Assembly: GCA_036555005.1 (NCBI GenBank) | Contig: DATBME010000054.1 | Span: 1-49,408, forward strand | Direction: 5' to 3' | Source: Candidatus Limnocylindria bacterium | GTDB taxonomy: Bacteria > Chloroflexota > Limnocylindria > QHBO01 | DNA length: 49,408 bases | Part shown: positions 1 to 49,408 of the stretch, one piece after another | How positions within the stretch are numbered: position 1 is the stretch's first letter | How the letters are laid out: every line of letters starts with the position of its first letter | Made by a program: the position numbers and the translations under genes | The notes under the pieces: model-generated | Databases searched by the model: none | Told to the model about the DNA's origin: nothing | The model's input: only the letters and a program-made list of their open reading frames with translations

Positions 1-127
1 CGGTGCGCACCGCGTCGCCGCGGATCAGGGTCCGGTGGCCGACCCGCACGCCGGTGACGTCGGTGATGGCATTCAGGCGCCCGGTTGGCAGCTGGCCGAT
101 GACGATCCCCAGGTCACGCGCGCGCAT
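1..127 (-). CDS. S58/DmpA-family (P1) aminopeptidase, N-terminal 42 codons only; the gene runs off the window start
   Basis: Hand translation of the minus strand from ATG at 127 gives MRARDLGIVIGQLPTGRLNAITDVTGVRVGHRTLIRGDAVRT, a typical DmpA-like N-terminus. The start overlaps the upstream MFS stop by 14 nt. Absent from the ORF track because it is truncated. Confidence 0.55.
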   Translation of the reverse strand, partial: MRARDLGIVIGQLPTGRLNAITDVTGVRVGHRTLIRGDAVRT

Positions 128-1820
128 CGACCGTCTCCTCCGTCGCTGCCGGCTCGGACGGGCCGGACACGGCCACGGCGCCGAGATGCCGCGCCACCGT
201 GGCCTCGGCAGCCTCGACGCTGGCCGGCTGGCCGGTCACGGCCTCCAGGAAGGTGGTCCGATCCAGGGAGACGAGCTGGGTCGCCTCCAGCGCCTCGATC
301 GTTGCCGTGCGCGGAACGTTGCGCAGCAGCGCGATCTCGCCGAACGACTCGCCGGCGCCCTCCTCGCGGACCCGCCGCCCATCGATGCTGACCGCCACCC
401 GGCCCTCGGTGATGATGAAGAAGTGGTCGCCCGGCTCGCCCTGGCGCACCACCGCCGAGCCGGGGTGGGCGTGGACCGGCACCATGGCCGCCGCCAGCCG
501 CTCGATGGCGGGCGCGCCCAGCGGCGCGAACATGGGGATGGAGCGCAGCAGCGCCACCTCGCGTGGCCGCGCCACGGCCGCGTCGTCCAGCCGCCGCATG
601 GTCGGCCAGGCGAAGGCCGCGGCCAGCAGCATGGCGCCGGCCGCCAGCAGGAAGGCGCCGCGCTCACCGGTCAGGACGATCAGCACCGGCGCCACGATGG
701 AGCCGATCGCCAGCGACGCCATGTGGATGCCCTCCAGCACGCCGAACAGGCGAGCCAGCATGCGCGGATCGGTGGCCCGCTGCAGCAGGGTGGTGGCGCT
801 CACGTCCATCACCACCCGGCCGATGCCGGCGACCGCAAGCATGGTCGCCGCCGCGGGCGCGCTCGACAGCAGGCCGATCCCCGCCAGCGGCAGCGTCCAG
901 AGCAGCAGCCCGAATCCCAGTGGCGCGGCCAGGCCACGGCGCCCGACCAGGCTGACGCTCAGCGCGGCGCCGAGCAGCCCACCGGCGCCCAGCGCCGCAT
1001 TCAGGAACCCCACCCCCGATTCGCCCAGCGCCAGCACATCCAGCGCCAGGACCACGATGAACACGTCCAGCGCTCCCCACAGCACGGCCGCCGCGCCCAG
1101 CACCGACAGGACAGCGCGCGGCCGTCGCTCGCGAACGAGCAGGCGCAACCCGTCCACCGCGTCGGGCAACGCGGTGCGCCAGCCGGCCACCTGGCGCTCG
1201 GGGATCGCGTCGCCCGCGACCGGTTGAATGCCCCGCACCAGGATGGCCGACACCGTTTCCACCAGCGCGGCGCCCAGGAAGACGGTCGCCGACCCGGTCA
1301 GCGCCAGCGCCAGTCCGGCCAGCGCCGGCCCGACCAGCATCGAGGCGGTCGCGATCCCGCCGGCGGCCACGTTCGCAGCCGTCAGCTCGGACGGCGTCCG
1401 CGAGATCGACGGCAGGATGGCGGCCTGGATCGGTCGCGTCAGGGTGATCGAGGAGGCCGCCACCGCGGCGGCCAGGTAGACGATCCAGGCCGGCGCATCA
1501 ACCAGCAGGAGCAGGCCGGTGGCGGTCATCGCGGCGACCTGGACGAGGTAGGCGATGAGCAGCGCCCGTTCCCGGCGCATGCGGTCGCCCAGCGTGGCGG
1601 CCAGCGGGGCGACGACTGCCGACGGTGCCAGCTGGATGAGGGCGGCGATGCCGGTCTCGGTGGCGCCCCCTCGGTTGTAGGCGTAGACCAGGATCGCGAT
1701 CCAGGTCGCCCATTCGGCCAGCGAGAAGCCGATGAAGGCCGCCAGCACGCGGCGCAGCGAGGCGTTGTGGAAGACGGCGGCCACGACGGCGAGGGGGGCC
1801 GGCAGGGAGGGCCTCGACAC
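114..1820 (-). CDS. MFS transporter fused to a C-terminal cyclic-nucleotide-binding (CAP effector) domain
   Basis: 568-aa ORF with a GTG start. About 400 aa of MFS-like hydrophobic helices are followed by a cNMP cassette, QGEPGDHFFIITEGRV...GESFGEIALLRNVPRTATIEAL. GATGAT-N6-GTG lies upstream. Confidence 0.8.
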   Translation of the reverse strand: MSRPSLPAPLAVVAAVFHNASLRRVLAAFIGFSLAEWATWIAILVYAYNRGGATETGIAALIQLAPSAVVAPLAATLGDRMRRERALLIAYLVQVAAMTATGLLLLVDAPAWIVYLAAAVAASSITLTRPIQAAILPSISRTPSELTAANVAAGGIATASMLVGPALAGLALALTGSATVFLGAALVETVSAILVRGIQPVAGDAIPERQVAGWRTALPDAVDGLRLLVRERRPRAVLSVLGAAAVLWGALDVFIVVLALDVLALGESGVGFLNAALGAGGLLGAALSVSLVGRRGLAAPLGFGLLLWTLPLAGIGLLSSAPAAATMLAVAGIGRVVMDVSATTLLQRATDPRMLARLFGVLEGIHMASLAIGSIVAPVLIVLTGERGAFLLAAGAMLLAAAFAWPTMRRLDDAAVARPREVALLRSIPMFAPLGAPAIERLAAAMVPVHAHPGSAVVRQGEPGDHFFIITEGRVAVSIDGRRVREEGAGESFGEIALLRNVPRTATIEALEATQLVSLDRTTFLEAVTGQPASVEAAEATVARHLGAVAVSGPSEPAATEETVDARA

Positions 1821-1852
1821 CGCGCGATCATCGCACGGCGGATGAGTGTCGC

Positions 1853-2239
1853 CTAGCAGTTGCAGGCGGCCACGGTGGCCGCCACGAACTCCTCGGGCTG
1901 TGCGGTCTTGGACACGAAAGCGGCCTGGGGCGGCATGCCGTCGGGCTCATCGGTCCAGCCCATCAGGACCACCCGGATCGATGGCCAGCCGAGGGCGACG
2001 CCGGACAGGAGGGCGCGGCCGGCGTCGATGTCGGGCAGCCGTGGATCCACCAGCAGGACGCTGGGATGCCCATTCTCGACCAGCTCGAGCGCGGTGCGCA
2101 CGTCGCCGGCGGTGCCGATCACCTCCACCCCGGCCACGCGCAGCACTTCGGCGATCGACTGCTGCACGCGACGATCCGCGTCGACGACGGCGACGCGGCT
2201 GGGAGTCTCCGGCGACTCCGAAGTGACGGGGCTGGACAT
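1853..2239 (-). CDS. Receiver-only response regulator (CheY-like, no output domain)
   Basis: 128 aa. Acidic pocket VAVVDAD, phospho-acceptor context VLLVDPRLPDID and conserved Lys in FVSKT. TAGGAT-N6-ATG lies upstream. Confidence 0.8.
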   Translation of the reverse strand: MSSPVTSESPETPSRVAVVDADRRVQQSIAEVLRVAGVEVIGTAGDVRTALELVENGHPSVLLVDPRLPDIDAGRALLSGVALGWPSIRVVLMGWTDEPDGMPPQAAFVSKTAQPEEFVAATVAACNC

Positions 2240-2271
2240 GCGATGATCCTACGCCCGCCCACGAAGCTTCT

Positions 2272-2291
2272 CGTCGTCGGAAGCGACGACG
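2272..2291 (-). terminator. Intercistronic hairpin between the kinase and the receiver gene (8-bp GC-rich stem, GAAG/CTTC loop, no U-tract)
   Basis: cgtcgtcg-gaag-cgacgacg is a perfect inverted repeat, flanked by the direct repeat acgcccgcc(c/t)acg at 2251 and 2289. Confidence 0.35.
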
Positions 2292-2301
2292 CCCGCCTAC
2301 G

Positions 2302-5292
2302 TCATTCCGCCGACCCGGCGCCCTCCGCTGCCAGCACCGGGGAGCCGTCGGTCGCCGCCGCGGCCAGGGGCAGCGTCATGCGCACGCGCGTGCCATTCCC
2401 CGGCCGATGCCCCACCTCCAGCTCAGCGCCGATCCGCTCGGCACGTTGCTGCATGCCGATCAGCCCCAGGTGCCCGCGCGCGATCTCGGCGGGATCGAAG
2501 CCGATCCCGTCGTCCTCGACGGTGAGGCGCACCTTGCGGCCGGCGCGGCGCAGCTCGATCCGGGCGGTGTGCGCATTGGCGTGCTTGACCACGTTGTGCA
2601 GCGCCTCCTGCGCCACCCGGTAGAACGCTTCCTCGATGTCGAGCGGCAGGCGCTCCTCGGACTCGACCTCGACCAGGACCTCCAATCCGGTGCGTCCCTG
2701 CACCGCGGCGCCGTGGTTGCGCAGCGCCTGGGCCAGCCCATCGGTCTCCAGGCCCTGCGGGCGGAGCTCGAAGATGAGGGTCCGCATCTCGGCCAGGGCG
2801 TCCTTCTGGAGCTCCTGCAGCTCGGCCAGCTTCTGGCGCGCGGCCTGCGGGTCGCGGTCCAGCAGCAGCTCCAGGGCACGGGCCGTGAGGCCCATGCTGA
2901 ACAGCGCCTGCGTGACCGAGTCGTGAAGCTCGCGCGCCAGGTTGGCGCGCTCCTCGTTGGCGGCGATGGCCCCCGCCTGTCGCCGCAGGTCCTCCTCCAT
3001 CCGCTCGCGCGCGCGAATGTCCCGGACCGATCCGTGAGCGCCGGCGAATCGGCCGTCGACCACCGTCGCCACCATGCTGATCTCGACGGCCATGGTGCCG
3101 CCGCCCGCCAGCGGCAGGTCCAGCCGCACCTGCTGCTCGTCCTCCGGCTGGACCTGCATGGCGCGCCAGGCCGAGCGGACCGCCGCCAGCGTGGTCGGCG
3201 TGCTGATGACCTCGAACGGCTTGCCCAGCAGCTCCTCCTGGCGGAAGCCGGTCATGCGCTCCAGCGACTCGCCCAGGTAGGTGAAGGTGCCGTCCGCATC
3301 GACCGACCAGACCAGGTCGGGCGAGTTGTCGACCAGGTGCCGGTAGCGGCGCTCCGAGTCGCGCAGCTGCTCGTACAGGCGCGCGTTGCGGGCGGCGATC
3401 GAGCCCTGGCCGGCCAGCTCCTGCAGCAGCGCCACATCGCGCGGGTCGACGTTCCGAGGCTGGGCGTAGGTGATGGCCAGCGTCCCGATCACCTCGCCGC
3501 CGCTGCCGAACAGCGGGGCGACCGCCACCGCGCCCAGCTGCAACCGGGCGGGCGACTCGTCGTCCGGGTCATGGGGCAGGCGCGGATCGGCCAGGTAGTC
3601 ATCGGTCCAGGCCGGCTTGGCGGTCGCAGCCGCCAGGCCGTTGATGCCGCCGCCCACCGGGAAGCGCTGGCGGTGCAGCCAGGCGCGCGTCTTCTCATCG
3701 GTGTCGCCGGCCATGACCATGGGGATCAGGTTCAGCCCGTCGTCGTCCATCAGGGTCAGATGGGCGCCGTCCGAGCCGAGCAGCCGCTTCGAGGCGTCGA
3801 CCACCTGCTGGAGCGTCTCGCCGGCGTCGTCGACCTCCACGATGCGTCGGGCGATCTCGCCCAGCGTGCGCTGCACCTCCACGCCGCGGGACAGCTCCAG
3901 CGTCTGCTTGCGCAGGCCCTCCTCCAGGGCGACGCGCTCGCGGATGTCGCGCACCGAGCCGTGGCCGCCGGCGAACTCGCCGTCGAGCACCGTTCCCAGC
4001 CCGTTGACCTCCATGGTGATGTGGGTTCCGTCGCGGTGCACCACGTTCAGCCGGTACTGCTGCGGCTGGTCGGGCTCGTCCACCACCCGCTGCCAGTGCT
4101 CCAGCACGTTGGGCAGCGACTCCGGCGCCACGATCTCGGCGAAGTGATGGCCGATCAGCTCCTCCGGCGCCCACCCCATCAGGCTGCGCACGGTCTCCGA
4201 CAGATAGGTGAAGTTGCCGTCGCGGTCGACCGTCCAGATCAGGTCCGGCGAGTTGTCGACCAGGAACCGATAGCGCCGGCTGGACTCGGTCATCTGCTCG
4301 GACAGCCGGGCGTTGGCGATGGCGATGGCCGCGATGTCGGCCAGGCTCTGCAGCAGCTCGATCTCATCCGGCCGCGTGTCGCGAGCGTGCTGCCACGAGA
4401 TCGCCAGCGTTCCGAAGATCGCGCCCTCAGGCGCGCGCAGCGGGGCGACGGCCATGCCGCGCAGCCCCATCCGACCGGCCACCGCCTGGTCGTCGGCGGT
4501 GTGCGGGATGCGCGGGTCGACCAGGTAGTCGTGGGTCCAGACCGGCTCGCCCCGCTCGGCGGCCAGCCCGTTCATCCCGCCGCCGATCGGGAAGACCTGC
4601 AGCGAGAGCCACTCGCGGGTGTCGTCGTCGACGCCACCGGCCACGACGTGCGGCCGCAGGATCGGCTCATCGGGATCCCGCAGGGTCAGGTGCGCACTGT
4701 CCGACCCGATCAGGCGCTGGGCGCCGTCGACCACCTGCTGCAGTAGCTCGTCCGGGTCGCGGATGGCGGTGATCTGCGCGGCCAGCTTCTGGAGCGTGCG
4801 CTGCGTCTCGATCCGCAGCTTGAGCTCGGCCGCCTGTTGCCGGTTGGCGATCGCCGTGGCGGCGTGGTCGCCCAGCGCGCGCAGCAGCCGGATCTGCGCC
4901 TCGCTGAAGGCGGCCGGACGGTTGGCATAAGCGCCCATCGCGCCGATCACCTGCTCCCCGGCGACCAGCGGCGTCACCGCCATCGAGCGCATCCCGGCGG
5001 CGCGCACGATCTCATCGGCCACCGGCGAGTGCTCGAAGCGCTTGTCGACAGGGTAGTCGTCGGTGACGGTCAGCTGTCGCCGGCTGACGGTCGTGCCGAA
5101 CATCCCCACCCCGATGGGCAGGTTCAGGTCGCGGATCAGGCGCCGGGCGCGACGGTCGGTGATGCCCGCGTCGTAGGCGAAGCGCAGCGTCTCACTGGCC
5201 TCGTCGACCAGGTAGATCATCGCGCCGTCTGCCTGGAGCAGGCGGGCCACCTCCGTGACGGCGCCCTTCAGGAGCTCGGCTTCGGCCGTCAT
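2302..5292 (-). CDS. Multi-domain sensor histidine kinase: GAF, then two GAF-PAS units, then HisKA_3 and HATPase_c
   Basis: 996 aa. Repeated GAF-like and PAS-like (YRFLVDNSPDLIW / YRHLVDNSPDLVW) segments. H-box ARELHDSVTQALFSM is typical of NarX/DesK-type HisKA_3. The C-terminal ATPase has HNVVKHANA...DDGIGF...GLIGMQQRA. Confidence 0.9.
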   Translation of the reverse strand: MTAEAELLKGAVTEVARLLQADGAMIYLVDEASETLRFAYDAGITDRRARRLIRDLNLPIGVGMFGTTVSRRQLTVTDDYPVDKRFEHSPVADEIVRAAGMRSMAVTPLVAGEQVIGAMGAYANRPAAFSEAQIRLLRALGDHAATAIANRQQAAELKLRIETQRTLQKLAAQITAIRDPDELLQQVVDGAQRLIGSDSAHLTLRDPDEPILRPHVVAGGVDDDTREWLSLQVFPIGGGMNGLAAERGEPVWTHDYLVDPRIPHTADDQAVAGRMGLRGMAVAPLRAPEGAIFGTLAISWQHARDTRPDEIELLQSLADIAAIAIANARLSEQMTESSRRYRFLVDNSPDLIWTVDRDGNFTYLSETVRSLMGWAPEELIGHHFAEIVAPESLPNVLEHWQRVVDEPDQPQQYRLNVVHRDGTHITMEVNGLGTVLDGEFAGGHGSVRDIRERVALEEGLRKQTLELSRGVEVQRTLGEIARRIVEVDDAGETLQQVVDASKRLLGSDGAHLTLMDDDGLNLIPMVMAGDTDEKTRAWLHRQRFPVGGGINGLAAATAKPAWTDDYLADPRLPHDPDDESPARLQLGAVAVAPLFGSGGEVIGTLAITYAQPRNVDPRDVALLQELAGQGSIAARNARLYEQLRDSERRYRHLVDNSPDLVWSVDADGTFTYLGESLERMTGFRQEELLGKPFEVISTPTTLAAVRSAWRAMQVQPEDEQQVRLDLPLAGGGTMAVEISMVATVVDGRFAGAHGSVRDIRARERMEEDLRRQAGAIAANEERANLARELHDSVTQALFSMGLTARALELLLDRDPQAARQKLAELQELQKDALAEMRTLIFELRPQGLETDGLAQALRNHGAAVQGRTGLEVLVEVESEERLPLDIEEAFYRVAQEALHNVVKHANAHTARIELRRAGRKVRLTVEDDGIGFDPAEIARGHLGLIGMQQRAERIGAELEVGHRPGNGTRVRMTLPLAAAATDGSPVLAAEGAGSAE

Positions 5293-5470
5293 TGCGGCTG
5301 AGGATACGGGATCGAACCTCGACCGGCGCTGCGGGCGCCTACGTCATCCGGCCGACCGGCGCATCGGTCCAGGATCCCATGACCTCCTCATGCCCATGCC
5401 GGATGGTGGCGAGGTGCGACGGCCGTACGGTTGCACCAGCGAACCACATCTGACGGAGACCCAATCCCCC

Positions 5471-5914
5471 ATGACCGCATCGACCCATCCGGCAACAGGC
5501 GCGTCGCGCGCCTTCGGCGTCGCGCTGACGGCCGGCATCGTGGCCCTCGCGCTGACGACGGCCTACATCCACCTCGGGCTGGGTGGCCTGCTCTTCACGC
5601 TGAACGGACTCGGCTACATCGGCCTGGCCGTCCTGTACGTGATCGGCGCCGTGGCCCCACATCCGCTGATCGCGCGCTTCAGCTGGTTCCCGCGCGTCGC
5701 CTTGGGCGGCTATGCGGCGCTCACCATCGTGGCCTGGGCGCTCCAGGGCCCCTACTTCGAGTTGGCGTACCTCGCCAAGGGAGTGGAGGTCGCGCTGATC
5801 GGACTGATCACGATCGACGTGTTCCGCGTCTTCGGCAGCCCCATGGGCCTGATCCGCTCCGCCGTGGCCTCGGTCTTCGGTGAGCGGACCGGCGGCATGA
5901 CGGCAGCCGTCTGA
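5471..5914 (+). CDS. Integral membrane protein, about 4 TM helices, unknown function
   Basis: Internal ATG of track ORF 5255..5914. From MTASTHPATG the sequence is strongly hydrophobic (GIVALALTTAYIHLGLGGLLFTLNGLGYIGLAVLYVIGAV...). The upstream 72 codons look non-coding. Confidence 0.6.
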   Translation: MTASTHPATGASRAFGVALTAGIVALALTTAYIHLGLGGLLFTLNGLGYIGLAVLYVIGAVAPHPLIARFSWFPRVALGGYAALTIVAWALQGPYFELAYLAKGVEVALIGLITIDVFRVFGSPMGLIRSAVASVFGERTGGMTAAV

Positions 5915-5939
5915 TCGACCTGACGGCACGAATCCGCGC

Positions 5940-6032
5940 ATGTCCCCGCTGCTCGTGGCCTGCGCCATCCTGTGGCTGGTGCTGGCGCTGATGACGATCG
6001 CGCGCCGACGAGCGTCCCGCACGCAACGCTGA
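5940..6032 (+). CDS. Candidate 30-aa single-TM micropeptide
   Basis: Hand-found ORF below the track cutoff: MSPLLVACAILWLVLALMTIARRRASRTQR, a hydrophobic helix plus a basic tail. It lies 25 nt after the membrane protein gene and is followed by a terminator. Confidence 0.35.
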   Translation: MSPLLVACAILWLVLALMTIARRRASRTQR

Positions 6033-6060
6033 GCCTGAACCCGATCACCGACACACCGAC

Positions 6061-6093
6061 GCCCCGACCACACCCCGCGGTCGGGGCGTTTTC
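6061..6093 (+). terminator. Intrinsic terminator
   Basis: gccccgacc-acaccccgc-ggtcggggc forms a 9-bp stem and is followed by GTTTTC. Confidence 0.6.
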
Positions 6094-6321
6094 GCTGCGC
6101 CGCTCAAGACCCGGGCCGCGAGGCTTTTTCTCCGGTCATCCAGCCGGTGACTGATACGACCACGGAGCCGCTGACGTGCTCCGCCGATACACGAATCCGG
6201 GCTACCTGGTCCGGATAACCACCGATTCAGTGCGACGAGTGAGTCGAATCGGCGCCAGGGCGACGTTCCTTGGTGCATTCAGTCACCTGCTGACTAACCG
6301 CGCACCGGGCCCGACCCGCGA

Positions 6322-6978
6322 TCAGACGGGGTCGACCAGCTTGTGCTCCACCGCCCACAGCGCGGCCTGCGTGCGGCTGGCCAGCCCGAGCTTGCCCAGG
6401 ATGTTGCTGACGTGGGTGCGTGCGGTGCGCTCGGTTATCGACAGCTCGTAGGCGATCTCTTTGTTCGAGGCGCCCTTGGCCAGCTGCGAGAGCACCTCCT
6501 TCTCGCGCGGGGTCAGCGGCTCCACCGGCTCGGTGTCGCGCCGGTTGCGCATGCGCTGGGCCAGCAGCCGGGCCACCGCCGCATCGAGATGCACCTCGCC
6601 GGCGTGCGCCGAGCGAATGGCGGCCGCCACCTCCTCGGCATCGGCGTCCTTGAGGAGGTAGCCGCTGGCACCCGCCTCCAGCGCGGCGGTCACCTTCTCT
6701 TCCTCGATGAAGCTGGTGACCGCGATGATCTCGATCATCGGGCTGGCCTGCTTGATGGTGCCGATCGCCGTGAGGCCGTCCATGTTCGGCATCAGCAGGT
6801 CCATCAGCACCACGTCGGGGCTCAGCTCGGCGGCCTTCGCACAGGCGATCACGCCGTCGGGCGCCTCGCCGACGACCTCGATATCCGGTTGCAGCTCCAG
6901 GAAGCCCCGCAGCCCGCGGCGCACGACCTCGTGGTCGTCGACCAGCATGACCCGGATGCGCTCGGACTCCTCCGTCAC
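6322..6978 (-). CDS. NarL/LuxR-family response regulator (REC plus GerE HTH)
   Basis: IRVMLVDDHEVVRRGL...DVVLMDLLMPNMDG...GASGYLLKD, then C-terminal LTPREKEVLSQLAKGASNKEIAYELSITERTARTHVSNILGKLG. GTG at 6978 was chosen; ATG at 6948 is an alternative. The track ORF is extended 5-prime to 7170. Confidence 0.88.
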   Translation of the reverse strand: MTEESERIRVMLVDDHEVVRRGLRGFLELQPDIEVVGEAPDGVIACAKAAELSPDVVLMDLLMPNMDGLTAIGTIKQASPMIEIIAVTSFIEEEKVTAALEAGASGYLLKDADAEEVAAAIRSAHAGEVHLDAAVARLLAQRMRNRRDTEPVEPLTPREKEVLSQLAKGASNKEIAYELSITERTARTHVSNILGKLGLASRTQAALWAVEHKLVDPV

Positions 6979-7159
6979 GCGGCAGAGGATAGCCGCTCCG
7001 GATGGGACGGCCGCGCCCGACGAGCGCTCGCCGGCCGAATGACGTAGGCAGAAGCCGGCCCATCGGCCGATGCATCGCCCCCAGTCCGGGGCGGACACTG
7101 CCATCGCTCGGAGAAGGCGCCGACCAGAGGCGCGGCCGAGCGAGAAAGGAGGTCGAAGG

Positions 7160-7345
7160 GTGCGCGCCATTGGACCCTACCTGAGCGAAGCCGCACTGTT
7201 CCCGCCGCCGCGGCCTCCGTTCGGCGACAAGCCGGAACGGCCGCATCAGCGACCAAGGCTGGGCTTCACGGCTCGCCTGGGCATGCTGTGGACCCTGCCG
7301 GAGACCACGCCGATCCTGCCGCCGCTGCGCAACTACCCGCGCTGA
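7160..7345 (+). CDS. Candidate 61-aa proline-rich small protein
   Basis: GTG is preceded by GAAAGGAGG plus 7 nt. By hand count 51 of 61 codons end in G/C. A strong hairpin follows 15 nt after the stop. The track shows it as the tail of ORF 7070..7345. Confidence 0.4.
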   Translation: MRAIGPYLSEAALFPPPRPPFGDKPERPHQRPRLGFTARLGMLWTLPETTPILPPLRNYPR

Positions 7346-7359
7346 TATCGCATATCCCC

Positions 7360-7394
7360 GGAGGGAGGTGGGCACCGAGAATCCACCTCCCTCT
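7360..7394 (+). terminator. Strong hairpin (12-bp stem) after the small ORF, with a weak T-tract
   Basis: ggagggaggtgg-N11-ccacctccctct, followed by tcctgt. Confidence 0.45.
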
Positions 7395-7418
7395 TCCTGT
7401 GCCCGCTAAGGTCTGGAG

Positions 7419-8024
7419 ATGAGCGGGCAGGCTGAACCGATTCGCTGCGGTTGGGGCGAGGGCGATCCCCTGAACCTCGCCTACCACGATGCCGAGTGGG
7501 GCGTGCCCATCACTGACGATCGGGCATTGTTCGAGCTGCTCTGCCTGGAGGGCGCCCAGGCCGGCCTCTCCTGGACGACGATTCTGCGCAAGCGCGAGGG
7601 CTACCGCCGCGCCTTCGAGGGCTTCGACCCCGCGCGGCTGGCCGCCTGGGGCGAGCCAGAGGTCGAACGCCTGCTGGCCGATGCCGGGATCGTGCGCAAC
7701 CGGGCGAAAGTCCGCTCGGTGCTGGCCAATGCACGGGCCCTCGTGGCCCTGACCGACCGTCCCGGCGCGTTCGCCGCACGCTGCTGGTCGTTCGTCGATG
7801 GTCGCCCGATCCTGAACCGATGGTCGGCCATGGGCCAGGTCCCGGCCGAGACCGATGCCTCGCGCGCCCTGTCGCGCGACCTCCGCCGGCATGGCTTCAG
7901 CTTCGTGGGCCCCACCATCGTGTACGCCTTCATGCAGTCGGCGGGCCTGGTCAACGATCACCTGGTCGCCTGCTTCCGCCATGCCGAGGTGGCGGAGCTG
8001 GGCCGATCGGTGCAAATGACGTAG
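7419..8024 (+). CDS. tag: DNA-3-methyladenine glycosylase I
   Basis: 201 aa. LAYHDAEWGVPITDDRALFELLCLEGAQAGLSWTTILRKREGYRRAF... is a typical Tag signature. TAAGGT-N6-ATG lies upstream. Confidence 0.9.
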   Translation: MSGQAEPIRCGWGEGDPLNLAYHDAEWGVPITDDRALFELLCLEGAQAGLSWTTILRKREGYRRAFEGFDPARLAAWGEPEVERLLADAGIVRNRAKVRSVLANARALVALTDRPGAFAARCWSFVDGRPILNRWSAMGQVPAETDASRALSRDLRRHGFSFVGPTIVYAFMQSAGLVNDHLVACFRHAEVAELGRSVQMT

Positions 8025-8131
8025 GCCGCAACGCGACGCTTGCCGCTTGGGCCGGCCCGCCTCCCGCACCCAGACTGATGCCCGACGCACGACCGCGACC
8101 GCGGCCGGCGATCGGAAAGGAGGCCAACCGC

Positions 8132-8290
8132 ATGCATCCCGTCACCATGCAGCTGGTGGCCGAGGTACGGGCCTGGGAGATGCTCCTGAAGCCGCGCCAG
8201 ACCCGTTCGATCCGACCCTCGGAGCGTGAGGCATCGGCACCGATGCGTCGCTCCGCCGCCGGACCAACCCCGACCGCCCGCGCCGCCTGA
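8132..8290 (+). CDS. Candidate 52-aa basic small protein
   Basis: ATG is preceded by GAAAGGAGG plus 8 nt. By hand count 42 of 52 codons end in G/C. A perfect 13-bp-stem terminator follows. Tail of track ORF 7820..8290. Confidence 0.4.
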   Translation: MHPVTMQLVAEVRAWEMLLKPRQTRSIRPSEREASAPMRRSAAGPTPTARAA

Positions 8291-8304
8291 CTTCTCAGGC
8301 AACC

Positions 8305-8350
8305 ACGACCCGGCCCGCCGCCACCGACGGGCCGGGTCGTTTCCGCTTTC
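8305..8350 (+). terminator. Intrinsic terminator
   Basis: acgacccggcccg-N10-cgggccgggtcgt (perfect 13 bp), followed by ttccgctttc. Confidence 0.6.
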
Positions 8351-8356
8351 TATACT
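8351..8356 (+). promoter_or_regulatory. Candidate -10 hexamer TATACT for a leaderless thrB transcript
   Basis: TATACT-N7-ATG(8364), with no SD in between. The same architecture recurs across the window. Confidence 0.4.
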
Positions 8357-8363
8357 CGGCCGC

Positions 8364-9301
8364 ATGCCCGCCCTCGCCTCGGTCGACGTGCCGGCCAGCA
8401 CCGCCAACCTGGGCAGCGGCTTCGACTGCTTCGCGGCCGCGCTCAGCCTGAAGCTGCGCGTCGAGCTGTACGAGGGCAGCGAGGCCGGAATCACGCTGAA
8501 CGCCCACGGGGAGGGCGTGCCGCACGCCGATGCCGACCCGGAGCAGAACCTCATCATCCGCGCCTTCCGCGAGGGCATGCGCACCGCCCTGGGCGCGCCG
8601 ATGGGCAGCGGCGCGTGGCGACTGGAGGTGAGCAGCATGATCCCGGCCGCGCGCGGGCTGGGCAGCTCGGCGGCGGCCATCGTCGGCGGGCTGCTGCTCG
8701 GCGCCAGTGTCGGCCGCTCGGCTCCGCCGCCCGATGCGCTGCTCTCCCAGGCGGTGGCACTCGAGGGCCACGCCGACAACGTGGCGGCGGCGATGTACGG
8801 CGGCATCACCCTGGCCGTGCCCCGCGAGGATGGGACGGTGACGCTGCGCCGCTTCCGGGTGCCGGAGGCGTGGATCCCGGTCCTGTTCATCGCCGGCCGG
8901 GAGAGCCATACGGCCGACATGCGGTCGGCCCTGCCGCCGCAGGTGCCCCACGAGGTGGCGGCGCGGCAGGCGGGCCGCAGCGCGCTGCTGGCCACGGCGG
9001 TGCTGACCTCGGACGCCGGCATGCTGGCCGAGGCCATGCGCGACGGCCTGCACCAGCCCTTCCGCCTGCCCCATCTCCCCGGCGCGGCCGAGCTGATCGC
9101 GCTGGCCTACGAGCGCGGGGCGGCCGGGGCCTGCCTCTCGGGCGCCGGGCCGAGCGTGCTGGCCATCTGCGACTCACCGGTCAGCGCGCACTCGGTCGAG
9201 AAGGCCTGGAACGGGGCGGGGATGCAGGGGATGGCCACCCGGCTGCGGTTCGACACCAATGGCGCCCGCCTGGCCAGCGCGGCCACGCCGACGGAGGAGC
9301 C

Positions 9302-9305
<4 letters not shown>
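8364..9305 (+). CDS. thrB: Homoserine kinase
   Basis: 313 aa from the internal ATG. GHMP kinase motifs VPASTANLGSGFDCF and IPAARGLGSSAAAIVGG. Confidence 0.9.
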
Positions 9306-11301
<1,996 letters not shown>

Positions 11302-11305
<4 letters not shown>

Positions 11306-12279
11306 GGCCGGCTGGGCCGCAGCGCGACCTGGTCGGCGCCGCCCTGGTCGTGGCGGCGGCGTCCTGCTTCGCCACCCTGGGACCACTGGCCGCCTTCGCC
11401 GCCGACGAGGGTGTGACCAGCCTGGCCCTGGTCACCTGGCGGGCCGGCCTGGGCGGGCTGTGCCTGCTGCTGGCGCTGGCCAGCTGGCGGGCGCTCGGCC
11501 ACCACGTCGCCGTCATGCGCCTGGGCACCTTGCCCGCGCGCGACCGCTGGTCGATGGTTGGTGCCGCGGTCGCCAACTCGATCCTGAACCTGAGCATGTT
11601 CATCGCTTTCGCCAGGGTGGGCATCACCCTGTCGCTGCTCGTCTTCTACCTGTACCCCGCCTTCGTGGCGCTCGCCTCGGTGGCCTGGTTCGGCGACCGG
11701 CTGGACGGCCTGCGCTGGAGCGCCCTTGGCTTGTCGATGGTCGGCATCGTCCTGGTGGTCGCGGGCGCCGGCCAGATCGGCGAGCTGGACGCGATCGGCA
11801 TCGGGCTGGCGCTCATCGGGGCCCTGGGCCAGACCTTCTACGTCATGGCCGCTCGCCACGGCTTCGCCCAGGTGCCGGGCGCCCAGGCGGCGTTTCTGAC
11901 CATGGCCGGGGCGACCGCCATCTATGTCGTGCTGGCGCTCCTCTTCGCCCAGGCCGGCACCCTGCTGCAGCCGCTGGACAGCGCGGCCGCCTTCTGGCCG
12001 GTGCTGCTCACCGGCGTCATCGGGGCCAGCCTTCCCACCTTCCTCTACATCACCGGCATCCGCCGCCTGGGCGCGCCTCGGGCGGCCATCCTGTCGACCT
12101 TCGAGCCGGTGGTCGGCGTCGCCCTGGCCGCCGCCCTGCTCGGCGAGCAGCCCGGGCCGCTGCAGCTGGTGGGCGGGGCGCTGATCGTGGCGGCCGCCAT
12201 CGCGCTCCAGCTGCGGCCGCACGCCGAGCTGGCCGAGCACGAGGCCTACGCCGAGAGGGACCCCGCCGTCAGCTCATGA
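11302..12279 (+). CDS. EamA/DMT-family transporter
   Basis: GTG in a GTGA overlap with the ABC-F stop. About 10 hydrophobic helices arranged as two EamA-like halves. Confidence 0.75.
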
Positions 12280-13306
12280 GCGCTGCGTGGATGGCCCGGG
12301 CCGCGGCTCCGGCCTGCTCCAGCGGGACCTCCGCCCAGACGACCCGCAGGCCGCCCTCGTCGAAGCTGCCGGCACCATGGGCAGGGACCGGCAACAGCTC
12401 GGGGACCATCGGCGCCGGGCCGACCACGCTGACCCGCGCGATCCGCTGCTTGCGATCGACCGCCAGCATGAGCGCGCCCTGAGCCTCGGCGCCGCGCGGC
12501 CGCACCGCACGGACCAGGGTCTGCGGCGCCTCCGCATCCAGGGCACGGACCAGCAGTGGCAGGCGGCCGCGGCGAGCGCGGCGCACCGCCACCGGGTGGA
12601 CGACCTCGGCGCCCTGCTCGGCCAGCAGCTCCAGCTGCAGGGCATCCACCTCGGCCAGGCGGCGCGCCGCCGGCACCAGGTGCGGATCGGCCTCCATCAC
12701 GCCGCCGACGTCTTTGAACAGCTCGCAGCGCACCGCCCGCAGCGCCACCGCCAGCACCACGGCGGACAGGTCCGTGCCGCCGCGACCGAGCGTGGTGAGC
12801 TCGCCGTGCGTGCCGATCCCCTGGAAGCCCGCCACCACCGGCACCAGCCCCTCGGCCAGCGCGGCCCGCAGGCGGCGCGGGAGGACGCGGCGCACCTCCG
12901 CCCCCAGGTGAGCGGCGGCGGTGCGGATGCCGGCCTCGGCGCCGCTGAAGGACCGGGCCGGAATGCCACGCGCCTGCAGGCCCAGCGTGAAGAGCGCCGC
13001 CGAGAGCGCCTCGCCCGTCGCCAGCGCCCGATCGGCCTCGCGCGCGAAGGCGGAGTCACCCCCATGGCTGGGCTGGCGCAGCGCCGCCCCGTCATCCGGC
13101 AGCAGCACGGCAGCCGAGGCGAGGATCGCATCGGTCACGCCTTCGAAGGCCGAGACCACGACCACCGGACGCAGCCCCGCCGCACGCTGCTCGGCGACCG
13201 CGGCCACCGCCGCGGCGATGTCGGGCGGGCGACGCAGGACGGAGCCGCCGAACTTGTCGACGACGACCGGCTCGGGGGGCGGCCGGGTGGCTCGCGCGGC
13301 GCACAT
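12269..13306 (-). CDS. Aspartate-kinase-like amino-acid kinase (short, about one ACT-like C-terminal module)
   Basis: VVVDKFGGSVL...VVVVSAFEGVTD...GRGGTDLSAVVLAVAL...FKDVGGVMEADP. 345 aa. TAGAGT-N9-ATG lies upstream. The 3-prime end overlaps the EamA gene by 11 nt (convergent). Confidence 0.7.
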   Translation of the reverse strand: MCAARATRPPPEPVVVDKFGGSVLRRPPDIAAAVAAVAEQRAAGLRPVVVVSAFEGVTDAILASAAVLLPDDGAALRQPSHGGDSAFAREADRALATGEALSAALFTLGLQARGIPARSFSGAEAGIRTAAAHLGAEVRRVLPRRLRAALAEGLVPVVAGFQGIGTHGELTTLGRGGTDLSAVVLAVALRAVRCELFKDVGGVMEADPHLVPAARRLAEVDALQLELLAEQGAEVVHPVAVRRARRGRLPLLVRALDAEAPQTLVRAVRPRGAEAQGALMLAVDRKQRIARVSVVGPAPMVPELLPVPAHGAGSFDEGGLRVVWAEVPLEQAGAAARAIHAALMS

Positions 13307-13419
13307 TGGTGGCTCACTCTAGCCCGCGCGCTGCAGCAGACAGCGACCGCGCCGGCGCGAGATGACTATCCTCGATGGCGACGCTGGAGACCGCTGCCGG
13401 CCCCATCCGGAGACCGCCG

Positions 13420-14472
13420 ATGCCCATCATCCGCCGCCGAGCGGCCGTCGCGATGCTCAGCCTGGCCCTGGCGGTGACCGCGGTGCTCGCGCCGCCCCTG
13501 CATCCCGCCGCCGCGGCGGCAGCGCGGCGCCCCAACCTGCAGATGGTTCGCCTGCATGACTGGCACATCCAGAACGTCTCGGGCCGGCGCCTGCTCCGCT
13601 TCTCGACCATCTTCGTCAACGCCGGACCAGGCCGGTTCGAGCTGCGCGGCGCCCGGTCGTCGCGCGCCGACCAGACGATGGGCTACGACCAGGTCCTGTA
13701 CCGCGCGGACGGCACTCGCTTCCGGCGGCCCACCCAGGCGGTGGGCCGCTACGCGGGCGACGGCCACAACCATTGGCACGTCCAGAACGTAGTGACCTAC
13801 GAGGCCTGGAAGCTGAACGATCCCGATCGCGCCCGGCGGGGGGCGAAGACCGGGTTCTGCTTCTTCGACACCACGCCGTGGAACCTATCGCTGCCGCATG
13901 CGCGGCAGTCGGGCTTCTACCGGCAGGAATGGTGCGGCACCGTGGCCAGCATGACCAACCACGTCGGCGTCTCGGTCGGCTGGGGCGACGCGTATCCCTG
14001 GGACTTCGTCTTCCAGTGGATCGACATCACCGGCCTGCCGGGCGGGGTCTACCGCGTGCGGGCCACGGTCGATATCCAGGACTTCTACCGCGAGGCCGAC
14101 GAGCTCGACAACTGCGTGTGGACCGAGCTGCGAATCCCGGCGCCCGGCAACGGCAACACGCCCGCCGTCCTGCGGAGCGGACGCGGCTGCGGCGAGAACG
14201 CGGTGACGCCGGTGGCCTCATTCCCATCGGGCGCCACCTTCGAGCCGGCGCGGAAGGTGACCCTCGCCGCCGGCGTCCACGTCGGATGGACCTTCAACGC
14301 GGCCGGCACCCGGCTGCGCAGCCTGGCGCGGAACCTGGCCGGGCAGCGGACCGTCACCGCGACGGCGCGCGCCAGGCCGCCGGGCGAGAGCGGCCACTGG
14401 CTCTACCTGGCATCCGGATCGCTGGCCGGCTACTGGCTCCGGCAGGGAGAGGGCGTCCGGCTGGAGCCGTGA
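13420..14472 (+). CDS. Secreted lysyl-oxidase-like copper amine oxidase (LOX catalytic domain plus a roughly 110-aa C-terminal extension)
   Basis: Signal-like MPIIRRRAAVAMLSLALAVTAV. HNHWH corresponds to the LOX Cu site HxHxH. AKTGFCFFDT matches HKASFCLEDT, GWGDAYPW matches GCYDTY, and QWIDITGLPGGVYRVRATV matches QWIDITDVKPGNYILKVSV. ATG at 13420 has GGAG 7 nt upstream. The track start at 13375 lies only 2 nt after a TATCCT hexamer. Confidence 0.8.
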   Translation: MPIIRRRAAVAMLSLALAVTAVLAPPLHPAAAAAARRPNLQMVRLHDWHIQNVSGRRLLRFSTIFVNAGPGRFELRGARSSRADQTMGYDQVLYRADGTRFRRPTQAVGRYAGDGHNHWHVQNVVTYEAWKLNDPDRARRGAKTGFCFFDTTPWNLSLPHARQSGFYRQEWCGTVASMTNHVGVSVGWGDAYPWDFVFQWIDITGLPGGVYRVRATVDIQDFYREADELDNCVWTELRIPAPGNGNTPAVLRSGRGCGENAVTPVASFPSGATFEPARKVTLAAGVHVGWTFNAAGTRLRSLARNLAGQRTVTATARARPPGESGHWLYLASGSLAGYWLRQGEGVRLEP

Positions 14473-14479
14473 CCTGACG

Positions 14480-15589
14480 CTAGTTGGCCGTGACCCGGAT
14501 GACCTTGTCGTTGACGCCGTTGGAGGTCGTCAGGAAGAGCCGGCCGCCCGGCGCCGTCACCGCCGCCCGCAGCCGTCCCCAGCGGTTGTTGTAGAGCGTG
14601 GGCCGCATGGAGAGATGCCAGTCGCCGGGAACCACCGAGTAGCGCCGCAGGTCGGACTCCTTGAGCGTCGACACGAACAGGTTCCGGTTCCAGCTGCCCC
14701 AGCTGGCGTTGTTGACGAAGACGCAGCCGGAGGTGGCCAGCGTCGGCCCCTCCGACGACCACGCCGGCCGCGTGAATGTGCCGCCGCAGCCGGTGTTCGG
14801 ATGGTTGTTGCCGGTCACGCACGGCCAGCCGTAGTTGCGGCCGGGCCGGATCCAGTTGATCTCATCGTCCCGGTCCGGGCCGTGCTCGGCCGCGTAGGGC
14901 CGACCGGTGCCGGGCTGGAAGCTGATGCCCTGCGGGTTGCGGTGGCCGATCGAGTAGACGATGGTCGGGCCGCTGTGGCCGGGCCAGACCGGGTTGTCGG
15001 CCGGGACGGTGCCGTCACGGTTGATGCGCATGACCTTGCCGTTGCGGCGATCGGGGTCCTGGGCCCACGGGCTGTGGGCGGCGTCACCCATAGTCACCCA
15101 CAGCTTCTGGTCGGGGCCGATCTGCACCGCACAGCCGTTGTGGATGGTGTTGGCCACCATGCCGGTCTTGATGATGTAGCGGTTGAACCGGAGCTGCCAG
15201 GCGCTCGTCACGCGGTAGCGGATCACCTGGTTGCGCCACTGGCCGTTGTAGGTGCGTGAGGCGCAGACGAAGATGAACCGATTGGTGCTGAAGAGCGGGT
15301 CGACGGCGATGCCCATCACCCCGGCCTCGCCCTCCGCGCGCACGTTCGCAATCCTCGAGGTGGCCAGCAGCCGGGCGTTCGGACTGCCGCTGGCGTACAC
15401 GCGCACTCGTCCCGGCCGCTCGGTGACGAACATCTGGCCATTCGGGGCGAAGGCGACGTCCCACGGGACGGCCAGCCCGTCCTGCACCACCCGGCCCACC
15501 AGCGTCGGCGCGGCCAGGGCGGGCGTGGGCAGCAGGATGGTCAGGCTGAGGATGAGCGTGGCCAGGGTGGCGAGGCGGACGCGCGACAC
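14480..15589 (-). CDS. Secreted PQQ-dependent sugar (glucose/sorbosone) dehydrogenase, beta-propeller type
   Basis: PWDVAFAPNGQMFVTERPGRVRV...GVMGIAVDP...HNGCAVQIGPDQKLWVTMGD...GKVMRINRDGTVPADNP...GHRNPQGISF...EINWIRPGRNYGWP. GTG at 15589 has GGAGGA 5 nt upstream and opens a signal peptide. The track start is 15625. Confidence 0.85.
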   Translation of the reverse strand: MSRVRLATLATLILSLTILLPTPALAAPTLVGRVVQDGLAVPWDVAFAPNGQMFVTERPGRVRVYASGSPNARLLATSRIANVRAEGEAGVMGIAVDPLFSTNRFIFVCASRTYNGQWRNQVIRYRVTSAWQLRFNRYIIKTGMVANTIHNGCAVQIGPDQKLWVTMGDAAHSPWAQDPDRRNGKVMRINRDGTVPADNPVWPGHSGPTIVYSIGHRNPQGISFQPGTGRPYAAEHGPDRDDEINWIRPGRNYGWPCVTGNNHPNTGCGGTFTRPAWSSEGPTLATSGCVFVNNASWGSWNRNLFVSTLKESDLRRYSVVPGDWHLSMRPTLYNNRWGRLRAAVTAPGGRLFLTTSNGVNDKVIRVTAN

Positions 15590-15709
15590 GAAAGTCCTCC
15601 GGGCAGGCGATGAGTGCAAAATCACGGGAACTCTACGGCAGGCTCACCGGCCCCCGTCGCTGGATTTGGATCAGGCGATGGCGCCCGAGCCTGGCGTACC
15701 CTCGCCCGC

Positions 15710-16636
15710 ATGACAGCTCGAGCCACCCCCGCACCGACTGACCGCCGGGCGCTGCGGGGCGTCCGTCTGCGCATCCTGGCCTGGTACGCCGCGGCGGCGC
15801 GCGACGTGCCCTGGCGGCGCACGACCGATCCGTGGGCGGTGCTGGTCAGCGAGGTGATGCTGCAGCAGACCCAGGCGTCACGCGTCGCTGATCGCTTCGC
15901 CGGCTTCCTGGCGCGCTTCCCGACACCAGCCGCCATGGCCGCGGCCCCCACCGCCGACGTGCTGGCCGCCTGGTCCGGGCTCGGCTACAACCGCCGGGCG
16001 CTGGCCCTGCACCGGGCCGGCCAGCAGCTGGCCACCACCCGCTGGCCGTCGACGGTTGCGGGGCTACAGGCGCTGCCCGGGGTCGGCCCCTACACCGCCC
16101 GGGCGGTCGCGGCACTCGCCTTCGGCCAGCCGGTCGGGGCGGTGGACACCAACGTGCGCCGATGGCTGGTGCGCCGCTTCGGCCTCCCCCCGCCGGCGAC
16201 GCCGGCCCGGCTGCAGGCCGTGGCCGACGGGCTGGCCGCGGCCGATCCGGACACGACGGCCACCGGAGCGGCGGACTGGATGCATGCCAGCATGGAGTTC
16301 GGCGCCGTGATCTGCAGGGCGCGGTCGCCGCGGTGCGAGATCTGCCCCGTCAGGGCCGGCTGCCCGTCCCGCGGCTCGGCGTCGCACGTGCCGGTCCCGC
16401 GACAGATGGCCTTCGCCGGCTCGGAGCGCCTGCTCCGCGGCCGTCTGCTGCGCGAGCTGTCGAGCGGCGCGCGCCATGCCATGCCCCTGGCCCGGGCGCG
16501 GGAGCTGGGGGAAGGGCACGACCTCGAGCGCGTGCTGCAGCGCCTGGAGCGCGACGGACTGGTCCATCGCCGCGGCGCCTGGCTCCGGCTGGGCCCGGGC
16601 CCGGCGTCGGGGGCACCCTCTACAATCGGCTCGTGA
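15710..16636 (+). CDS. mutY: A/G-specific adenine DNA glycosylase
   Basis: VSEVMLQQTQ (catalytic Glu), HhH LPGVGPYTARAV, VDTNVRR, and the 4Fe-4S motif CRARSPRCEICPVRAGC. TACCCT-N7-ATG lies upstream. Confidence 0.85.
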   Translation: MTARATPAPTDRRALRGVRLRILAWYAAAARDVPWRRTTDPWAVLVSEVMLQQTQASRVADRFAGFLARFPTPAAMAAAPTADVLAAWSGLGYNRRALALHRAGQQLATTRWPSTVAGLQALPGVGPYTARAVAALAFGQPVGAVDTNVRRWLVRRFGLPPPATPARLQAVADGLAAADPDTTATGAADWMHASMEFGAVICRARSPRCEICPVRAGCPSRGSASHVPVPRQMAFAGSERLLRGRLLRELSSGARHAMPLARARELGEGHDLERVLQRLERDGLVHRRGAWLRLGPGPASGAPSTIGS

Positions 16637-17130
16637 CCCTCACCGCGCCCGGCCTCCGGGTTTCGATCGGCGATCAGCTGCCATCGGTGGGCCTCCGCGC
16701 GACGGACGGCTACCTCCTCAACCTGCGCAGCTTCGTGGCCCGCTCGCCATCGATCGTCGTCTTCTTCGCCGGCCCGTCGCTGCGTGGCGACCGGCGCGCG
16801 GCCGGCGACCTGATGGCCACCACGCTGGCCCAGGCCTACCCGCGCCTGGAGCGTGCCGGGATCGGCCTGGTCGCGGTCACCACCGACTCGGAGCAGCAGC
16901 AGGCGGCCTACGTGCAGGAGCTCGAGCTCCCTTACCTGCTCTACTGCGACGAGCGGCGCACCGCGGTCCAGCTGCTGGGCATCCCGACCCGCAACGAGCG
17001 CGGCAACGTCAACGCCGAGCCGACCGCCTTCGCCATCTCGATCGACGGCGAGATCCTGGACCTGGTGGCGCGCGCCGAGCCGCGCGGCCTGGTGGCGCGC
17101 CTGGTCGAGGCCATCAACCCACCCACCTGA
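16633..17130 (+). CDS. BCP/peroxiredoxin-fold protein lacking the peroxidatic cysteine
   Basis: GTG in a GTGA overlap with the mutY stop. BCP-like layout IVVFFAGPS...GIGLVAVTTDSEQQQAAYVQELELPYLLYCDE, but the FYPKDxTPGC position reads AGPSLRGDRRAAGD. Confidence 0.6.
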   Translation: MTLTAPGLRVSIGDQLPSVGLRATDGYLLNLRSFVARSPSIVVFFAGPSLRGDRRAAGDLMATTLAQAYPRLERAGIGLVAVTTDSEQQQAAYVQELELPYLLYCDERRTAVQLLGIPTRNERGNVNAEPTAFAISIDGEILDLVARAEPRGLVARLVEAINPPT

Positions 17131-17156
17131 CCGTCCGGCCACCGATCGCCTGACCG

Positions 17157-18179
17157 ATGCTCGCCGTTCGCACCCACCACGCCGGCGAGCCGCTGCGAAT
17201 CGAGGATCTCCCCGAGCCCGCACCGCAGGGCGCGGAGGTGCGGGTCCGGGTCGCCGGCTGCGGCGTCTGCCACACCGACCTGCACATCGCCCGGACCGAC
17301 CGCTTGCGGGTGACCCGGCCGCTCACCCTGGGCCACGAGATCGGCGGCTGGCTGGATGCCGCCGGCCCGGAGGCGGCGGGACCGATGCGCCGCGCGCGGG
17401 TGAGCATCGGCGACGCGGTGCTCGTCTACGGCGGATGGGGCTGTGGCGCCTGCCGCGAGTGCGCGCGCGGCGAGGAGCAGCGCTGCGAGCGGAGCGAGGC
17501 GCCCGGCTTCCAGCGCGACGGGGGCTACGCCGAGCAGGTGCTGGTGCCGAGCGCCCGCTACCTGGTGCCGCTGCGCGAGCTGGACCCGGTGGAGGCGGCG
17601 CCGCTGGCCGATGCCGGCGTCACGCCCTACCGCGCCGTGCTGCGCGCCAGGCCCTGGCTGACGCCGGGGACGCGCGTGCTGCTGATCGGCTTCGGCGGCC
17701 TCGGCCAGTTCGCGATCCAGTTCCTGCGACGGATCCCCGACCTCACCATCGCGGTGCGCGAGCTGGATCCGGACAAGCTGGCGCATGCCGCCCAGCTGGG
17801 GGCGGACCTCGGCCTGCTGGCCGGCGACGAGTCGCTGGTGACGCTGGGCCTGGGCGGCCACGCGGACGTGGTGTTCGACTTCGTGGGCACCGACGACACG
17901 CTCGACTACGCGGCCCGCAACGTCGAGCCCGGCGGCCTGATCTCGCTGGTCGGCGAGGCGGGCGGCCACCTGGCGTTCGGGTTCGACCGGCCGCCGGTCG
18001 AGACCTACGCCACCACCACCGCCTGGGGGTCGCTGGCCGATCTGCGCGAGGTGGTCCGCCTCGCCAGCCGCGGACGCCTGCGCTGGTCGGTGGACCGCAT
18101 GCCGCTGCGCAGGGCGCGCTCCGCCCACGACCGGCTGCTGGCCGGCAAGGTGAAGGGCCGGATCGTCCTCACCCCCTAG
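17157..18179 (+). CDS. Zinc-dependent alcohol dehydrogenase family oxidoreductase
   Basis: GCGVCHTDLH, GHEIGG, structural-Zn motif CGACRECARGEEQRC, and Rossmann motif LLIGFGGLG. Confidence 0.9.
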   Translation: MLAVRTHHAGEPLRIEDLPEPAPQGAEVRVRVAGCGVCHTDLHIARTDRLRVTRPLTLGHEIGGWLDAAGPEAAGPMRRARVSIGDAVLVYGGWGCGACRECARGEEQRCERSEAPGFQRDGGYAEQVLVPSARYLVPLRELDPVEAAPLADAGVTPYRAVLRARPWLTPGTRVLLIGFGGLGQFAIQFLRRIPDLTIAVRELDPDKLAHAAQLGADLGLLAGDESLVTLGLGGHADVVFDFVGTDDTLDYAARNVEPGGLISLVGEAGGHLAFGFDRPPVETYATTTAWGSLADLREVVRLASRGRLRWSVDRMPLRRARSAHDRLLAGKVKGRIVLTP

Positions 18180-18206
18180 CCGGGGCGTTCGCGGGGGTAC
18201 CGCGGG

Positions 18207-18929
18207 TCAGTCGCCGAGCAGGCGACCGATGATCCCCTTCGGCTTATCGTGAGTGCGCACGTACCACGGGCCGGCCACCGACTCGTAGGCCTCGCGCACC
18301 GGCGCGGCCGACAGGTCGGTCACCGCCAGGTCACGACGTCCGGCCAGGTGCTTGTCGGCCAGTGCGTGCAGCCGGTTGCGAACCTCGTCGAAGGAGGCCA
18401 GCTCCGCCTCGGGCACCAGCTGGATACCCACCGTCCAGCCCGTTCCGGCGCGCAGCACCCACGCCCGCTCGACCTGTGGCAGCTCGCCCAGCTGGCGCTG
18501 CAGCTCCGCGCCGAAGGGTTGCGGCACCTCGTTCGGCGCCTCGAGCGGGGGCAGCTCACCGTACGGCCGCCGTGCGCGCATCGCCTCCGGTGTGGTGGGG
18601 TCGATGCCGGCCGCCAGGAAGGGCAGGACCGCGGCCGGCACCTCGATCTGGGCCGGCGCCCCGGGATCGATGACCACCCGCTCGCCGGCCGACTCGGCGC
18701 GGGCGAAGACGTCGCGCGCCGGCAGCTCGATGGCGTCGCTGCCCGGCGGGCCGAACTCGCGATACATCTCTGCCGAGGTGTAGGCGGCCAGGAAACGGCC
18801 GCCTTCGTCGGATCCGTGGCGCATCGCCTCGACCGGCACGCGCGCGGGGTCCACGTCCTGGCCCGAGCTCGTGCGGATCGGCACCACCAGGCGCATCTCC
18901 AGCAGCTCGCCCAGGCCCGACTCGGTCAC
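18207..18929 (-). CDS. SseB-like family protein (hypothetical)
   Basis: 240 aa. LVVPIR...GGRFLAAYTSAEMYREFG... resembles the SseB N-terminal domain pattern. GTGA overlap with the gltX stop. Confidence 0.45.
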   Translation of the reverse strand: MTESGLGELLEMRLVVPIRTSSGQDVDPARVPVEAMRHGSDEGGRFLAAYTSAEMYREFGPPGSDAIELPARDVFARAESAGERVVIDPGAPAQIEVPAAVLPFLAAGIDPTTPEAMRARRPYGELPPLEAPNEVPQPFGAELQRQLGELPQVERAWVLRAGTGWTVGIQLVPEAELASFDEVRNRLHALADKHLAGRRDLAVTDLSAAPVREAYESVAGPWYVRTHDKPKGIIGRLLGD

Positions 18930-20425
18930 GCCAGTGACTCCTGCAGGCTCGACTTGCGCAGGGCCGCGTCGAGCCGCGCCAGCACCCGGTCACGGCCCAG
19001 CAGCTCCATCGAGCCGAACAGCGGCGGCGAAACGCTGCGACCGGTGACCGCCACGCGCAGCGGACGGAAGAAGTCGCCCGCCGTCCAGCCCAGCCGCTCG
19101 GCCTCGGCCCGGCAGCGCGACTCCAGCACGTCGGCCGCGAAGTCGGCGGCGGCCAGCTCGCCCAGCGCCTCGCGGGCGGCGCGCAGCGCGGCCGTCGCAT
19201 CGGCCACGCTTCGCCCCTTGGGCACCAGCTTATCGGCGTCGTACAGCGCCGCCACCTCGTCATCCGACTCGGTCAGGAAGGCGGCCAGCTCGCGGGCATC
19301 GGCCAGCTTGACCAACCGCTCCTTGATCAGCGGGACCACCCGCAGCACCCCTTCGTCATCCAGCGCCTCCGGCAGGAAGTGGCGCAACCGCAGCGCCAGC
19401 TGCTCATCGGTCAGGCTGCGGATGTAGATCCCGTTCAGGTAGTTCAGCCGATCCTTGTCGAAGATGGCGCCGCCCTTGTGGACCTGGGCCAGGTCGAAGC
19501 GCTCGATCAGCTGGTCGAGCGTGAAGATCTCCTCCTCGGTTCCCGGGCTCCAGCCCAGGAAGGCCAGGAAGTTGACCATCGCCTCCGGCAGGTAGCCCTC
19601 TTCCCGGTAGGCGGTGACCGAGGTCTGTGACTTCCGCTTGCTCATCTTCGACCGATCCGCGTTCAGGATCAGCGGGATGTGCCCGAAGCGCGGCTCACGG
19701 TAGCCCAGCGCTCGGATCAGGGCAATGTGCTTCGGCGTGTTCGAGATGTGATCCTCGCCACGGATGACGTGGGTGATCTCCATCTTCTCGTCGTCGACGA
19801 CCACCACGAAGTGGTACAGCGGCGAGCCATCGGCGCGCACGATGATGAAGTCGCCGAGCAGGCGGTTGTCGAACTCGACCTCGCCGCGGACCAGGTCGTC
19901 GAAGCGCACCGTCTCGGCCGGGACCTGGAAGCGGATCGCTGGCTTCCGTCCCTCGGCGGCGAACTGCGCCAGGTCGGCATCGGTCAGGCGCAGGCAGCGG
20001 CCGTTGTAGCGCGGCGCCTCCTTCGCTGCCTCCTGCTCACGGCGAACGGCCTCCAGCTCCTCCGGCGTGCACCAGCAGTGGTAGGCGTGGCCGGATTCGA
20101 GCAGCCGCGCCGCCTCGGCCGCGTACAGCTCCGATCGGTTGCGCTGCCGGTACGGCCCGTAGGGACCGATGTCCTCGCCCCCCGCCACCTGCGGGCCCTC
20201 GTCCCAGGTGATGCCCAGCCAGTGCAGGTTGTCGATGATGTCGCGCTCGTCGTCTTCGGTGCTGCGCACCAGGTCGGTGTCCTCGATGCGCAGCACGTAC
20301 GTCCCGCCGACGTGGCGGGCGAACAGGAAGTTGTAGAGGCTGGTCCGCGCCGTGCCGATGTGCAGGCGCCCCGTGGGGCTGGGGGCCATGCGGGCACGAA
20401 TGGGTCGCTCGCTCGTCCGCGTCAT
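18926..20425 (-). CDS. gltX: Glutamate--tRNA ligase
   Basis: RMAPSPTGRLHIGTARTSLYNFLFAR...YVLRIEDTD and KMSKRK; class I HIGH and KMSKS motifs. Confidence 0.95.
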   Translation of the reverse strand: MTRTSERPIRARMAPSPTGRLHIGTARTSLYNFLFARHVGGTYVLRIEDTDLVRSTEDDERDIIDNLHWLGITWDEGPQVAGGEDIGPYGPYRQRNRSELYAAEAARLLESGHAYHCWCTPEELEAVRREQEAAKEAPRYNGRCLRLTDADLAQFAAEGRKPAIRFQVPAETVRFDDLVRGEVEFDNRLLGDFIIVRADGSPLYHFVVVVDDEKMEITHVIRGEDHISNTPKHIALIRALGYREPRFGHIPLILNADRSKMSKRKSQTSVTAYREEGYLPEAMVNFLAFLGWSPGTEEEIFTLDQLIERFDLAQVHKGGAIFDKDRLNYLNGIYIRSLTDEQLALRLRHFLPEALDDEGVLRVVPLIKERLVKLADARELAAFLTESDDEVAALYDADKLVPKGRSVADATAALRAAREALGELAAADFAADVLESRCRAEAERLGWTAGDFFRPLRVAVTGRSVSPPLFGSMELLGRDRVLARLDAALRKSSLQESLA

Positions 20426-21468
20426 CGGTCCGCCGATGGTAGCGCCACGGCCGCCCGCATCTCGCCGGACGGCGCGCCGCGGGGGTCGAGCACGGGCGGG
20501 GCGGCGAACTCGGCCAGGCGCCCCTCGACGGCGGCGGCGTCCAGCACGCCCAGCTCCCGCAGCGCGGCCACGGTGATCACGTTGCGCGCCCGGTGAGCGG
20601 CGTCGCCATCTTCGACCTTGATGGCCAGCCCTCGCGCTTCGCGGCCGGCCTCGCCGGCCTCGCCGGTCATGATGCCGACCGCCTGGACCCCCTCGGCACC
20701 GCCCTTCGAGACCAGGGCGCCGGGGGCGGCGCGCATCAGGGCGGTGTCCAGGTTGCGACGCTCGCCGCCCACCAGCTCGGGGTGCGCCATCATCGCGTCG
20801 CGGATGCGCTCGAGCGCCGAGCGAAGCGTGGGATCCTCCACGCCGGACGGATCGGCCAGCCGCGCGAAGGCCAGCGCCAGGCCGCGCAGCGGGATGCCGA
20901 AGGTCACCACCCCGCAGCCATCAGTGGCCAGGGGGATCTTGGCGCGCGGCACCCCTGCCAGCGTTGAGACCATATCGATGGCCAGCTGCTGGACCGGGTG
21001 GTCGGGCTGCCAGTACGTCTCGACCGGCCAGCCGGCCGCCTTGGCGTGGAGCGCCATGCCAGCGTGCTTGCCGGAGCAGTTGTGTCGGAGAGGCGACGGA
21101 GGCTCACCGTCGCGGATCAGGCGCTCGGCCGTCTCGCGGTCGTACGGGCGGTGGGTGCCGCAGGCCAGCACCTCGCGCGTCAGGCCGCCGGCGCGCAGCA
21201 CCGCCTGGACGGTGCGCGCATGCCGATCCTCGCCGGCGTGCGAGGCGGCCATGATCGCCAGCGCCTCGCTGGGGGCCGGGAAGTCGTAGGCATCAAAGCG
21301 GCCGGACGCCACGAACGGCGCCAGCTGGAACGGCTTGGCCGACGAGCGGATGTAGGCAACGGTGCGCGGGTCGCCGACCGAGGCCACCGCCTTGCCGGCG
21401 GCGGACATCACCGTCAACCAGCCGCGATGGCGCGACTCGACCCGATCCCCGCGGGTGACCTCGACCAG
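20422..21468 (-). CDS. L-asparaginase II family protein (start codon unresolved)
   Basis: VEVTRGDRVESRHRG...SSAKPFQ...MAASHAGEDRH...NCSGKHAGM. The conserved N-terminus begins near 21471. The only in-frame ATG/GTG/TTG codons upstream are GTGs at 21696 and 21684, inside the bactofilin gene. The coordinate given uses the CTG at 21468. Confidence 0.7.
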   Translation of the reverse strand: MVEVTRGDRVESRHRGWLTVMSAAGKAVASVGDPRTVAYIRSSAKPFQLAPFVASGRFDAYDFPAPSEALAIMAASHAGEDRHARTVQAVLRAGGLTREVLACGTHRPYDRETAERLIRDGEPPSPLRHNCSGKHAGMALHAKAAGWPVETYWQPDHPVQQLAIDMVSTLAGVPRAKIPLATDGCGVVTFGIPLRGLALAFARLADPSGVEDPTLRSALERIRDAMMAHPELVGGERRNLDTALMRAAPGALVSKGGAEGVQAVGIMTGEAGEAGREARGLAIKVEDGDAAHRARNVITVAALRELGVLDAAAVEGRLAEFAAPPVLDPRGAPSGEMRAAVALPSADR

Positions 21469-21502
21469 GACCGGCGGCGCTTCGGCAGCGGCCGCCCGGG
21501 CC

Positions 21503-22150
21503 CTACTGCCCGTTGCTGCCGGTTCCCGGCCCGGTGGCGGCGCGCTCGCCGCCTGGGGCGGCCTCGCGCTCGGACTTGCTGAAGATCGAGCCCTGGCCGG
21601 CCGGCGCGCCAGCGGCCACCGGCTGCTGCGCCTGGCTCTTGCCCTGGGCCGGCTGCGACTGCTGCTGCGGCGCGGAGGCGGCACGCGGGGCGGCACCCTC
21701 GTGGGTCATGATCACGGAGCCCTCCCAGTGGGCGCCCTCCTTGACCACCAGGACCTGGGTCTTGACCTTGCCCTTGACGCGGCCGGTGGAGCCGATCTCA
21801 AATCGTCCGCCGCAGTCGACGTCGCCCTCGTAATCGCCGTTGATGATCACGTTATGGGCGGTGATGCCGCTGCGCACGCGGGCCTGCGGGCTGATGATGA
21901 GCGTCCCCTGGCACTCGATCTCACCCTGGGCCTCGCCCTCGATCCGCAGGTCGCGGTCCGAGACGTACTTGCCGTTGAAGCGGGCATGCGGATCGATCAC
22001 GCTCTCGTTGCCGGAGTCGGGGCGGCGGAACTCTGTCGGTGAAGGGGTCACATCGACCTCACTGGTAAGGCTGTCCGGGTAGAGGTTGCCGACGACATCC
22101 TCGCGCGACAAGGCGTCGGACTTGTTGTCTCGCTTGGATCCGAAGACCAC
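21503..22150 (-). CDS. Bactofilin (polymer-forming cytoskeletal protein) with a Q/A/P-rich tail
   Basis: GTG at 22150 has GGAAGGAG 6 nt upstream. Beta-helix repeats [62 protein letters not shown]. Confidence 0.85.
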
Positions 22151-22330
22151 GGCTTGCTCCTTCCTCTTCGGCGGCGATCCAAGGGGGGAGCGCCGGTCGT
22201 GCCGGAATCTGGCAGGAAGGGTAAGCCTACCAGCCAACTCGTCGGGGAGGTAGTCCCAGGTACTGATGGCCACGCCCGGCGCGGGCCGGCGGCCCCGCAC
22301 CGCACGAGCCGGCGCGTAGAATCGCCCGCG

Positions 22331-23065
22331 ATGGCCACCACCGACCGCTCGCCGAGCCTGCATGTCAGTGCGCATCCGCTGGTCGCCCATAAGCTCGCCA
22401 TCCTGCGCGACACCGGCACCGACACCAAGAAGTTCCGCGAGCTGGTGCGCGAGCTGACCTGGCTGCTCGGCTACGAGGCGATGGCCGACCTGGCCACGCG
22501 CGGCCGACGGGTGCAGACGCCGCTGGAGGAGACCGATGGCGCCGAGGTCGAGCCCAAGGTCGGGCTGGTGCCGGTTTTGCGCGCCGGGCTGGGCATGGTG
22601 GACGCCATGCTGGAGCTGATCCCGACCGCCGAGGTCTGGCACATCGGCCTGTACCGCGACGAGCGGACGCTGAAGCCGGTCGAGTACTACAACAAGCTAC
22701 CTGACGCGGCCACGGTGCAGGTCTGCCTGATCCTGGACCCCATGCTCGCCACCGGCGGCTCGGCGGCCGCCACGGTCGACATCCTCAAGGCCTGGGGCGC
22801 GGTCCGCATCAAGCAGGTCAGCCTGATCGCGGCGCCGGAGGGCGTGGCGACCCTGTCGACGGCCCATCCGGACGTGGACATCCACGTGGCGGCGGTCGAT
22901 CGCGAGCTCAACGAGCGCGGCTATATCGTGCCCGGCCTGGGCGACGCCGGCGACCGCCAGTTCGGCACCTTCGCCGGCCCCGCCTCCGAGCCGGGACATG
23001 CCAGTGGCGACGATCCGGCCGAGGTGGTGCGTCGCCTGCAGCGGGATCTCGCCGGCCGCTCCTGA
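22331..23065 (+). CDS. upp: Uracil phosphoribosyltransferase
   Basis: [13 protein letters not shown]...[10 protein letters not shown]...[11 protein letters not shown]...[22 protein letters not shown]8-ATG lies upstream. Confidence 0.9.
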
Positions 23066-23109
23066 GCGTGGTCGCAGCGCCAGCGGCTCCGTCCTGAGCC
23101 GGCGCCGAA

Positions 23110-23133
23110 TTCGGGACAACGAAATGTCCCGAA
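23110..23133. repeat. Perfect 9-bp inverted repeat with a 6-nt spacer in the upp/GH15 convergent intergenic region
   Basis: ttcgggaca-acgaaa-tgtcccgaa. It could act as a bidirectional terminator hairpin (no U-tract) or as an operator. Confidence 0.45.
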
Positions 23134-23316
23134 AGAACTGCCCTCGGACTTGATGCAATCGCCGCCGCTGGCCGCCCCTTCGGGACCACCACAGCATATG
23201 GTCGCCGGGCGCCCGGGACAAGCCCTCTTATCCCCGACCTTTGGCCCTCAGGCCCGAGTTATCCACGATGTATCCCCAACGTGGACAAGGTCCACGATTG
23301 ATCCGGCGGCGCGCAG

Positions 23317-25380
23317 CTAATCTGCACCGCTTCCGTTGCCGCTCCCGTCCCCGCCACTCCAGCGGTGCGGCACGGCCAGTGGCGGCTCGACCTCGAACTC
23401 CTCGGCAGCGGCCTCCGGCCGGGGACCGTCCTCCTCGGCTTCGGTCCGGGGTGCCAGCGACGCGGGCGTGGCCTCGCTCTGCTCGGCGTGGATGACGTGC
23501 ATCACCGCGTTGATCAGGGCCAGGTGGGTGAAGGCCTGCGGGAAGTTGCCCAGGTGCCGTCCCGTCTCCGGATCGATCTCCTCCCCGTACAGGTCCAGCG
23601 GGCTGGCGAACGAGAGGAGCCGCTCGCACAGGCGACGCGCGCGGTCCAGCTCCCCGATCTCGCACAGCGCCGACACCAGCCAGAACGAGCAGATGGTGAA
23701 GGCGCCCTCGCGGCCGGTCAGGCCATCATCGGTCTGGTCCGTGCGATAGCGCAGCACCAGGCCGTCGTCGGTCAGCTCCTCGGCGATGGCATGCACCGTC
23801 CTGGCGATTCGCTCGTCGTCGGGCGGCAGGAAGCGCACCAGCGGCAGCAGCAGCAGCGAGGCGTCGAGCGCATCCGACTCGTAGTGCTGGGTGAACACGC
23901 CGCGCCGGTCGACCCCGTGGGCCAGCACGTCGGCCTTGATCTCGTCGGCCGCCGCCTGCCAGCGCTCGGCTTGCTCATGGTCCTCGCGCAGCCGGGCCAG
24001 CCGCGCGCCGCGGTCGCAGGCGACCCAGCACATGACCTTCGAGGAGGTGAAGTGCTTCGGCTCGCCGCGCACCTCCCAGATGCCGCGATCCGGCTCGCGC
24101 CAGTGGGCGATGGCCTGTTCCACCTGCTTGACCAGGATCGGCCAGATCGCCTCGTCCAGGCGGTCGCGCGAGCGGGTGTGCAGGTAGACCGAGTCGAGCA
24201 TGGCGCCCCACATGTCGTGCTGGCGCTGCTGGTAGGCGTCATTGCCGATGCGGACCGGCCGGGCGCCCTCGTAGCCATGCAGGTGCAGTAGCTCCCGCTC
24301 CTCCAGGTCGCGCTCGCCGCCGACGCCGTACATGACCTGGAGGTCGTCGTGGCCGGCCACCTCGGCGATGAAGTACAGGAAGTCGTTCGCCTCCCAGTCG
24401 AAGCCGAGGCTGTACAGGCCCCACAGGGCGAAGGTCGAGTCGCGGATCCAGGAGTAGCGGTAGTCCCAGTTGCGCTCGCCACCGGGCGTCTCGGGCAGCG
24501 AGGTGGTGGCCGCCGCCACCACCGCCCCGGTGGGCGCGTAGGTCAGCCCCTTCAAGGTCAGCGCCGAGCGTTCCAGGTACGTCCGCCACGGATGGTCCGG
24601 GAAGCGGCCGCGGGCCAGCCAGTGCTGCCAGTGATGGGCGGTCCACACCAGCCGGCCATAGGCGTCGTCGAAGGTCCGCGGCGGGGCCAGGCTGCCCCAC
24701 GACAGGGCCACGAAGCGGCTCTGCCCCTCCTTCAGCATGGTGCGCGCGATGGCGCGCGGTCCCTCGAAGCCGATGTTCAGGTCGCTGGTCAGGGTCAGCT
24801 GCTGGTCGGTGCTGGCGCAGGCGCAGATGCCCTGGTGGTAGCCGTCCTCGGTGTAGGTCCAGGCGCCGAAGGTGCGGCCGTAGTCGAAGACCGGCTCGCA
24901 GTCCAGGACCAGCTGCACCGAGCCGTTCACGCAGCGCACGGTGCGCAGCAGGATGTGCTGGGCGTCGTAGTCGGTGGGCGCCCGCCGCTGCGTGCCGGAC
25001 CGCTCCTCTTCCTCGTGCCACGGCCCGATCAGCAGCACGTCGCGCACGATGATCCAGCCGGTGCTGGTCCCCCAGCTGGTCTCCAGCACGTTGGTGCCCG
25101 GCAGGTAGCGTCGCGAGGCCGGCACCTGCACGTCGGCCGGTCCGAAGCGGAAGCCGCCGGCGTCGCGATCCAGCAGCGCGCCGAACACGCTGGCCGAATC
25201 GACGCGCGGCACGCACAGCCATTCGATGTTGCCTGACGGTGCCACCAGGGCGGTCGTCTCGCAGTCGGACAGGAAGCCGTACTCGGCGATGGGCGGGAAG
25301 GGCGAGCCGGCGTACCCGGCGCCACTGGTCGGCCCCATCGAGCTCATCGGTTCCATCCGACGGTTGCCCTGCACGCTCAT
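23317..25380 (-). CDS. Glycoside hydrolase family 15 protein (glucoamylase/trehalase-like)
   Basis: YGFLSDCETTALVAPSGNIEWLCVPRVDSASVFGALLD..., NWDYRYSWIRDSTF, and an (alpha/alpha)6 region WREPDRGIWE. Confidence 0.88.
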   Translation of the reverse strand: MSVQGNRRMEPMSSMGPTSGAGYAGSPFPPIAEYGFLSDCETTALVAPSGNIEWLCVPRVDSASVFGALLDRDAGGFRFGPADVQVPASRRYLPGTNVLETSWGTSTGWIIVRDVLLIGPWHEEEERSGTQRRAPTDYDAQHILLRTVRCVNGSVQLVLDCEPVFDYGRTFGAWTYTEDGYHQGICACASTDQQLTLTSDLNIGFEGPRAIARTMLKEGQSRFVALSWGSLAPPRTFDDAYGRLVWTAHHWQHWLARGRFPDHPWRTYLERSALTLKGLTYAPTGAVVAAATTSLPETPGGERNWDYRYSWIRDSTFALWGLYSLGFDWEANDFLYFIAEVAGHDDLQVMYGVGGERDLEERELLHLHGYEGARPVRIGNDAYQQRQHDMWGAMLDSVYLHTRSRDRLDEAIWPILVKQVEQAIAHWREPDRGIWEVRGEPKHFTSSKVMCWVACDRGARLARLREDHEQAERWQAAADEIKADVLAHGVDRRGVFTQHYESDALDASLLLLPLVRFLPPDDERIARTVHAIAEELTDDGLVLRYRTDQTDDGLTGREGAFTICSFWLVSALCEIGELDRARRLCERLLSFASPLDLYGEEIDPETGRHLGNFPQAFTHLALINAVMHVIHAEQSEATPASLAPRTEAEEDGPRPEAAAEEFEVEPPLAVPHRWSGGDGSGNGSGAD

Positions 25381-25420
25381 CTCCCGTTGAGGGCCGTCTG
25401 TCTTACCACGTCCTGGCCGG

Positions 25421-26263
25421 CTAGACCAGCCCCGTGACGAGGTCGCGCACGTATCCCGGCTCCTCCAGCCACGGCCAGTGACCGCGGCCGGCATGGATCC
25501 GCAGCTCAGCGGTCGGCATCAGGGCGGCCGTGCGCTCGGCCTCGACCACCGGGATCGGGCTGCGCTCACCATGGGTCACCAGCACCGGTGCGTCCAGGCC
25601 CGGCAGGCCCCGCTCGAGGGTCCCGCGCGCGAAGTGGTCCGCGATCGAGGCCCAGGTCAGCGCGCCGGAGGGATGAAAGCGGAACCCCGGCATCGGGGGC
25701 GCAGCCGACGGATCGCCGAAGTAGAACGGCCACAGGATCCGCATCATCTCGAGCTGCTCGGCGTCGGTGGCCTCACCGCGGTCGCCCAGCGCGTCCAGCT
25801 CTTCGACGCGGGCGCGGTCACGCTCGGACAGCTCGGCCATGAGGTTTGGGCCAAGGGCGGCGGTGCCGCCGTCGTCCACGGCTCCCAGGCCGTCCAGCAC
25901 GACCATCCCCAGCAGCCGATCCGGGTGCGCGACCGCCAGGTGCATGGCCAGGTGGCCGCCCCAGGAATGGCCCACGACCCACGCCCGCTCCCAGCCCAGC
26001 GCGTCGAGCACGGCCACCGCATCGGCGACATGGGTGTCCACGTCGAACGGCCCATCGATCAGTGACGGGGCGAGCCCGCGCTGCTGGTACCGGGCGGTGG
26101 TCACCACGCCAGCCAGCTCCTGCGCCAGTGAGTCGAGATAGTCGGACATGCTGGGCCCGCCATGCAGCAGGAGGGCGGGTGGGCCCGCGTTCGCTGAACG
26201 CCAGCCGACGATCGCGCCGCCGGCGACCGGGGCGAGGAATTCGCGCTCACCTGGCGCCGTCAC
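25421..26263 (-). CDS. Alpha/beta hydrolase (proline-iminopeptidase-like)
   Basis: LLLHGGPS, nucleophile elbow VVGHSWGG, C-terminal [16 protein letters not shown]6-GTG lies upstream. The track ORF is extended 5-prime to 27376 through the antisense of mdh. Confidence 0.8.
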
Positions 26264-26313
26264 CGGCCGATTATCGCCATTGCCCGGATGGCAGGCGGCT
26301 GCGTCCCCTGCGC

Positions 26314-26319
26314 TACACT
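26314..26319 (+). promoter_or_regulatory. Candidate -10 hexamer TACACT for a leaderless mdh-gltA transcript
   Basis: TACACT-N7-ATG(26327), back-to-back with the hydrolase promoter in a 63-bp divergent gap. Confidence 0.4.
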
Positions 26320-26326
26320 CGGACCG

Positions 26327-27319
26327 ATGCCCGACGCGCACCTCAAGGTGGCGATCACCGGCGCCGCCGGCCAGATCGGCTATGCGCTGGTCTTCCGCAT
26401 CGCTTCCGGCGAGATGTTCGGCCCCGACACCACCGTCGATCTCCAGCTGCTCGAGCTGGAGGCCGCGCTGCCGGCGCTGGAGGGCGTCGCCATGGAGCTC
26501 GACGACGGCGCCTTTCCTCTCCTCAAGCGCACCGTCCGCACGTCCGTCGCCAGCCAAGCGTTCGACGGCGCCAACTGGGCGCTGCTGGTCGGCGCGGTGC
26601 CGCGCAAGGCGGGCATGGAGCGCAAGGACCTGCTGACCGTCAACGGCGGCATCTTCACCGGCCAGGGCCGGGCCATCGCGGAGAACGCGGCCGACGACGT
26701 GCACGTACTGGTCGTCGGCAACCCGTGCAACACCAACTGCCTGATCGCCGCCGCCAACGCCTCGGAGATTCCGGATGACCGCTGGTTCGCGATGACCATG
26801 CTCGACGAGAACCGCGGCCGCAGCCAGCTGGCCCAGCGGGCCGGCGTGCCGGTCACGGAAGTGCGCGACCTGGCGGTGTGGGGCAACCACTCCAGCACCC
26901 AGTTCCCGGATTTCGCGCACGCCAGGATCGGCGGACGCCCCGCGCCGGAGGTGATCGACGACGAGGACTGGCTGCGCAACGACTTCATCAGCGCGGTCCA
27001 GCAGCGCGGCGCGGCGATCATCGCCGCCCGTGGCCAGTCGAGCGCGGCCAGCGCCGCCAACGCGGTGATCGACACGGTCCGCAACGTGGCCCGCCCGACC
27101 GGCGAGATCTTCAGCGCGGCCGTCCGCGCGCCGGGCGACGCATCGGGCTATGGCATCCCGCCTGGCCTGGTGTTCGGCTATCCGCTGCGGGCGACGGCGC
27201 CCGGCCAGGTGGAGATCGTGCAGGGCATCGAGCACGATGCGTGGGCGCAGTCCATGATCGACGCCACGCGCGACGAGCTGCTCGAGGAACGAGAGGCTGT
27301 GAAGGACCTTCTGCCATGA
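26327..27319 (+). CDS. mdh: Malate dehydrogenase
   Basis: [26 protein letters not shown]...[13 protein letters not shown]...[11 protein letters not shown]. Confidence 0.95.
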
Positions 27320-28623
27320 CCAACCAGGCACCGCCACGGAACGACGTGGCCTCGCTGACCTACGGCGACCGATCAATCGACCTGCCGGTCGTCCACGGCA
27401 CCGAGGACGAGGTGGCGGCCGACATCTCGAAGCTGCGCGGCGACACCGGCCTGATCACGCTGGACGTCGGCTACGGCAACACCGGCGCCACCCGCTCGGC
27501 GATCACCTTCCTGGACGGCGAGCAGGGGATCCTGCGCTACCGCGGCTATCCGATCGAGGAGCTGGCCGAGCAGAGCACCTTCCTGGAGGTGGCCTACCTG
27601 CTCATCAACGGCGAGCTGCCGACCCGCGCCGAGCTCGACCACTTCGTGGGCGAGATCACGCACCACACCCTCATCCGCGAGGAGATGCGGCACTTCTTCG
27701 ACTCCTTCCCGTACGACGCGCACCCGATGGCGGTGCTCGCCTCCGGGACGGTGGGGATGAGCACCTTCTACCCGGACAGCCACGAGGTCACCGACCCGGC
27801 GGCGGTTCAGCTGACCACCCTGCGGCTGATCGCCAAGCTGCCGACCCTGGCGGCGTGGTCGTTCAAGAAGGCGATCGGCCAGCCCTATGTCTACCCGCGC
27901 AACGACCTCGGCTATGCCGCCAACCTGCTGCACATGATGTTCGCCGTGCCGTCGGAGCCGTACGAGGTCCAGCCGGAGGTGGCGGAGGCGCTGGACCTGC
28001 TGCTCATCCTGCACGCCGACCATGAGCAGAACGCGTCCGCGGCCACGGTGCGCATGGTCGGCAGCACCCACGTCAACATGTACGCCTCGATCAGCGCCGG
28101 CATCTCCGCCCTGTGGGGCCCGCTGCATGGCGGCGCCAACGAGGACGTGATCCGCACGCTGGAGCGGATCGTGGCGGACGGCGGGGATGTCCAGAAGTGG
28201 GTGGACCGCGCCAAGGACCCCGATCACAAGTTCAAGCTGCCCGGCTTCGGCCACCGGGTCTACAAGAACTTCGACCCGCGGGCCATCATCATCAAGCGCG
28301 CCGCCGAGCGCGTCCTGGACGCCACCGGCGCCGACGGGGAGCTGTTCGAGGTGGCCAAGAAGCTGGAGGAGGTCGCCATCCACGACGAGTACTTCGTCCA
28401 GCGCAAGCTGTATGCGAACGTCGACTTCTACTCGGGCCTGATCTACCACGCCATCGGCTTCCCGAAGAACATGTTCACCAACTGCTTCGCCATCGGCCGG
28501 CTGCCCGGCTGGATCGCGCAGTGGCAGGAGATGATCCGGGACCCGGAGACCAAGATCGGCCGACCGCGGCAGGTGTACACCGGGCCGACCGCGCGAACCT
28601 ACGTTCCCATCGACGCCCGCTGA
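27316..28623 (+). CDS. gltA: Citrate synthase
   Basis: ATGA overlap with the mdh stop. [23 protein letters not shown]...[13 protein letters not shown]...GPLHGGANE...[15 protein letters not shown]. Confidence 0.95.
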
Positions 28624-28724
28624 GCCGATCCCTGGCGGTTGCCGGCGTCGGCATGGCGAACGGTCGCGCTGGTCGCATTTGTGACTGACGCCGCCGTCGA
28701 CAGCCGCCCTACCATGCCGCGCAC

Positions 28725-29504
28725 ATGAGGCTCACCATCCTCGGCCGCAGCCCGGCCCGACCCAACCCGGGAGAGGCCTGCGCCGGCTACCTGATCGAGG
28801 GCGGCGGCGCCCGGCTGCTGATGGACGTCGGCCCGGGCGTGGTCGCCCAGCTGCTGCGTCGCAACACGCCGGACGAGCTGGACGCGGTGGTGATCAGCCA
28901 CATGCACACCGATCACTGCCTGGACCTGGTGACGCTGCGCTACTGCTACCCCTGGATCGACGTGGCCAAGAAGCGGCTGCTGGTGATCGTGCCGCCCGGC
29001 GCCACCGCCCAGCTGGCCGAGATGGCGCTGGGGGCCGGCTACCAGAACTTCTTCGACAAGAGCTTCATCTTCGTGGAGCACGACGGCAAGCGACCGATCG
29101 AGATCGGCAACCTGCGGCTGGAGCCGGACGAGACTCAGCACTTCGTGCGCACCTGGGGCTTCCGCATCAGCGCGCGCGGCGCCGACGAGGACCCGGACCG
29201 GATCCTGGCCTACTCGGCCGATGCCGGCCCATGCCCGGCCCTGCCCCGCATCGCCGACACGGCCGAGCTGTTCCTGTGCGAGGCGGCGCTGCGGTCGCTC
29301 GACGAGGACGATCCGGCACCGCTGAGCCGCGGCCACCTGCTGCCGGCCGAGGCCGCGCGGCTGGCAAGCGAGGCGGCGGTCAACCGCCTGCTGCTGACCC
29401 ACATCCCGCTCCCCGATCGCGGGGCCTGGGCCCTGGAGCAGGCGGCCGCCGAGTTCGATGGCCCGCTGGAGATCGCCGAGCCGCTGCGGACCTACGAGAT
29501 CTAG
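28725..29504 (+). CDS. MBL-fold metallo-hydrolase
   Basis: AGYLIEGGGARLLMDVGPG...VVISHMHTDHCLDL. TACCAT-N9-ATG lies upstream. Confidence 0.8.
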   Translation: MRLTILGRSPARPNPGEACAGYLIEGGGARLLMDVGPGVVAQLLRRNTPDELDAVVISHMHTDHCLDLVTLRYCYPWIDVAKKRLLVIVPPGATAQLAEMALGAGYQNFFDKSFIFVEHDGKRPIEIGNLRLEPDETQHFVRTWGFRISARGADEDPDRILAYSADAGPCPALPRIADTAELFLCEAALRSLDEDDPAPLSRGHLLPAEAARLASEAAVNRLLLTHIPLPDRGAWALEQAAAEFDGPLEIAEPLRTYEI

Positions 29505-29935
29505 GAGCTCAGGAGCTCCTTCAGCTCGCCCAGCTCCTCGTCCCAGCCCTGAGCATTCCCCTCGCGGTGCTCCGCCAGGATGAAGCCTGACTCCTGCATC
29601 CGGAGCGTGGTGCCGCCGTCCTCGCGCTCGTCCAGCCACCACTCGACCAGGGTCACCTCGGTGGCCCGCTCGAGCGGGGTTTCGGCCTGGTTGGCCCAGC
29701 GCCAGGCCAGGTAGGTGGGGGCCTCCACCGCCTCGACCCGGATGACGTAGCTTCGGTAGCCGTCCCAGGTGAAGCGACCCTCGTGGCCCGGCTCCAGCTC
29801 CCATTCGGCCTTCTGCGGGAACCACCTGGCCAGCTCGTTCGGTTCGGTCAGGGCGCGCCACACACGCTCGCGCGGGACCGACAGCTCGACGATGCGCTCG
29901 ATGGCGTGCGGCGCGGTCTGGGTGGTCTCGGTCAT
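29501..29935 (-). CDS. SRPBCC (Aha1/START-like) domain protein
   Basis: IERIVELSVPRERVWRALTEPNELARWF...; ATGA overlap with the ArsR stop. Confidence 0.8.
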   Translation of the reverse strand: MTETTQTAPHAIERIVELSVPRERVWRALTEPNELARWFPQKAEWELEPGHEGRFTWDGYRSYVIRVEAVEAPTYLAWRWANQAETPLERATEVTLVEWWLDEREDGGTTLRMQESGFILAEHREGNAQGWDEELGELKELLSS

Positions 29936-30246
29936 CGGTCAGGTTCCTCCAGGTGTCGCTTCAGTCGCGCCAACCGTCGATCCCAGGCGGCGGCATAGGG
30001 CTCCAGCCAGGCATCCAGCTGGCGCAGCGGGCCGGCGTCCAGCGCGTGCATCCGCTCGCGACCACGTCGCCAGGTGATGACCAGGCCCGCCTCCGACAGC
30101 AGGTCGAGATGCTTGGCCACCGCCTGCCGGCTCATCGGCTGGCCGTCGGCCAGCGCACTCAGCGAGAGGGCGTCATGCCGCCGCAGCCGGTCCAGCAGCG
30201 CGCGGCGGGTGGGGTCGGCGACGGCCTCGAAGACAAGCGGCTGCAT
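29932..30246 (-). CDS. ArsR/SmtB-family transcriptional regulator
   Basis: VFEAVADPTRRALLDRL...LSLSALADGQPMSRQAVAKHLDLLSEAGLV. ATG at 30246 is preferred over the track TTG at 30261 because of the promoter geometry. Confidence 0.85.
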   Translation of the reverse strand: MQPLVFEAVADPTRRALLDRLRRHDALSLSALADGQPMSRQAVAKHLDLLSEAGLVITWRRGRERMHALDAGPLRQLDAWLEPYAAAWDRRLARLKRHLEEPDR

Positions 30247-30252
30247 CGGTCC

Positions 30253-30280
30253 ATTATGCAACCTCCGGGTTGCATGTCAA
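30253..30280 (-). promoter_or_regulatory. Near-consensus promoter (TTGACA-16 nt-CATAAT) with an embedded palindromic operator, then N6 and the leaderless ATG of the ArsR gene
   Basis: The minus strand reads TTGACAtgcaacccggaggttgCATAATggaccgATG. The palindrome ATGCAACC-tccg-GGTTGCAT (30256..30275) spans the spacer and the -10. Confidence 0.55.
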
Positions 30281-30825
30281 GCGCGGTCCGGATCCTCGAC
30301 GCGCACGCGGGCGATGTACCGGTCGGCCGCCCAGGTCACGATCGCCCAGAGCACGGACAGCAGCAGCGTCGTCCCCAGCAGGATGGCCGAGATTGGCATG
30401 AAGCCACTCCCGATCGACGCGCCGAGCATCAGGAGGCCGAGCGCGATCACCACCAGGATGGAGCCGATCATGGCCGTCCCGATCTTGGCCGCGGTCAGCA
30501 GGAACCAGCCCAGCGAGTGATCCTGGGCACGCCCGGTGAGCCACAGCAGCGTCGGTCCCGATGCGCCGAACAGGGCCACGTAGAAGCCGGCCGAACTGAA
30601 CATGACCGATGCTCCCAGGCGCTGGTCCAGGACGAGCGCCGCCAGGATCCACGCTGCCAGCAGCGCGCTGGCTGCCCCGGTGCCGATCAGCCAGACCAGC
30701 AGCAGGGTGGCCGTCCCGGTCGAGAGGCGCTCGACCAGCTCGCCGTCGCTGCCCTCCACCAGCTCGGTCGGCCCGTCGGCGGCGAGGTCGGGCGGTGGCT
30801 CGGGCGGCCGCTGCTGTTCGGTCAC
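30277..30825 (-). CDS. Integral membrane protein, unknown function
   Basis: 182 aa with about 4-5 hydrophobic helices. GTGA overlap with the upstream transsulfuration gene. Confidence 0.55.
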   Translation of the reverse strand: MTEQQRPPEPPPDLAADGPTELVEGSDGELVERLSTGTATLLLVWLIGTGAASALLAAWILAALVLDQRLGASVMFSSAGFYVALFGASGPTLLWLTGRAQDHSLGWFLLTAAKIGTAMIGSILVVIALGLLMLGASIGSGFMPISAILLGTTLLLSVLWAIVTWAADRYIARVRVEDPDRA

Positions 30826-32000
30826 CCGGCACTGATGCCGGCGCCGGCGAACGCCGCCTCCAGGTCGGCGATCAGGTCACTGGACGACTCGATGCCGACC
30901 GAGAGACGCACCAGCCCGGCCGGAACCGCAAGCGGCGAGTCGGCGACAGACAGGTGGGTCATGGCTGCCGGCAGCTCGATCAGCGACTCCACCGCGCCCA
31001 GCGACTCGGCCAGCGTGAAGAGGCGCGTGCAGGCCACGAAACGCCGAGCCGCTTCATCATCGGCCTGCAGCTCGAAGCTGACCATGGCGCCGGGCAGCCG
31101 CATCTGGTCCACGCACAGCTCGCGCTGCGGGCTGTCCTGCAGGCCCGGGTAGTAGACCCGCCTCACCTCGGGCCGTCCGTCCAGCCAGTAGGCGATGGCG
31201 GTGGCGTTGGCGCAGGCGCGCTCCATGCGGACGGCCAGCGTGCGCATGCCGCGCAGCACCAACCAGCAGTCGAACGGGGATGGCACCGCGCCGGCCGCGT
31301 TCTGGTGGAAGCGCAGCCGCTCGGCCAGGTCGTCCCGGTTGGTGGCGATCAGCCCGCCCACCACGTCCGAATGGCCGCCCAGGTACTTGGTCGCCGAGTG
31401 CAGGACGGCGTCCGCTCCGAGGGCCAGCGGCTGCTGCAGGAACGGCGTCGCGAACGTGTTGTCGACCACCGTCAGCGCCCCCGCCTCGCGAGCGACGGCG
31501 GCCACCGCCCGGATGTTGGCGATCTTGAGCAGCGGATTGGTGGGCGTCTCGATCCAGACGAGGCGGACCGGTCCGCGTTCGCTCGCCGCCTCTGCTGACA
31601 CCGCGGCGCGGACCGCCTCCGGATCGGTCACGTCGACCGGATCGACCGCGATCCCGTAGCGTGACCACACCTTGTCCGCCAGCCGCCAGGTGCCGCCGTA
31701 GACGTCGTCGCACATCACCACCCGCTGGCCCGGCTCAGTGAGGTAGAGCAGGTTCTGGGTGGCGGCCAAGCCGGACGCGAAGGCCAGGCCGTGCTTTGCG
31801 CCCTCCAGCGTGGCGATGGCCGCCTCGAGCGACCGGCGGGTCGGGTTGCCCGAGCGGCCGTACTCGAAGCCGCCGCGCGTCCGGCCGACCGCATCCTGCT
31901 TGAAGGTGGTGCTCATCTGGATGGGCGGGATCACCGCGCCGGTCGCCGGGTCGGGCTCCCAGCCGGCGTGGACCGCCTTCGTCTCGAAGTCGTCGGTCAT
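30822..32000 (-). CDS. PLP-dependent transsulfuration enzyme (cystathionine gamma-synthase/gamma-lyase family)
   Basis: ETKAVHAGWEPDPATGAVIPPIQMSTTF...EYGRSGNPTR...SATKYLGGHSD (PLP lysine). Confidence 0.88.
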   Translation of the reverse strand: MTDDFETKAVHAGWEPDPATGAVIPPIQMSTTFKQDAVGRTRGGFEYGRSGNPTRRSLEAAIATLEGAKHGLAFASGLAATQNLLYLTEPGQRVVMCDDVYGGTWRLADKVWSRYGIAVDPVDVTDPEAVRAAVSAEAASERGPVRLVWIETPTNPLLKIANIRAVAAVAREAGALTVVDNTFATPFLQQPLALGADAVLHSATKYLGGHSDVVGGLIATNRDDLAERLRFHQNAAGAVPSPFDCWLVLRGMRTLAVRMERACANATAIAYWLDGRPEVRRVYYPGLQDSPQRELCVDQMRLPGAMVSFELQADDEAARRFVACTRLFTLAESLGAVESLIELPAAMTHLSVADSPLAVPAGLVRLSVGIESSSDLIADLEAAFAGAGISAG

Positions 32001-32031
32001 GCGTCTTGCCTGCGATCGTGCGAGTCGGAGC

Positions 32032-32631
32032 TCACCCCGATGCAGGCGGGTTCTTCCCGGCGAGGCGCCAGGCAAGCGGCAGGAGGCCCGCGGCCAGCGC
32101 GATCTTCAGCGCATCACCGATCACGAATGGCCACAGGCCGTTCTCCAGCGCCAGGAACAGGGGCATGCCGGCGGTCGCCATCAGCCACGGCACCCCGAAG
32201 GCGTAGATGATCAGGTTCCCCAGCACCATGATCGCCAGCGTTCCGCTCACGGTGCGGTCGGCTCCCCGGCTGGCCAGGGCTCCGACCACAGTGGCGGCGA
32301 CCACGAAGCCGATGATGTAGCCGAAGGTGAACACCACGTCACCGGAGTAGCCGGACTCTTGGCCGGCGAACCACGGCACGCCAGCCACGCCGGCGACCAG
32401 GTAGAGGAGCATCGCGGCGCCTCCGCGCCACGGGCCGAGCGCCGCGCCCGATAGCAGGACGGCAAAGGTCTGCAGGGTGATGGGCACCGGTGTAAATGGC
32501 AGCGGAATGGACACCTGGGCGCAGAGGCCGGTGAACGCCGCCGCCCCAATGACCAGCAGGATGTCGCGCAGCAGGGCGCCGGGCAGCAGGTCGGCCAGGA
32601 CGCGCGGCCGGGCGATGGCGGCGGCAGTCAT
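32032..32631 (-). CDS. bioY: Biotin transporter S-component BioY
   Basis: QVSIPLPFTPVPITLQTFAVLLSGAALGPWRG...YLVAGVAGVPWFAG. ATGA overlap with the mmsA stop. Confidence 0.85.
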   Translation of the reverse strand: MTAAAIARPRVLADLLPGALLRDILLVIGAAAFTGLCAQVSIPLPFTPVPITLQTFAVLLSGAALGPWRGGAAMLLYLVAGVAGVPWFAGQESGYSGDVVFTFGYIIGFVVAATVVGALASRGADRTVSGTLAIMVLGNLIIYAFGVPWLMATAGMPLFLALENGLWPFVIGDALKIALAAGLLPLAWRLAGKNPPASG

Positions 32632-34166
32632 CGGGTGCGGGGGAAGCCCAGGTCGACCTTGGAGGTGGCTGGATCCGGCCAGCGCGCGGTCACCACCTTG
32701 CCGCGCGTGTAGAACTGGATGCCCTCCGGCCCGTACATGTGCAGGTCGCCGAAGAGGGAGGCCTTCCAGCCGCCGAAGCTGTAGTAGGCCACCGGCACCG
32801 GGATCGGCACGTTGACGCCGACCATGCCGACGTTGACGTCGAACTGGAACTGGCGGGCCGCTCCCCCGTCACGCGTGTAGATGGCGGTGCCGTTGGCGTA
32901 CGGGTTGTCCTCGATCACCTGCATCGCATCGGCGTAGGTCGGGACGCGGACGACCTCGAGCACCGGCCCGAAGATCTCGTTGCGATAGCAGTCCATCTCG
33001 GGCGTCACGTTGTCGAGCAGCGAGACGCCCAGGAAGAACCCCGGGCTGTCCTGGCAGATGCCGTGCTCGCGTCCGTCGACCCGCAGCGTGGCCCCCTGCT
33101 GATGACCGCTGTCCAGGTAGCCGGCCACCTTGTCACGGTGCTCGGCCGTGATGAGCGGGCCCATCTCGGACTCCGGATCGGTCCCCGGCCCGACCTTGAT
33201 CTTGGGCAGCCGCTCCTCGATGGCCTCGACCAGGGGATCGGCCGCGTCGCCGACCGCCACCACCACGCTGATCGCCATGCAGCGCTCCCCAGCCGACCCG
33301 TATGCGGCGGACACCGCCGCGTCAGCCGCCATGCCGATGTCCGCATCGGGCAGCACGACCATGTGGTTCTTGGCGCCGCCCAGGGCCTGCACCCGCTTGC
33401 CGTGCTTCGTGCCGGTCTCGTAGATGTAGCGGGCGATCGGCGTGGAGCCCACGAAGCTGATCGCCGCGATGTCCGGATGCTCCAGGATTGCGTCGACTGC
33501 CACCTTGTCGCCGTGGACGACGTTGAAGACGCCGTCCGGCAGCCCGGCCTCCTGCAGCAGCTCGGCGATAAAGATGGAAGCCGATGGATCCTTCTCGGAG
33601 GGCTTGAGGATGAACGTGTTGCCGCAGGCGATGGCGTTGGCGAACATCCACATCGGCACCATGGCCGGGAAGTTGAAGGGCGTGATGCCGGCCACCACGC
33701 CGAGCGGCTGCCGGATCTGGTAGACGTCGATTCCGGTCGAGGCCTGCTCGGAGTAGCTCCCCTTCAGCAGGTGCGGGATGCCGCAGGCGAACTCGAGGTT
33801 CTCCAGCCCGCGGGCCACCTCGCCCAGCGCATCGGTCGGCACCTTGCCGTGCTCCGCGGTGAGCAGCGCGGCAATGTCGCGGCGGTGCTCGTCAACCAGG
33901 TTGCGGATCCGGAACAGGATCTCGGTGCGCTTGCTGAGCGACGACGCGCGCCAGGCCGGGAAGGCCTCCCGGGCGATGCGCACCGCAGCATCCACTTCCT
34001 CGACGGTGGCGAAGTCGACCTCGCGGGCGACCTCGCCGGTCGCCGGGTTATAGACCGATCCGTTACGACCGGACGTGCCCGCCACGCGGCGGCCGCCGAT
34101 CCAGTGGTTCACTCGGTCCAGGCCGCCAGCCGCATCCGCCGGTGGGGATTCCGCTACCTGGGTCAT
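32628..34166 (-). CDS. mmsA: Methylmalonate-semialdehyde dehydrogenase (CoA-acylating)
   Basis: ITPFNFPAMVPMWMFANAIACGNTFILKPSEKDP...GERCMA. ATG at 34166 has AGGAGCGAGG upstream. The track ORF is extended to 34820. Confidence 0.9.
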   Translation of the reverse strand: MTQVAESPPADAAGGLDRVNHWIGGRRVAGTSGRNGSVYNPATGEVAREVDFATVEEVDAAVRIAREAFPAWRASSLSKRTEILFRIRNLVDEHRRDIAALLTAEHGKVPTDALGEVARGLENLEFACGIPHLLKGSYSEQASTGIDVYQIRQPLGVVAGITPFNFPAMVPMWMFANAIACGNTFILKPSEKDPSASIFIAELLQEAGLPDGVFNVVHGDKVAVDAILEHPDIAAISFVGSTPIARYIYETGTKHGKRVQALGGAKNHMVVLPDADIGMAADAAVSAAYGSAGERCMAISVVVAVGDAADPLVEAIEERLPKIKVGPGTDPESEMGPLITAEHRDKVAGYLDSGHQQGATLRVDGREHGICQDSPGFFLGVSLLDNVTPEMDCYRNEIFGPVLEVVRVPTYADAMQVIEDNPYANGTAIYTRDGGAARQFQFDVNVGMVGVNVPIPVPVAYYSFGGWKASLFGDLHMYGPEGIQFYTRGKVVTARWPDPATSKVDLGFPRTR

Positions 34167-34240
34167 GCCGTTGCCTCGCTCCTGGAGCGACAACCTTACC
34201 TCGCGGCGCTGGCGAGCGGCAGTGGGAGCCTCCGGGCGCT

Positions 34241-37150
34241 TCAGCGCGACGCGGCGATGGTGGCGGGTTGCGGTGGTTCGGAAGCACGGATGCCGGCGGC
34301 CCAGGCAGCCACCTCGGTCCGGCGCGCCACACCCAGCTTGGCCAGGATGTGCTCCACGTGGGCGCTGACCGTCTTTGGTGAGACGGACAGCTCGGCCGCG
34401 ATCTCGGCGTTGGTCAGGCCCTCGGCGATCAGCCGCGCCACCTCGAACTCGCGCACGGTCAGGGGCCGCCACGGCTCCTTCTCGTGGCCTCGACCGCGGC
34501 TCAACTTCCCGATCTCGTCGGCGCGGACCACGAGCGGCGGGCTGCCCATCTCCTGGGCTCGGGCAACGGCCTGCTCCAGGACGTCGGCGGCATCCACGTA
34601 CCGATTCATGCGCATCAGGCACTGCGCCAGGTCGAGTCGCGCGCTGACGGCCTCCCAGGCCCGACCGCGATCCTCCCAGCCGCGGATCGCGCGCTCGAAC
34701 GCCTCGCGCGCGGCCGTCAGCGACCCGCCGGCCAGGCGGACCAGCCCCTCGGCGTGGCTCAGCGCGGCTCCCGCGATGGAGTCCCAGCCGGCGAAGAAGT
34801 CCCGCGCCTGGCCCAACCACTTCGCGGCCGCGTCCGGACGTCGCGCGGCGAGGTAGCTCCGGGCGCCAGTCACCACGAACGGGATGAAGAGGGCTCGCTC
34901 GCCGCTCGAGCTTGCGAGGTTCCAGCCTTCCTCGCAGTGTTCAATCGCCGCGTCGGCCTGACCGTCCAGCAGGTTGGTCTCAGCCAGCCCCCACAGCGGT
35001 GTCAGGACGAGATGCACCTCACCGATGCGGCGGCCAACGGCCAGCGACTCGCTCAGCCAGCGCCGTGCCTCGTCCGATCGGCCCCGCCCCATCGCCACCA
35101 GGCCAATGACGTCCTGCCCACCGACCATTCCACGCCGGCAGCCGCGGTCGCTCAGGTCCTGCCGCGCTCGCGTATCGGCGTTGTCCCAGTGACCCGCCGA
35201 CCACTCGAGCAACGCGAGGGTGCCCGCGATCATCTGCCGGCAGTGGCTCTGCTCGATCGCGTCGGCGTACTGCAGGCCCTCGCCAATCGCCACGTTCGCG
35301 GCCTGCGGATCCAGGATTCGAGCGGCGAGCAGCGCCAGGTTGCGGTAGCCGGTGACGCCGACCGATTCGAAGCCCGCATCGCGGGCCTCGCGCGCTGCGT
35401 GCATCCCGTCGCGCATGCCGCTCTCGTAGTTGCCATCGACGATGTCGATGCGGCCGAGCATGATGTCGATGTCCAGGACCGTCTCGCGGTCACCGACCGA
35501 CGTCGCCAGTGCCCGCGCCGCTGTTGCGCGCTCTCGCGCTCCAGCCAGGTCCATCGCCAGGAATCGGCATTCGGCGTCCAGCACCATGAGCCAACCGCTC
35601 AGCATGTCGCGCTCGGTCGACGGTGGTAGGTCGGCGATGTCGGCGAATCCCTGCTCGATTGAGGCCAGCAGGTTCTCGGAGGGCTCACCGCGGCGGAGGG
35701 CAACGGAGAACAAGGTGATCTGCTGGGTGGCCGCCGCGATGGGTCGTCCCGCCTCGAGGTAGAGCTGTCGGGAGCGAAGCGCGGCCATCTCGGCGTCCTC
35801 GTTGTGCTCGATCGCGCCGGCCGCGTTCGAATACTCCTCGAAGAGCTTCGCCTGCTCGAGCACGGGTAGGTCGTCAGGCATGTTCGCGATCGCGCGCTGA
35901 TAGAGCTCGTAGGCCTCCTGCCGAGCCGAGATGCGGCTGGCCTCGTCCGCAGCTGACATCGACGTGCGGAAGGCTTGCGAGCGGAGGCCAGCGCGGTCGT
36001 AGTGACGGGCGGCGTGCACCACACTCGACGCCTCGAGGGCCAGCACGAACTCGGCGGCATGTGCGTGGAATCGCCGCAGCTGGGACGGCGGCAGGGCATC
36101 GTAGATGACGTCCCGCAGGAGCTGGTGGCGGAAGTCGTAGTAGCCGCCATCCACATACTGGAATGGATAGAGGATCGCTGCCTCCTCCAGTTCCTGGATC
36201 GCCGGCTCGAGATCCGCCATCGGCCGATCCATGACCCCGGCCAGGACTTCCGGCCTGAAGCAGCGGCCGATGACGGCTCCGGCCCGTGCGACCTCACGCG
36301 CATCGGGCGACAGCCTCTCCAGGCGGACCAGGACGGCGTCGCCGATGGTATCGGGCACGTGCGCGTCGCGGATCCGTCGCCCATCGGCCCGCGCCTCCGG
36401 GTCAAGGGCGGCGAGGAGCTCTTCGATGTGCAGCGGAATGCCGTTGGTACGTTCGTGCACGGCTTCGACCACGTCATGGGAAGCGGGAAGCTCGCCACCC
36501 AGAATCAGCGTCGTCGCCATGCCGGTCTCGTCAATGGTCAGCGGTCGCAGGCGCACTTCGTCCGCATGCCGCTGGCTGAGGATGCGGGATCGCCACTCCC
36601 GGTGGATGCCGTCAGCAGGGAACTCGTCGGCCCGGTAGTCCGCCACCACCAGGAGCGGCCGATCTGACGTATGGCGAGCCAGCTCGCCGATCACCTCCAG
36701 GCTCATCTCGTCGGTCCAGTGGAGGTCGCTGAAGATCAGCATCGTGGGTCGGTCGATGGCCTCCAAGATTCGGTCGGCGGCAGCGCGGACGATCAGGCGA
36801 CGGGAGCCGAGGGCATCGCCTTCGTGACGCCCGTCGATGGCCAGCAGGTCCTGCGAGAGCGCTCCCCACGCTTCGTTCTCGCGGAGTCCGGCGGCGAAGT
36901 CGCGGATCGAGGCCAGCGGGACCTGGTGGTCCTGCGGCGCAACGGCCCCGCCGTCAACGCGCACGCCCGCGGCCTCCGCCTTCCGAGCTGCTGCGCGGAT
37001 CAGGCGCGTCTTGCCCAGCCCGGCCTGTCCTGAAAGGAAGACGGCATTGCCACGTCCTGCATTCGCCTCTGCGATGAGCTGATCAAAAAGCTCAAGAAGG
37101 TCGTCGCGGCCAACGAGGATGGGGCACTGAACGTGACCGGCGCTGCTCAT
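34241..37150 (-). CDS. Large ATP-binding LuxR-family regulator (LAL/STAND: AAA_16 NTPase, TPR-like region, GerE HTH), copy 1
   Basis: ILVGRDDLLELF..., Walker A GQAGLGKT, Walker B MLIFSDLHWTD, a long helical repeat region, and C-terminal LTVREFEVARLIAEGLTNAEIAAELSVSPKTVSAHVEHILAKLG. TAGACT-N7-ATG at 37150; the track start is 37264. Confidence 0.85.
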   Translation of the reverse strand: MSSAGHVQCPILVGRDDLLELFDQLIAEANAGRGNAVFLSGQAGLGKTRLIRAAARKAEAAGVRVDGGAVAPQDHQVPLASIRDFAAGLRENEAWGALSQDLLAIDGRHEGDALGSRRLIVRAAADRILEAIDRPTMLIFSDLHWTDEMSLEVIGELARHTSDRPLLVVADYRADEFPADGIHREWRSRILSQRHADEVRLRPLTIDETGMATTLILGGELPASHDVVEAVHERTNGIPLHIEELLAALDPEARADGRRIRDAHVPDTIGDAVLVRLERLSPDAREVARAGAVIGRCFRPEVLAGVMDRPMADLEPAIQELEEAAILYPFQYVDGGYYDFRHQLLRDVIYDALPPSQLRRFHAHAAEFVLALEASSVVHAARHYDRAGLRSQAFRTSMSAADEASRISARQEAYELYQRAIANMPDDLPVLEQAKLFEEYSNAAGAIEHNEDAEMAALRSRQLYLEAGRPIAAATQQITLFSVALRRGEPSENLLASIEQGFADIADLPPSTERDMLSGWLMVLDAECRFLAMDLAGARERATAARALATSVGDRETVLDIDIMLGRIDIVDGNYESGMRDGMHAAREARDAGFESVGVTGYRNLALLAARILDPQAANVAIGEGLQYADAIEQSHCRQMIAGTLALLEWSAGHWDNADTRARQDLSDRGCRRGMVGGQDVIGLVAMGRGRSDEARRWLSESLAVGRRIGEVHLVLTPLWGLAETNLLDGQADAAIEHCEEGWNLASSSGERALFIPFVVTGARSYLAARRPDAAAKWLGQARDFFAGWDSIAGAALSHAEGLVRLAGGSLTAAREAFERAIRGWEDRGRAWEAVSARLDLAQCLMRMNRYVDAADVLEQAVARAQEMGSPPLVVRADEIGKLSRGRGHEKEPWRPLTVREFEVARLIAEGLTNAEIAAELSVSPKTVSAHVEHILAKLGVARRTEVAAWAAGIRASEPPQPATIAASR

Positions 37151-37157
37151 CGCGCGC

Positions 37158-37163
37158 AGTCTA
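37158..37163 (-). promoter_or_regulatory. Candidate -10 hexamer TAGACT (leaderless LAL copy 1)
   Basis: The minus strand reads TAGACTgcgcgcgATG. LAL copy 2 has the identical hexamer and spacing. Confidence 0.4.
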
Positions 37164-37185
37164 CGACGCCGCCGCCAGTGCCTCG

Positions 37186-37205
37186 CATCGGTCGAATGAC
37201 CGATG
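37186..37205. promoter_or_regulatory. Perfect 8-4-8 palindrome CATCGGTC-gaat-GACCGATG, a candidate operator in the LAL1 / DUF4242 divergent promoter region
   Basis: Two further direct copies of CATCGGTCA lie at 37240 and 37262, 22 bp apart. Confidence 0.4.
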
Positions 37206-37339
37206 AGTTCCCGGTGGGCTGACCGCCATCGCGCCCAAACATCGGTCAATCGTATTGGGGTCATCGGTCATGCACACGATGACGCCCTGACGTCCTGACC
37301 CGAACCTCGAGTGGCAACAGCCCGCCGCTGAGGTACTGC

Positions 37340-37588
37340 ATGGCCAAGTTCATGGACGTCCACTCTGGCTTCATCGGCGTGACCGCCCAGCAGCTGAAGG
37401 AAGCGCACGAGCGAGACCTCGCCATCGAGGCTGAGGAGGGCGTCCACTTCGAGCGTGCCTGGCTCGACCCCGAGCGCGGCAAGGTCTTCTGCCTGGCCAC
37501 CGGCCCGACGCTTGAGGCCGTGATGCGCGTCCATCAGCGCGCGGGCCACCCCACCCGCGAGATCTACGAGCTCGCGGTCGAAGTCTGA
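37340..37588 (+). CDS. DUF4242 (SCO4226-like ferredoxin-fold) small protein, copy a
   Basis: 82 aa: MAKFMDVHSGFIGVTAQQLKEAHERDLAIEAEEGVHFERAWLDPERGKVFCLATGP...VHQRAGHPT. GAGG lies 6 nt upstream. Confidence 0.8.
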   Translation: MAKFMDVHSGFIGVTAQQLKEAHERDLAIEAEEGVHFERAWLDPERGKVFCLATGPTLEAVMRVHQRAGHPTREIYELAVEV

Positions 37589-37611
37589 TCGACTTCCAAG
37601 GAGCAAGAACG

Positions 37612-37815
37612 ATGCACGACTACACGGCGTCGCACATCCACGAAGGCCGCATGCGGGAGTTGACGCGAGAGGCGGATGCGGTTCGGCTCGCGGCAGTTGC
37701 CAGAGCGGGGCGCACGCCGCGCGATACCCGTCGAGGTCCTCGTCGCTTGTTGTCCGTCGGCGTGTTTCGCCTTTGGTTCGAAGCCTGGCGATCGCCCCGA
37801 GCCGCGAGGCCGTGA
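37612..37815 (+). CDS. SD-led 67-aa basic ORF of unknown function, possibly the frameshifted front of a decayed DUF4242 gene
   Basis: AAGGAG lies 8 nt upstream of the ATG. MHDYTASHIHEGRMRELTREADAVRLAAVARAG... The stop lies inside the relic segment at 37806..37880. Confidence 0.4.
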   Translation: MHDYTASHIHEGRMRELTREADAVRLAAVARAGRTPRDTRRGPRRLLSVGVFRLWFEAWRSPRAARP

Positions 37816-37880
37816 TGCGCGCTCACGAGCGCGCCAGCCATGCAACCCGAGAGACCGACCAGCGCACCGAGGAGGTCTGA
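37806..37880 (+). pseudogene. Relic 3-prime end of a DUF4242 gene, out of frame with the 67-aa ORF
   Basis: Encodes EAVMRAHERASHATRETDQRTEEV*, versus EAVMRVHQRAGHPTREIYELAVEV* for copy a at 37514..37588. Hand count: 56/75 nt and 14/24 aa identical, with aligned stop codons. Confidence 0.55.
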
Positions 37881-37994
37881 CCACCAACACAGATAGGGAG
37901 CCGGCGGCGACCAATCTGGGGCATTTCCCCGATGCCGCGGCGGCGGATCACGGCCGAACGTTCCACTGAGGATTAGCCAGAGGAGACAACACCC

Positions 37995-38246
37995 ATGCCA
38001 CTGTTCATGGACGTCCACGACATCGATGGGGGCGTCGCCGTGGGCGACGTGTCGAAGGCCCACCAGGCGGACCTCAAGACCCAGGGGCAATACGGCGTCA
38101 ACTACCTGCAGTACTGGGTTGACGAGAAGAACGGCAAGGTCTTCTGCCTGGTCGACTCGCCGGATGCCGATGTCGCGGCGCATGTCCACCGCGAGGCCCA
38201 CGGCCTCGTCGCCGATGCGATCTATCCCGTCGTCGAAGGCCAGTAG
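37995..38246 (+). CDS. DUF4242 (SCO4226-like) small protein, copy b
   Basis: 83 aa: MPLFMDVHDIDGGVAVGDVSKAHQADLKTQGQYGVNYLQYWVDEKNGKVFCLVDSP...VHREAHG. AGAGGAGA lies 8 nt upstream. Confidence 0.8.
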   Translation: MPLFMDVHDIDGGVAVGDVSKAHQADLKTQGQYGVNYLQYWVDEKNGKVFCLVDSPDADVAAHVHREAHGLVADAIYPVVEGQ

Positions 38247-38267
38247 GCCAGACAGGAGGAACCACCA

Positions 38268-38807
38268 ATGCGTCTGCCATTCGGCCGCCGCCTCTCGCTG
38301 GCAGCCCTCGCCGCGATCATGCTCATCACCTTCTCAGTTGGCGTGACGGCGGCCAGCAGCCGCCACCAGCAGCTGCAGCGTGCCCGCGAAGCGACTGCCA
38401 AGTTCCGCGACATCGATCGCGCCGCCGACAAGGGCTACGGTCTCCCGCCCGCCGGTCCGCTGCACGAGTGCATCTCCTCCCTGGACGGCACGGGGGCCAT
38501 GGGCTTCCACTACATCAACGGCAGCCTCCTGGATGACAAGGTCCAGGTTCGGAAGCCGGAGGCCCTCGTCTACGCCCCCAACCGGAACGGCAAGCTGCGA
38601 CTGGTCGCCCTGGAGTACGTGGTCTTCGCCGATGCCTGGACAAGCGACGAGCCACCGATGATGTTCGGCGAGATGTTCATGTTCACTCCCGCCCCGAACC
38701 GCTATGAGATCCCGGCCTTCTGGTCACTGCATGTGTGGCTCTACAAGCACAATCCGGCAGGCAGGTTCGAGCCGTTCAACCGCAGGGTCAGCTGCCACTG
38801 CACCTGA
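38268..38807 (+). CDS. Secreted protein of unknown family (signal peptide, C-terminal Cys-His-Cys)
   Basis: 179 aa. MRLPFGRRLSLAALAAIMLITFSVGVTAA is signal-like. CAGGAGGA lies 7 nt upstream and 21 nt after copy b. I recognise no domain. Confidence 0.65.
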   Translation: MRLPFGRRLSLAALAAIMLITFSVGVTAASSRHQQLQRAREATAKFRDIDRAADKGYGLPPAGPLHECISSLDGTGAMGFHYINGSLLDDKVQVRKPEALVYAPNRNGKLRLVALEYVVFADAWTSDEPPMMFGEMFMFTPAPNRYEIPAFWSLHVWLYKHNPAGRFEPFNRRVSCHCT

Positions 38808-38829
38808 CACCTGGCTGCGCAAGGATCCA

Positions 38830-38859
38830 CACGGGCCGCCTCTCCGGAGGCGGCCCGTG
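38830..38859 (+). terminator. Perfect 13-bp-stem hairpin after the DUF4242 operon (no U-tract)
   Basis: cacgggccgcctc-tccg-gaggcggcccgtg. Confidence 0.5.
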
Positions 38860-38897
38860 GCCGCATCGGGGCAGCCGGGGTGGCTTCGCGCCGCCGG

Positions 38898-38903
38898 TAG
38901 ACT
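38898..38903 (+). promoter_or_regulatory. Candidate -10 hexamer TAGACT (leaderless LAL copy 2)
   Basis: TAGACTgccggccATG(38911). Confidence 0.4.
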
Positions 38904-38910
38904 GCCGGCC

Positions 38911-41514
38911 ATGGACCTGCTCGAGCGCGACGAGCTGCTCGCGTCGCTGCGCGCCGAGCTGCGCACCGCCGGATCGACCGGCGCGATCGCGTTCCTGGAG
39001 GGCGAGTCGGGCGTCGGCAAGACGTCGGTCGTGCGGGCACTGGCGGCTGATCTCCCCCGCGCGGTGCGCCTGCTGTGGGGGGCCTGCGACGCGCTGTCGA
39101 CCCCCCGTCCGCTGGGTCCGCTGCTGGACATGGCGTCCGGTGGGGCCCGGCGGGTGGCGCAGGCGCTGGACGCGGGGTCGGCCAGCCATGCCCTGTACGC
39201 CGCGCTGCTGGCCGACCTGCAGACGCCCAGCCTGGCCGTCATCGAGGATGCGCACTGGGCCGATGAGGCGACGCTCGACCTGCTGCGCTTCGTCGGCCGT
39301 CGCGCGAGCCAGACCAGGTCGCTCCTGCTGGTCACGATGCGCGACGACGAGGTCGGCCCGGACCATCCGCTGCGCAGTGTCCTCGGCGACCTGGCGACGG
39401 CATCCGCCAGGCGCCTCCGGGTCAGCCCGCTGTCGCTCGAGGGCGTTCGTCGACTTGCCGCGAGCCAGCCCATCGACGCTGAGCGGCTGCACGCCGCCAG
39501 CGGCGGCAACCCGTTCTATGTGACCGAAGTGCTGGCGGCTCCCGGCTGGACCGTTCCGCCCAGCGTGCGGGACGCCGTGCACGCCCGGGTAGCGCGGCTG
39601 CCGGAGGCGACGCGGACGCCGCTCGAGGCGGTGTCGATCGACCCCGGCGCGGTGCAGCGCACCGTGCTGCGCGCGCTGGACATCGCTGACGACGCCGTCG
39701 CGTCGGCCACGGAGGCCGCGGTCCTGGTCGACGATGGTGACCGGCTCAGCTTCCGCCACGAGCTGGCGCGCCTGGCGATCGCCGACGCACTGCCGGCCGG
39801 CCGCCGCATGGATCTCCATCGGCGCATGCTCGACGCCCTGGTCGACCTGGGCGTGACCGACGTCGCCCGGCTGGCTCACCACGCCGCCGGGAGCGGCCAG
39901 CCGGCGGCCGAGCTGGAGTGGAGCATGGCCGCGGCACGCGAGGCCGCACTGGCTGGAGCTCATCGCGAGGCGGCGGCGCAGTACGCCAGGGCGGTGCGCC
40001 ACGCGGACCTCCTGCCGCGAAGCGAGGCGATCGACCTGTTCGAACGCTACGGGGAGCTGCTGATCATCATCGATCAGCCGGCGCGCGCCGTTGACATCTG
40101 GGAGCGAGTGGTCGGCATGCGGCGCGCGACGGACGACCGCATCGGCGTGGCCGTCGCCGAGGCGATGTACGCCCGCGCGCTCTGGACAGCCGGCCGCGGC
40201 GAGGAGGCATACCCGCTCATCTCCAGAACCACGGAGGCCCTGGAAGGCGAGCCCGATCCGCGGGTGTGCCTCGCCTTCGGGACGCGCGCCTACCTGGCGA
40301 TGCTCGCCCGTCGTTCGGAGGAGGCGGTCCTGTGGGCGCGACGCGCCATCGACCTGGAGCCGAGCGGCGAGTACGACTGGGTGCTGCCGATGGCCCTCAA
40401 CGCCCTGGGCTCGGCCCGCATCTGCGGCTTCCAGGACATCGGCGGCATCGACGACCTGCTGCTCTCCCAGCGGCGGGCCGCCGAGATCGGATCGCGACGC
40501 TACGTGGCGGCTGCCTACACCAACCTCGGCTCTGGCCTGGGCGAGATCCGCCGCTACGCGGAAGCGGAGCGCTACCTCCAGGAGGGCATCGACTACGCGA
40601 CCGCCGAGGATCTCGACTTCACGAAGAACTACTGCATCGCCTGGCTGGGCCGCGTGCGCTTCGAGCAGGGCCGCTGGCCGGAAGCCCTGGAGCTGGCGGA
40701 GCGCGCCCTGGCGGACGAGGAGATCTCGCCCATCTCGCCGATGGTGGCCCTCACCGTCCAGGCCCGGGTCGCAACCCGGAGGGGCAGTCCCGATGCCGCG
40801 CGGCCGCTGAAGCTCGCGTGGCGGCTGGCCGAGCAGAGCGGCGACCTGCAGCGCCTCTGGCCGGCGGTGGCGGCCCGCGCCGAGCTGGCCTGGCTGACCG
40901 GGTCGCCAGCCGATGCGATTGGCGACGACCTGCACCGGGTCCTCCAGCTGGCCCGTGAGAAGCGGCTGGCCTGGGCAATCGGCGAGCTCGCCTGCTGGCA
41001 GCAGCGGCTCGCACTCGACAACGCCACGGACGTCGCGGACGCCGCCGAGCCCTTCGCCGCGCAGCTCAAGGGCGATCACGTCGCGGCGGCGGCTGCCTGG
41101 CGCCGGCTCGGCTGCCCGTACGAGGAGGCATGGGCACTGGCCGACAGCGGCACCGAGGCGGCCATGCGCGACGGACTGGCGATCCTCATCCGGCTCGGGG
41201 CCGAGCCGCTGGCCGACCGCGTGCGCCGCTCGTTGCGCGCCCTGGGCGCGACCGGGGTTCCGAGGGCCCGCCGCCGGTCCACCGCGGCGGCACCGTCCGG
41301 CCTCACCGTCCGCGAGCAGGAGGTGCTGGCCTTGGTGGCCAGGGGGCTGACCGATCGCCAGATCGCCGAGCGCCTGTTCGTGTCGCCGAAGACCGCCGGC
41401 CACCACGTCTCGGCCATCCTGGCCAAGCTGGGCGTCAGCCGCCGAACGGAGGCGGCCGCCACCGCGCTCAGCATGGGGTGGATCCAGCCTGAAAATGGGG
41501 AGCCCTCCCGATGA
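38911..41514 (+). CDS. Large ATP-binding LuxR-family regulator (LAL/STAND), copy 2
   Basis: MDLLERDELLASL..., Walker A GESGVGKT, Walker B LAVIEDAHWAD, a helical/TPR-like middle, and C-terminal LTVREQEVLALVARGLTDRQIAERLFVSPKTAGHHVSAILAKLG. The track ORF is extended to 38704. Confidence 0.85.
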   Translation: MDLLERDELLASLRAELRTAGSTGAIAFLEGESGVGKTSVVRALAADLPRAVRLLWGACDALSTPRPLGPLLDMASGGARRVAQALDAGSASHALYAALLADLQTPSLAVIEDAHWADEATLDLLRFVGRRASQTRSLLLVTMRDDEVGPDHPLRSVLGDLATASARRLRVSPLSLEGVRRLAASQPIDAERLHAASGGNPFYVTEVLAAPGWTVPPSVRDAVHARVARLPEATRTPLEAVSIDPGAVQRTVLRALDIADDAVASATEAAVLVDDGDRLSFRHELARLAIADALPAGRRMDLHRRMLDALVDLGVTDVARLAHHAAGSGQPAAELEWSMAAAREAALAGAHREAAAQYARAVRHADLLPRSEAIDLFERYGELLIIIDQPARAVDIWERVVGMRRATDDRIGVAVAEAMYARALWTAGRGEEAYPLISRTTEALEGEPDPRVCLAFGTRAYLAMLARRSEEAVLWARRAIDLEPSGEYDWVLPMALNALGSARICGFQDIGGIDDLLLSQRRAAEIGSRRYVAAAYTNLGSGLGEIRRYAEAERYLQEGIDYATAEDLDFTKNYCIAWLGRVRFEQGRWPEALELAERALADEEISPISPMVALTVQARVATRRGSPDAARPLKLAWRLAEQSGDLQRLWPAVAARAELAWLTGSPADAIGDDLHRVLQLAREKRLAWAIGELACWQQRLALDNATDVADAAEPFAAQLKGDHVAAAAAWRRLGCPYEEAWALADSGTEAAMRDGLAILIRLGAEPLADRVRRSLRALGATGVPRARRRSTAAAPSGLTVREQEVLALVARGLTDRQIAERLFVSPKTAGHHVSAILAKLGVSRRTEAAATALSMGWIQPENGEPSR

Positions 41515-41569
41515 GGCCGGAGCCCGCCGGACCCTAGCCTCGTCCGACACCGCAGCCAACGAGGACGCG

Positions 41570-41842
41570 ATGCCGCGCTACGTGGTCGAACGCACCTTTC
41601 CCGGCGGGCTGGCGGTCCCCGCCGACGAACGCAGCAAGGAAGTCTGGCGCGGGGTGGTCGCTCGGAACGCAGACGAGGCGGTGACCTGGATCCACTCGTA
41701 CGTGAGCGATGACCACAGCCGCCTGCTGTGCATCTATGAGGCCGACGACCCGGACGCCATCCGCCGCGCGGCCGAGCGCAACCAGCTGCCGGTCGATCGC
41801 ATCACGTTGGTGACCGTGCTGGACCCGCACGCCTACCGCTGA
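41570..41842 (+). CDS. DUF4242 small protein, copy c (divergent subtype)
   Basis: 90 aa: MPRYVVERTFPGGLAVPADE...VTWIHSYVSDDHSRLLCIYEADDPDAIRRAAERNQLPVDRITLVTVLDP. GAGGA lies 5 nt upstream and 55 nt after the LAL2 stop. Confidence 0.8.
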   Translation: MPRYVVERTFPGGLAVPADERSKEVWRGVVARNADEAVTWIHSYVSDDHSRLLCIYEADDPDAIRRAAERNQLPVDRITLVTVLDPHAYR

Positions 41843-41863
41843 AGCGAGGGCACGTGGACGACG

Positions 41864-42886
41864 TCAGGCCGGCGGCCGCACCTCGCCGCGCTGGCGGATG
41901 ACGGAGGCCGTGGTCGCGCGCCAGTCGTAGCCGGCGGGCGACTCCTCGGCACCCAGCAGGCCCTGCTCCCGCAGCCAGCCGTCGTTGAACAGCTTCCCGA
42001 CGTAGTTCCGTCCGCCATCGGGCAGGATCACCACGAACAGCGCCTCGGGGTCGGCCAGGTCGCGGGCAACCTGCAGGGCGGCCCACAGCGCGGTGCCGCA
42101 CGACTCGCCCATCAGGATCCCCTCGGCGGCGGTCGCCTGGCGGGCGGTGAGCATCGAATCGCGGTCCGACACGCGCACGACCAGATCGCAGGCATCGGCG
42201 TCGTAGGTGGCCGGCCAGAAGTCTTCGCCGATCCCCTCGGTCAGGTAGGGCTGCGGATCGGCGCCCGAATAGACGCTCCCCGCCGGATCGGCGCCCACCA
42301 CCTGGATGGCGGCGTTCTGCTCGCGCAGGTAGCGGCCCGCCCCGCTGACGGTGCCACCCGTCCCCAGGGCGACCACCAGGTGGGTGATGCGGCCATCCGT
42401 GGTCTCCCAGATCTCGGGGCCGGTGGCCAGGTAGTGCGCTTCCGGGTTGGCCGGGTTGGTGTACTGGTCCGGCTTCCAGGCGCCCGGCGTCTCGCGCGCG
42501 ATCCGATCCGAGACGCGGTAGTAGGAGCGCTCGTCATCGGGGTCGACGTCGGTCGGGCAGATCACGACCTCCGCCCCGTAGGCGCGCAGCAGCGCGCGCT
42601 TCTCCTCCGACTGCTTATCGGCCATGACGAAGATGCAGCGATAGCCCTTGATGGCCGCCGCCATGGCCAGGCCGACGCCGGTGTTGCCGCTGGTCGGCTC
42701 CACGATCACGCCGCCGCGCCGCAGCAGCCCGGCCCGCTCGGCCGCCTCGATCATGGGCAGCGCGATGCGGTCCTTGACCGATCCGCCGGGGTTCATGTGC
42801 TCCAGCTTGCCGACGATGCGCGGCGCCACCCCATCGGCCAGGCGGTCGAGCGCGACCAGCGGGGTGCCCCCCACGGCCGCGGTCAC
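41864..42886 (-). CDS. Cysteine synthase / cystathionine beta-synthase-like PLP enzyme (no CBS pair)
   Basis: GGTPLVAL...LEHMNPGGSVKDRIA...EPTSGNTGVGLA. The GTG start leaves an unusually short N-terminus, and the frame stays open upstream without a canonical start. Confidence 0.85.
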   Translation of the reverse strand: MTAAVGGTPLVALDRLADGVAPRIVGKLEHMNPGGSVKDRIALPMIEAAERAGLLRRGGVIVEPTSGNTGVGLAMAAAIKGYRCIFVMADKQSEEKRALLRAYGAEVVICPTDVDPDDERSYYRVSDRIARETPGAWKPDQYTNPANPEAHYLATGPEIWETTDGRITHLVVALGTGGTVSGAGRYLREQNAAIQVVGADPAGSVYSGADPQPYLTEGIGEDFWPATYDADACDLVVRVSDRDSMLTARQATAAEGILMGESCGTALWAALQVARDLADPEALFVVILPDGGRNYVGKLFNDGWLREQGLLGAEESPAGYDWRATTASVIRQRGEVRPPA

Positions 42887-42905
42887 ATCGGGCAGGATGC
42901 CGCGC

Positions 42906-43808
42906 TCAGCCAGCGCTTGGCTCCGTGCTGGGTTCGGCCGATTCGGCTGCCTCGCCGTTGGCCTCGGTAGCGGCCGCCTCCCGGGCCTCCTTCTCCTTGA
43001 TCCAGGCGCCCGGCACCCCCCAACCCCGCCGGTGACGCAGCCACAGGAAGCCGCCCGCAGCGATGAAGGTGAGGACGCCCAGCCAGATTGCGGTCGGCAC
43101 GCCCAGGATGATCCAGTTCTGCGTCCGGAAGGTTTCCAGCCAGACGCGCTCGGCCGAGTACCACATCAGATAGATGAGCAGGATGTCGCCGTCATACAGC
43201 CAGTGGGCGAAGCGACGGCCGATCCACAGGATCACGCCGAAGCCGATCAGGCTCAGGATCGCCTCGTAGGCGAACAGGGGGTGGAAGCGCGTGGTCGCCT
43301 CCGGGAACAGGGTGAGGTTGGTCCATTCGCCGATGCGGTGCTCGGCGGCGATCGGGATGCCCCACGGCAGGTCGGTGGGCGGGCCGTACAGCTCCTGGTT
43401 GACGAAGTTGCCGAGCCGGCCGATGGCCTGGCCCAGCAGCATCGCCGAGGCGAAGACGTCCAGCCAGCGAGCGGTGTTGGCCCCGATCCAGCGCGTGTAG
43501 AGCCAGAGCGCCAGCACGCCGCCGGCCACCGCCCCCGGGATGCCGAGGCCGCCGCTCCAGATCTGCGGGATCAGGACCAGGTTCTGCGAGTAGAAGTCCC
43601 ATTGGTGGATGACGTGGTAGATGCGGGCGCCGATCACGGCCGCCAGCAGCACCGGCAGCAGCATCGACCAGCCAACATCGGGGTCCATGCCGCGGCGCCG
43701 CGCCTCGATGGTCCCGACCCAGCCGGCCGCCAGCACCGCCAGGGCGATGATGATCCCGTACCAGTGCACCTGGATGCCGCCGATCTGGAAGGCGACGGGA
43801 TCGATCAC
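42906..43808 (-). CDS. lgt: Prolipoprotein diacylglyceryl transferase
   Basis: IQVHWYGIIIALAVL...SGGLGIPGAVAGG...GQAIGRLGNFVNQELYGPPTDLPWG. TAGAAT-N7-GTG lies upstream. Confidence 0.9.
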   Translation of the reverse strand: MIDPVAFQIGGIQVHWYGIIIALAVLAAGWVGTIEARRRGMDPDVGWSMLLPVLLAAVIGARIYHVIHQWDFYSQNLVLIPQIWSGGLGIPGAVAGGVLALWLYTRWIGANTARWLDVFASAMLLGQAIGRLGNFVNQELYGPPTDLPWGIPIAAEHRIGEWTNLTLFPEATTRFHPLFAYEAILSLIGFGVILWIGRRFAHWLYDGDILLIYLMWYSAERVWLETFRTQNWIILGVPTAIWLGVLTFIAAGGFLWLRHRRGWGVPGAWIKEKEAREAAATEANGEAAESAEPSTEPSAG

Positions 43809-43818
43809 GCCGGCGATT

Positions 43819-45105
43819 CTAACCCGGCTCGCCGCTGAGGCTCCGGATCGCCTCCTCGGCCGATGTGGCGCGCTCGATGGGGCTTGGCTGGTCAGGGAAG
43901 CGCTCGAGCTGCCAGAGCATCGGGAACAGGCGCGTCCAGGCGATACCGACCACCAGCGTGGCCAGGCCGCCGACCAGGACCGCCGGCACCACGCCCCACC
44001 AGGCGGCGGTCACGCCGGACTCGAACTCACCCAGCTCGTTCGATGCGCCGATGAAGACGGCGTTCACCGCGCTGACGCGGCCGCGGATCACGTCCGGCGA
44101 CTGCAGCTGCACCAGCAGGTGGCGCACGTACATGCTGACCATGTCCGACGCGCCCAGGACGCCGAGTGCCAGCAGCGACAGCCAGAACGAGGTCGACAGC
44201 CCGAACACCACGATCGAGATGCCGAACACGAAGACGCCACCGAACAGCCAGCGCCCGACGGCGGTGCGCACCGGGCGCAGGGCGAGCACCCCACCGGCAA
44301 GCGCGGCGCCCACGGCCGGCGCGGCGCGCAGCACGCCCAGGCCCACCGGGCCGACGTGCAGGACGTCGCTGGCAAAGGCCGGCAGCAGGGCGGTGGCGCC
44401 GCCGAACAACACCGCGAACAGGTCGAGCGACATGGAGCCCAGGATCGGTGGATGGTCGCGCACGAAGCGCACGCCCGACAGCAGGCTGCGCAAGGTGGTC
44501 GGTTCGGCCGCCGCCGCGTCCACCCCGCCGCCGGCGCGTAGCCCCCAGATGAACCAGGCGGAGACCAGGATCAGGACCGTGACCGTCGCATAGACGACGC
44601 CGGTGCCGAGCAAGATCAGCAGGCCCGCCACCGCCGGGCCGGCGATGGTGGCGATCTGCATGGTCGAGGTGTTGAGCGCCACCGCGTTGCCGAAGTCCGC
44701 GCGCGGCACCAGGTTCGGCAGCAGCGCCTGGCTGGTCGGCATGTTGAATGCCCGCACCACGCCGAACATGGCCATCACCACGAAGATCGGCAGCACCGAG
44801 GTCACGCCGACCACGGCGAAGGCGGTTAGCAGGGCCGACGCGACCGCGGCCAGCAGGTAACAGGCCAGGATCACCCGCCGCCGGTCGTGGCGATCGGCGA
44901 TGTGCCCCGCCGGCAGCACCAGGATCACGAACGGCAGGAACTGCGACAGGCCGATCAGCCCCAGGTCGAGCGGGTTGTGAGTGGTCTCGTAGACCTGCCA
45001 GCCGACCGCCACGGTCTGCATCTGGACGGCGATGCCGACCAGGAAGCGGGCGCTCAGGTAGCGCCGCACGTCGGGATAGGCCAGGGACGAGAAGCGCGTC
45101 GACAC
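43819..45105 (-). CDS. MFS transporter (EntS/MFS_3-like)
   Basis: 12 predicted TM helices. The N-terminus STRFSSLAYPDVRRYLSARFL is typical for the family. TATGCT-N9-GTG at 45105; the track start at 45216 would overlap the divergent gene. Confidence 0.78.
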   Translation of the reverse strand: MSTRFSSLAYPDVRRYLSARFLVGIAVQMQTVAVGWQVYETTHNPLDLGLIGLSQFLPFVILVLPAGHIADRHDRRRVILACYLLAAVASALLTAFAVVGVTSVLPIFVVMAMFGVVRAFNMPTSQALLPNLVPRADFGNAVALNTSTMQIATIAGPAVAGLLILLGTGVVYATVTVLILVSAWFIWGLRAGGGVDAAAAEPTTLRSLLSGVRFVRDHPPILGSMSLDLFAVLFGGATALLPAFASDVLHVGPVGLGVLRAAPAVGAALAGGVLALRPVRTAVGRWLFGGVFVFGISIVVFGLSTSFWLSLLALGVLGASDMVSMYVRHLLVQLQSPDVIRGRVSAVNAVFIGASNELGEFESGVTAAWWGVVPAVLVGGLATLVVGIAWTRLFPMLWQLERFPDQPSPIERATSAEEAIRSLSGEPG

Positions 45106-45196
45106 GGGTCGCGCAGCATACCGGCGCCGCAGTGCCACCGCAGTCGGCAAGTGGCAGACTGCGCGGCACATCTCGCCGCGGAGGGACGAGGTACCG

Positions 45197-46579
45197 ATGC
45201 ACGAGCGCCCGGCCACGCCGACGGCGGCCGACGACCGCGACCAGTTCGGCCGGCCGAAGACGCCACTCGGCTTCGGCCAGCTGCTGGCGGTGACCGCCTA
45301 CTGGCTGGCGATCACCGTCCTGTGGGGGGCATTCACCTTCACCGTGATCCCACGCCTGGTCGAGTCGGATGGCGTGCTGGGCGACGCCGGGCACCCTTTG
45401 GCCGGGCTGGCGATCGGCGTGGTCACCACCGCTGGCGTGCTGATCGCCATCGTGGTGCAGCCGACGATGGGGGCCATCAGCGACCACACCCGCTCGCGAA
45501 TGGGTCGCCGCAAGCCCTACATCCTGGCCGGCACGCTGCTCGACATCGTCTTCCTCAGCTTCGCGGCCTGGGCCTTCTGGACGGAGAACTACTGGGCGTT
45601 CGTGGCGGCCGTGATCCTGCTGCAGTTCAGCAGCAACTTCGCCCAGGGCCCGTACCAGGGCTACATCCCGGACCTGGTGCCCGGCCGCCAGGTGGGGGTC
45701 GCCTCAGGCATGCTGGGCGCGGCCAACATCGCCGGCAACCTGCTGGGGCCGGGGCTGGCGATCCTGTTCGTGGCCGTCCTGCCGACCTTGCTGGGCTACC
45801 CAGAGATCACGCTGGGCCTGTTCGTCGTCATCGGCGCCATCGAGCTGATCACGATGCTGATCACGGTGCTGTTCGTGCCCGATCGGCCGGCGCCGCCCAC
45901 CGACCTCACCCTCCGTGAGCGGGCGTTGTCGGCCTGGGGCACGGACCTGCTCGCCCAGCGCGACTACGTCTGGCTGCTGGTCAGCCGGCTGTTCGTGCTC
46001 ACCGCGCTGGTATCGCTCCAGGCGTTCGCCGTCTTCTTCCTGGAGAACGCCCATGGCATGGAACCCAACGAAGCCCAGACCGCCCAGTTCCCGCTGATCC
46101 TGACGGTGGCGGTCGCCGCCCTGCTGAGCGCGATCCCCGGTGGGTGGATCTCGACTCGGGTCGGCCGCAAGCCGGTGCTGTACGTGGCCATCGGGCTGGG
46201 CATCGCCGGAGCGGCAGTGATCGCCACCGCGCCCGAGTACTGGATGGTGGTCGCCGCCGCCGTGCCGATCGGCATCTGCAGCGGAGTGTTCCTCGGCGTC
46301 GACTGGGCGCTGATGACCGACATCATTCCCAAGGCCGAATCGGGCCGGTACATGGGTATCAGCAACATCGCGGTCGCCGGCGCGGGACCGATCGCGGCCA
46401 CGGTCGGCGGCGTGGCCGTCTTCCTGGCCCGCCTCGCATCGCTGGGCCCCGAGCTGGCATGGCGAGGGATCTTCGTCCTGATGGCGGTCGAGCTGGTGAT
46501 CGGCGCCTGGGCCCTGCGACGGGTCACCGAACCGGCCCGCGCGACCGCCACCGCCGAGCAGGCGCCGTCCACGGCATGA
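45197..46579 (+). CDS. MFS transporter, GPH/MFS_2-like
   Basis: 460 aa. Loop motif ISDHTRSRMGRRKPYILAGTLL resembles the GPH-family D-x-T-x-S-R-x-G-R-x-R-P motif. Confidence 0.8.
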   Translation: MHERPATPTAADDRDQFGRPKTPLGFGQLLAVTAYWLAITVLWGAFTFTVIPRLVESDGVLGDAGHPLAGLAIGVVTTAGVLIAIVVQPTMGAISDHTRSRMGRRKPYILAGTLLDIVFLSFAAWAFWTENYWAFVAAVILLQFSSNFAQGPYQGYIPDLVPGRQVGVASGMLGAANIAGNLLGPGLAILFVAVLPTLLGYPEITLGLFVVIGAIELITMLITVLFVPDRPAPPTDLTLRERALSAWGTDLLAQRDYVWLLVSRLFVLTALVSLQAFAVFFLENAHGMEPNEAQTAQFPLILTVAVAALLSAIPGGWISTRVGRKPVLYVAIGLGIAGAAVIATAPEYWMVVAAAVPIGICSGVFLGVDWALMTDIIPKAESGRYMGISNIAVAGAGPIAATVGGVAVFLARLASLGPELAWRGIFVLMAVELVIGAWALRRVTEPARATATAEQAPSTA

Positions 46580-47331
46580 CCGGACCGGGCGCGACGCGAC
46601 CGGCCGCGGCCGCGCGCTATCCCGGGTCGCTGGTCATCGACCGCCGCTACCGAACCCTGTGGCGAACCGTGCGGTTCGGGGTACGCTTGCTGTATCGCGT
46701 GCGCGCGGTGGAGGTCGAGCGCGTTCCGGCCGCGCCCTACTGCCTGGTGCTGAACCATCACAGCGGCTGGGACCCACTGCTGGTCATCTCGGTCTCGCCC
46801 CTGGCGCCCCGCATCACCTGGTTCGGGCCGAAGGAAGCGGACCTGACCCGGGGCGTTCGTAACCGGGTCATCAACTTCTTCGGCTGCGCCATCCCGTTCG
46901 ATCCGGCGACCAGCTCGCTGACCGGCGCGGCACGCTCGGTGCGCCGCGTCTTCGACGCCGACGGCGTGCTGGGCATCTTCGCCGAGGGGCAGGTCGGCTT
47001 CCGCGAGACGGAGCTGCTGCCGTTCAAGGAAGGTGCGGTAGTGTTCGCCACCGCGTCGGGTGTCCCGATCGTGCCGGCCGCGGTGGTGGGCAGCACCTAC
47101 CTGTGGCTGGGCAGGCAGGTCGAAATCCGGTTCGGCGATCCGATACCGACCGCAGGCGTGAAGGGCCACACCGCCCGCGACGCGCTGGAGGAGCGTGTCC
47201 GCGCAGCATGCGAGGCCCTGTTGCCCGACAGCGAGCCGGCCCTACCCCGCCTGCGGCCGCTGCGGGTGCTGGGCGACCTGTTCACCGGTGGGGCCGACCT
47301 GGCGCGCCGGCGGGCTGAGCTCGGCGAGTAG
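46576..47331 (+). CDS. PlsC-family lysophospholipid/1-acylglycerol-3-phosphate acyltransferase
   Basis: ATGA overlap with the MFS stop. HX4D motif NHHSGWD, then IFAEGQV and GVPIVPAAV. Confidence 0.85.
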   Translation: MTGPGATRPAAAARYPGSLVIDRRYRTLWRTVRFGVRLLYRVRAVEVERVPAAPYCLVLNHHSGWDPLLVISVSPLAPRITWFGPKEADLTRGVRNRVINFFGCAIPFDPATSSLTGAARSVRRVFDADGVLGIFAEGQVGFRETELLPFKEGAVVFATASGVPIVPAAVVGSTYLWLGRQVEIRFGDPIPTAGVKGHTARDALEERVRAACEALLPDSEPALPRLRPLRVLGDLFTGGADLARRRAELGE

Positions 47332-47371
47332 CCGAGCGGCGCACACGCACGAGCCCGGCTAGCATCGGTCC

Positions 47372-47644
47372 ATGCTGCCGGTCATCTGGAGCGCATTCGC
47401 GGTCTGCGCGGTGGGCGGCTTCCTGATGGTGGCCGCCTACTGGCTGGACGTTCAGGATCGGCCGGACCTCTCCTTCCGCGGCCGCGTGGCCTGGTCGGCC
47501 GGGACGTTCCTCTTCCCGGTCGCGATTCCGGTCTATGCCTTCGCCGGCGGAGCCGACTGGCCAACCTTCCTACGGCTCGCGGCCTTCTTGCCGGCCATCG
47601 CGCTGCTGCTGTTCTTCGGCTTCGCCTTCGGCCTGTTCACCTAG
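47372..47644 (+). CDS. Small membrane protein, PLDc_N-like (cardiolipin synthase N-terminal domain family)
   Basis: 90 aa. AAYWLDVQDRPD...RVAWSAGTFLFPVAIPVYAFAG. TAGCAT-N6-ATG lies upstream. Confidence 0.55.
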   Translation: MLPVIWSAFAVCAVGGFLMVAAYWLDVQDRPDLSFRGRVAWSAGTFLFPVAIPVYAFAGGADWPTFLRLAAFLPAIALLLFFGFAFGLFT

Positions 47645-48164
47645 CCATGATGGCGCGGCCCACGACGAGTAATGCCGTGACGATCGCGCTGACGACTGCC
47701 AGCAGGAGCGTCGGCAGGGTGGAGGACTGACCCGCGTCCTCGCCGAGCAGCCGGTTGCCCGAGCAGAGACCGCTCGCCAAATGGTCTCCAGACGAGTCGG
47801 CGAATACCCGCCAGCGCTGGCCCTGGGCGAACTCGGCGCCGCATGATGCGCCGTTCTGGGCGGTGGCCACCTCGACCTCCTCCGGCAGCGGTCCGCCCTT
47901 CGCCACGCTTTCGACGGCGAACTCGAAGCGGACCTCCGCCGCGCTATTGCTGAACCAATGCAGGGCCCAGAAGGGCTCGGCCACGACGACGCCTTCGAAC
48001 ACGACATCCGCCGCGGCGAAGGCCTGCTTTTCCGTGAAGGCGATGCAGCTGCAGGCCATGGCCCGGTTGACTGGCACCATCGCCAGCGTGGTGGCTGTCG
48101 CGGCCGCGACGACGAGCGATGTGACGAGGCGCGCCATGCCAGCCAGACGCCGCGGCCGGCGCAT
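47637..48164 (-). CDS. Secreted, C-terminally membrane-anchored protein with a TIMP/NTR-like N-domain (mature N-terminus Cys-Ser-Cys)
   Basis: Signal peptide ...VPVNRAMA | CSCIAFTEKQAFAAADVVFEGVVV. Later cysteines lie in ASCGAEF and GLCSGN, and there is a C-terminal hydrophobic anchor plus basic tail. Possible starts: ATG 48164 (chosen), GTG 48185, ATG 48137. Confidence 0.6.
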   Translation of the reverse strand: MRRPRRLAGMARLVTSLVVAAATATTLAMVPVNRAMACSCIAFTEKQAFAAADVVFEGVVVAEPFWALHWFSNSAAEVRFEFAVESVAKGGPLPEEVEVATAQNGASCGAEFAQGQRWRVFADSSGDHLASGLCSGNRLLGEDAGQSSTLPTLLLAVVSAIVTALLVVGRAIMAR

Positions 48165-48202
48165 CGGTTTCTGCAAAGTGCTCACCCGCCTATCATCGCG
48201 CC

Positions 48203-49408
48203 ATGACAGTCGAGACCCGCGGCGTGGATGCCGCCCTGGCCTACCTGCGCGACCACGCCGACGAGCACCTGCGCGGCCTGGACGAGTTCCTGCGCATCGA
48301 ATCGGTCAGCGCCGACCCGGACCGCCGGGATGAGGTGCGGCGCACCGCCCAATGGGTTGCCGACGAGCTGACCCGCATCGGCGTCGACAACGCGCAGCTG
48401 CACGAGACGAGCGGCCATCCGATCGTCACCGCCGACTGGCTGCACGCCGGTCCCGACGCCCCCACCGTGCTGGTCTACTGCCATTACGACGTCCAGCCGC
48501 CGGACCCGTTGGACCAGTGGGTCCGGCCGCCGTTCGAGCCGCGCTACGAGGACGACCGCGTCTACGCCCGAGGATCGGGCGATGACAAGGGCCAGCTCTT
48601 CATGCACCTGAAGGCGGCCGAGGCATGGCTCGCCGGGGCCGATGGGCTGCCGCTCAACCTGCGCTTCTTCTTCGAGGGCGACGAGGAGGTCGGCAGCCTG
48701 CCGGTGGAGGAGTTCATCGCCGCCCGCCCGGACCTGCTGCAGGCCGACCTGGCCATCGTCAGCGACTCGGACATGCACGACGACGAGGGCACGCCGGCCA
48801 TCACCTACGGCCTGCGCGGCATCGCCTACTGGGAGGTCACGGTCTCCGGGCCGGCGCAGGACGTCCATTCCGGCAGCTATGGCAACGGCTGCGAGAACCC
48901 CGCCAACGTGCTGGTCCGGATGCTGGCCAGCCTGACCGATGTCTACGGGCGGGTGACCGTTCCCGGCTTCTATGACAAGGTCCGCGAGCTGTCGGACGAG
49001 GAGCGGAAGGCGTATGCCCAGATCCCGTGGGACGAGGAGGCCTGGCGCGATTCGATCGGCATCAAGCAGCCGATGGAGGGCGAGCCGGGCTATACGCTGC
49101 TCGAGCGCCTGTCGGCGCGGCCGACCTTCGATATCAATGGTGTGTGGGGCGGCTACCAGGGGGAGGGCTCGAAGACCATCATCCCCGCCTACGCCGCGGC
49201 CAAGCTCAGTACCCGCCTGGTCCCGGACCAGGATCATCGCGAGATCGAAGGGCTTATGGTGGAGCACCTGCAGCGCATCGCGCCGCCCACCGTTGACGTC
49301 AGCGTGAAGGTCATTCACGGCGGCCAGCCGGCGATCACGCCGCTCGCCCATCCGGGCGTGACCATCGCCGCCGAGGCCCTGCGCCTGGCCTTCGGCAAGG
49401 ACCCGGTC
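48203..49408 (+). CDS. M20-family metallopeptidase (dipeptidase/ArgE-DapE-like), truncated at the window end
   Basis: Hand translation; the frame is open to the window end and absent from the track. MTVETRGVDAALAYLRDHADEHLRGLDEFLRIESVSADP...VLVYCHYDVQPPDPLDQWVRPPFEPRYEDDRVYARGSGDDKGQLFMHLKA...LRFFFEGDEEVGS. TATCAT-N6-ATG lies upstream. Track ORF 48182..49351(-) is its antisense shadow. Confidence 0.85.
   Translation, partial: MTVETRGVDAALAYLRDHADEHLRGLDEFLRIESVSADPDRRDEVRRTAQWVADELTRIGVDNAQLHETSGHPIVTADWLHAGPDAPTVLVYCHYDVQPPDPLDQWVRPPFEPRYEDDRVYARGSGDDKGQLFMHLKAAEAWLAGADGLPLNLRFFFEGDEEVGSLPVEEFIAARPDLLQADLAIVSDSDMHDDEGTPAITYGLRGIAYWEVTVSGPAQDVHSGSYGNGCENPANVLVRMLASLTDVYGRVTVPGFYDKVRELSDEERKAYAQIPWDEEAWRDSIGIKQPMEGEPGYTLLERLSARPTFDINGVWGGYQGEGSKTIIPAYAAAKLSTRLVPDQDHREIEGLMVEHLQRIAPPTVDVSVKVIHGGQPAITPLAHPGVTIAAEALRLAFGKDPV

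Follow-up and report, generated by a model that had tools for sequence, protein, structure and literature searches.

We analyzed a 49,408-nucleotide stretch of a Candidatus Limnocylindria (Chloroflexota) contig, referred to below as the window, in which every gene listed by an initial annotation was present at its assigned coordinates. The window contains two regulators with AAA_16, TPR and GerE regions (LAL1 and LAL2), three intact DUF4242 genes, a 32-codon DUF4242 remnant, a 67-aa ORF (ORF67) and SP179, a 179-aa protein whose N terminus is signal-like. LAL1 (969 aa; 34241..37150, minus strand) is a STAND/LAL regulator composed of an AAA_16 NTPase domain, a helical/TPR region and a GerE-type helix-turn-helix (HTH), and is divergent from a plus-strand operon of DUF4242a (82 aa; 37340..37588), ORF67 (37612..37815), DUF4242b (83 aa; 37995..38246) and SP179 (38268..38807), each preceded by a Shine-Dalgarno sequence. 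The second STAND/LAL regulator, LAL2 (867 aa; 38911..41514, plus strand), is followed after 55 nt by DUF4242c (90 aa; 41570..41842, plus strand). Downstream of SP179, a hairpin with a 13-bp stem and a 4-nt loop (38830..38859, plus strand) lacks a U tract and is absent from the output of a terminator scan requiring a T-run; a 73-nt stretch of this region folds at −54.5 kcal/mol (z = −6.2), and the hairpin is a probable terminator or attenuator. The Shine-Dalgarno-linked operon, the hairpin, the 55-nt gap and a TAGACT-N7-ATG arrangement were all found as first described.

The initial annotation counted four DUF4242 copies; three are intact, and the fourth is a C-terminal fragment rather than a full copy. 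DUF4242a (PF14026, 9.6e-22) is an orthologue of SCO4226 that scores 139.7 bits with NF033706, the NCBIfam model for SCO4226 equivalogs, above the cut-off of 125, and shares 57% identity with PDB 4oi3 (6.6e-29). DUF4242b (1.1e-21) and DUF4242c (1.1e-20) belong to the same Pfam family, the former with 2750 homologues at up to 90% identity and the latter as a divergent subfamily only 18% identical to DUF4242a. Residues H8, H23, H65, C51, D26 and D43 are invariant in a- and b-types, and the conserved histidines are missing from c-type proteins. The remnant (37785..37880, plus strand) corresponds to the 32 C-terminal codons of a DUF4242a-like gene, with 56% amino acid identity to DUF4242a (tblastn E = 1e-9) and DNA that aligns to its nucleotides 151–249. 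Overlapping this remnant, ORF67 has no match in Pfam or NCBIfam and has homologues in loci L002, L113 and L115, lying directly 3′ of DUF4242a in L115.

SP179 belongs to an uncharacterized family: searches of Pfam, NCBIfam and PADLOC returned no match, a PDB fold search with its predicted model (pLDDT 73) likewise returned none, and among 545 homologues the 120 listed are all named 'hypothetical protein' or unnamed. Family members share invariant residues H81, E98, E116, H155, C68 and C176. SP179 comes after DUF4242a in many Chloroflexota loci; the gene after DUF4242b has directly demonstrated homology to SP179 in L010 and L098, and in L093–L096 it lacks a Pfam match and is either of SP179 size (170–182 aa) or fragmented.

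Both regulators carry intact STAND signatures. LAL1 (AAA_16 1.2e-19, GerE 3.6e-18, TPR_12) has Walker A motif GQAGLGKT and Walker B region LIFSDLHWTDE, LAL2 (AAA_16 4.2e-16, GerE 2.7e-14) has GESGVGKT and VIEDAHWADE, and the two proteins are 29% identical over the NTPase region and 59% identical over the HTH. The LAL HTH is nearest to DevR/DosR and NarL, with best PDB similarity to DevR/DosR (2.5e-11). Profile searches with MalT and IniR models matched the HTH alone at scores far under their cut-offs, and TPR_MalT, which has a cut-off of 45 bits, reached 26.9. In architecture the regulators resemble PikD, SCO0877/SCO7173 and IniR-type proteins, sharing the N-terminal P-loop STAND NTPase (AAA_16, Walker A/B), the long helical/TPR-like region, the C-terminal GerE/LuxR HTH, a length of 870–970 aa and, as predicted here, control of neighboring genes.

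Defense systems commonly use STAND NTPases with TPR-like sensors, and the two proteins could on that basis be read as Avs- or bNACHT-type anti-phage defense with DUF4242 proteins as accessories. This reading is disfavored and we consider it exceedingly improbable: PADLOC matches were limited to the HTH segment (CARF3 model, E about 1e-7), with all of the small proteins unmatched, the effector position at the C terminus is taken by a GerE domain that binds DNA, and the locus is flanked by housekeeping genes (Aldedh, PALP, LGT, valS and clpX).

Conservation of the LAL–DUF4242 pairing

Adjacency of LAL and DUF4242 genes is conserved in two bacterial phyla. Among the 80 closest relatives of DUF4242a, sampled as species representatives and counted without regard to phylogeny, 51 carry orthologues of LAL1 and DUF4242a no more than about 1.5 kb apart (31/47 in Chloroflexota, 17/30 in Actinomycetota), with E values for the paired LAL1 orthologues from 1e-110 to 0. 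The outer flanks, 773 kb in all, contain LAL-like matches in just 7 loci. Because the adjacency recurs across species (binomial P about 1e-43, with species counted without phylogenetic correction), the locus pattern is not due to chance. Most pairs are divergent, but about seven loci have a convergent pair, and a common promoter is therefore not enough to explain the linkage. For c-type DUF4242 genes, an AAA_16+GerE gene adjoins in 8 of 9 contexts with unrelated surroundings, and in 5 of the 6 contexts whose DNA was compared this gene belongs to the LAL2 clade. The initial annotation had left open whether the pairing is conserved; both neighborhood counts place it beyond chance.

The pairing is not universal. 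DUF4242a orthologues lack an adjacent LAL in 29/80 loci, including most Nonomuraea loci, and are still 72–79% identical to that of the window; in at least 16 loci a highly similar DUF4242a has neither LAL nor operator. SCO4226 itself has no LAL neighbor: in Streptomyces coelicolor its neighbor is phoU-phoRP, and a published account places it under PhoRP control (PMC4991794).

Operators and promoter geometry

The LAL1 start at 37150 is backed by orthologue alignment and a conserved −10 box. The hexamer TAGACT lies 7 nt before the LAL1 ATG (37158..37163, minus strand) and again 7 nt before the LAL2 ATG (38898..38903, plus strand; identical in L081). The shared start architecture first described is present before both LAL genes; we reinterpret it as a −10 box whose form, TANNNT-N6–8-ATG/GTG, is kept in 44/65 LAL1 5′ ends, and the LAL1 mRNA is probably leaderless.

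Upstream of this box lies the LAL1-type operator, a 7-4-7 palindrome of the form ATCGGTC-N4-GACCGAT. Operator O1 (ATCGGTC-GAAT-GACCGAT; 37187..37204) is the sole perfect copy in the window and is centered 45.5 bp upstream of the LAL1 ATG, within the 39.5–45.5 bp (median 42.5) between palindrome center and LAL1 start codon across loci. On the DUF4242a side, a degenerate operator O2 (ATCGGTCATGCACACGAT; 37263..37280, plus strand) with 3 mismatches lies near the DUF4242a promoter, and an extra half-site (CATCGGTC; 37240..37247, plus strand) stands between O1 and O2; a distal and proximal operator pair also occurs in the closest relatives (L001–L004, L010, L023 and L028). The −10-like nANNNT box GAACCT (37302..37307, plus strand) follows 21 nt past O2, and an alignment of this side in 41 palindrome-anchored loci shows 90% A at +23 and 90% T at +27 over an unconserved background.

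A related element, TGGG..CCGAT, occupies the same geometry at b- and c-type genes. Operator O3 (CTGGGGC-ATTT-CCCCGAT; 37916..37933, plus strand; composite pattern at 37919) is of LAL2 type, lies upstream of DUF4242b, is conserved in L081, L010 and L095, and is followed after 22 nt by the −10-like box GAACGT (37956..37961, plus strand). Operator O4 (ATGGGGA-GCCC-TCCCGAT; 41495..41512, plus strand; composite pattern at 41498) covers the last codons and stop of LAL2, with TAGCCT (41535..41540, plus strand) 22 nt beyond it as a −10 box for DUF4242c's own promoter. Related elements stand upstream of c-type genes in L010, L081, L084, L218, L090, L091 and L056, and eight c-type lineages keep a (T/G)ANNNT box 21–22 nt past CCGAT across an unconserved spacer. 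O4 overlaps conserved C-terminal LAL2 codons, so part of its conservation may reflect coding constraint. Few independent lineages underlie the proposed attribution of O3 and O4 to LAL2, and inspection of LAL2's own promoter revealed no correctly spaced operator.

Within the 1.38 Mb scanned, the palindrome is confined to this gene pair. At one mismatch or fewer it has 54 copies, 47 of them upstream of DUF4242a and the other 7 all at the 5′ end of LAL1, in loci that lack the divergent arrangement of LAL1 and DUF4242a; no copy falls outside these positions. A metagenome motif scan placed 25/120 exact palindromes directly at LAL1 or DUF4242 starts, with the rest mostly within long ORFs. The composite GG-N8-CCGAT-N21–24-ANNNT yields 164 sites in 1.55 Mb, and 70 of these end 0–120 nt ahead of a DUF4242 start. 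By subfamily, the composite occurs at 54/86 a-type, 5/8 b-type and 11/16 c-type genes, and it is found at 4 positions in the window against 0.6 expected.

These distributions bear on what binds the palindrome. In ten loci it precedes DUF4242a although LAL1 is not a neighbor, and the binder there is either encoded elsewhere or a different protein; an unlinked transcription factor could in principle act throughout, with the LAL genes adjacent for another reason. We regard this as very unlikely, since in 7/7 cases where LAL1 lies apart from the promoter of DUF4242a, the LAL1 promoter has a second palindrome of its own, the hallmark of an autoregulated factor; stand-alone LAL1 genes on metagenome contigs carry the palindrome too (L105, L164 and L199). 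Inverted repeats of 18–20 bp are the usual targets of GerE/NarL/DosR-type dimers. On sequence comparison, operator type also follows LAL clade: the recognition helix [AS]PKT[VA]xxHVEHIL is near-invariant in LAL1, and the LAL2 clade has KT.(G/D)HHV instead together with a different operator left half.

Two parallel circuits as the favored interpretation

Comparative genomics shows adjacency, exclusive operator location, fixed geometry and a match between LAL clade and operator. We interpret these features as probably representing two parallel dedicated circuits, in which the LALs would be self-regulating, LuxR-like class-II activators and the DUF4242 genes and SP179 their targets. A LAL protein, as a MalT-like STAND transcription factor, would by family analogy be charged with ATP and an inducer, and its GerE-type HTH would then bind the 18-bp 7-4-7 operator centered about 42.5 bp upstream of the predicted transcription start, activating promoters that have a −10 box and no recognizable −35. 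LAL1 would recognize ATCGGTC-N4-GACCGAT, with O1 serving its own promoter in positive autoregulation and O2 serving the divergent DUF4242a operon; LAL2-clade regulators would recognize TGGGnn-N4-nnCCGAT, here ahead of DUF4242b–SP179 (O3) and DUF4242c (O4). The regulated cargo would consist of small cytoplasmic DUF4242 proteins and exported SP179, in keeping with an earlier proposal that the secreted protein is an output, as SP179 lies within a putatively operator-controlled operon.

The LALs could instead repress by occluding the −35 region, with a signal triggering their release. A repressor on an operator spanning about −51 to −34 would block RNA polymerase, overlap of the operator with the −35 position could be equally compatible with repression, and some LAL/LuxR-type proteins act negatively, SCO6993 reportedly among them (PMC9628970). 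Repression nevertheless appears quite unlikely: a promoter scan detected no sigma-70 −35/−10 pair in the region, the lack of a recognizable −35 and the weak nANNNT −10 boxes are typical of activator-dependent promoters, and the strict 21–22-nt phasing between operator and −10 box fits class-II activators, whereas simple occlusion would not require it. Like MalT, most characterized LALs are activators, and LuxR at the lux box acts by class-II activation from −42.5. With start points predicted from sequence, the window promoters resemble the lux box and the DosR/DevR 20-bp palindrome, in which an inverted repeat of about 18–20 bp near −42.5 replaces the −35; unlike LuxR and DosR/DevR, the HTH here is driven by a STAND NTPase rather than an acyl-homoserine-lactone-binding or receiver domain. 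The proposed activator circuits also differ from MalT in having an 18-bp palindrome rather than MalT boxes as operator, and from known LAL/MalT systems generally in what they would control: one very small DUF4242 gene, in some cases together with a secreted protein, and not a catabolic or biosynthetic cluster.

The initial annotation had suggested that the DUF4242 proteins sense metals or redox state and, as partners or co-factors, gate the STAND regulators, with SP179 as output. Two DUF4242 subfamilies keep the adjacency, whether the genes are divergent, convergent or co-directional, LAL and DUF4242 genes are the sole constant neighborhood members, DUF4242 subfamily and LAL clade co-diversify, and the invariant histidine, cysteine and aspartate residues of a- and b-types would suit such a role. 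The annotation also stated correctly that SCO4226 (PDB 4oi3/4oi6) is a nickel-binding ferredoxin-like dimer (PMC4186839). However, nickel binding by SCO4226 is weak (Kd 10 µM) and nickel induction is 2–3-fold, and DUF4242a has 5/9 nickel ligands replaced, including 4/5 histidines (H3, H12, H20, S46 and H76; PMC4186839). These replacements, the LAL-less orthologues, the loss of conserved histidines in c-types and operators at the DUF4242 genes' own promoters leave the sensing-partner proposal unsupported, and we judge it unlikely. As the operator stands at DUF4242 promoters and otherwise only at the LAL1 promoter, its location points to DUF4242 genes as regulated targets, and the proteins are more likely outputs than sensors.

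A partner role could nonetheless coexist with the activator circuits as a feedback loop. Gating of MalT by MalK, MalY and Aes is a conceptual analogue, although these proteins are unrelated to DUF4242 in sequence and structure. MalK is a member of the MalT regulon that feeds back on its regulator, a precedent that a regulated target can double as a feedback partner.

Two STAND regulators, three DUF4242 genes and an exported protein

ORF listing, translation and Pfam/NCBIfam scans confirmed the gene inventory of the initial annotation, in which two large LuxR-type regulators lie among small DUF4242 genes. LAL1 (34241-37150, minus strand, 969 aa) and LAL2 (38911-41514, 867 aa) each carry an AAA_16 domain above the Pfam cut-off (1.2e-19 and 4.2e-16) and a C-terminal GerE/LuxR helix-turn-helix (HTH) domain (3.6e-18 and 2.7e-14), and both translations contain the Walker A and B strings as originally quoted (GQAGLGKT and LIFSDLHWTDE in LAL1, GESGVGKT and VIEDAHWADE in LAL2). 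The stretch linking these two domains is probably a TPR-like helical region: TPR_12 scores 35.7 in LAL1 against a cut-off of 30.1 and falls just under it in LAL2 (27.8), and the best TPR_MalT score is 26.9 versus a cut-off of 45. Identity between the two proteins is 29% in the NTPase region and 59% in the HTH, indicating distant paralogues. The MalT model NF003420 aligns with the HTH segment only (46.2 bits in LAL1 and 38 in LAL2; cut-off 537) and the IniR model NF038181 gives LAL2 30 bits against a cut-off of 750. By sequence, both regulators satisfy the definition of LAL/MalT-like STAND factors, but they are not orthologues of MalT or IniR. We rejected a reading of the locus as an anti-phage defence system of the Avs or a similar STAND type, as the sole PADLOC match, to an HTH-bearing CARF3 model, is limited to the GerE segment.

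The claim of four DUF4242 copies held for three intact genes, DUF4242a (37340-37588), DUF4242b (37995-38246) and DUF4242c (41570-41842), each matching PF14026 in the 1e-20 to 1e-22 range; the "decayed" fourth is only a 32-codon 3′ fragment (37785-37880) that overlaps a 67-aa ORF. DUF4242a scores 139.7 bits on the NCBIfam equivalog NF033706 (cut-off 125) and is 57% identical to PDB 4oi3, the structure of the Streptomyces coelicolor protein SCO4226, identifying it by homology as a true SCO4226 orthologue. The b-type and c-type subfamilies, named after the other two copies, fail the equivalog cut-off (69 and 21 bits) and pass PF14026 (77.2 and 74; cut-off 28.5).

DUF4242b is followed by SP179 (38268-38807), which has a signal-like N-terminus, and by a hairpin (38830-38859) that proved real. 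SP179 belongs to a family of ~545 predicted exported proteins of about 175-225 aa that has no Pfam, NCBIfam or PADLOC match, and a PDB search with the AlphaFold model of SP179 (pLDDT 73) gave no neighbour at E < 1. Residues H81, E98, E116, H155, C68 and C176 are invariant in the family and H66 and E67 nearly so, a pattern that suggests a metal site and a disulfide. In every retrieved locus that contains it, SP179 lies directly after an a- or b-type DUF4242 gene, and it follows DUF4242a in many Chloroflexota loci. Direct SP179 homology was detected in two further loci (L010 and L098), and in L093-L096 the b-type gene precedes a Pfam-less gene that is SP179-sized (170-182 aa) or fragmented. Across three unrelated contexts (L082-L084, ~3.7-5.6 kb; L091-L092, 5368-6333; L218, 4283-5311), a PF03640 (Lipoprotein_15) gene follows a c-type DUF4242 gene, an order that parallels the exported SP179 after a- and b-types. 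The 67-aa ORF after DUF4242a (ORF67, 37612-37815) may be a real small gene: homologues at E 2e-6 to 7e-18 occur in three loci (L002 10638-11141, L115 188-424 and L113 125-406), straight after DUF4242a in L115 and after SP179 in L002.

Conservation of the LAL–DUF4242 pairing

The initial annotation had left open whether the pairing is conserved. We collected relatives at one genome per GTDB species by a profile search with an a/b-type DUF4242 alignment; c-type was left out of the profile, a nine-sequence alignment that included it being too divergent. The resulting 80 loci carry DUF4242a orthologues 72-91% identical and are thus a sample biased to close a-type relatives. A search of every ORF in these loci with the window proteins placed a LAL1 orthologue (E 1e-110 to 0) beside DUF4242a in 51 of 80, comprising 31/47 loci labelled Chloroflexota, 17/30 labelled Actinomycetota and 3/3 with an unclear label. 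The outer flanks served as background and gave LAL-like matches in just 7 loci over 773 kb (binomial P ~1e-43), so the pairing is indeed conserved and enriched. Actinomycetota with the pair include Actinoplanes, Paractinoplanes, Dactylosporangium, Leifsonia, Protaetiibacter and one Nonomuraea. Most pairs are divergent; in ~7 loci LAL1 lies downstream and convergent, and the linkage is therefore independent of a shared promoter.

For the c-type we analyzed nine homologues of 60-86% identity on long contigs. Eight of the nine contexts contain an adjacent AAA_16+GerE gene (830-970 aa), four co-directional upstream and four divergent, while the one Myxococcaceae context has none; the remaining neighbours are wholly different among contexts. 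Six of these c-type-adjacent regulators were available as DNA, and five fall in the LAL2 clade, scoring 404-1379 bits versus LAL2 and 129-145 versus LAL1, the sixth (L085) being equidistant from LAL1 and LAL2. One locus, L010, reproduces the whole window architecture.

Other DUF4242 genes lie in different surroundings. SCO4226 itself adjoins phoU-phoRP, and its regulation by PhoRP has been described (PMC4991794). Most Nonomuraea loci lack a LAL neighbour, as do distant plasmid DUF4242 genes of Arthrobacter, Ensifer and Haloferax, and these LAL-less plasmid relatives indicate that the pairing is specific to certain DUF4242 subfamilies and not a property of PF14026 as a whole. Clustering of neighbour ORFs on GC3, which was contaminated by antisense ORFs of LAL genes, placed the LAL-less Chloroflexia loci between valS and clpX/clpP/tig and the Nonomuraea DUF4242a loci beside an ABC-F gene. 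We found no link between DUF4242/SCO4226 and LAL regulators in the searchable literature.

Several further arrangements were observed in these loci. DUF4242a stands without an adjacent LAL in ten loci labelled Chloroflexia, Chloroflexota or Limnocylindrales (L007, L013, L016, L033, L038, L050, L060, L061, L064 and L078), the first six of which carry SP179 after it; nine of the ten, L007 being the exception, adjoin valS and/or clpX-clpP-trigger factor, and all but L050 keep an upstream palindrome with ≤2 mismatches. In Limnocylindria the modules occupy a variable island between aldehyde dehydrogenase and PALP/Lgt genes (~34150-42900 in the window; also L081 and L093-L095) that holds differing numbers and fragments of LAL, DUF4242 and SP179 modules, with LALs fragmented in several long-read assemblies. 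On plasmid pNOCA01 of Nocardioides sp. JS614 (L223, 2157-5287), a DUF4242 gene and the gene of a BTAD-domain (SARP/AfsR-like) regulator point away from each other and TusA- and DsrE-family genes come after the DUF4242 gene, a further pairing of DUF4242 with a large regulator in a sulfur-relay context.

Operators and promoter geometry

The spacer between LAL1 and DUF4242a contains a perfect 7-4-7 palindrome, ATCGGTC-GAAT-GACCGAT (O1, 37187-37204), the sole perfect copy in the 49 kb window, together with a degenerate copy (O2, 37263-37280) and an extra half-site. Most loci share this palindrome upstream of DUF4242a. A search of 1.38 Mb that allowed ≤1 mismatch gave 54 occurrences. Of these, 47 precede DUF4242a by no more than 260 bp and the other 7 are at the LAL1 5′ end in exactly the loci whose LAL1 and DUF4242a are not divergent; none lies elsewhere. 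This confinement argues that the palindrome acts in cis on a regulon of two promoters, that of the LAL1 gene and that of the DUF4242a operon. Metagenome contigs were also scanned motif-first, with CATCGGTC-N4-GACCGATG, which gave 120 stretches; in 25 of them the palindrome abuts a LAL1 or DUF4242 start, stand-alone LAL1 genes included; in the remaining 95 it lies mostly within long ORFs, with no recurring other gene family beside it save a repeated HNH-type element. The 8-mer CATCGGTC alone was uninformative (27 observed versus 3.8 expected), being common in the genome's coding sequence, and the signal is carried solely by the full palindrome and its location.

Some loci depart from this pattern. 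Three without an adjacent LAL (L037, L044 and L075) have a variant palindrome, ATnGGGC-N4-GCCCnAT, upstream of DUF4242a that may be an operator of altered specificity. Seven Nonomuraea loci (L008, L020, L046, L062, L066, L067 and L071) have neither LAL nor palindrome and carry 2-3 tandem 10-nt repeats (GGGATGGAAC) ~40-70 nt upstream of DUF4242a, which implies a different, as yet putative, regulator.

Promoter elements lie at fixed distances from the palindrome. TANNNT-N6-8-ATG/GTG occurs at 44 of 65 LAL1 5′ ends, most commonly as TAGACT or TACACT, and no Shine-Dalgarno sequence was found at these ends. We read TANNNT as the probable -10 box of a leaderless mRNA, which accounts for the TAGACT-N7-ATG start architecture: the initial annotation had correctly seen the motif at both regulators, and its meaning is now recast. 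In 41 of the 44 ends with this motif, the LAL1 start codon begins 39.5-45.5 bp (median 42.5) downstream of the palindrome's centre. On the DUF4242a side, alignment of 41 loci on the palindrome leaves exactly two positions standing out from an unconserved GC-rich background, A at +23 (90%) and T at +27 (90%), consistent with an nANNNT -10 core 21 nt past the operator and an operator centre ~42 bp from the expected start. A consensus scan of the region found no sigma-70 -35/-10 promoter, and Rfam gave no match in 33500-42500.

LuxR at the lux box and other class-II activators have the same geometry, and the distance of the operator from the conserved -10 boxes and from the predicted leaderless start fits their ~41.5-42.5 bp spacing. 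On this geometry, transcription is predicted to begin at the LAL1 ATG and, for the DUF4242 promoters, some 6-7 nt past the nANNNT boxes, near 37314, 37968 and 41547 in the window. The solved structures nearest to the LAL HTH are DevR/DosR, NarL, VraR and GerE; the most similar, DevR/DosR and NarL, bind inverted repeats of similar size. A LAL acting at these sites as a repressor is possible, but repression is disfavoured relative to activation, given that a -35 element is missing, that the -10 boxes are weak and that the phasing is strict.

Upstream of the b- and c-type genes lies a related element, yT(A/G)GGnn-N4-nnCCGAT(G), with (T/G)ANNNT 21-22 nt beyond it. Of the window copies, O3 (37916-37933) lies upstream of DUF4242b with a -10-like GAACGT box at 37956-37961, and O4 (41495-41512), upstream of DUF4242c, overlaps the LAL2 stop codon and has a TAGCCT box at 41535-41540. 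The same element and box recur in L010, L081, L095, L084, L218, L090, L091 and L056 within otherwise unrelated spacers. A relaxed composite pattern matched 164 sites in 1.55 Mb, 70 of which end 0-120 nt upstream of a DUF4242 start, a target space of ~0.4% of positions (110 genes × 121 nt over ~3.1 Mb strand positions), and matched 4 times in the window versus 0.6 expected. One further match at 7057-7099 (plus strand; GGCCCATCGGCCGATG...ACACT), in or near long ORFs with no DUF4242 gene nearby, is probably due to chance.

Operator type tracks LAL clade. LAL1 orthologues combine a common recognition helix, [AS]PKT[VA]xxHVEHIL, with the ATCGGTC-type operator, and LAL2-clade proteins combine KT.(G/D)HHV with the TGGG..CCGAT type. 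From this covariation we assign O1 and O2 as candidate LAL1 operators and, more tentatively, O3 (DUF4242b-SP179) and O4 (DUF4242c) as those of LAL2. The LAL2 promoter has no operator at the correct spacing and contains a lone CATCGGGG half-site 26 nt from the -10 box that is not kept in L081; autoregulation is indicated for LAL1 only. Ten loci retain the palindrome with no adjacent LAL1, as would be expected if a different, unlinked factor bound it, yet the palindrome accompanies the LAL1 promoter and differs between LAL clades, which disfavours an unlinked binder against the LALs themselves.

A proposed LAL regulon and the role of DUF4242 proteins

The observed adjacency, operator exclusivity, geometry and covariation best support a model in which each LAL would be an ATP- and inducer-dependent class-II activator dedicated to small DUF4242 genes and the exported SP179. 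The LAL would bind its operator and, in response to a signal, activate transcription from the predicted starts. Such control logic resembles that of LuxR and DosR. The locus would be a new LAL regulon, broad in phylogenetic range and served by a defined operator; it would reveal no new kind of mechanism unless DUF4242 proteins also act as partners of the regulators.

That partner role had been proposed in the initial annotation, which cast DUF4242 proteins as metal- or redox-sensing partners of the LALs. The evidence does not support it: the genes are putative regulated targets that carry the operator, near-identical DUF4242a orthologues function without a LAL, and the nickel ligands are mostly replaced. 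"Nickel-binding", the family's sole functional label, rests on low-affinity binding by one Streptomyces protein, SCO4226, with a Kd of 10 µM and a weak 2-3-fold induction (PMC4186839). Its crystallographic nickel ligands are H3, H12, H20, H23, E38, D43, S46, E74 and H76, with H76, D43 and S46 forming the Ni-1 site (PMC4186839). Alignment of DUF4242a to 4oi3 places K3, I12, K20, H23, E38, D43, R46, E74 and Y76 at these positions, so that 5 of 9 ligands, including 4 of 5 histidines, are replaced (K3, I12, K20, R46 and Y76); Y76 is general among DUF4242a orthologues, and c-type proteins lack the otherwise conserved histidines. We rejected nickel sensing as a conserved function because these ligand residues are not kept in DUF4242a.

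Among all loci seen, the sole metal-related neighbour is an ArsR/SmtB metalloregulator gene convergent with an SCO4226-family gene on a conjugative plasmid of Arthrobacter sp. U41 (L220, 5001-6276). Ensifer canadensis pT173d (L221, 4001-4816) encodes a 271-aa "nickel-binding protein" with a DUF4242-like start and two flanking LysR-type regulators, a longer family architecture in Proteobacteria.

Feedback of DUF4242 on the LAL, by analogy with MalK on MalT, is possible. We consider it improbable that the DUF4242/SCO4226-like protein is the obligate small-protein arm of a two-protein module, in which the STAND regulator would induce its cognate ferredoxin-like dimer and the dimer would bind a small ligand or metal and feed back on the regulator's sensor domain. 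If true, this would constitute a previously unrecognized circuit of STAND regulator plus mini-sensor, with matched LAL1/a-type and LAL2/c-type pairs across Chloroflexota and Actinomycetota.

DUF4242/SCO4226 is a widespread orphan family, and this analysis gives it a first conserved genetic context, comprising a dedicated STAND/LAL regulator, an 18-bp operator and a precise promoter geometry, common to soil Chloroflexota (Limnocylindria) and Actinomycetota such as Actinoplanes and Microbacteriaceae. The regulon yields predictions open to test on the DNA bound by the LALs, the transcription starts and the responding genes, and its promoters offer a reporter system for finding the inducing signal. 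A second uncharacterised family, that of the secreted SP179, is tied to the same regulon. To our knowledge almost no transcription factors have been studied in Chloroflexota, and the LAL genes described here would be leaderless and positively autoregulated.

Follow-up and report, generated by a model that had tools for sequence, protein, structure and literature searches.

A bacterial homologue of the TIMP N-terminal domain with a predicted C-terminal membrane anchor in a Limnocylindria contig

In animal TIMPs, the Cys1-Ser/Thr2-Cys3 segment at the mature N-terminus chelates zinc and is directed to the S1' site. The window, which is the whole stretch of 49,408 nucleotides analysed here, encodes near its end a bacterial protein whose mature chain would also begin with Cys-Ser-Cys. 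This raised the questions of whether the protein is related to the TIMPs, and whether it could act as an inhibitor in the same way.

The open reading frame, identified by translation, was located at 47637..48185 on the minus strand. It encoded 182 aa from a GTG at 48185, with the stop codon at 47637-47639, and residues are numbered from this start. Two alternative starts were present, ATG 48164 (175 aa), which was chosen in the earlier note, and ATG 48137 (166 aa), which was chosen by gene callers and gives the same length and start as the database protein P0001. The GC3 of the frame was 0.85 in a genome with 71% GC and thus matched the expectation for coding sequence, and thousands of homologues were revealed by the family search.

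When the window protein was searched alone, its match to Pfam TIMP (PF00965) was borderline (E=0.033, 14.4 bits, residues 44-129 on model positions 2-94 of 183), below the gathering cut-off of 23.1 bits and in this unlike the TIMPs themselves. Phmmer against the PDB gave E=0.19. Since single-sequence searches of Pfam, NCBIfam and the PDB returned borderline matches or none, profiles were needed. By hmmsearch against the PDB, a profile of the 38-sequence subfamily matched TIMP-2 at E=3.5e-6, and a profile of 144 family sequences matched TIMP-2 (E=2.1e-10), TIMP-3 (1.2e-7) and TIMP-1 (8.8e-3), with matches that started exactly at Cys1 and ran to about residue 100 of the TIMP chain. Hhalign against TIMP-2 gave a probability of 97.5% and E=5.9e-12 over 98 columns, and all four cysteines were in register with TIMP-2 in the profile alignments. 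Individually, 54 of the 144 relatives matched Pfam TIMP at E<=0.01 (best 3.6e-10), and no other family recurred meaningfully. The NTR/C345C model PF01759 did not match the window protein and matched one of the 144 relatives (E=0.007). The protein is therefore genuinely homologous to the N-domain of the animal TIMPs, and chance does not account for the likeness. The homologous domain comprised residues 45-150 (47736..48053, minus strand), with profile matches to TIMP-2 residues 1-102. The earlier note had counted by hand 11 of 24 N-terminal residues identical to human TIMP-2, and the same count was obtained against the TIMP-2 sequence in the PDB.

The modelled structure agreed with the homology. 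Two AF2 models (pLDDT 82.2 and 86.9) were compared with the PDB by Foldseek, and TIMP-1, -2 and -3 filled the best 18-19 places for both of them; the lowest E was 3.6e-6, the TM score reached 0.73, and the rmsd was 2.7-2.8 A across 105 columns. Next came agrin NtA, PCOLCE NTR and C3/C5 C345C, with E between 7e-4 and 3e-2. The fold that these models predict is the five-stranded OB barrel of the N-TIMP/NTR type with an N-terminal helix, as had been supposed before any model was available. The likeness to NTR modules other than TIMPs was at the fold level only, and none could be detected in sequence. The least conserved stretch of the subfamily alignment, residues 70-83 (EPFWALHWFSNSAA, 47937..47978, minus strand; 15% identity, entropy 2.34), corresponded in position to the TIMP AB loop and was also the lowest-confidence block of both models.

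A signal peptide was read at 48054..48137 of the minus strand, which would extend up to 48185 if the upstream start were used. It consisted of a basic n-region, the hydrophobic core LVTSLVVAAATATTLAMVPV and the c-region N-R-A-M-A, and was modelled by AF2 as a helix at residues 16-36. The cut by type I signal peptidase was predicted between Ala44 (48054-48056) and Cys45, where the junction reads ...VPVNRAMA/CSCIAFTEKQAFAAADVVFEGVVV... and A-M-A/C satisfies the -3/-1 rule. The mature chain, which contains four cysteines, would begin with CSCIAFTEKQAF, and its first three residues, Cys45-Ser46-Cys47 (48045..48053, minus strand; codons TGC AGC TGC), correspond to TIMP Cys1-Ser/Thr2-Cys3 and were aligned to TIMP-2 residues 1-3. 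A Tat signal was also considered and was dismissed from the sequence.

The same junction was maintained across the family. Among 265 sequences, position -1 was Ala in 97%, -3 was Ala or Val in 88%, and +1 was Cys in 100%; this first Cys was followed by Ser (85%) or Thr (6%), giving a TIMP-like +2 residue in 91%, and then by Cys in 95%. An inserted residue between the A-x-A site and Cys1 was found in none of them. The junction resembles a site of type I signal peptidase, and its cleavage is predicted to expose Cys1. Such a rigid placement of the domain at the cleavage site would be expected if a free alpha-amino group were required, and in TIMPs the extension of the N-terminus by one Ala abolishes inhibition (cited in PMC2871463).

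The two later cysteines were Cys115 in the motif G-A-S-C-G (47841..47843) and Cys141 in G-L-C-S-G-N (47763..47765), both on the minus strand. Their contexts, GASCGAEF and SGLCSGN, were aligned by HMMER to SAVCGVSL and ITLCD of TIMP-2, so that they correspond to TIMP-2 Cys72 and Cys101, in line with the resemblance noticed at first reading. In 300 family sequences, all four cysteines were kept in 260 (CCCC). Cys47 and Cys141 were lost together in 11 sequences from at least five lineages (CxCx), and Cys45 and Cys115 in nine sequences from one lineage, P0037 (xCxC), in which Thr substitutes for Cys1. Cys115 was retained whenever Cys45 was retained, and only three of the 300 sequences were exceptions to the paired loss. 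The predicted pairs Cys45-Cys115 and Cys47-Cys141 match the TIMP disulfides Cys1-Cys70 and Cys3-Cys100, and the paired loss supports the two disulfides that the earlier note had proposed. It had also been right about the third disulfide of the N-domain (Cys13-Cys~125), which was absent, with Ala57 at the position of TIMP-2 Cys13 and four cysteines in total.

At the C-terminus, the proposed hydrophobic anchor with a basic tail was borne out. Residues 157-176 (LPTLLLAVVSAIVTALLVVG, 47658..47717, minus strand) were read as a transmembrane anchor and modelled as a helix at 157-181, and the short basic tail RAIMAR (47640..47657, minus strand), predicted to be cytoplasmic, follows. In the close subfamily the terminal R182 was invariant and R177 nearly invariant, and a comparable hydrophobic 17-mer was present at the C-terminus in 83% of family members. 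A linker of about eight residues (149-156) separated the domain from the membrane helix. Past residue ~150 there was just this linker, the helix and the tail, and thus the C-terminal TIMP domain with its three further disulfides was absent. An LPXTG sorting motif was also absent from the window protein.

From these features, the reading that we hold somewhat better than even is that the protein is a membrane-tethered, single-domain N-TIMP homologue, which would inhibit an extracytoplasmic zinc endopeptidase through the free Cys45. By analogy with TIMPs, it probably blocks zinc proteases. The protein would be exported by its Sec-type signal peptide, whose A-x-A site stands directly before Cys45, and signal peptidase I would cleave there and leave Cys45 as the free N-terminus. 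Disulfides Cys45-Cys115 and Cys47-Cys141, predicted from covariation and the TIMP-2 alignment, would fasten the N-terminal segment to the conserved 'SCG' connector and the last OB/NTR strands, while the helix and the basic tail, as far as sequence and model indicate, would anchor the domain at the external side of the cytoplasmic membrane via a very short linker. As in TIMP biochemistry, the Cys45-Ser46-Cys47 ridge could then enter the active-site cleft of the endopeptidase, with the alpha-amino and carbonyl groups of Cys45 as chelating ligands of the zinc, and with variable residues 4-6 and the AB loop as the determinants of specificity. The role would likely be the protection or regulation of the cell surface against the secreted metalloproteases of the cell itself or of its competitors.

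A candidate target was looked for in the gene neighbourhood. The divergent neighbour, which begins at 48203, encoded a peptidase of family M20, with PF01546 and PF07687 matched in the orthologous loci. It had no signal peptide and so would be cytoplasmic, and its linkage would be incidental, as the earlier note had suspected. The neighbouring M20 and M24 peptidases were both rejected as targets, being of cytoplasmic types. No extracytoplasmic metalloprotease was found among the scanned window ORFs (1-37267) or the genes annotated in the one syntenic locus that corresponds to ~38000-49408. Within this coverage no metzincin was seen in the 49-kb window, nor beside relatives in ten other sampled neighbourhoods, and in all eleven together no metalloprotease gene recurred beside the family members. 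The synteny of M24, HTH, M20, orf90, acyltransferase and MFS genes was kept only among close relatives. Because no protease partner recurs and the M20 peptidase would be cytoplasmic, inhibition is still something that we infer. Three features also speak against it: the short linker of the window protein holds the domain near the membrane and limits the proteases that could be reached, the protein has neither the third disulfide of N-TIMPs nor any of the C-terminal TIMP domain, and the P0037 lineage has lost Cys1.

NTR modules are mostly binding modules instead of inhibitors, as seen among eukaryotes in agrin NtA, netrin C, PCOLCE and C345C. A non-inhibitory NTR/OB module, which would be a tethered domain that binds or senses a ligand of the cell wall or the extracellular space, or else a partner protein (an anti-sigma factor, for example), is the alternative of most weight, although we judge it unlikely. 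It agrees with the fold matches to agrin NtA, PCOLCE NTR and C345C, with the lack of a protease neighbour in all eleven loci, and with two loci (L008 and L011) in which an ECF sigma factor and a next gene of unknown function lie directly downstream of the family member. A start at the first Cys does not by itself make an NTR domain an inhibitor, since the NTR of PCPE-1, engineered in this way, left every metzincin tested uninhibited (PMC2871463). However, the sequence was nearer to the TIMPs proper than to any other NTR, since the family profiles recovered TIMP-1, -2 and -3 alone from the PDB and PF01759 was nearly without matches. Moreover, Cys1 as the first mature residue with Ser or Thr at position 2 is the hallmark of inhibitory TIMPs, and it would be needless in a non-inhibitory NTR.

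The tethered inhibitor requires an unmodified Cys45, whereas in a lipoprotein this residue would be lipid-modified after a cut by signal peptidase II, and the N-terminus would be blocked and embedded in the membrane, leaving no TIMP-type mechanism. A Cys right after the signal peptide, preceded by a small residue at -1, would suit a lipoprotein, 49 of the 265 relatives fitted a permissive PROSITE-style lipobox, and a gene for LGT, the lipoprotein diacylglyceryl transferase, was present in the window at 42906-43808, yet LGT is a housekeeping enzyme. The strict lipobox was found in just 19/265 (7%), and the pattern [LVI][ASTVI][GAS]C was absent in the window protein, which reads A-M-A-C with Arg at -4. 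In the family, -3 was Ala or Val instead of Leu, -2 was usually bulky (Leu, Tyr, Met, Trp) or Cys, and -4 was Arg or Pro in more than half of the members, while the lipobox rule excludes Arg. A lipid anchor would also be redundant with the C-terminal membrane anchor, and Cys45 covaries with Cys115 as a disulfide partner. A lipoprotein, named in the earlier note as an outcome that would overturn the proposal, is thus improbable, and of the refuting outcomes named there that can be computed, none was observed.

Could the Cys-x-Cys motif itself form a metal site, for example for Cu(I), or a thiol-redox site on the OB fold, like that of the periplasmic copper chaperone CusF? Besides the motif, weak Foldseek matches to CusF (E 0.2-0.3) and one locus (L014), in which the family member was ~5 kb from copper-oxidase, DsbD and thioredoxin genes, would point in this direction. 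But the TIMP matches were 3-5 orders of magnitude better than those to CusF, and the two cysteines of the motif were never lost jointly, each going with its distant partner. This loss in the pairs 45/115 and 47/141 argues for the TIMP pairing and against a metal site, which is quite improbable.

Very improbable is a recent acquisition from an animal or a host-mimicry effector, for which the N-terminal identity to human TIMP-2 and the usual description of TIMPs as metazoan (PMC4860685, PMC9409782) could be taken, but against which stand the size of the family (clustered at 50% identity, no fewer than 1,579 clusters at E<=1e-10 and 7,710 at the looser E<=1e-3), its spread over Actinomycetota, Bacillota and Chloroflexota, its own conserved architecture of two disulfides and a membrane anchor with no C-terminal TIMP domain, a GC3 typical of the host, and the conserved chromosomal neighbourhood of the gene in a free-living Limnocylindria-like bacterium. 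The earlier note had spoken of a protein "mimicking" animal TIMPs. The resemblance to TIMPs stood, while the word did not fit, for the protein is a homologue within a huge and diverse family of environmental bacteria and not a case of host mimicry by a pathogen. Cultivable carriers of family members include Streptosporangium roseum, Nonomuraea and Paenibacillus.

For the membrane-tethered inhibitor, the closest known system would be the vertebrate N-TIMP, especially TIMP-2 (MEROPS I35, PF00965; PDB 2tmp, 1br9), to which the window protein was homologous across the entire N-domain, with the same predicted OB/NTR fold. Both have the Cys-Ser-Cys mature start, the motifs QAF..ADVV, K-G and S-x-C-G, and the pairs Cys1-Cys~70 and Cys3-Cys~100 (predicted in the window protein). 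Unlike TIMP-2, the window protein is bacterial, has Ala57 for Cys13 and ends in a transmembrane anchor instead of the C-terminal TIMP domain. Agrin NtA, the NTR of PCOLCE-1 and the C345C domains of complement C3/C4/C5 (PF01759) have the fold class in common with it, but these modules are internal, C-terminal or not inhibitors, and their Cys1 is not placed at a signal-peptidase site.

Among bacteria, APRin/Inh of Pseudomonas and Serratia (MEROPS I38) and SMPI of Streptomyces (I36) are inhibitors of secreted zinc endopeptidases, and the N-terminal residue of APRin coordinates zinc. APRin is described as engaging its metzincin in a TIMP-like manner (PMC8235301). Their folds are unrelated to that of the TIMP-like protein, for which no sequence or fold match to APRin or SMPI was found; both are soluble, being either periplasmic or secreted, and the APRin gene usually lies in the operon of its protease. 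Boichis et al. (2021, PMC8235301) described in Listeria monocytogenes the 'TIMP-like' lipoprotein Tim, which is paired with the metzincin Mtz. Like the window protein, Tim is a membrane-attached bacterial protein of a monoderm host with a TIMP-like fold, which in the window protein is predicted. Tim differs in its LTAC lipobox, an N-terminal extension of ~50 residues and a phage origin, and it is encoded beside its metzincin, by which it is cleaved (PMC8235301). The window protein, on the other hand, has TIMP homology at the sequence level, the A-x-A/Cys N-terminus and a C-terminal anchor, with no adjacent protease. An arrangement of the Mtz/Tim type, with a lipoprotein downstream of a secreted metzincin, was not found in the window or in the ten other neighbourhoods.

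The authors of the Listeria study found no literature record of bacterial TIMP-like proteins in 2021 (PMC8235301), and the reviews on TIMP evolution (PMC4860685, PMC9409782, PMC10755359) treat the family as metazoan with bacterial members unmentioned. Apart from Listeria Tim, no published study of a bacterial TIMP family was found in the literature, and a brief mention in reviews is possible. The present analysis shows, at the level of sequence and model, that a large bacterial family shares with the N-TIMPs their homology, predicted fold, Cys-Ser-Cys placement and predicted disulfide pattern.

Between syntenic loci the TIMP-like protein was 47-48% identical versus 79-94% for the flanking genes, which places its rate of divergence far above theirs. 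The variation was concentrated at the AB-loop position and residues 4-6, and tandem arrays of 2-4 paralogues were observed in related loci. Together, the fast divergence, the place of the variation and the tandem paralogues give signs of specificity evolution. All three, including the hypervariability of the AB loop, would be accounted for by an arms race with secreted metalloproteases. It might be supposed, tentatively and with more doubt than confidence, that the TIMP/NTR inhibitory module descends from this bacterial family, so that TIMPs would not be a metazoan invention, and that the family members are surface-tethered, N-terminus-dependent inhibitors of zinc proteases in such a race. This pictures thousands of clusters, mostly in single-membrane bacteria, with a two-disulfide core and a membrane anchor.

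If the members were N-terminus-dependent inhibitors, they would represent a widespread and unrecognised control of extracellular proteases among bacteria of soil and water, could serve inhibitor engineering as a minimal N-TIMP scaffold of ~100 residues with two disulfides, and would be relevant to how the TIMP/NTR module arose in evolution. If they were not inhibitors, the family would reveal to what use the ancestral NTR fold was put.

Proteins fused to CarboxypepD_reg were rejected as members and not counted, because they matched the C-terminal half of the profile only (pattern '--CC'). A genome scan with a narrow alignment returned one locus. A tblastn search of a plasmid collection gave matches in two mislabelled chromosomes, with no gene annotation beneath them. 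Automatic 'TIMP' labels of Pfam or UniRef, precomputed PF00965 included, were already carried by some members of the family.

The TIMP-like protein was encoded on the minus strand by an ORF from a GTG at 48185 to the stop at 47637-47639, with in-frame ATGs at 48164, the start proposed in an earlier sequence-only note, and at 48137, the start used in public gene calls, which gave the 166-aa database version P0001 (99% identical to the window protein). GC3 of the frame was 0.85, the window as a whole having 71% GC. With any start, the protein was composed of a basic n-region, a hydrophobic core and a c-region N-R-A-M-A, followed by CSCIAFTEKQAFAAADVVFEGVVV; exactly four cysteines were present (residues 45, 47, 115 and 141 of the 182-aa version from the GTG), and the C-terminus was LPTLLLAVVSAIVTALLVVG, then RAIMAR. 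The earlier note had described the NRAMA junction, the cysteines and the hydrophobic end with its basic tail correctly in every detail, and its count of 11 identities in the first 24 mature residues was the same against the PDB sequence of TIMP-2.

When the single sequence was searched, the results were borderline: TIMP was the best Pfam match (E=0.033), and TIMP-2 the best match in PDB (E=0.19). A profile of 38 close relatives matched TIMP-2 in PDB at E=3.5e-6 and TIMP-3 at E=0.055, and a profile of 144 diverse relatives matched TIMP-2 (2.1e-10), TIMP-3 (1.2e-7) and TIMP-1 (8.8e-3), all three matches beginning at chain residue 1 and ending at about residue 100. With hhalign, the 144-relative alignment matched TIMP-2 residues 1-102 with a probability of 97.5% (E=5.9e-12), all four cysteines being in register. 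Searched one by one, 54 of the 144 relatives matched Pfam TIMP with E<=0.01, the best at 3.6e-10, and no other Pfam family recurred among them, barring membrane-helix noise. The TIMP similarity first noticed by eye was thus significant in profile searches, and because the profile, hhalign and per-relative Pfam matches were clear once relatives were included, the resemblance is, on sequence grounds, homology, neither convergence nor chance. Compared with canonical TIMPs, the window protein scored below the Pfam threshold (14.4 vs 23.1 bits), had no C-terminal domain, carried a membrane anchor as an extra feature and, with only four cysteines, lacked the third disulfide, as had been stated before.

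Two AlphaFold2 models were produced, one for the mature domain, built from 35 sequences (pLDDT 82.2, pTM 0.77), and one for the full ORF, built from 144 (pLDDT 86.9). In each, a beta-barrel came after a short helix, and in the full-ORF model further helices were predicted for the signal peptide (residues 16-36) and the C-terminus (157-181). When both models were compared with PDB by Foldseek, the top 18-19 matches were exclusively TIMP-1, -2 or -3 (best E 3.6e-6, TM up to 0.73, rmsd 2.7-2.8 A, about 105 columns), followed by agrin NtA, PCOLCE NTR and complement C345C; generic OB folds (RPA, CusF, cold-shock proteins) scored far lower than TIMPs. The predicted structures resemble TIMPs first and NTR modules next, in agreement with the NTR-type fold suggested earlier.

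No extracytoplasmic metalloprotease was found among the ORFs from 1 to 37267, scanned against Pfam, or in about 38000-49408, covered by the annotated genes of a syntenic locus (L001). The window genes were housekeeping or regulatory ones, including MFS transporters, a GAF-PAS histidine kinase, response regulators, an ABC-F ATPase, glutamyl/glutaminyl-tRNA synthetase, citrate synthase, malate dehydrogenase and LGT. Large LuxR/AAA_16 regulators with AAA_16, TPR and GerE domains were located at 34241-37267 (minus strand) and 38704-41514 (plus strand), and between these two lay small SCO4226-like proteins and a 179-aa protein that matched nothing in Pfam. Neither tRNA genes nor Rfam matches occurred in the window. 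The M20 peptidase, which starts at 48203 and is divergent from the TIMP-like gene, has no signal peptide at its N-terminus (MTVETRGVDAALAYL...) and therefore cannot encounter an exported inhibitor, so the earlier doubt about this linkage was well placed. Eight more distant relatives lay in unrelated neighbourhoods, among which no protease recurred. An ECF sigma factor gene directly followed the TIMP-like gene in two of these eight loci, both actinobacterial-type (L008, 6734-8015; L011, 7000-8633), which could be chance since ECF sigma factors are common; the next gene, of unknown function, possibly encodes an anti-sigma factor. The neighbourhood evidence gave no support for a target, and none was identified.

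By analogy with the N-domain of TIMPs, to which it is homologous, the window protein would somewhat more probably than otherwise be a zinc-protease inhibitor working in a TIMP-like manner. Confidence was held just above even because no partner was found and because of the precedent of PCPE-1, in which an NTR domain beginning at the first Cys need not inhibit (PMC2871463). The main rival, in which the same fold would serve a non-inhibitory binding or sensing role, was considered rather unlikely.

Among 265 family members, the signal-peptide junction had Ala at -1 (97%) and Ala or Val at -3 (88%), a variable and often bulky residue at -2, and Pro- or Arg-rich positions -4 and -6, followed by Cys at +1 (100%), Ser (85%) or Thr (6%) at +2 and Cys at +3 (95%). 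Because of these statistics the junction is read as a type I signal-peptidase site, and the lipoprotein reading, which the earlier note had allowed for, is unlikely, since a strict lipobox fits only 7% of the members. None of the 265 had any residue between the cleavage site and Cys1. TIMPs cease to inhibit when one Ala is added at the N-terminus (cited in PMC2871463), and such strict placement of Cys1 would make sense if the free alpha-amino group is important, as in TIMPs. A C-terminal hydrophobic 17-mer was present in 83% of members, with a median of 9 residues after it, giving a common architecture of signal peptide, two-disulfide N-TIMP domain, short linker, membrane helix and basic tail. 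Export with a free Cys45 together with C-terminal anchoring is strongly predicted. In 57 of the 265 members (P0053, P0065, P0078, P0082 and others) an extra Cys stood at -2 (...P-A-C-A|C-S-C...), so the precursor has an odd number of cysteines.

When 300 sequences were aligned to the family HMM, all four cysteines were kept in 260; Cys47 and Cys141 were jointly absent in 11 sequences belonging to five or more separate clusters, and Cys45 and Cys115 in nine, all of one cluster. Three sequences were exceptions to paired loss, and the remaining ones were N-terminally truncated or partial. Such covariation is expected for disulfides 45-115 and 47-141, equivalent to the TIMP pairing Cys1-Cys70/72 and Cys3-Cys99/101, so the two TIMP-type disulfides proposed earlier were borne out, at sequence level, by the paired loss and the hhalign register. 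The covariation also argues against a Cys-x-Cys metal site, which is unlikely. Taken together, N-TIMP homology, fold and disulfide pair are regarded as essentially established. In the nine-member cluster of P0037 (195 aa), Cys1 was replaced by Thr and its partner by Gly, and Cys3, Cys~100 and the N-terminal register (...S-S-A|T-T-C...) were unchanged; this lineage would be a natural case to ask whether Cys1 itself is required.

An exhaustive profile search over 1.84 billion cluster representatives revealed 7,710 proteins at E<=1e-3, of which 1,579 reached E<=1e-10. Nearly all of the best 150 relatives were 150-250 aa long, with '...A-C-S-C...' about 20-50 residues after the N-terminus. The named sources included Actinomycetota (Streptosporangium, Sphaerisporangium, Microtetraspora, Planobispora, Planomonospora, Nonomuraea), Bacillota (Bacillus, Thalassobacillus, Paenibacillus) and, in Chloroflexota, a metagenome-assembled Candidatus Limnocylindria genome; a recent transfer from animals is unlikely. 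The majority of members were annotated 'hypothetical protein', and for a minority JGI or UniRef gave a precomputed PF00965 assignment and, as automatic name, 'Tissue inhibitor of metalloproteinase', so databases have partly flagged the family. The literature search found no publication on it, and bacteria go unmentioned in reviews of TIMP evolution (PMC4860685, PMC9409782, PMC10755359). The only bacterial 'TIMP-like' protein found in the literature was Listeria Tim, to which the window protein is unrelated in sequence and organisation. The authors who described Tim stated that they had come across no record of TIMP-like proteins in bacteria (Boichis et al. 2021, PMC8235301). The bacterial family is very large and apparently uncharacterised, and its main interest lies in this size, the apparent lack of characterisation and the bearing on TIMP origin. 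One unannotated member was also present in each of NZ_LT559118.1 (11.85 Mb) and NZ_CP093325.1 (5.5 Mb), which are filed in a plasmid collection, are evidently chromosomes, and have gene tables of only 10 and 25 features.

The window was collinear with the Limnocylindria contig L005 (DATEOS010000378.1) and the metagenomic locus L006, both with the order M24, HTH, M20, TIMP-like, orf90, acyltransferase, MFS, MFS, LGT, PALP. Amino-acid identity of the window to these two loci was 92-94% for M20, 91-93% for the two MFS genes, 91% for PALP, 86-88% for orf90, 84-85% for LGT and 79-81% for the acyltransferase, and 47-48% for the whole TIMP-like protein (53% for its mature domain), the copies compared being window 47637-48137, L005 891-1334 and L006 6046-6480. 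For L005 alone, the flanking genes had 79-92% protein identity and the TIMP-like gene 47%, and the window therefore probably derives from the Candidatus Limnocylindria lineage of that contig. The least conserved stretch in the subfamily was residues 70-83, the position of the TIMP AB-loop (15% identity); residues 4-6 after Cys-Ser-Cys were also variable, and the 'GASCG' connector and core strands were conserved. Tandem copies occurred in related metagenomic loci, four in L007 (5436-7904, the last frameshifted) and two in L013 (5251-6588). The low identity points either to unusually rapid evolution of the TIMP-like gene or to different lineages having kept different paralogues at the same site; both are typical under diversifying pressure, as on inhibitors and surface proteins, and neither is proof of such a function.

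The orf90 gene (47372-47644, plus strand), encoding a 90-aa hydrophobic protein that belongs to no Pfam family, is convergent with the TIMP-like gene, with an overlap of 8 bp at the 3' end of the latter; in L007 orf90 adjoins the acyltransferase, not the TIMP-like genes. A second domain of animal extracellular-matrix type was found in the window, in a secreted lysyl-oxidase-like protein (13375-14472, plus strand; Lysyl_oxidase PF01186, E=7.6e-10) that has a signal peptide as well as GHNHWH and QWIDITG motifs, and this gene and the TIMP-like gene are probably unlinked since they lie 34 kb apart.
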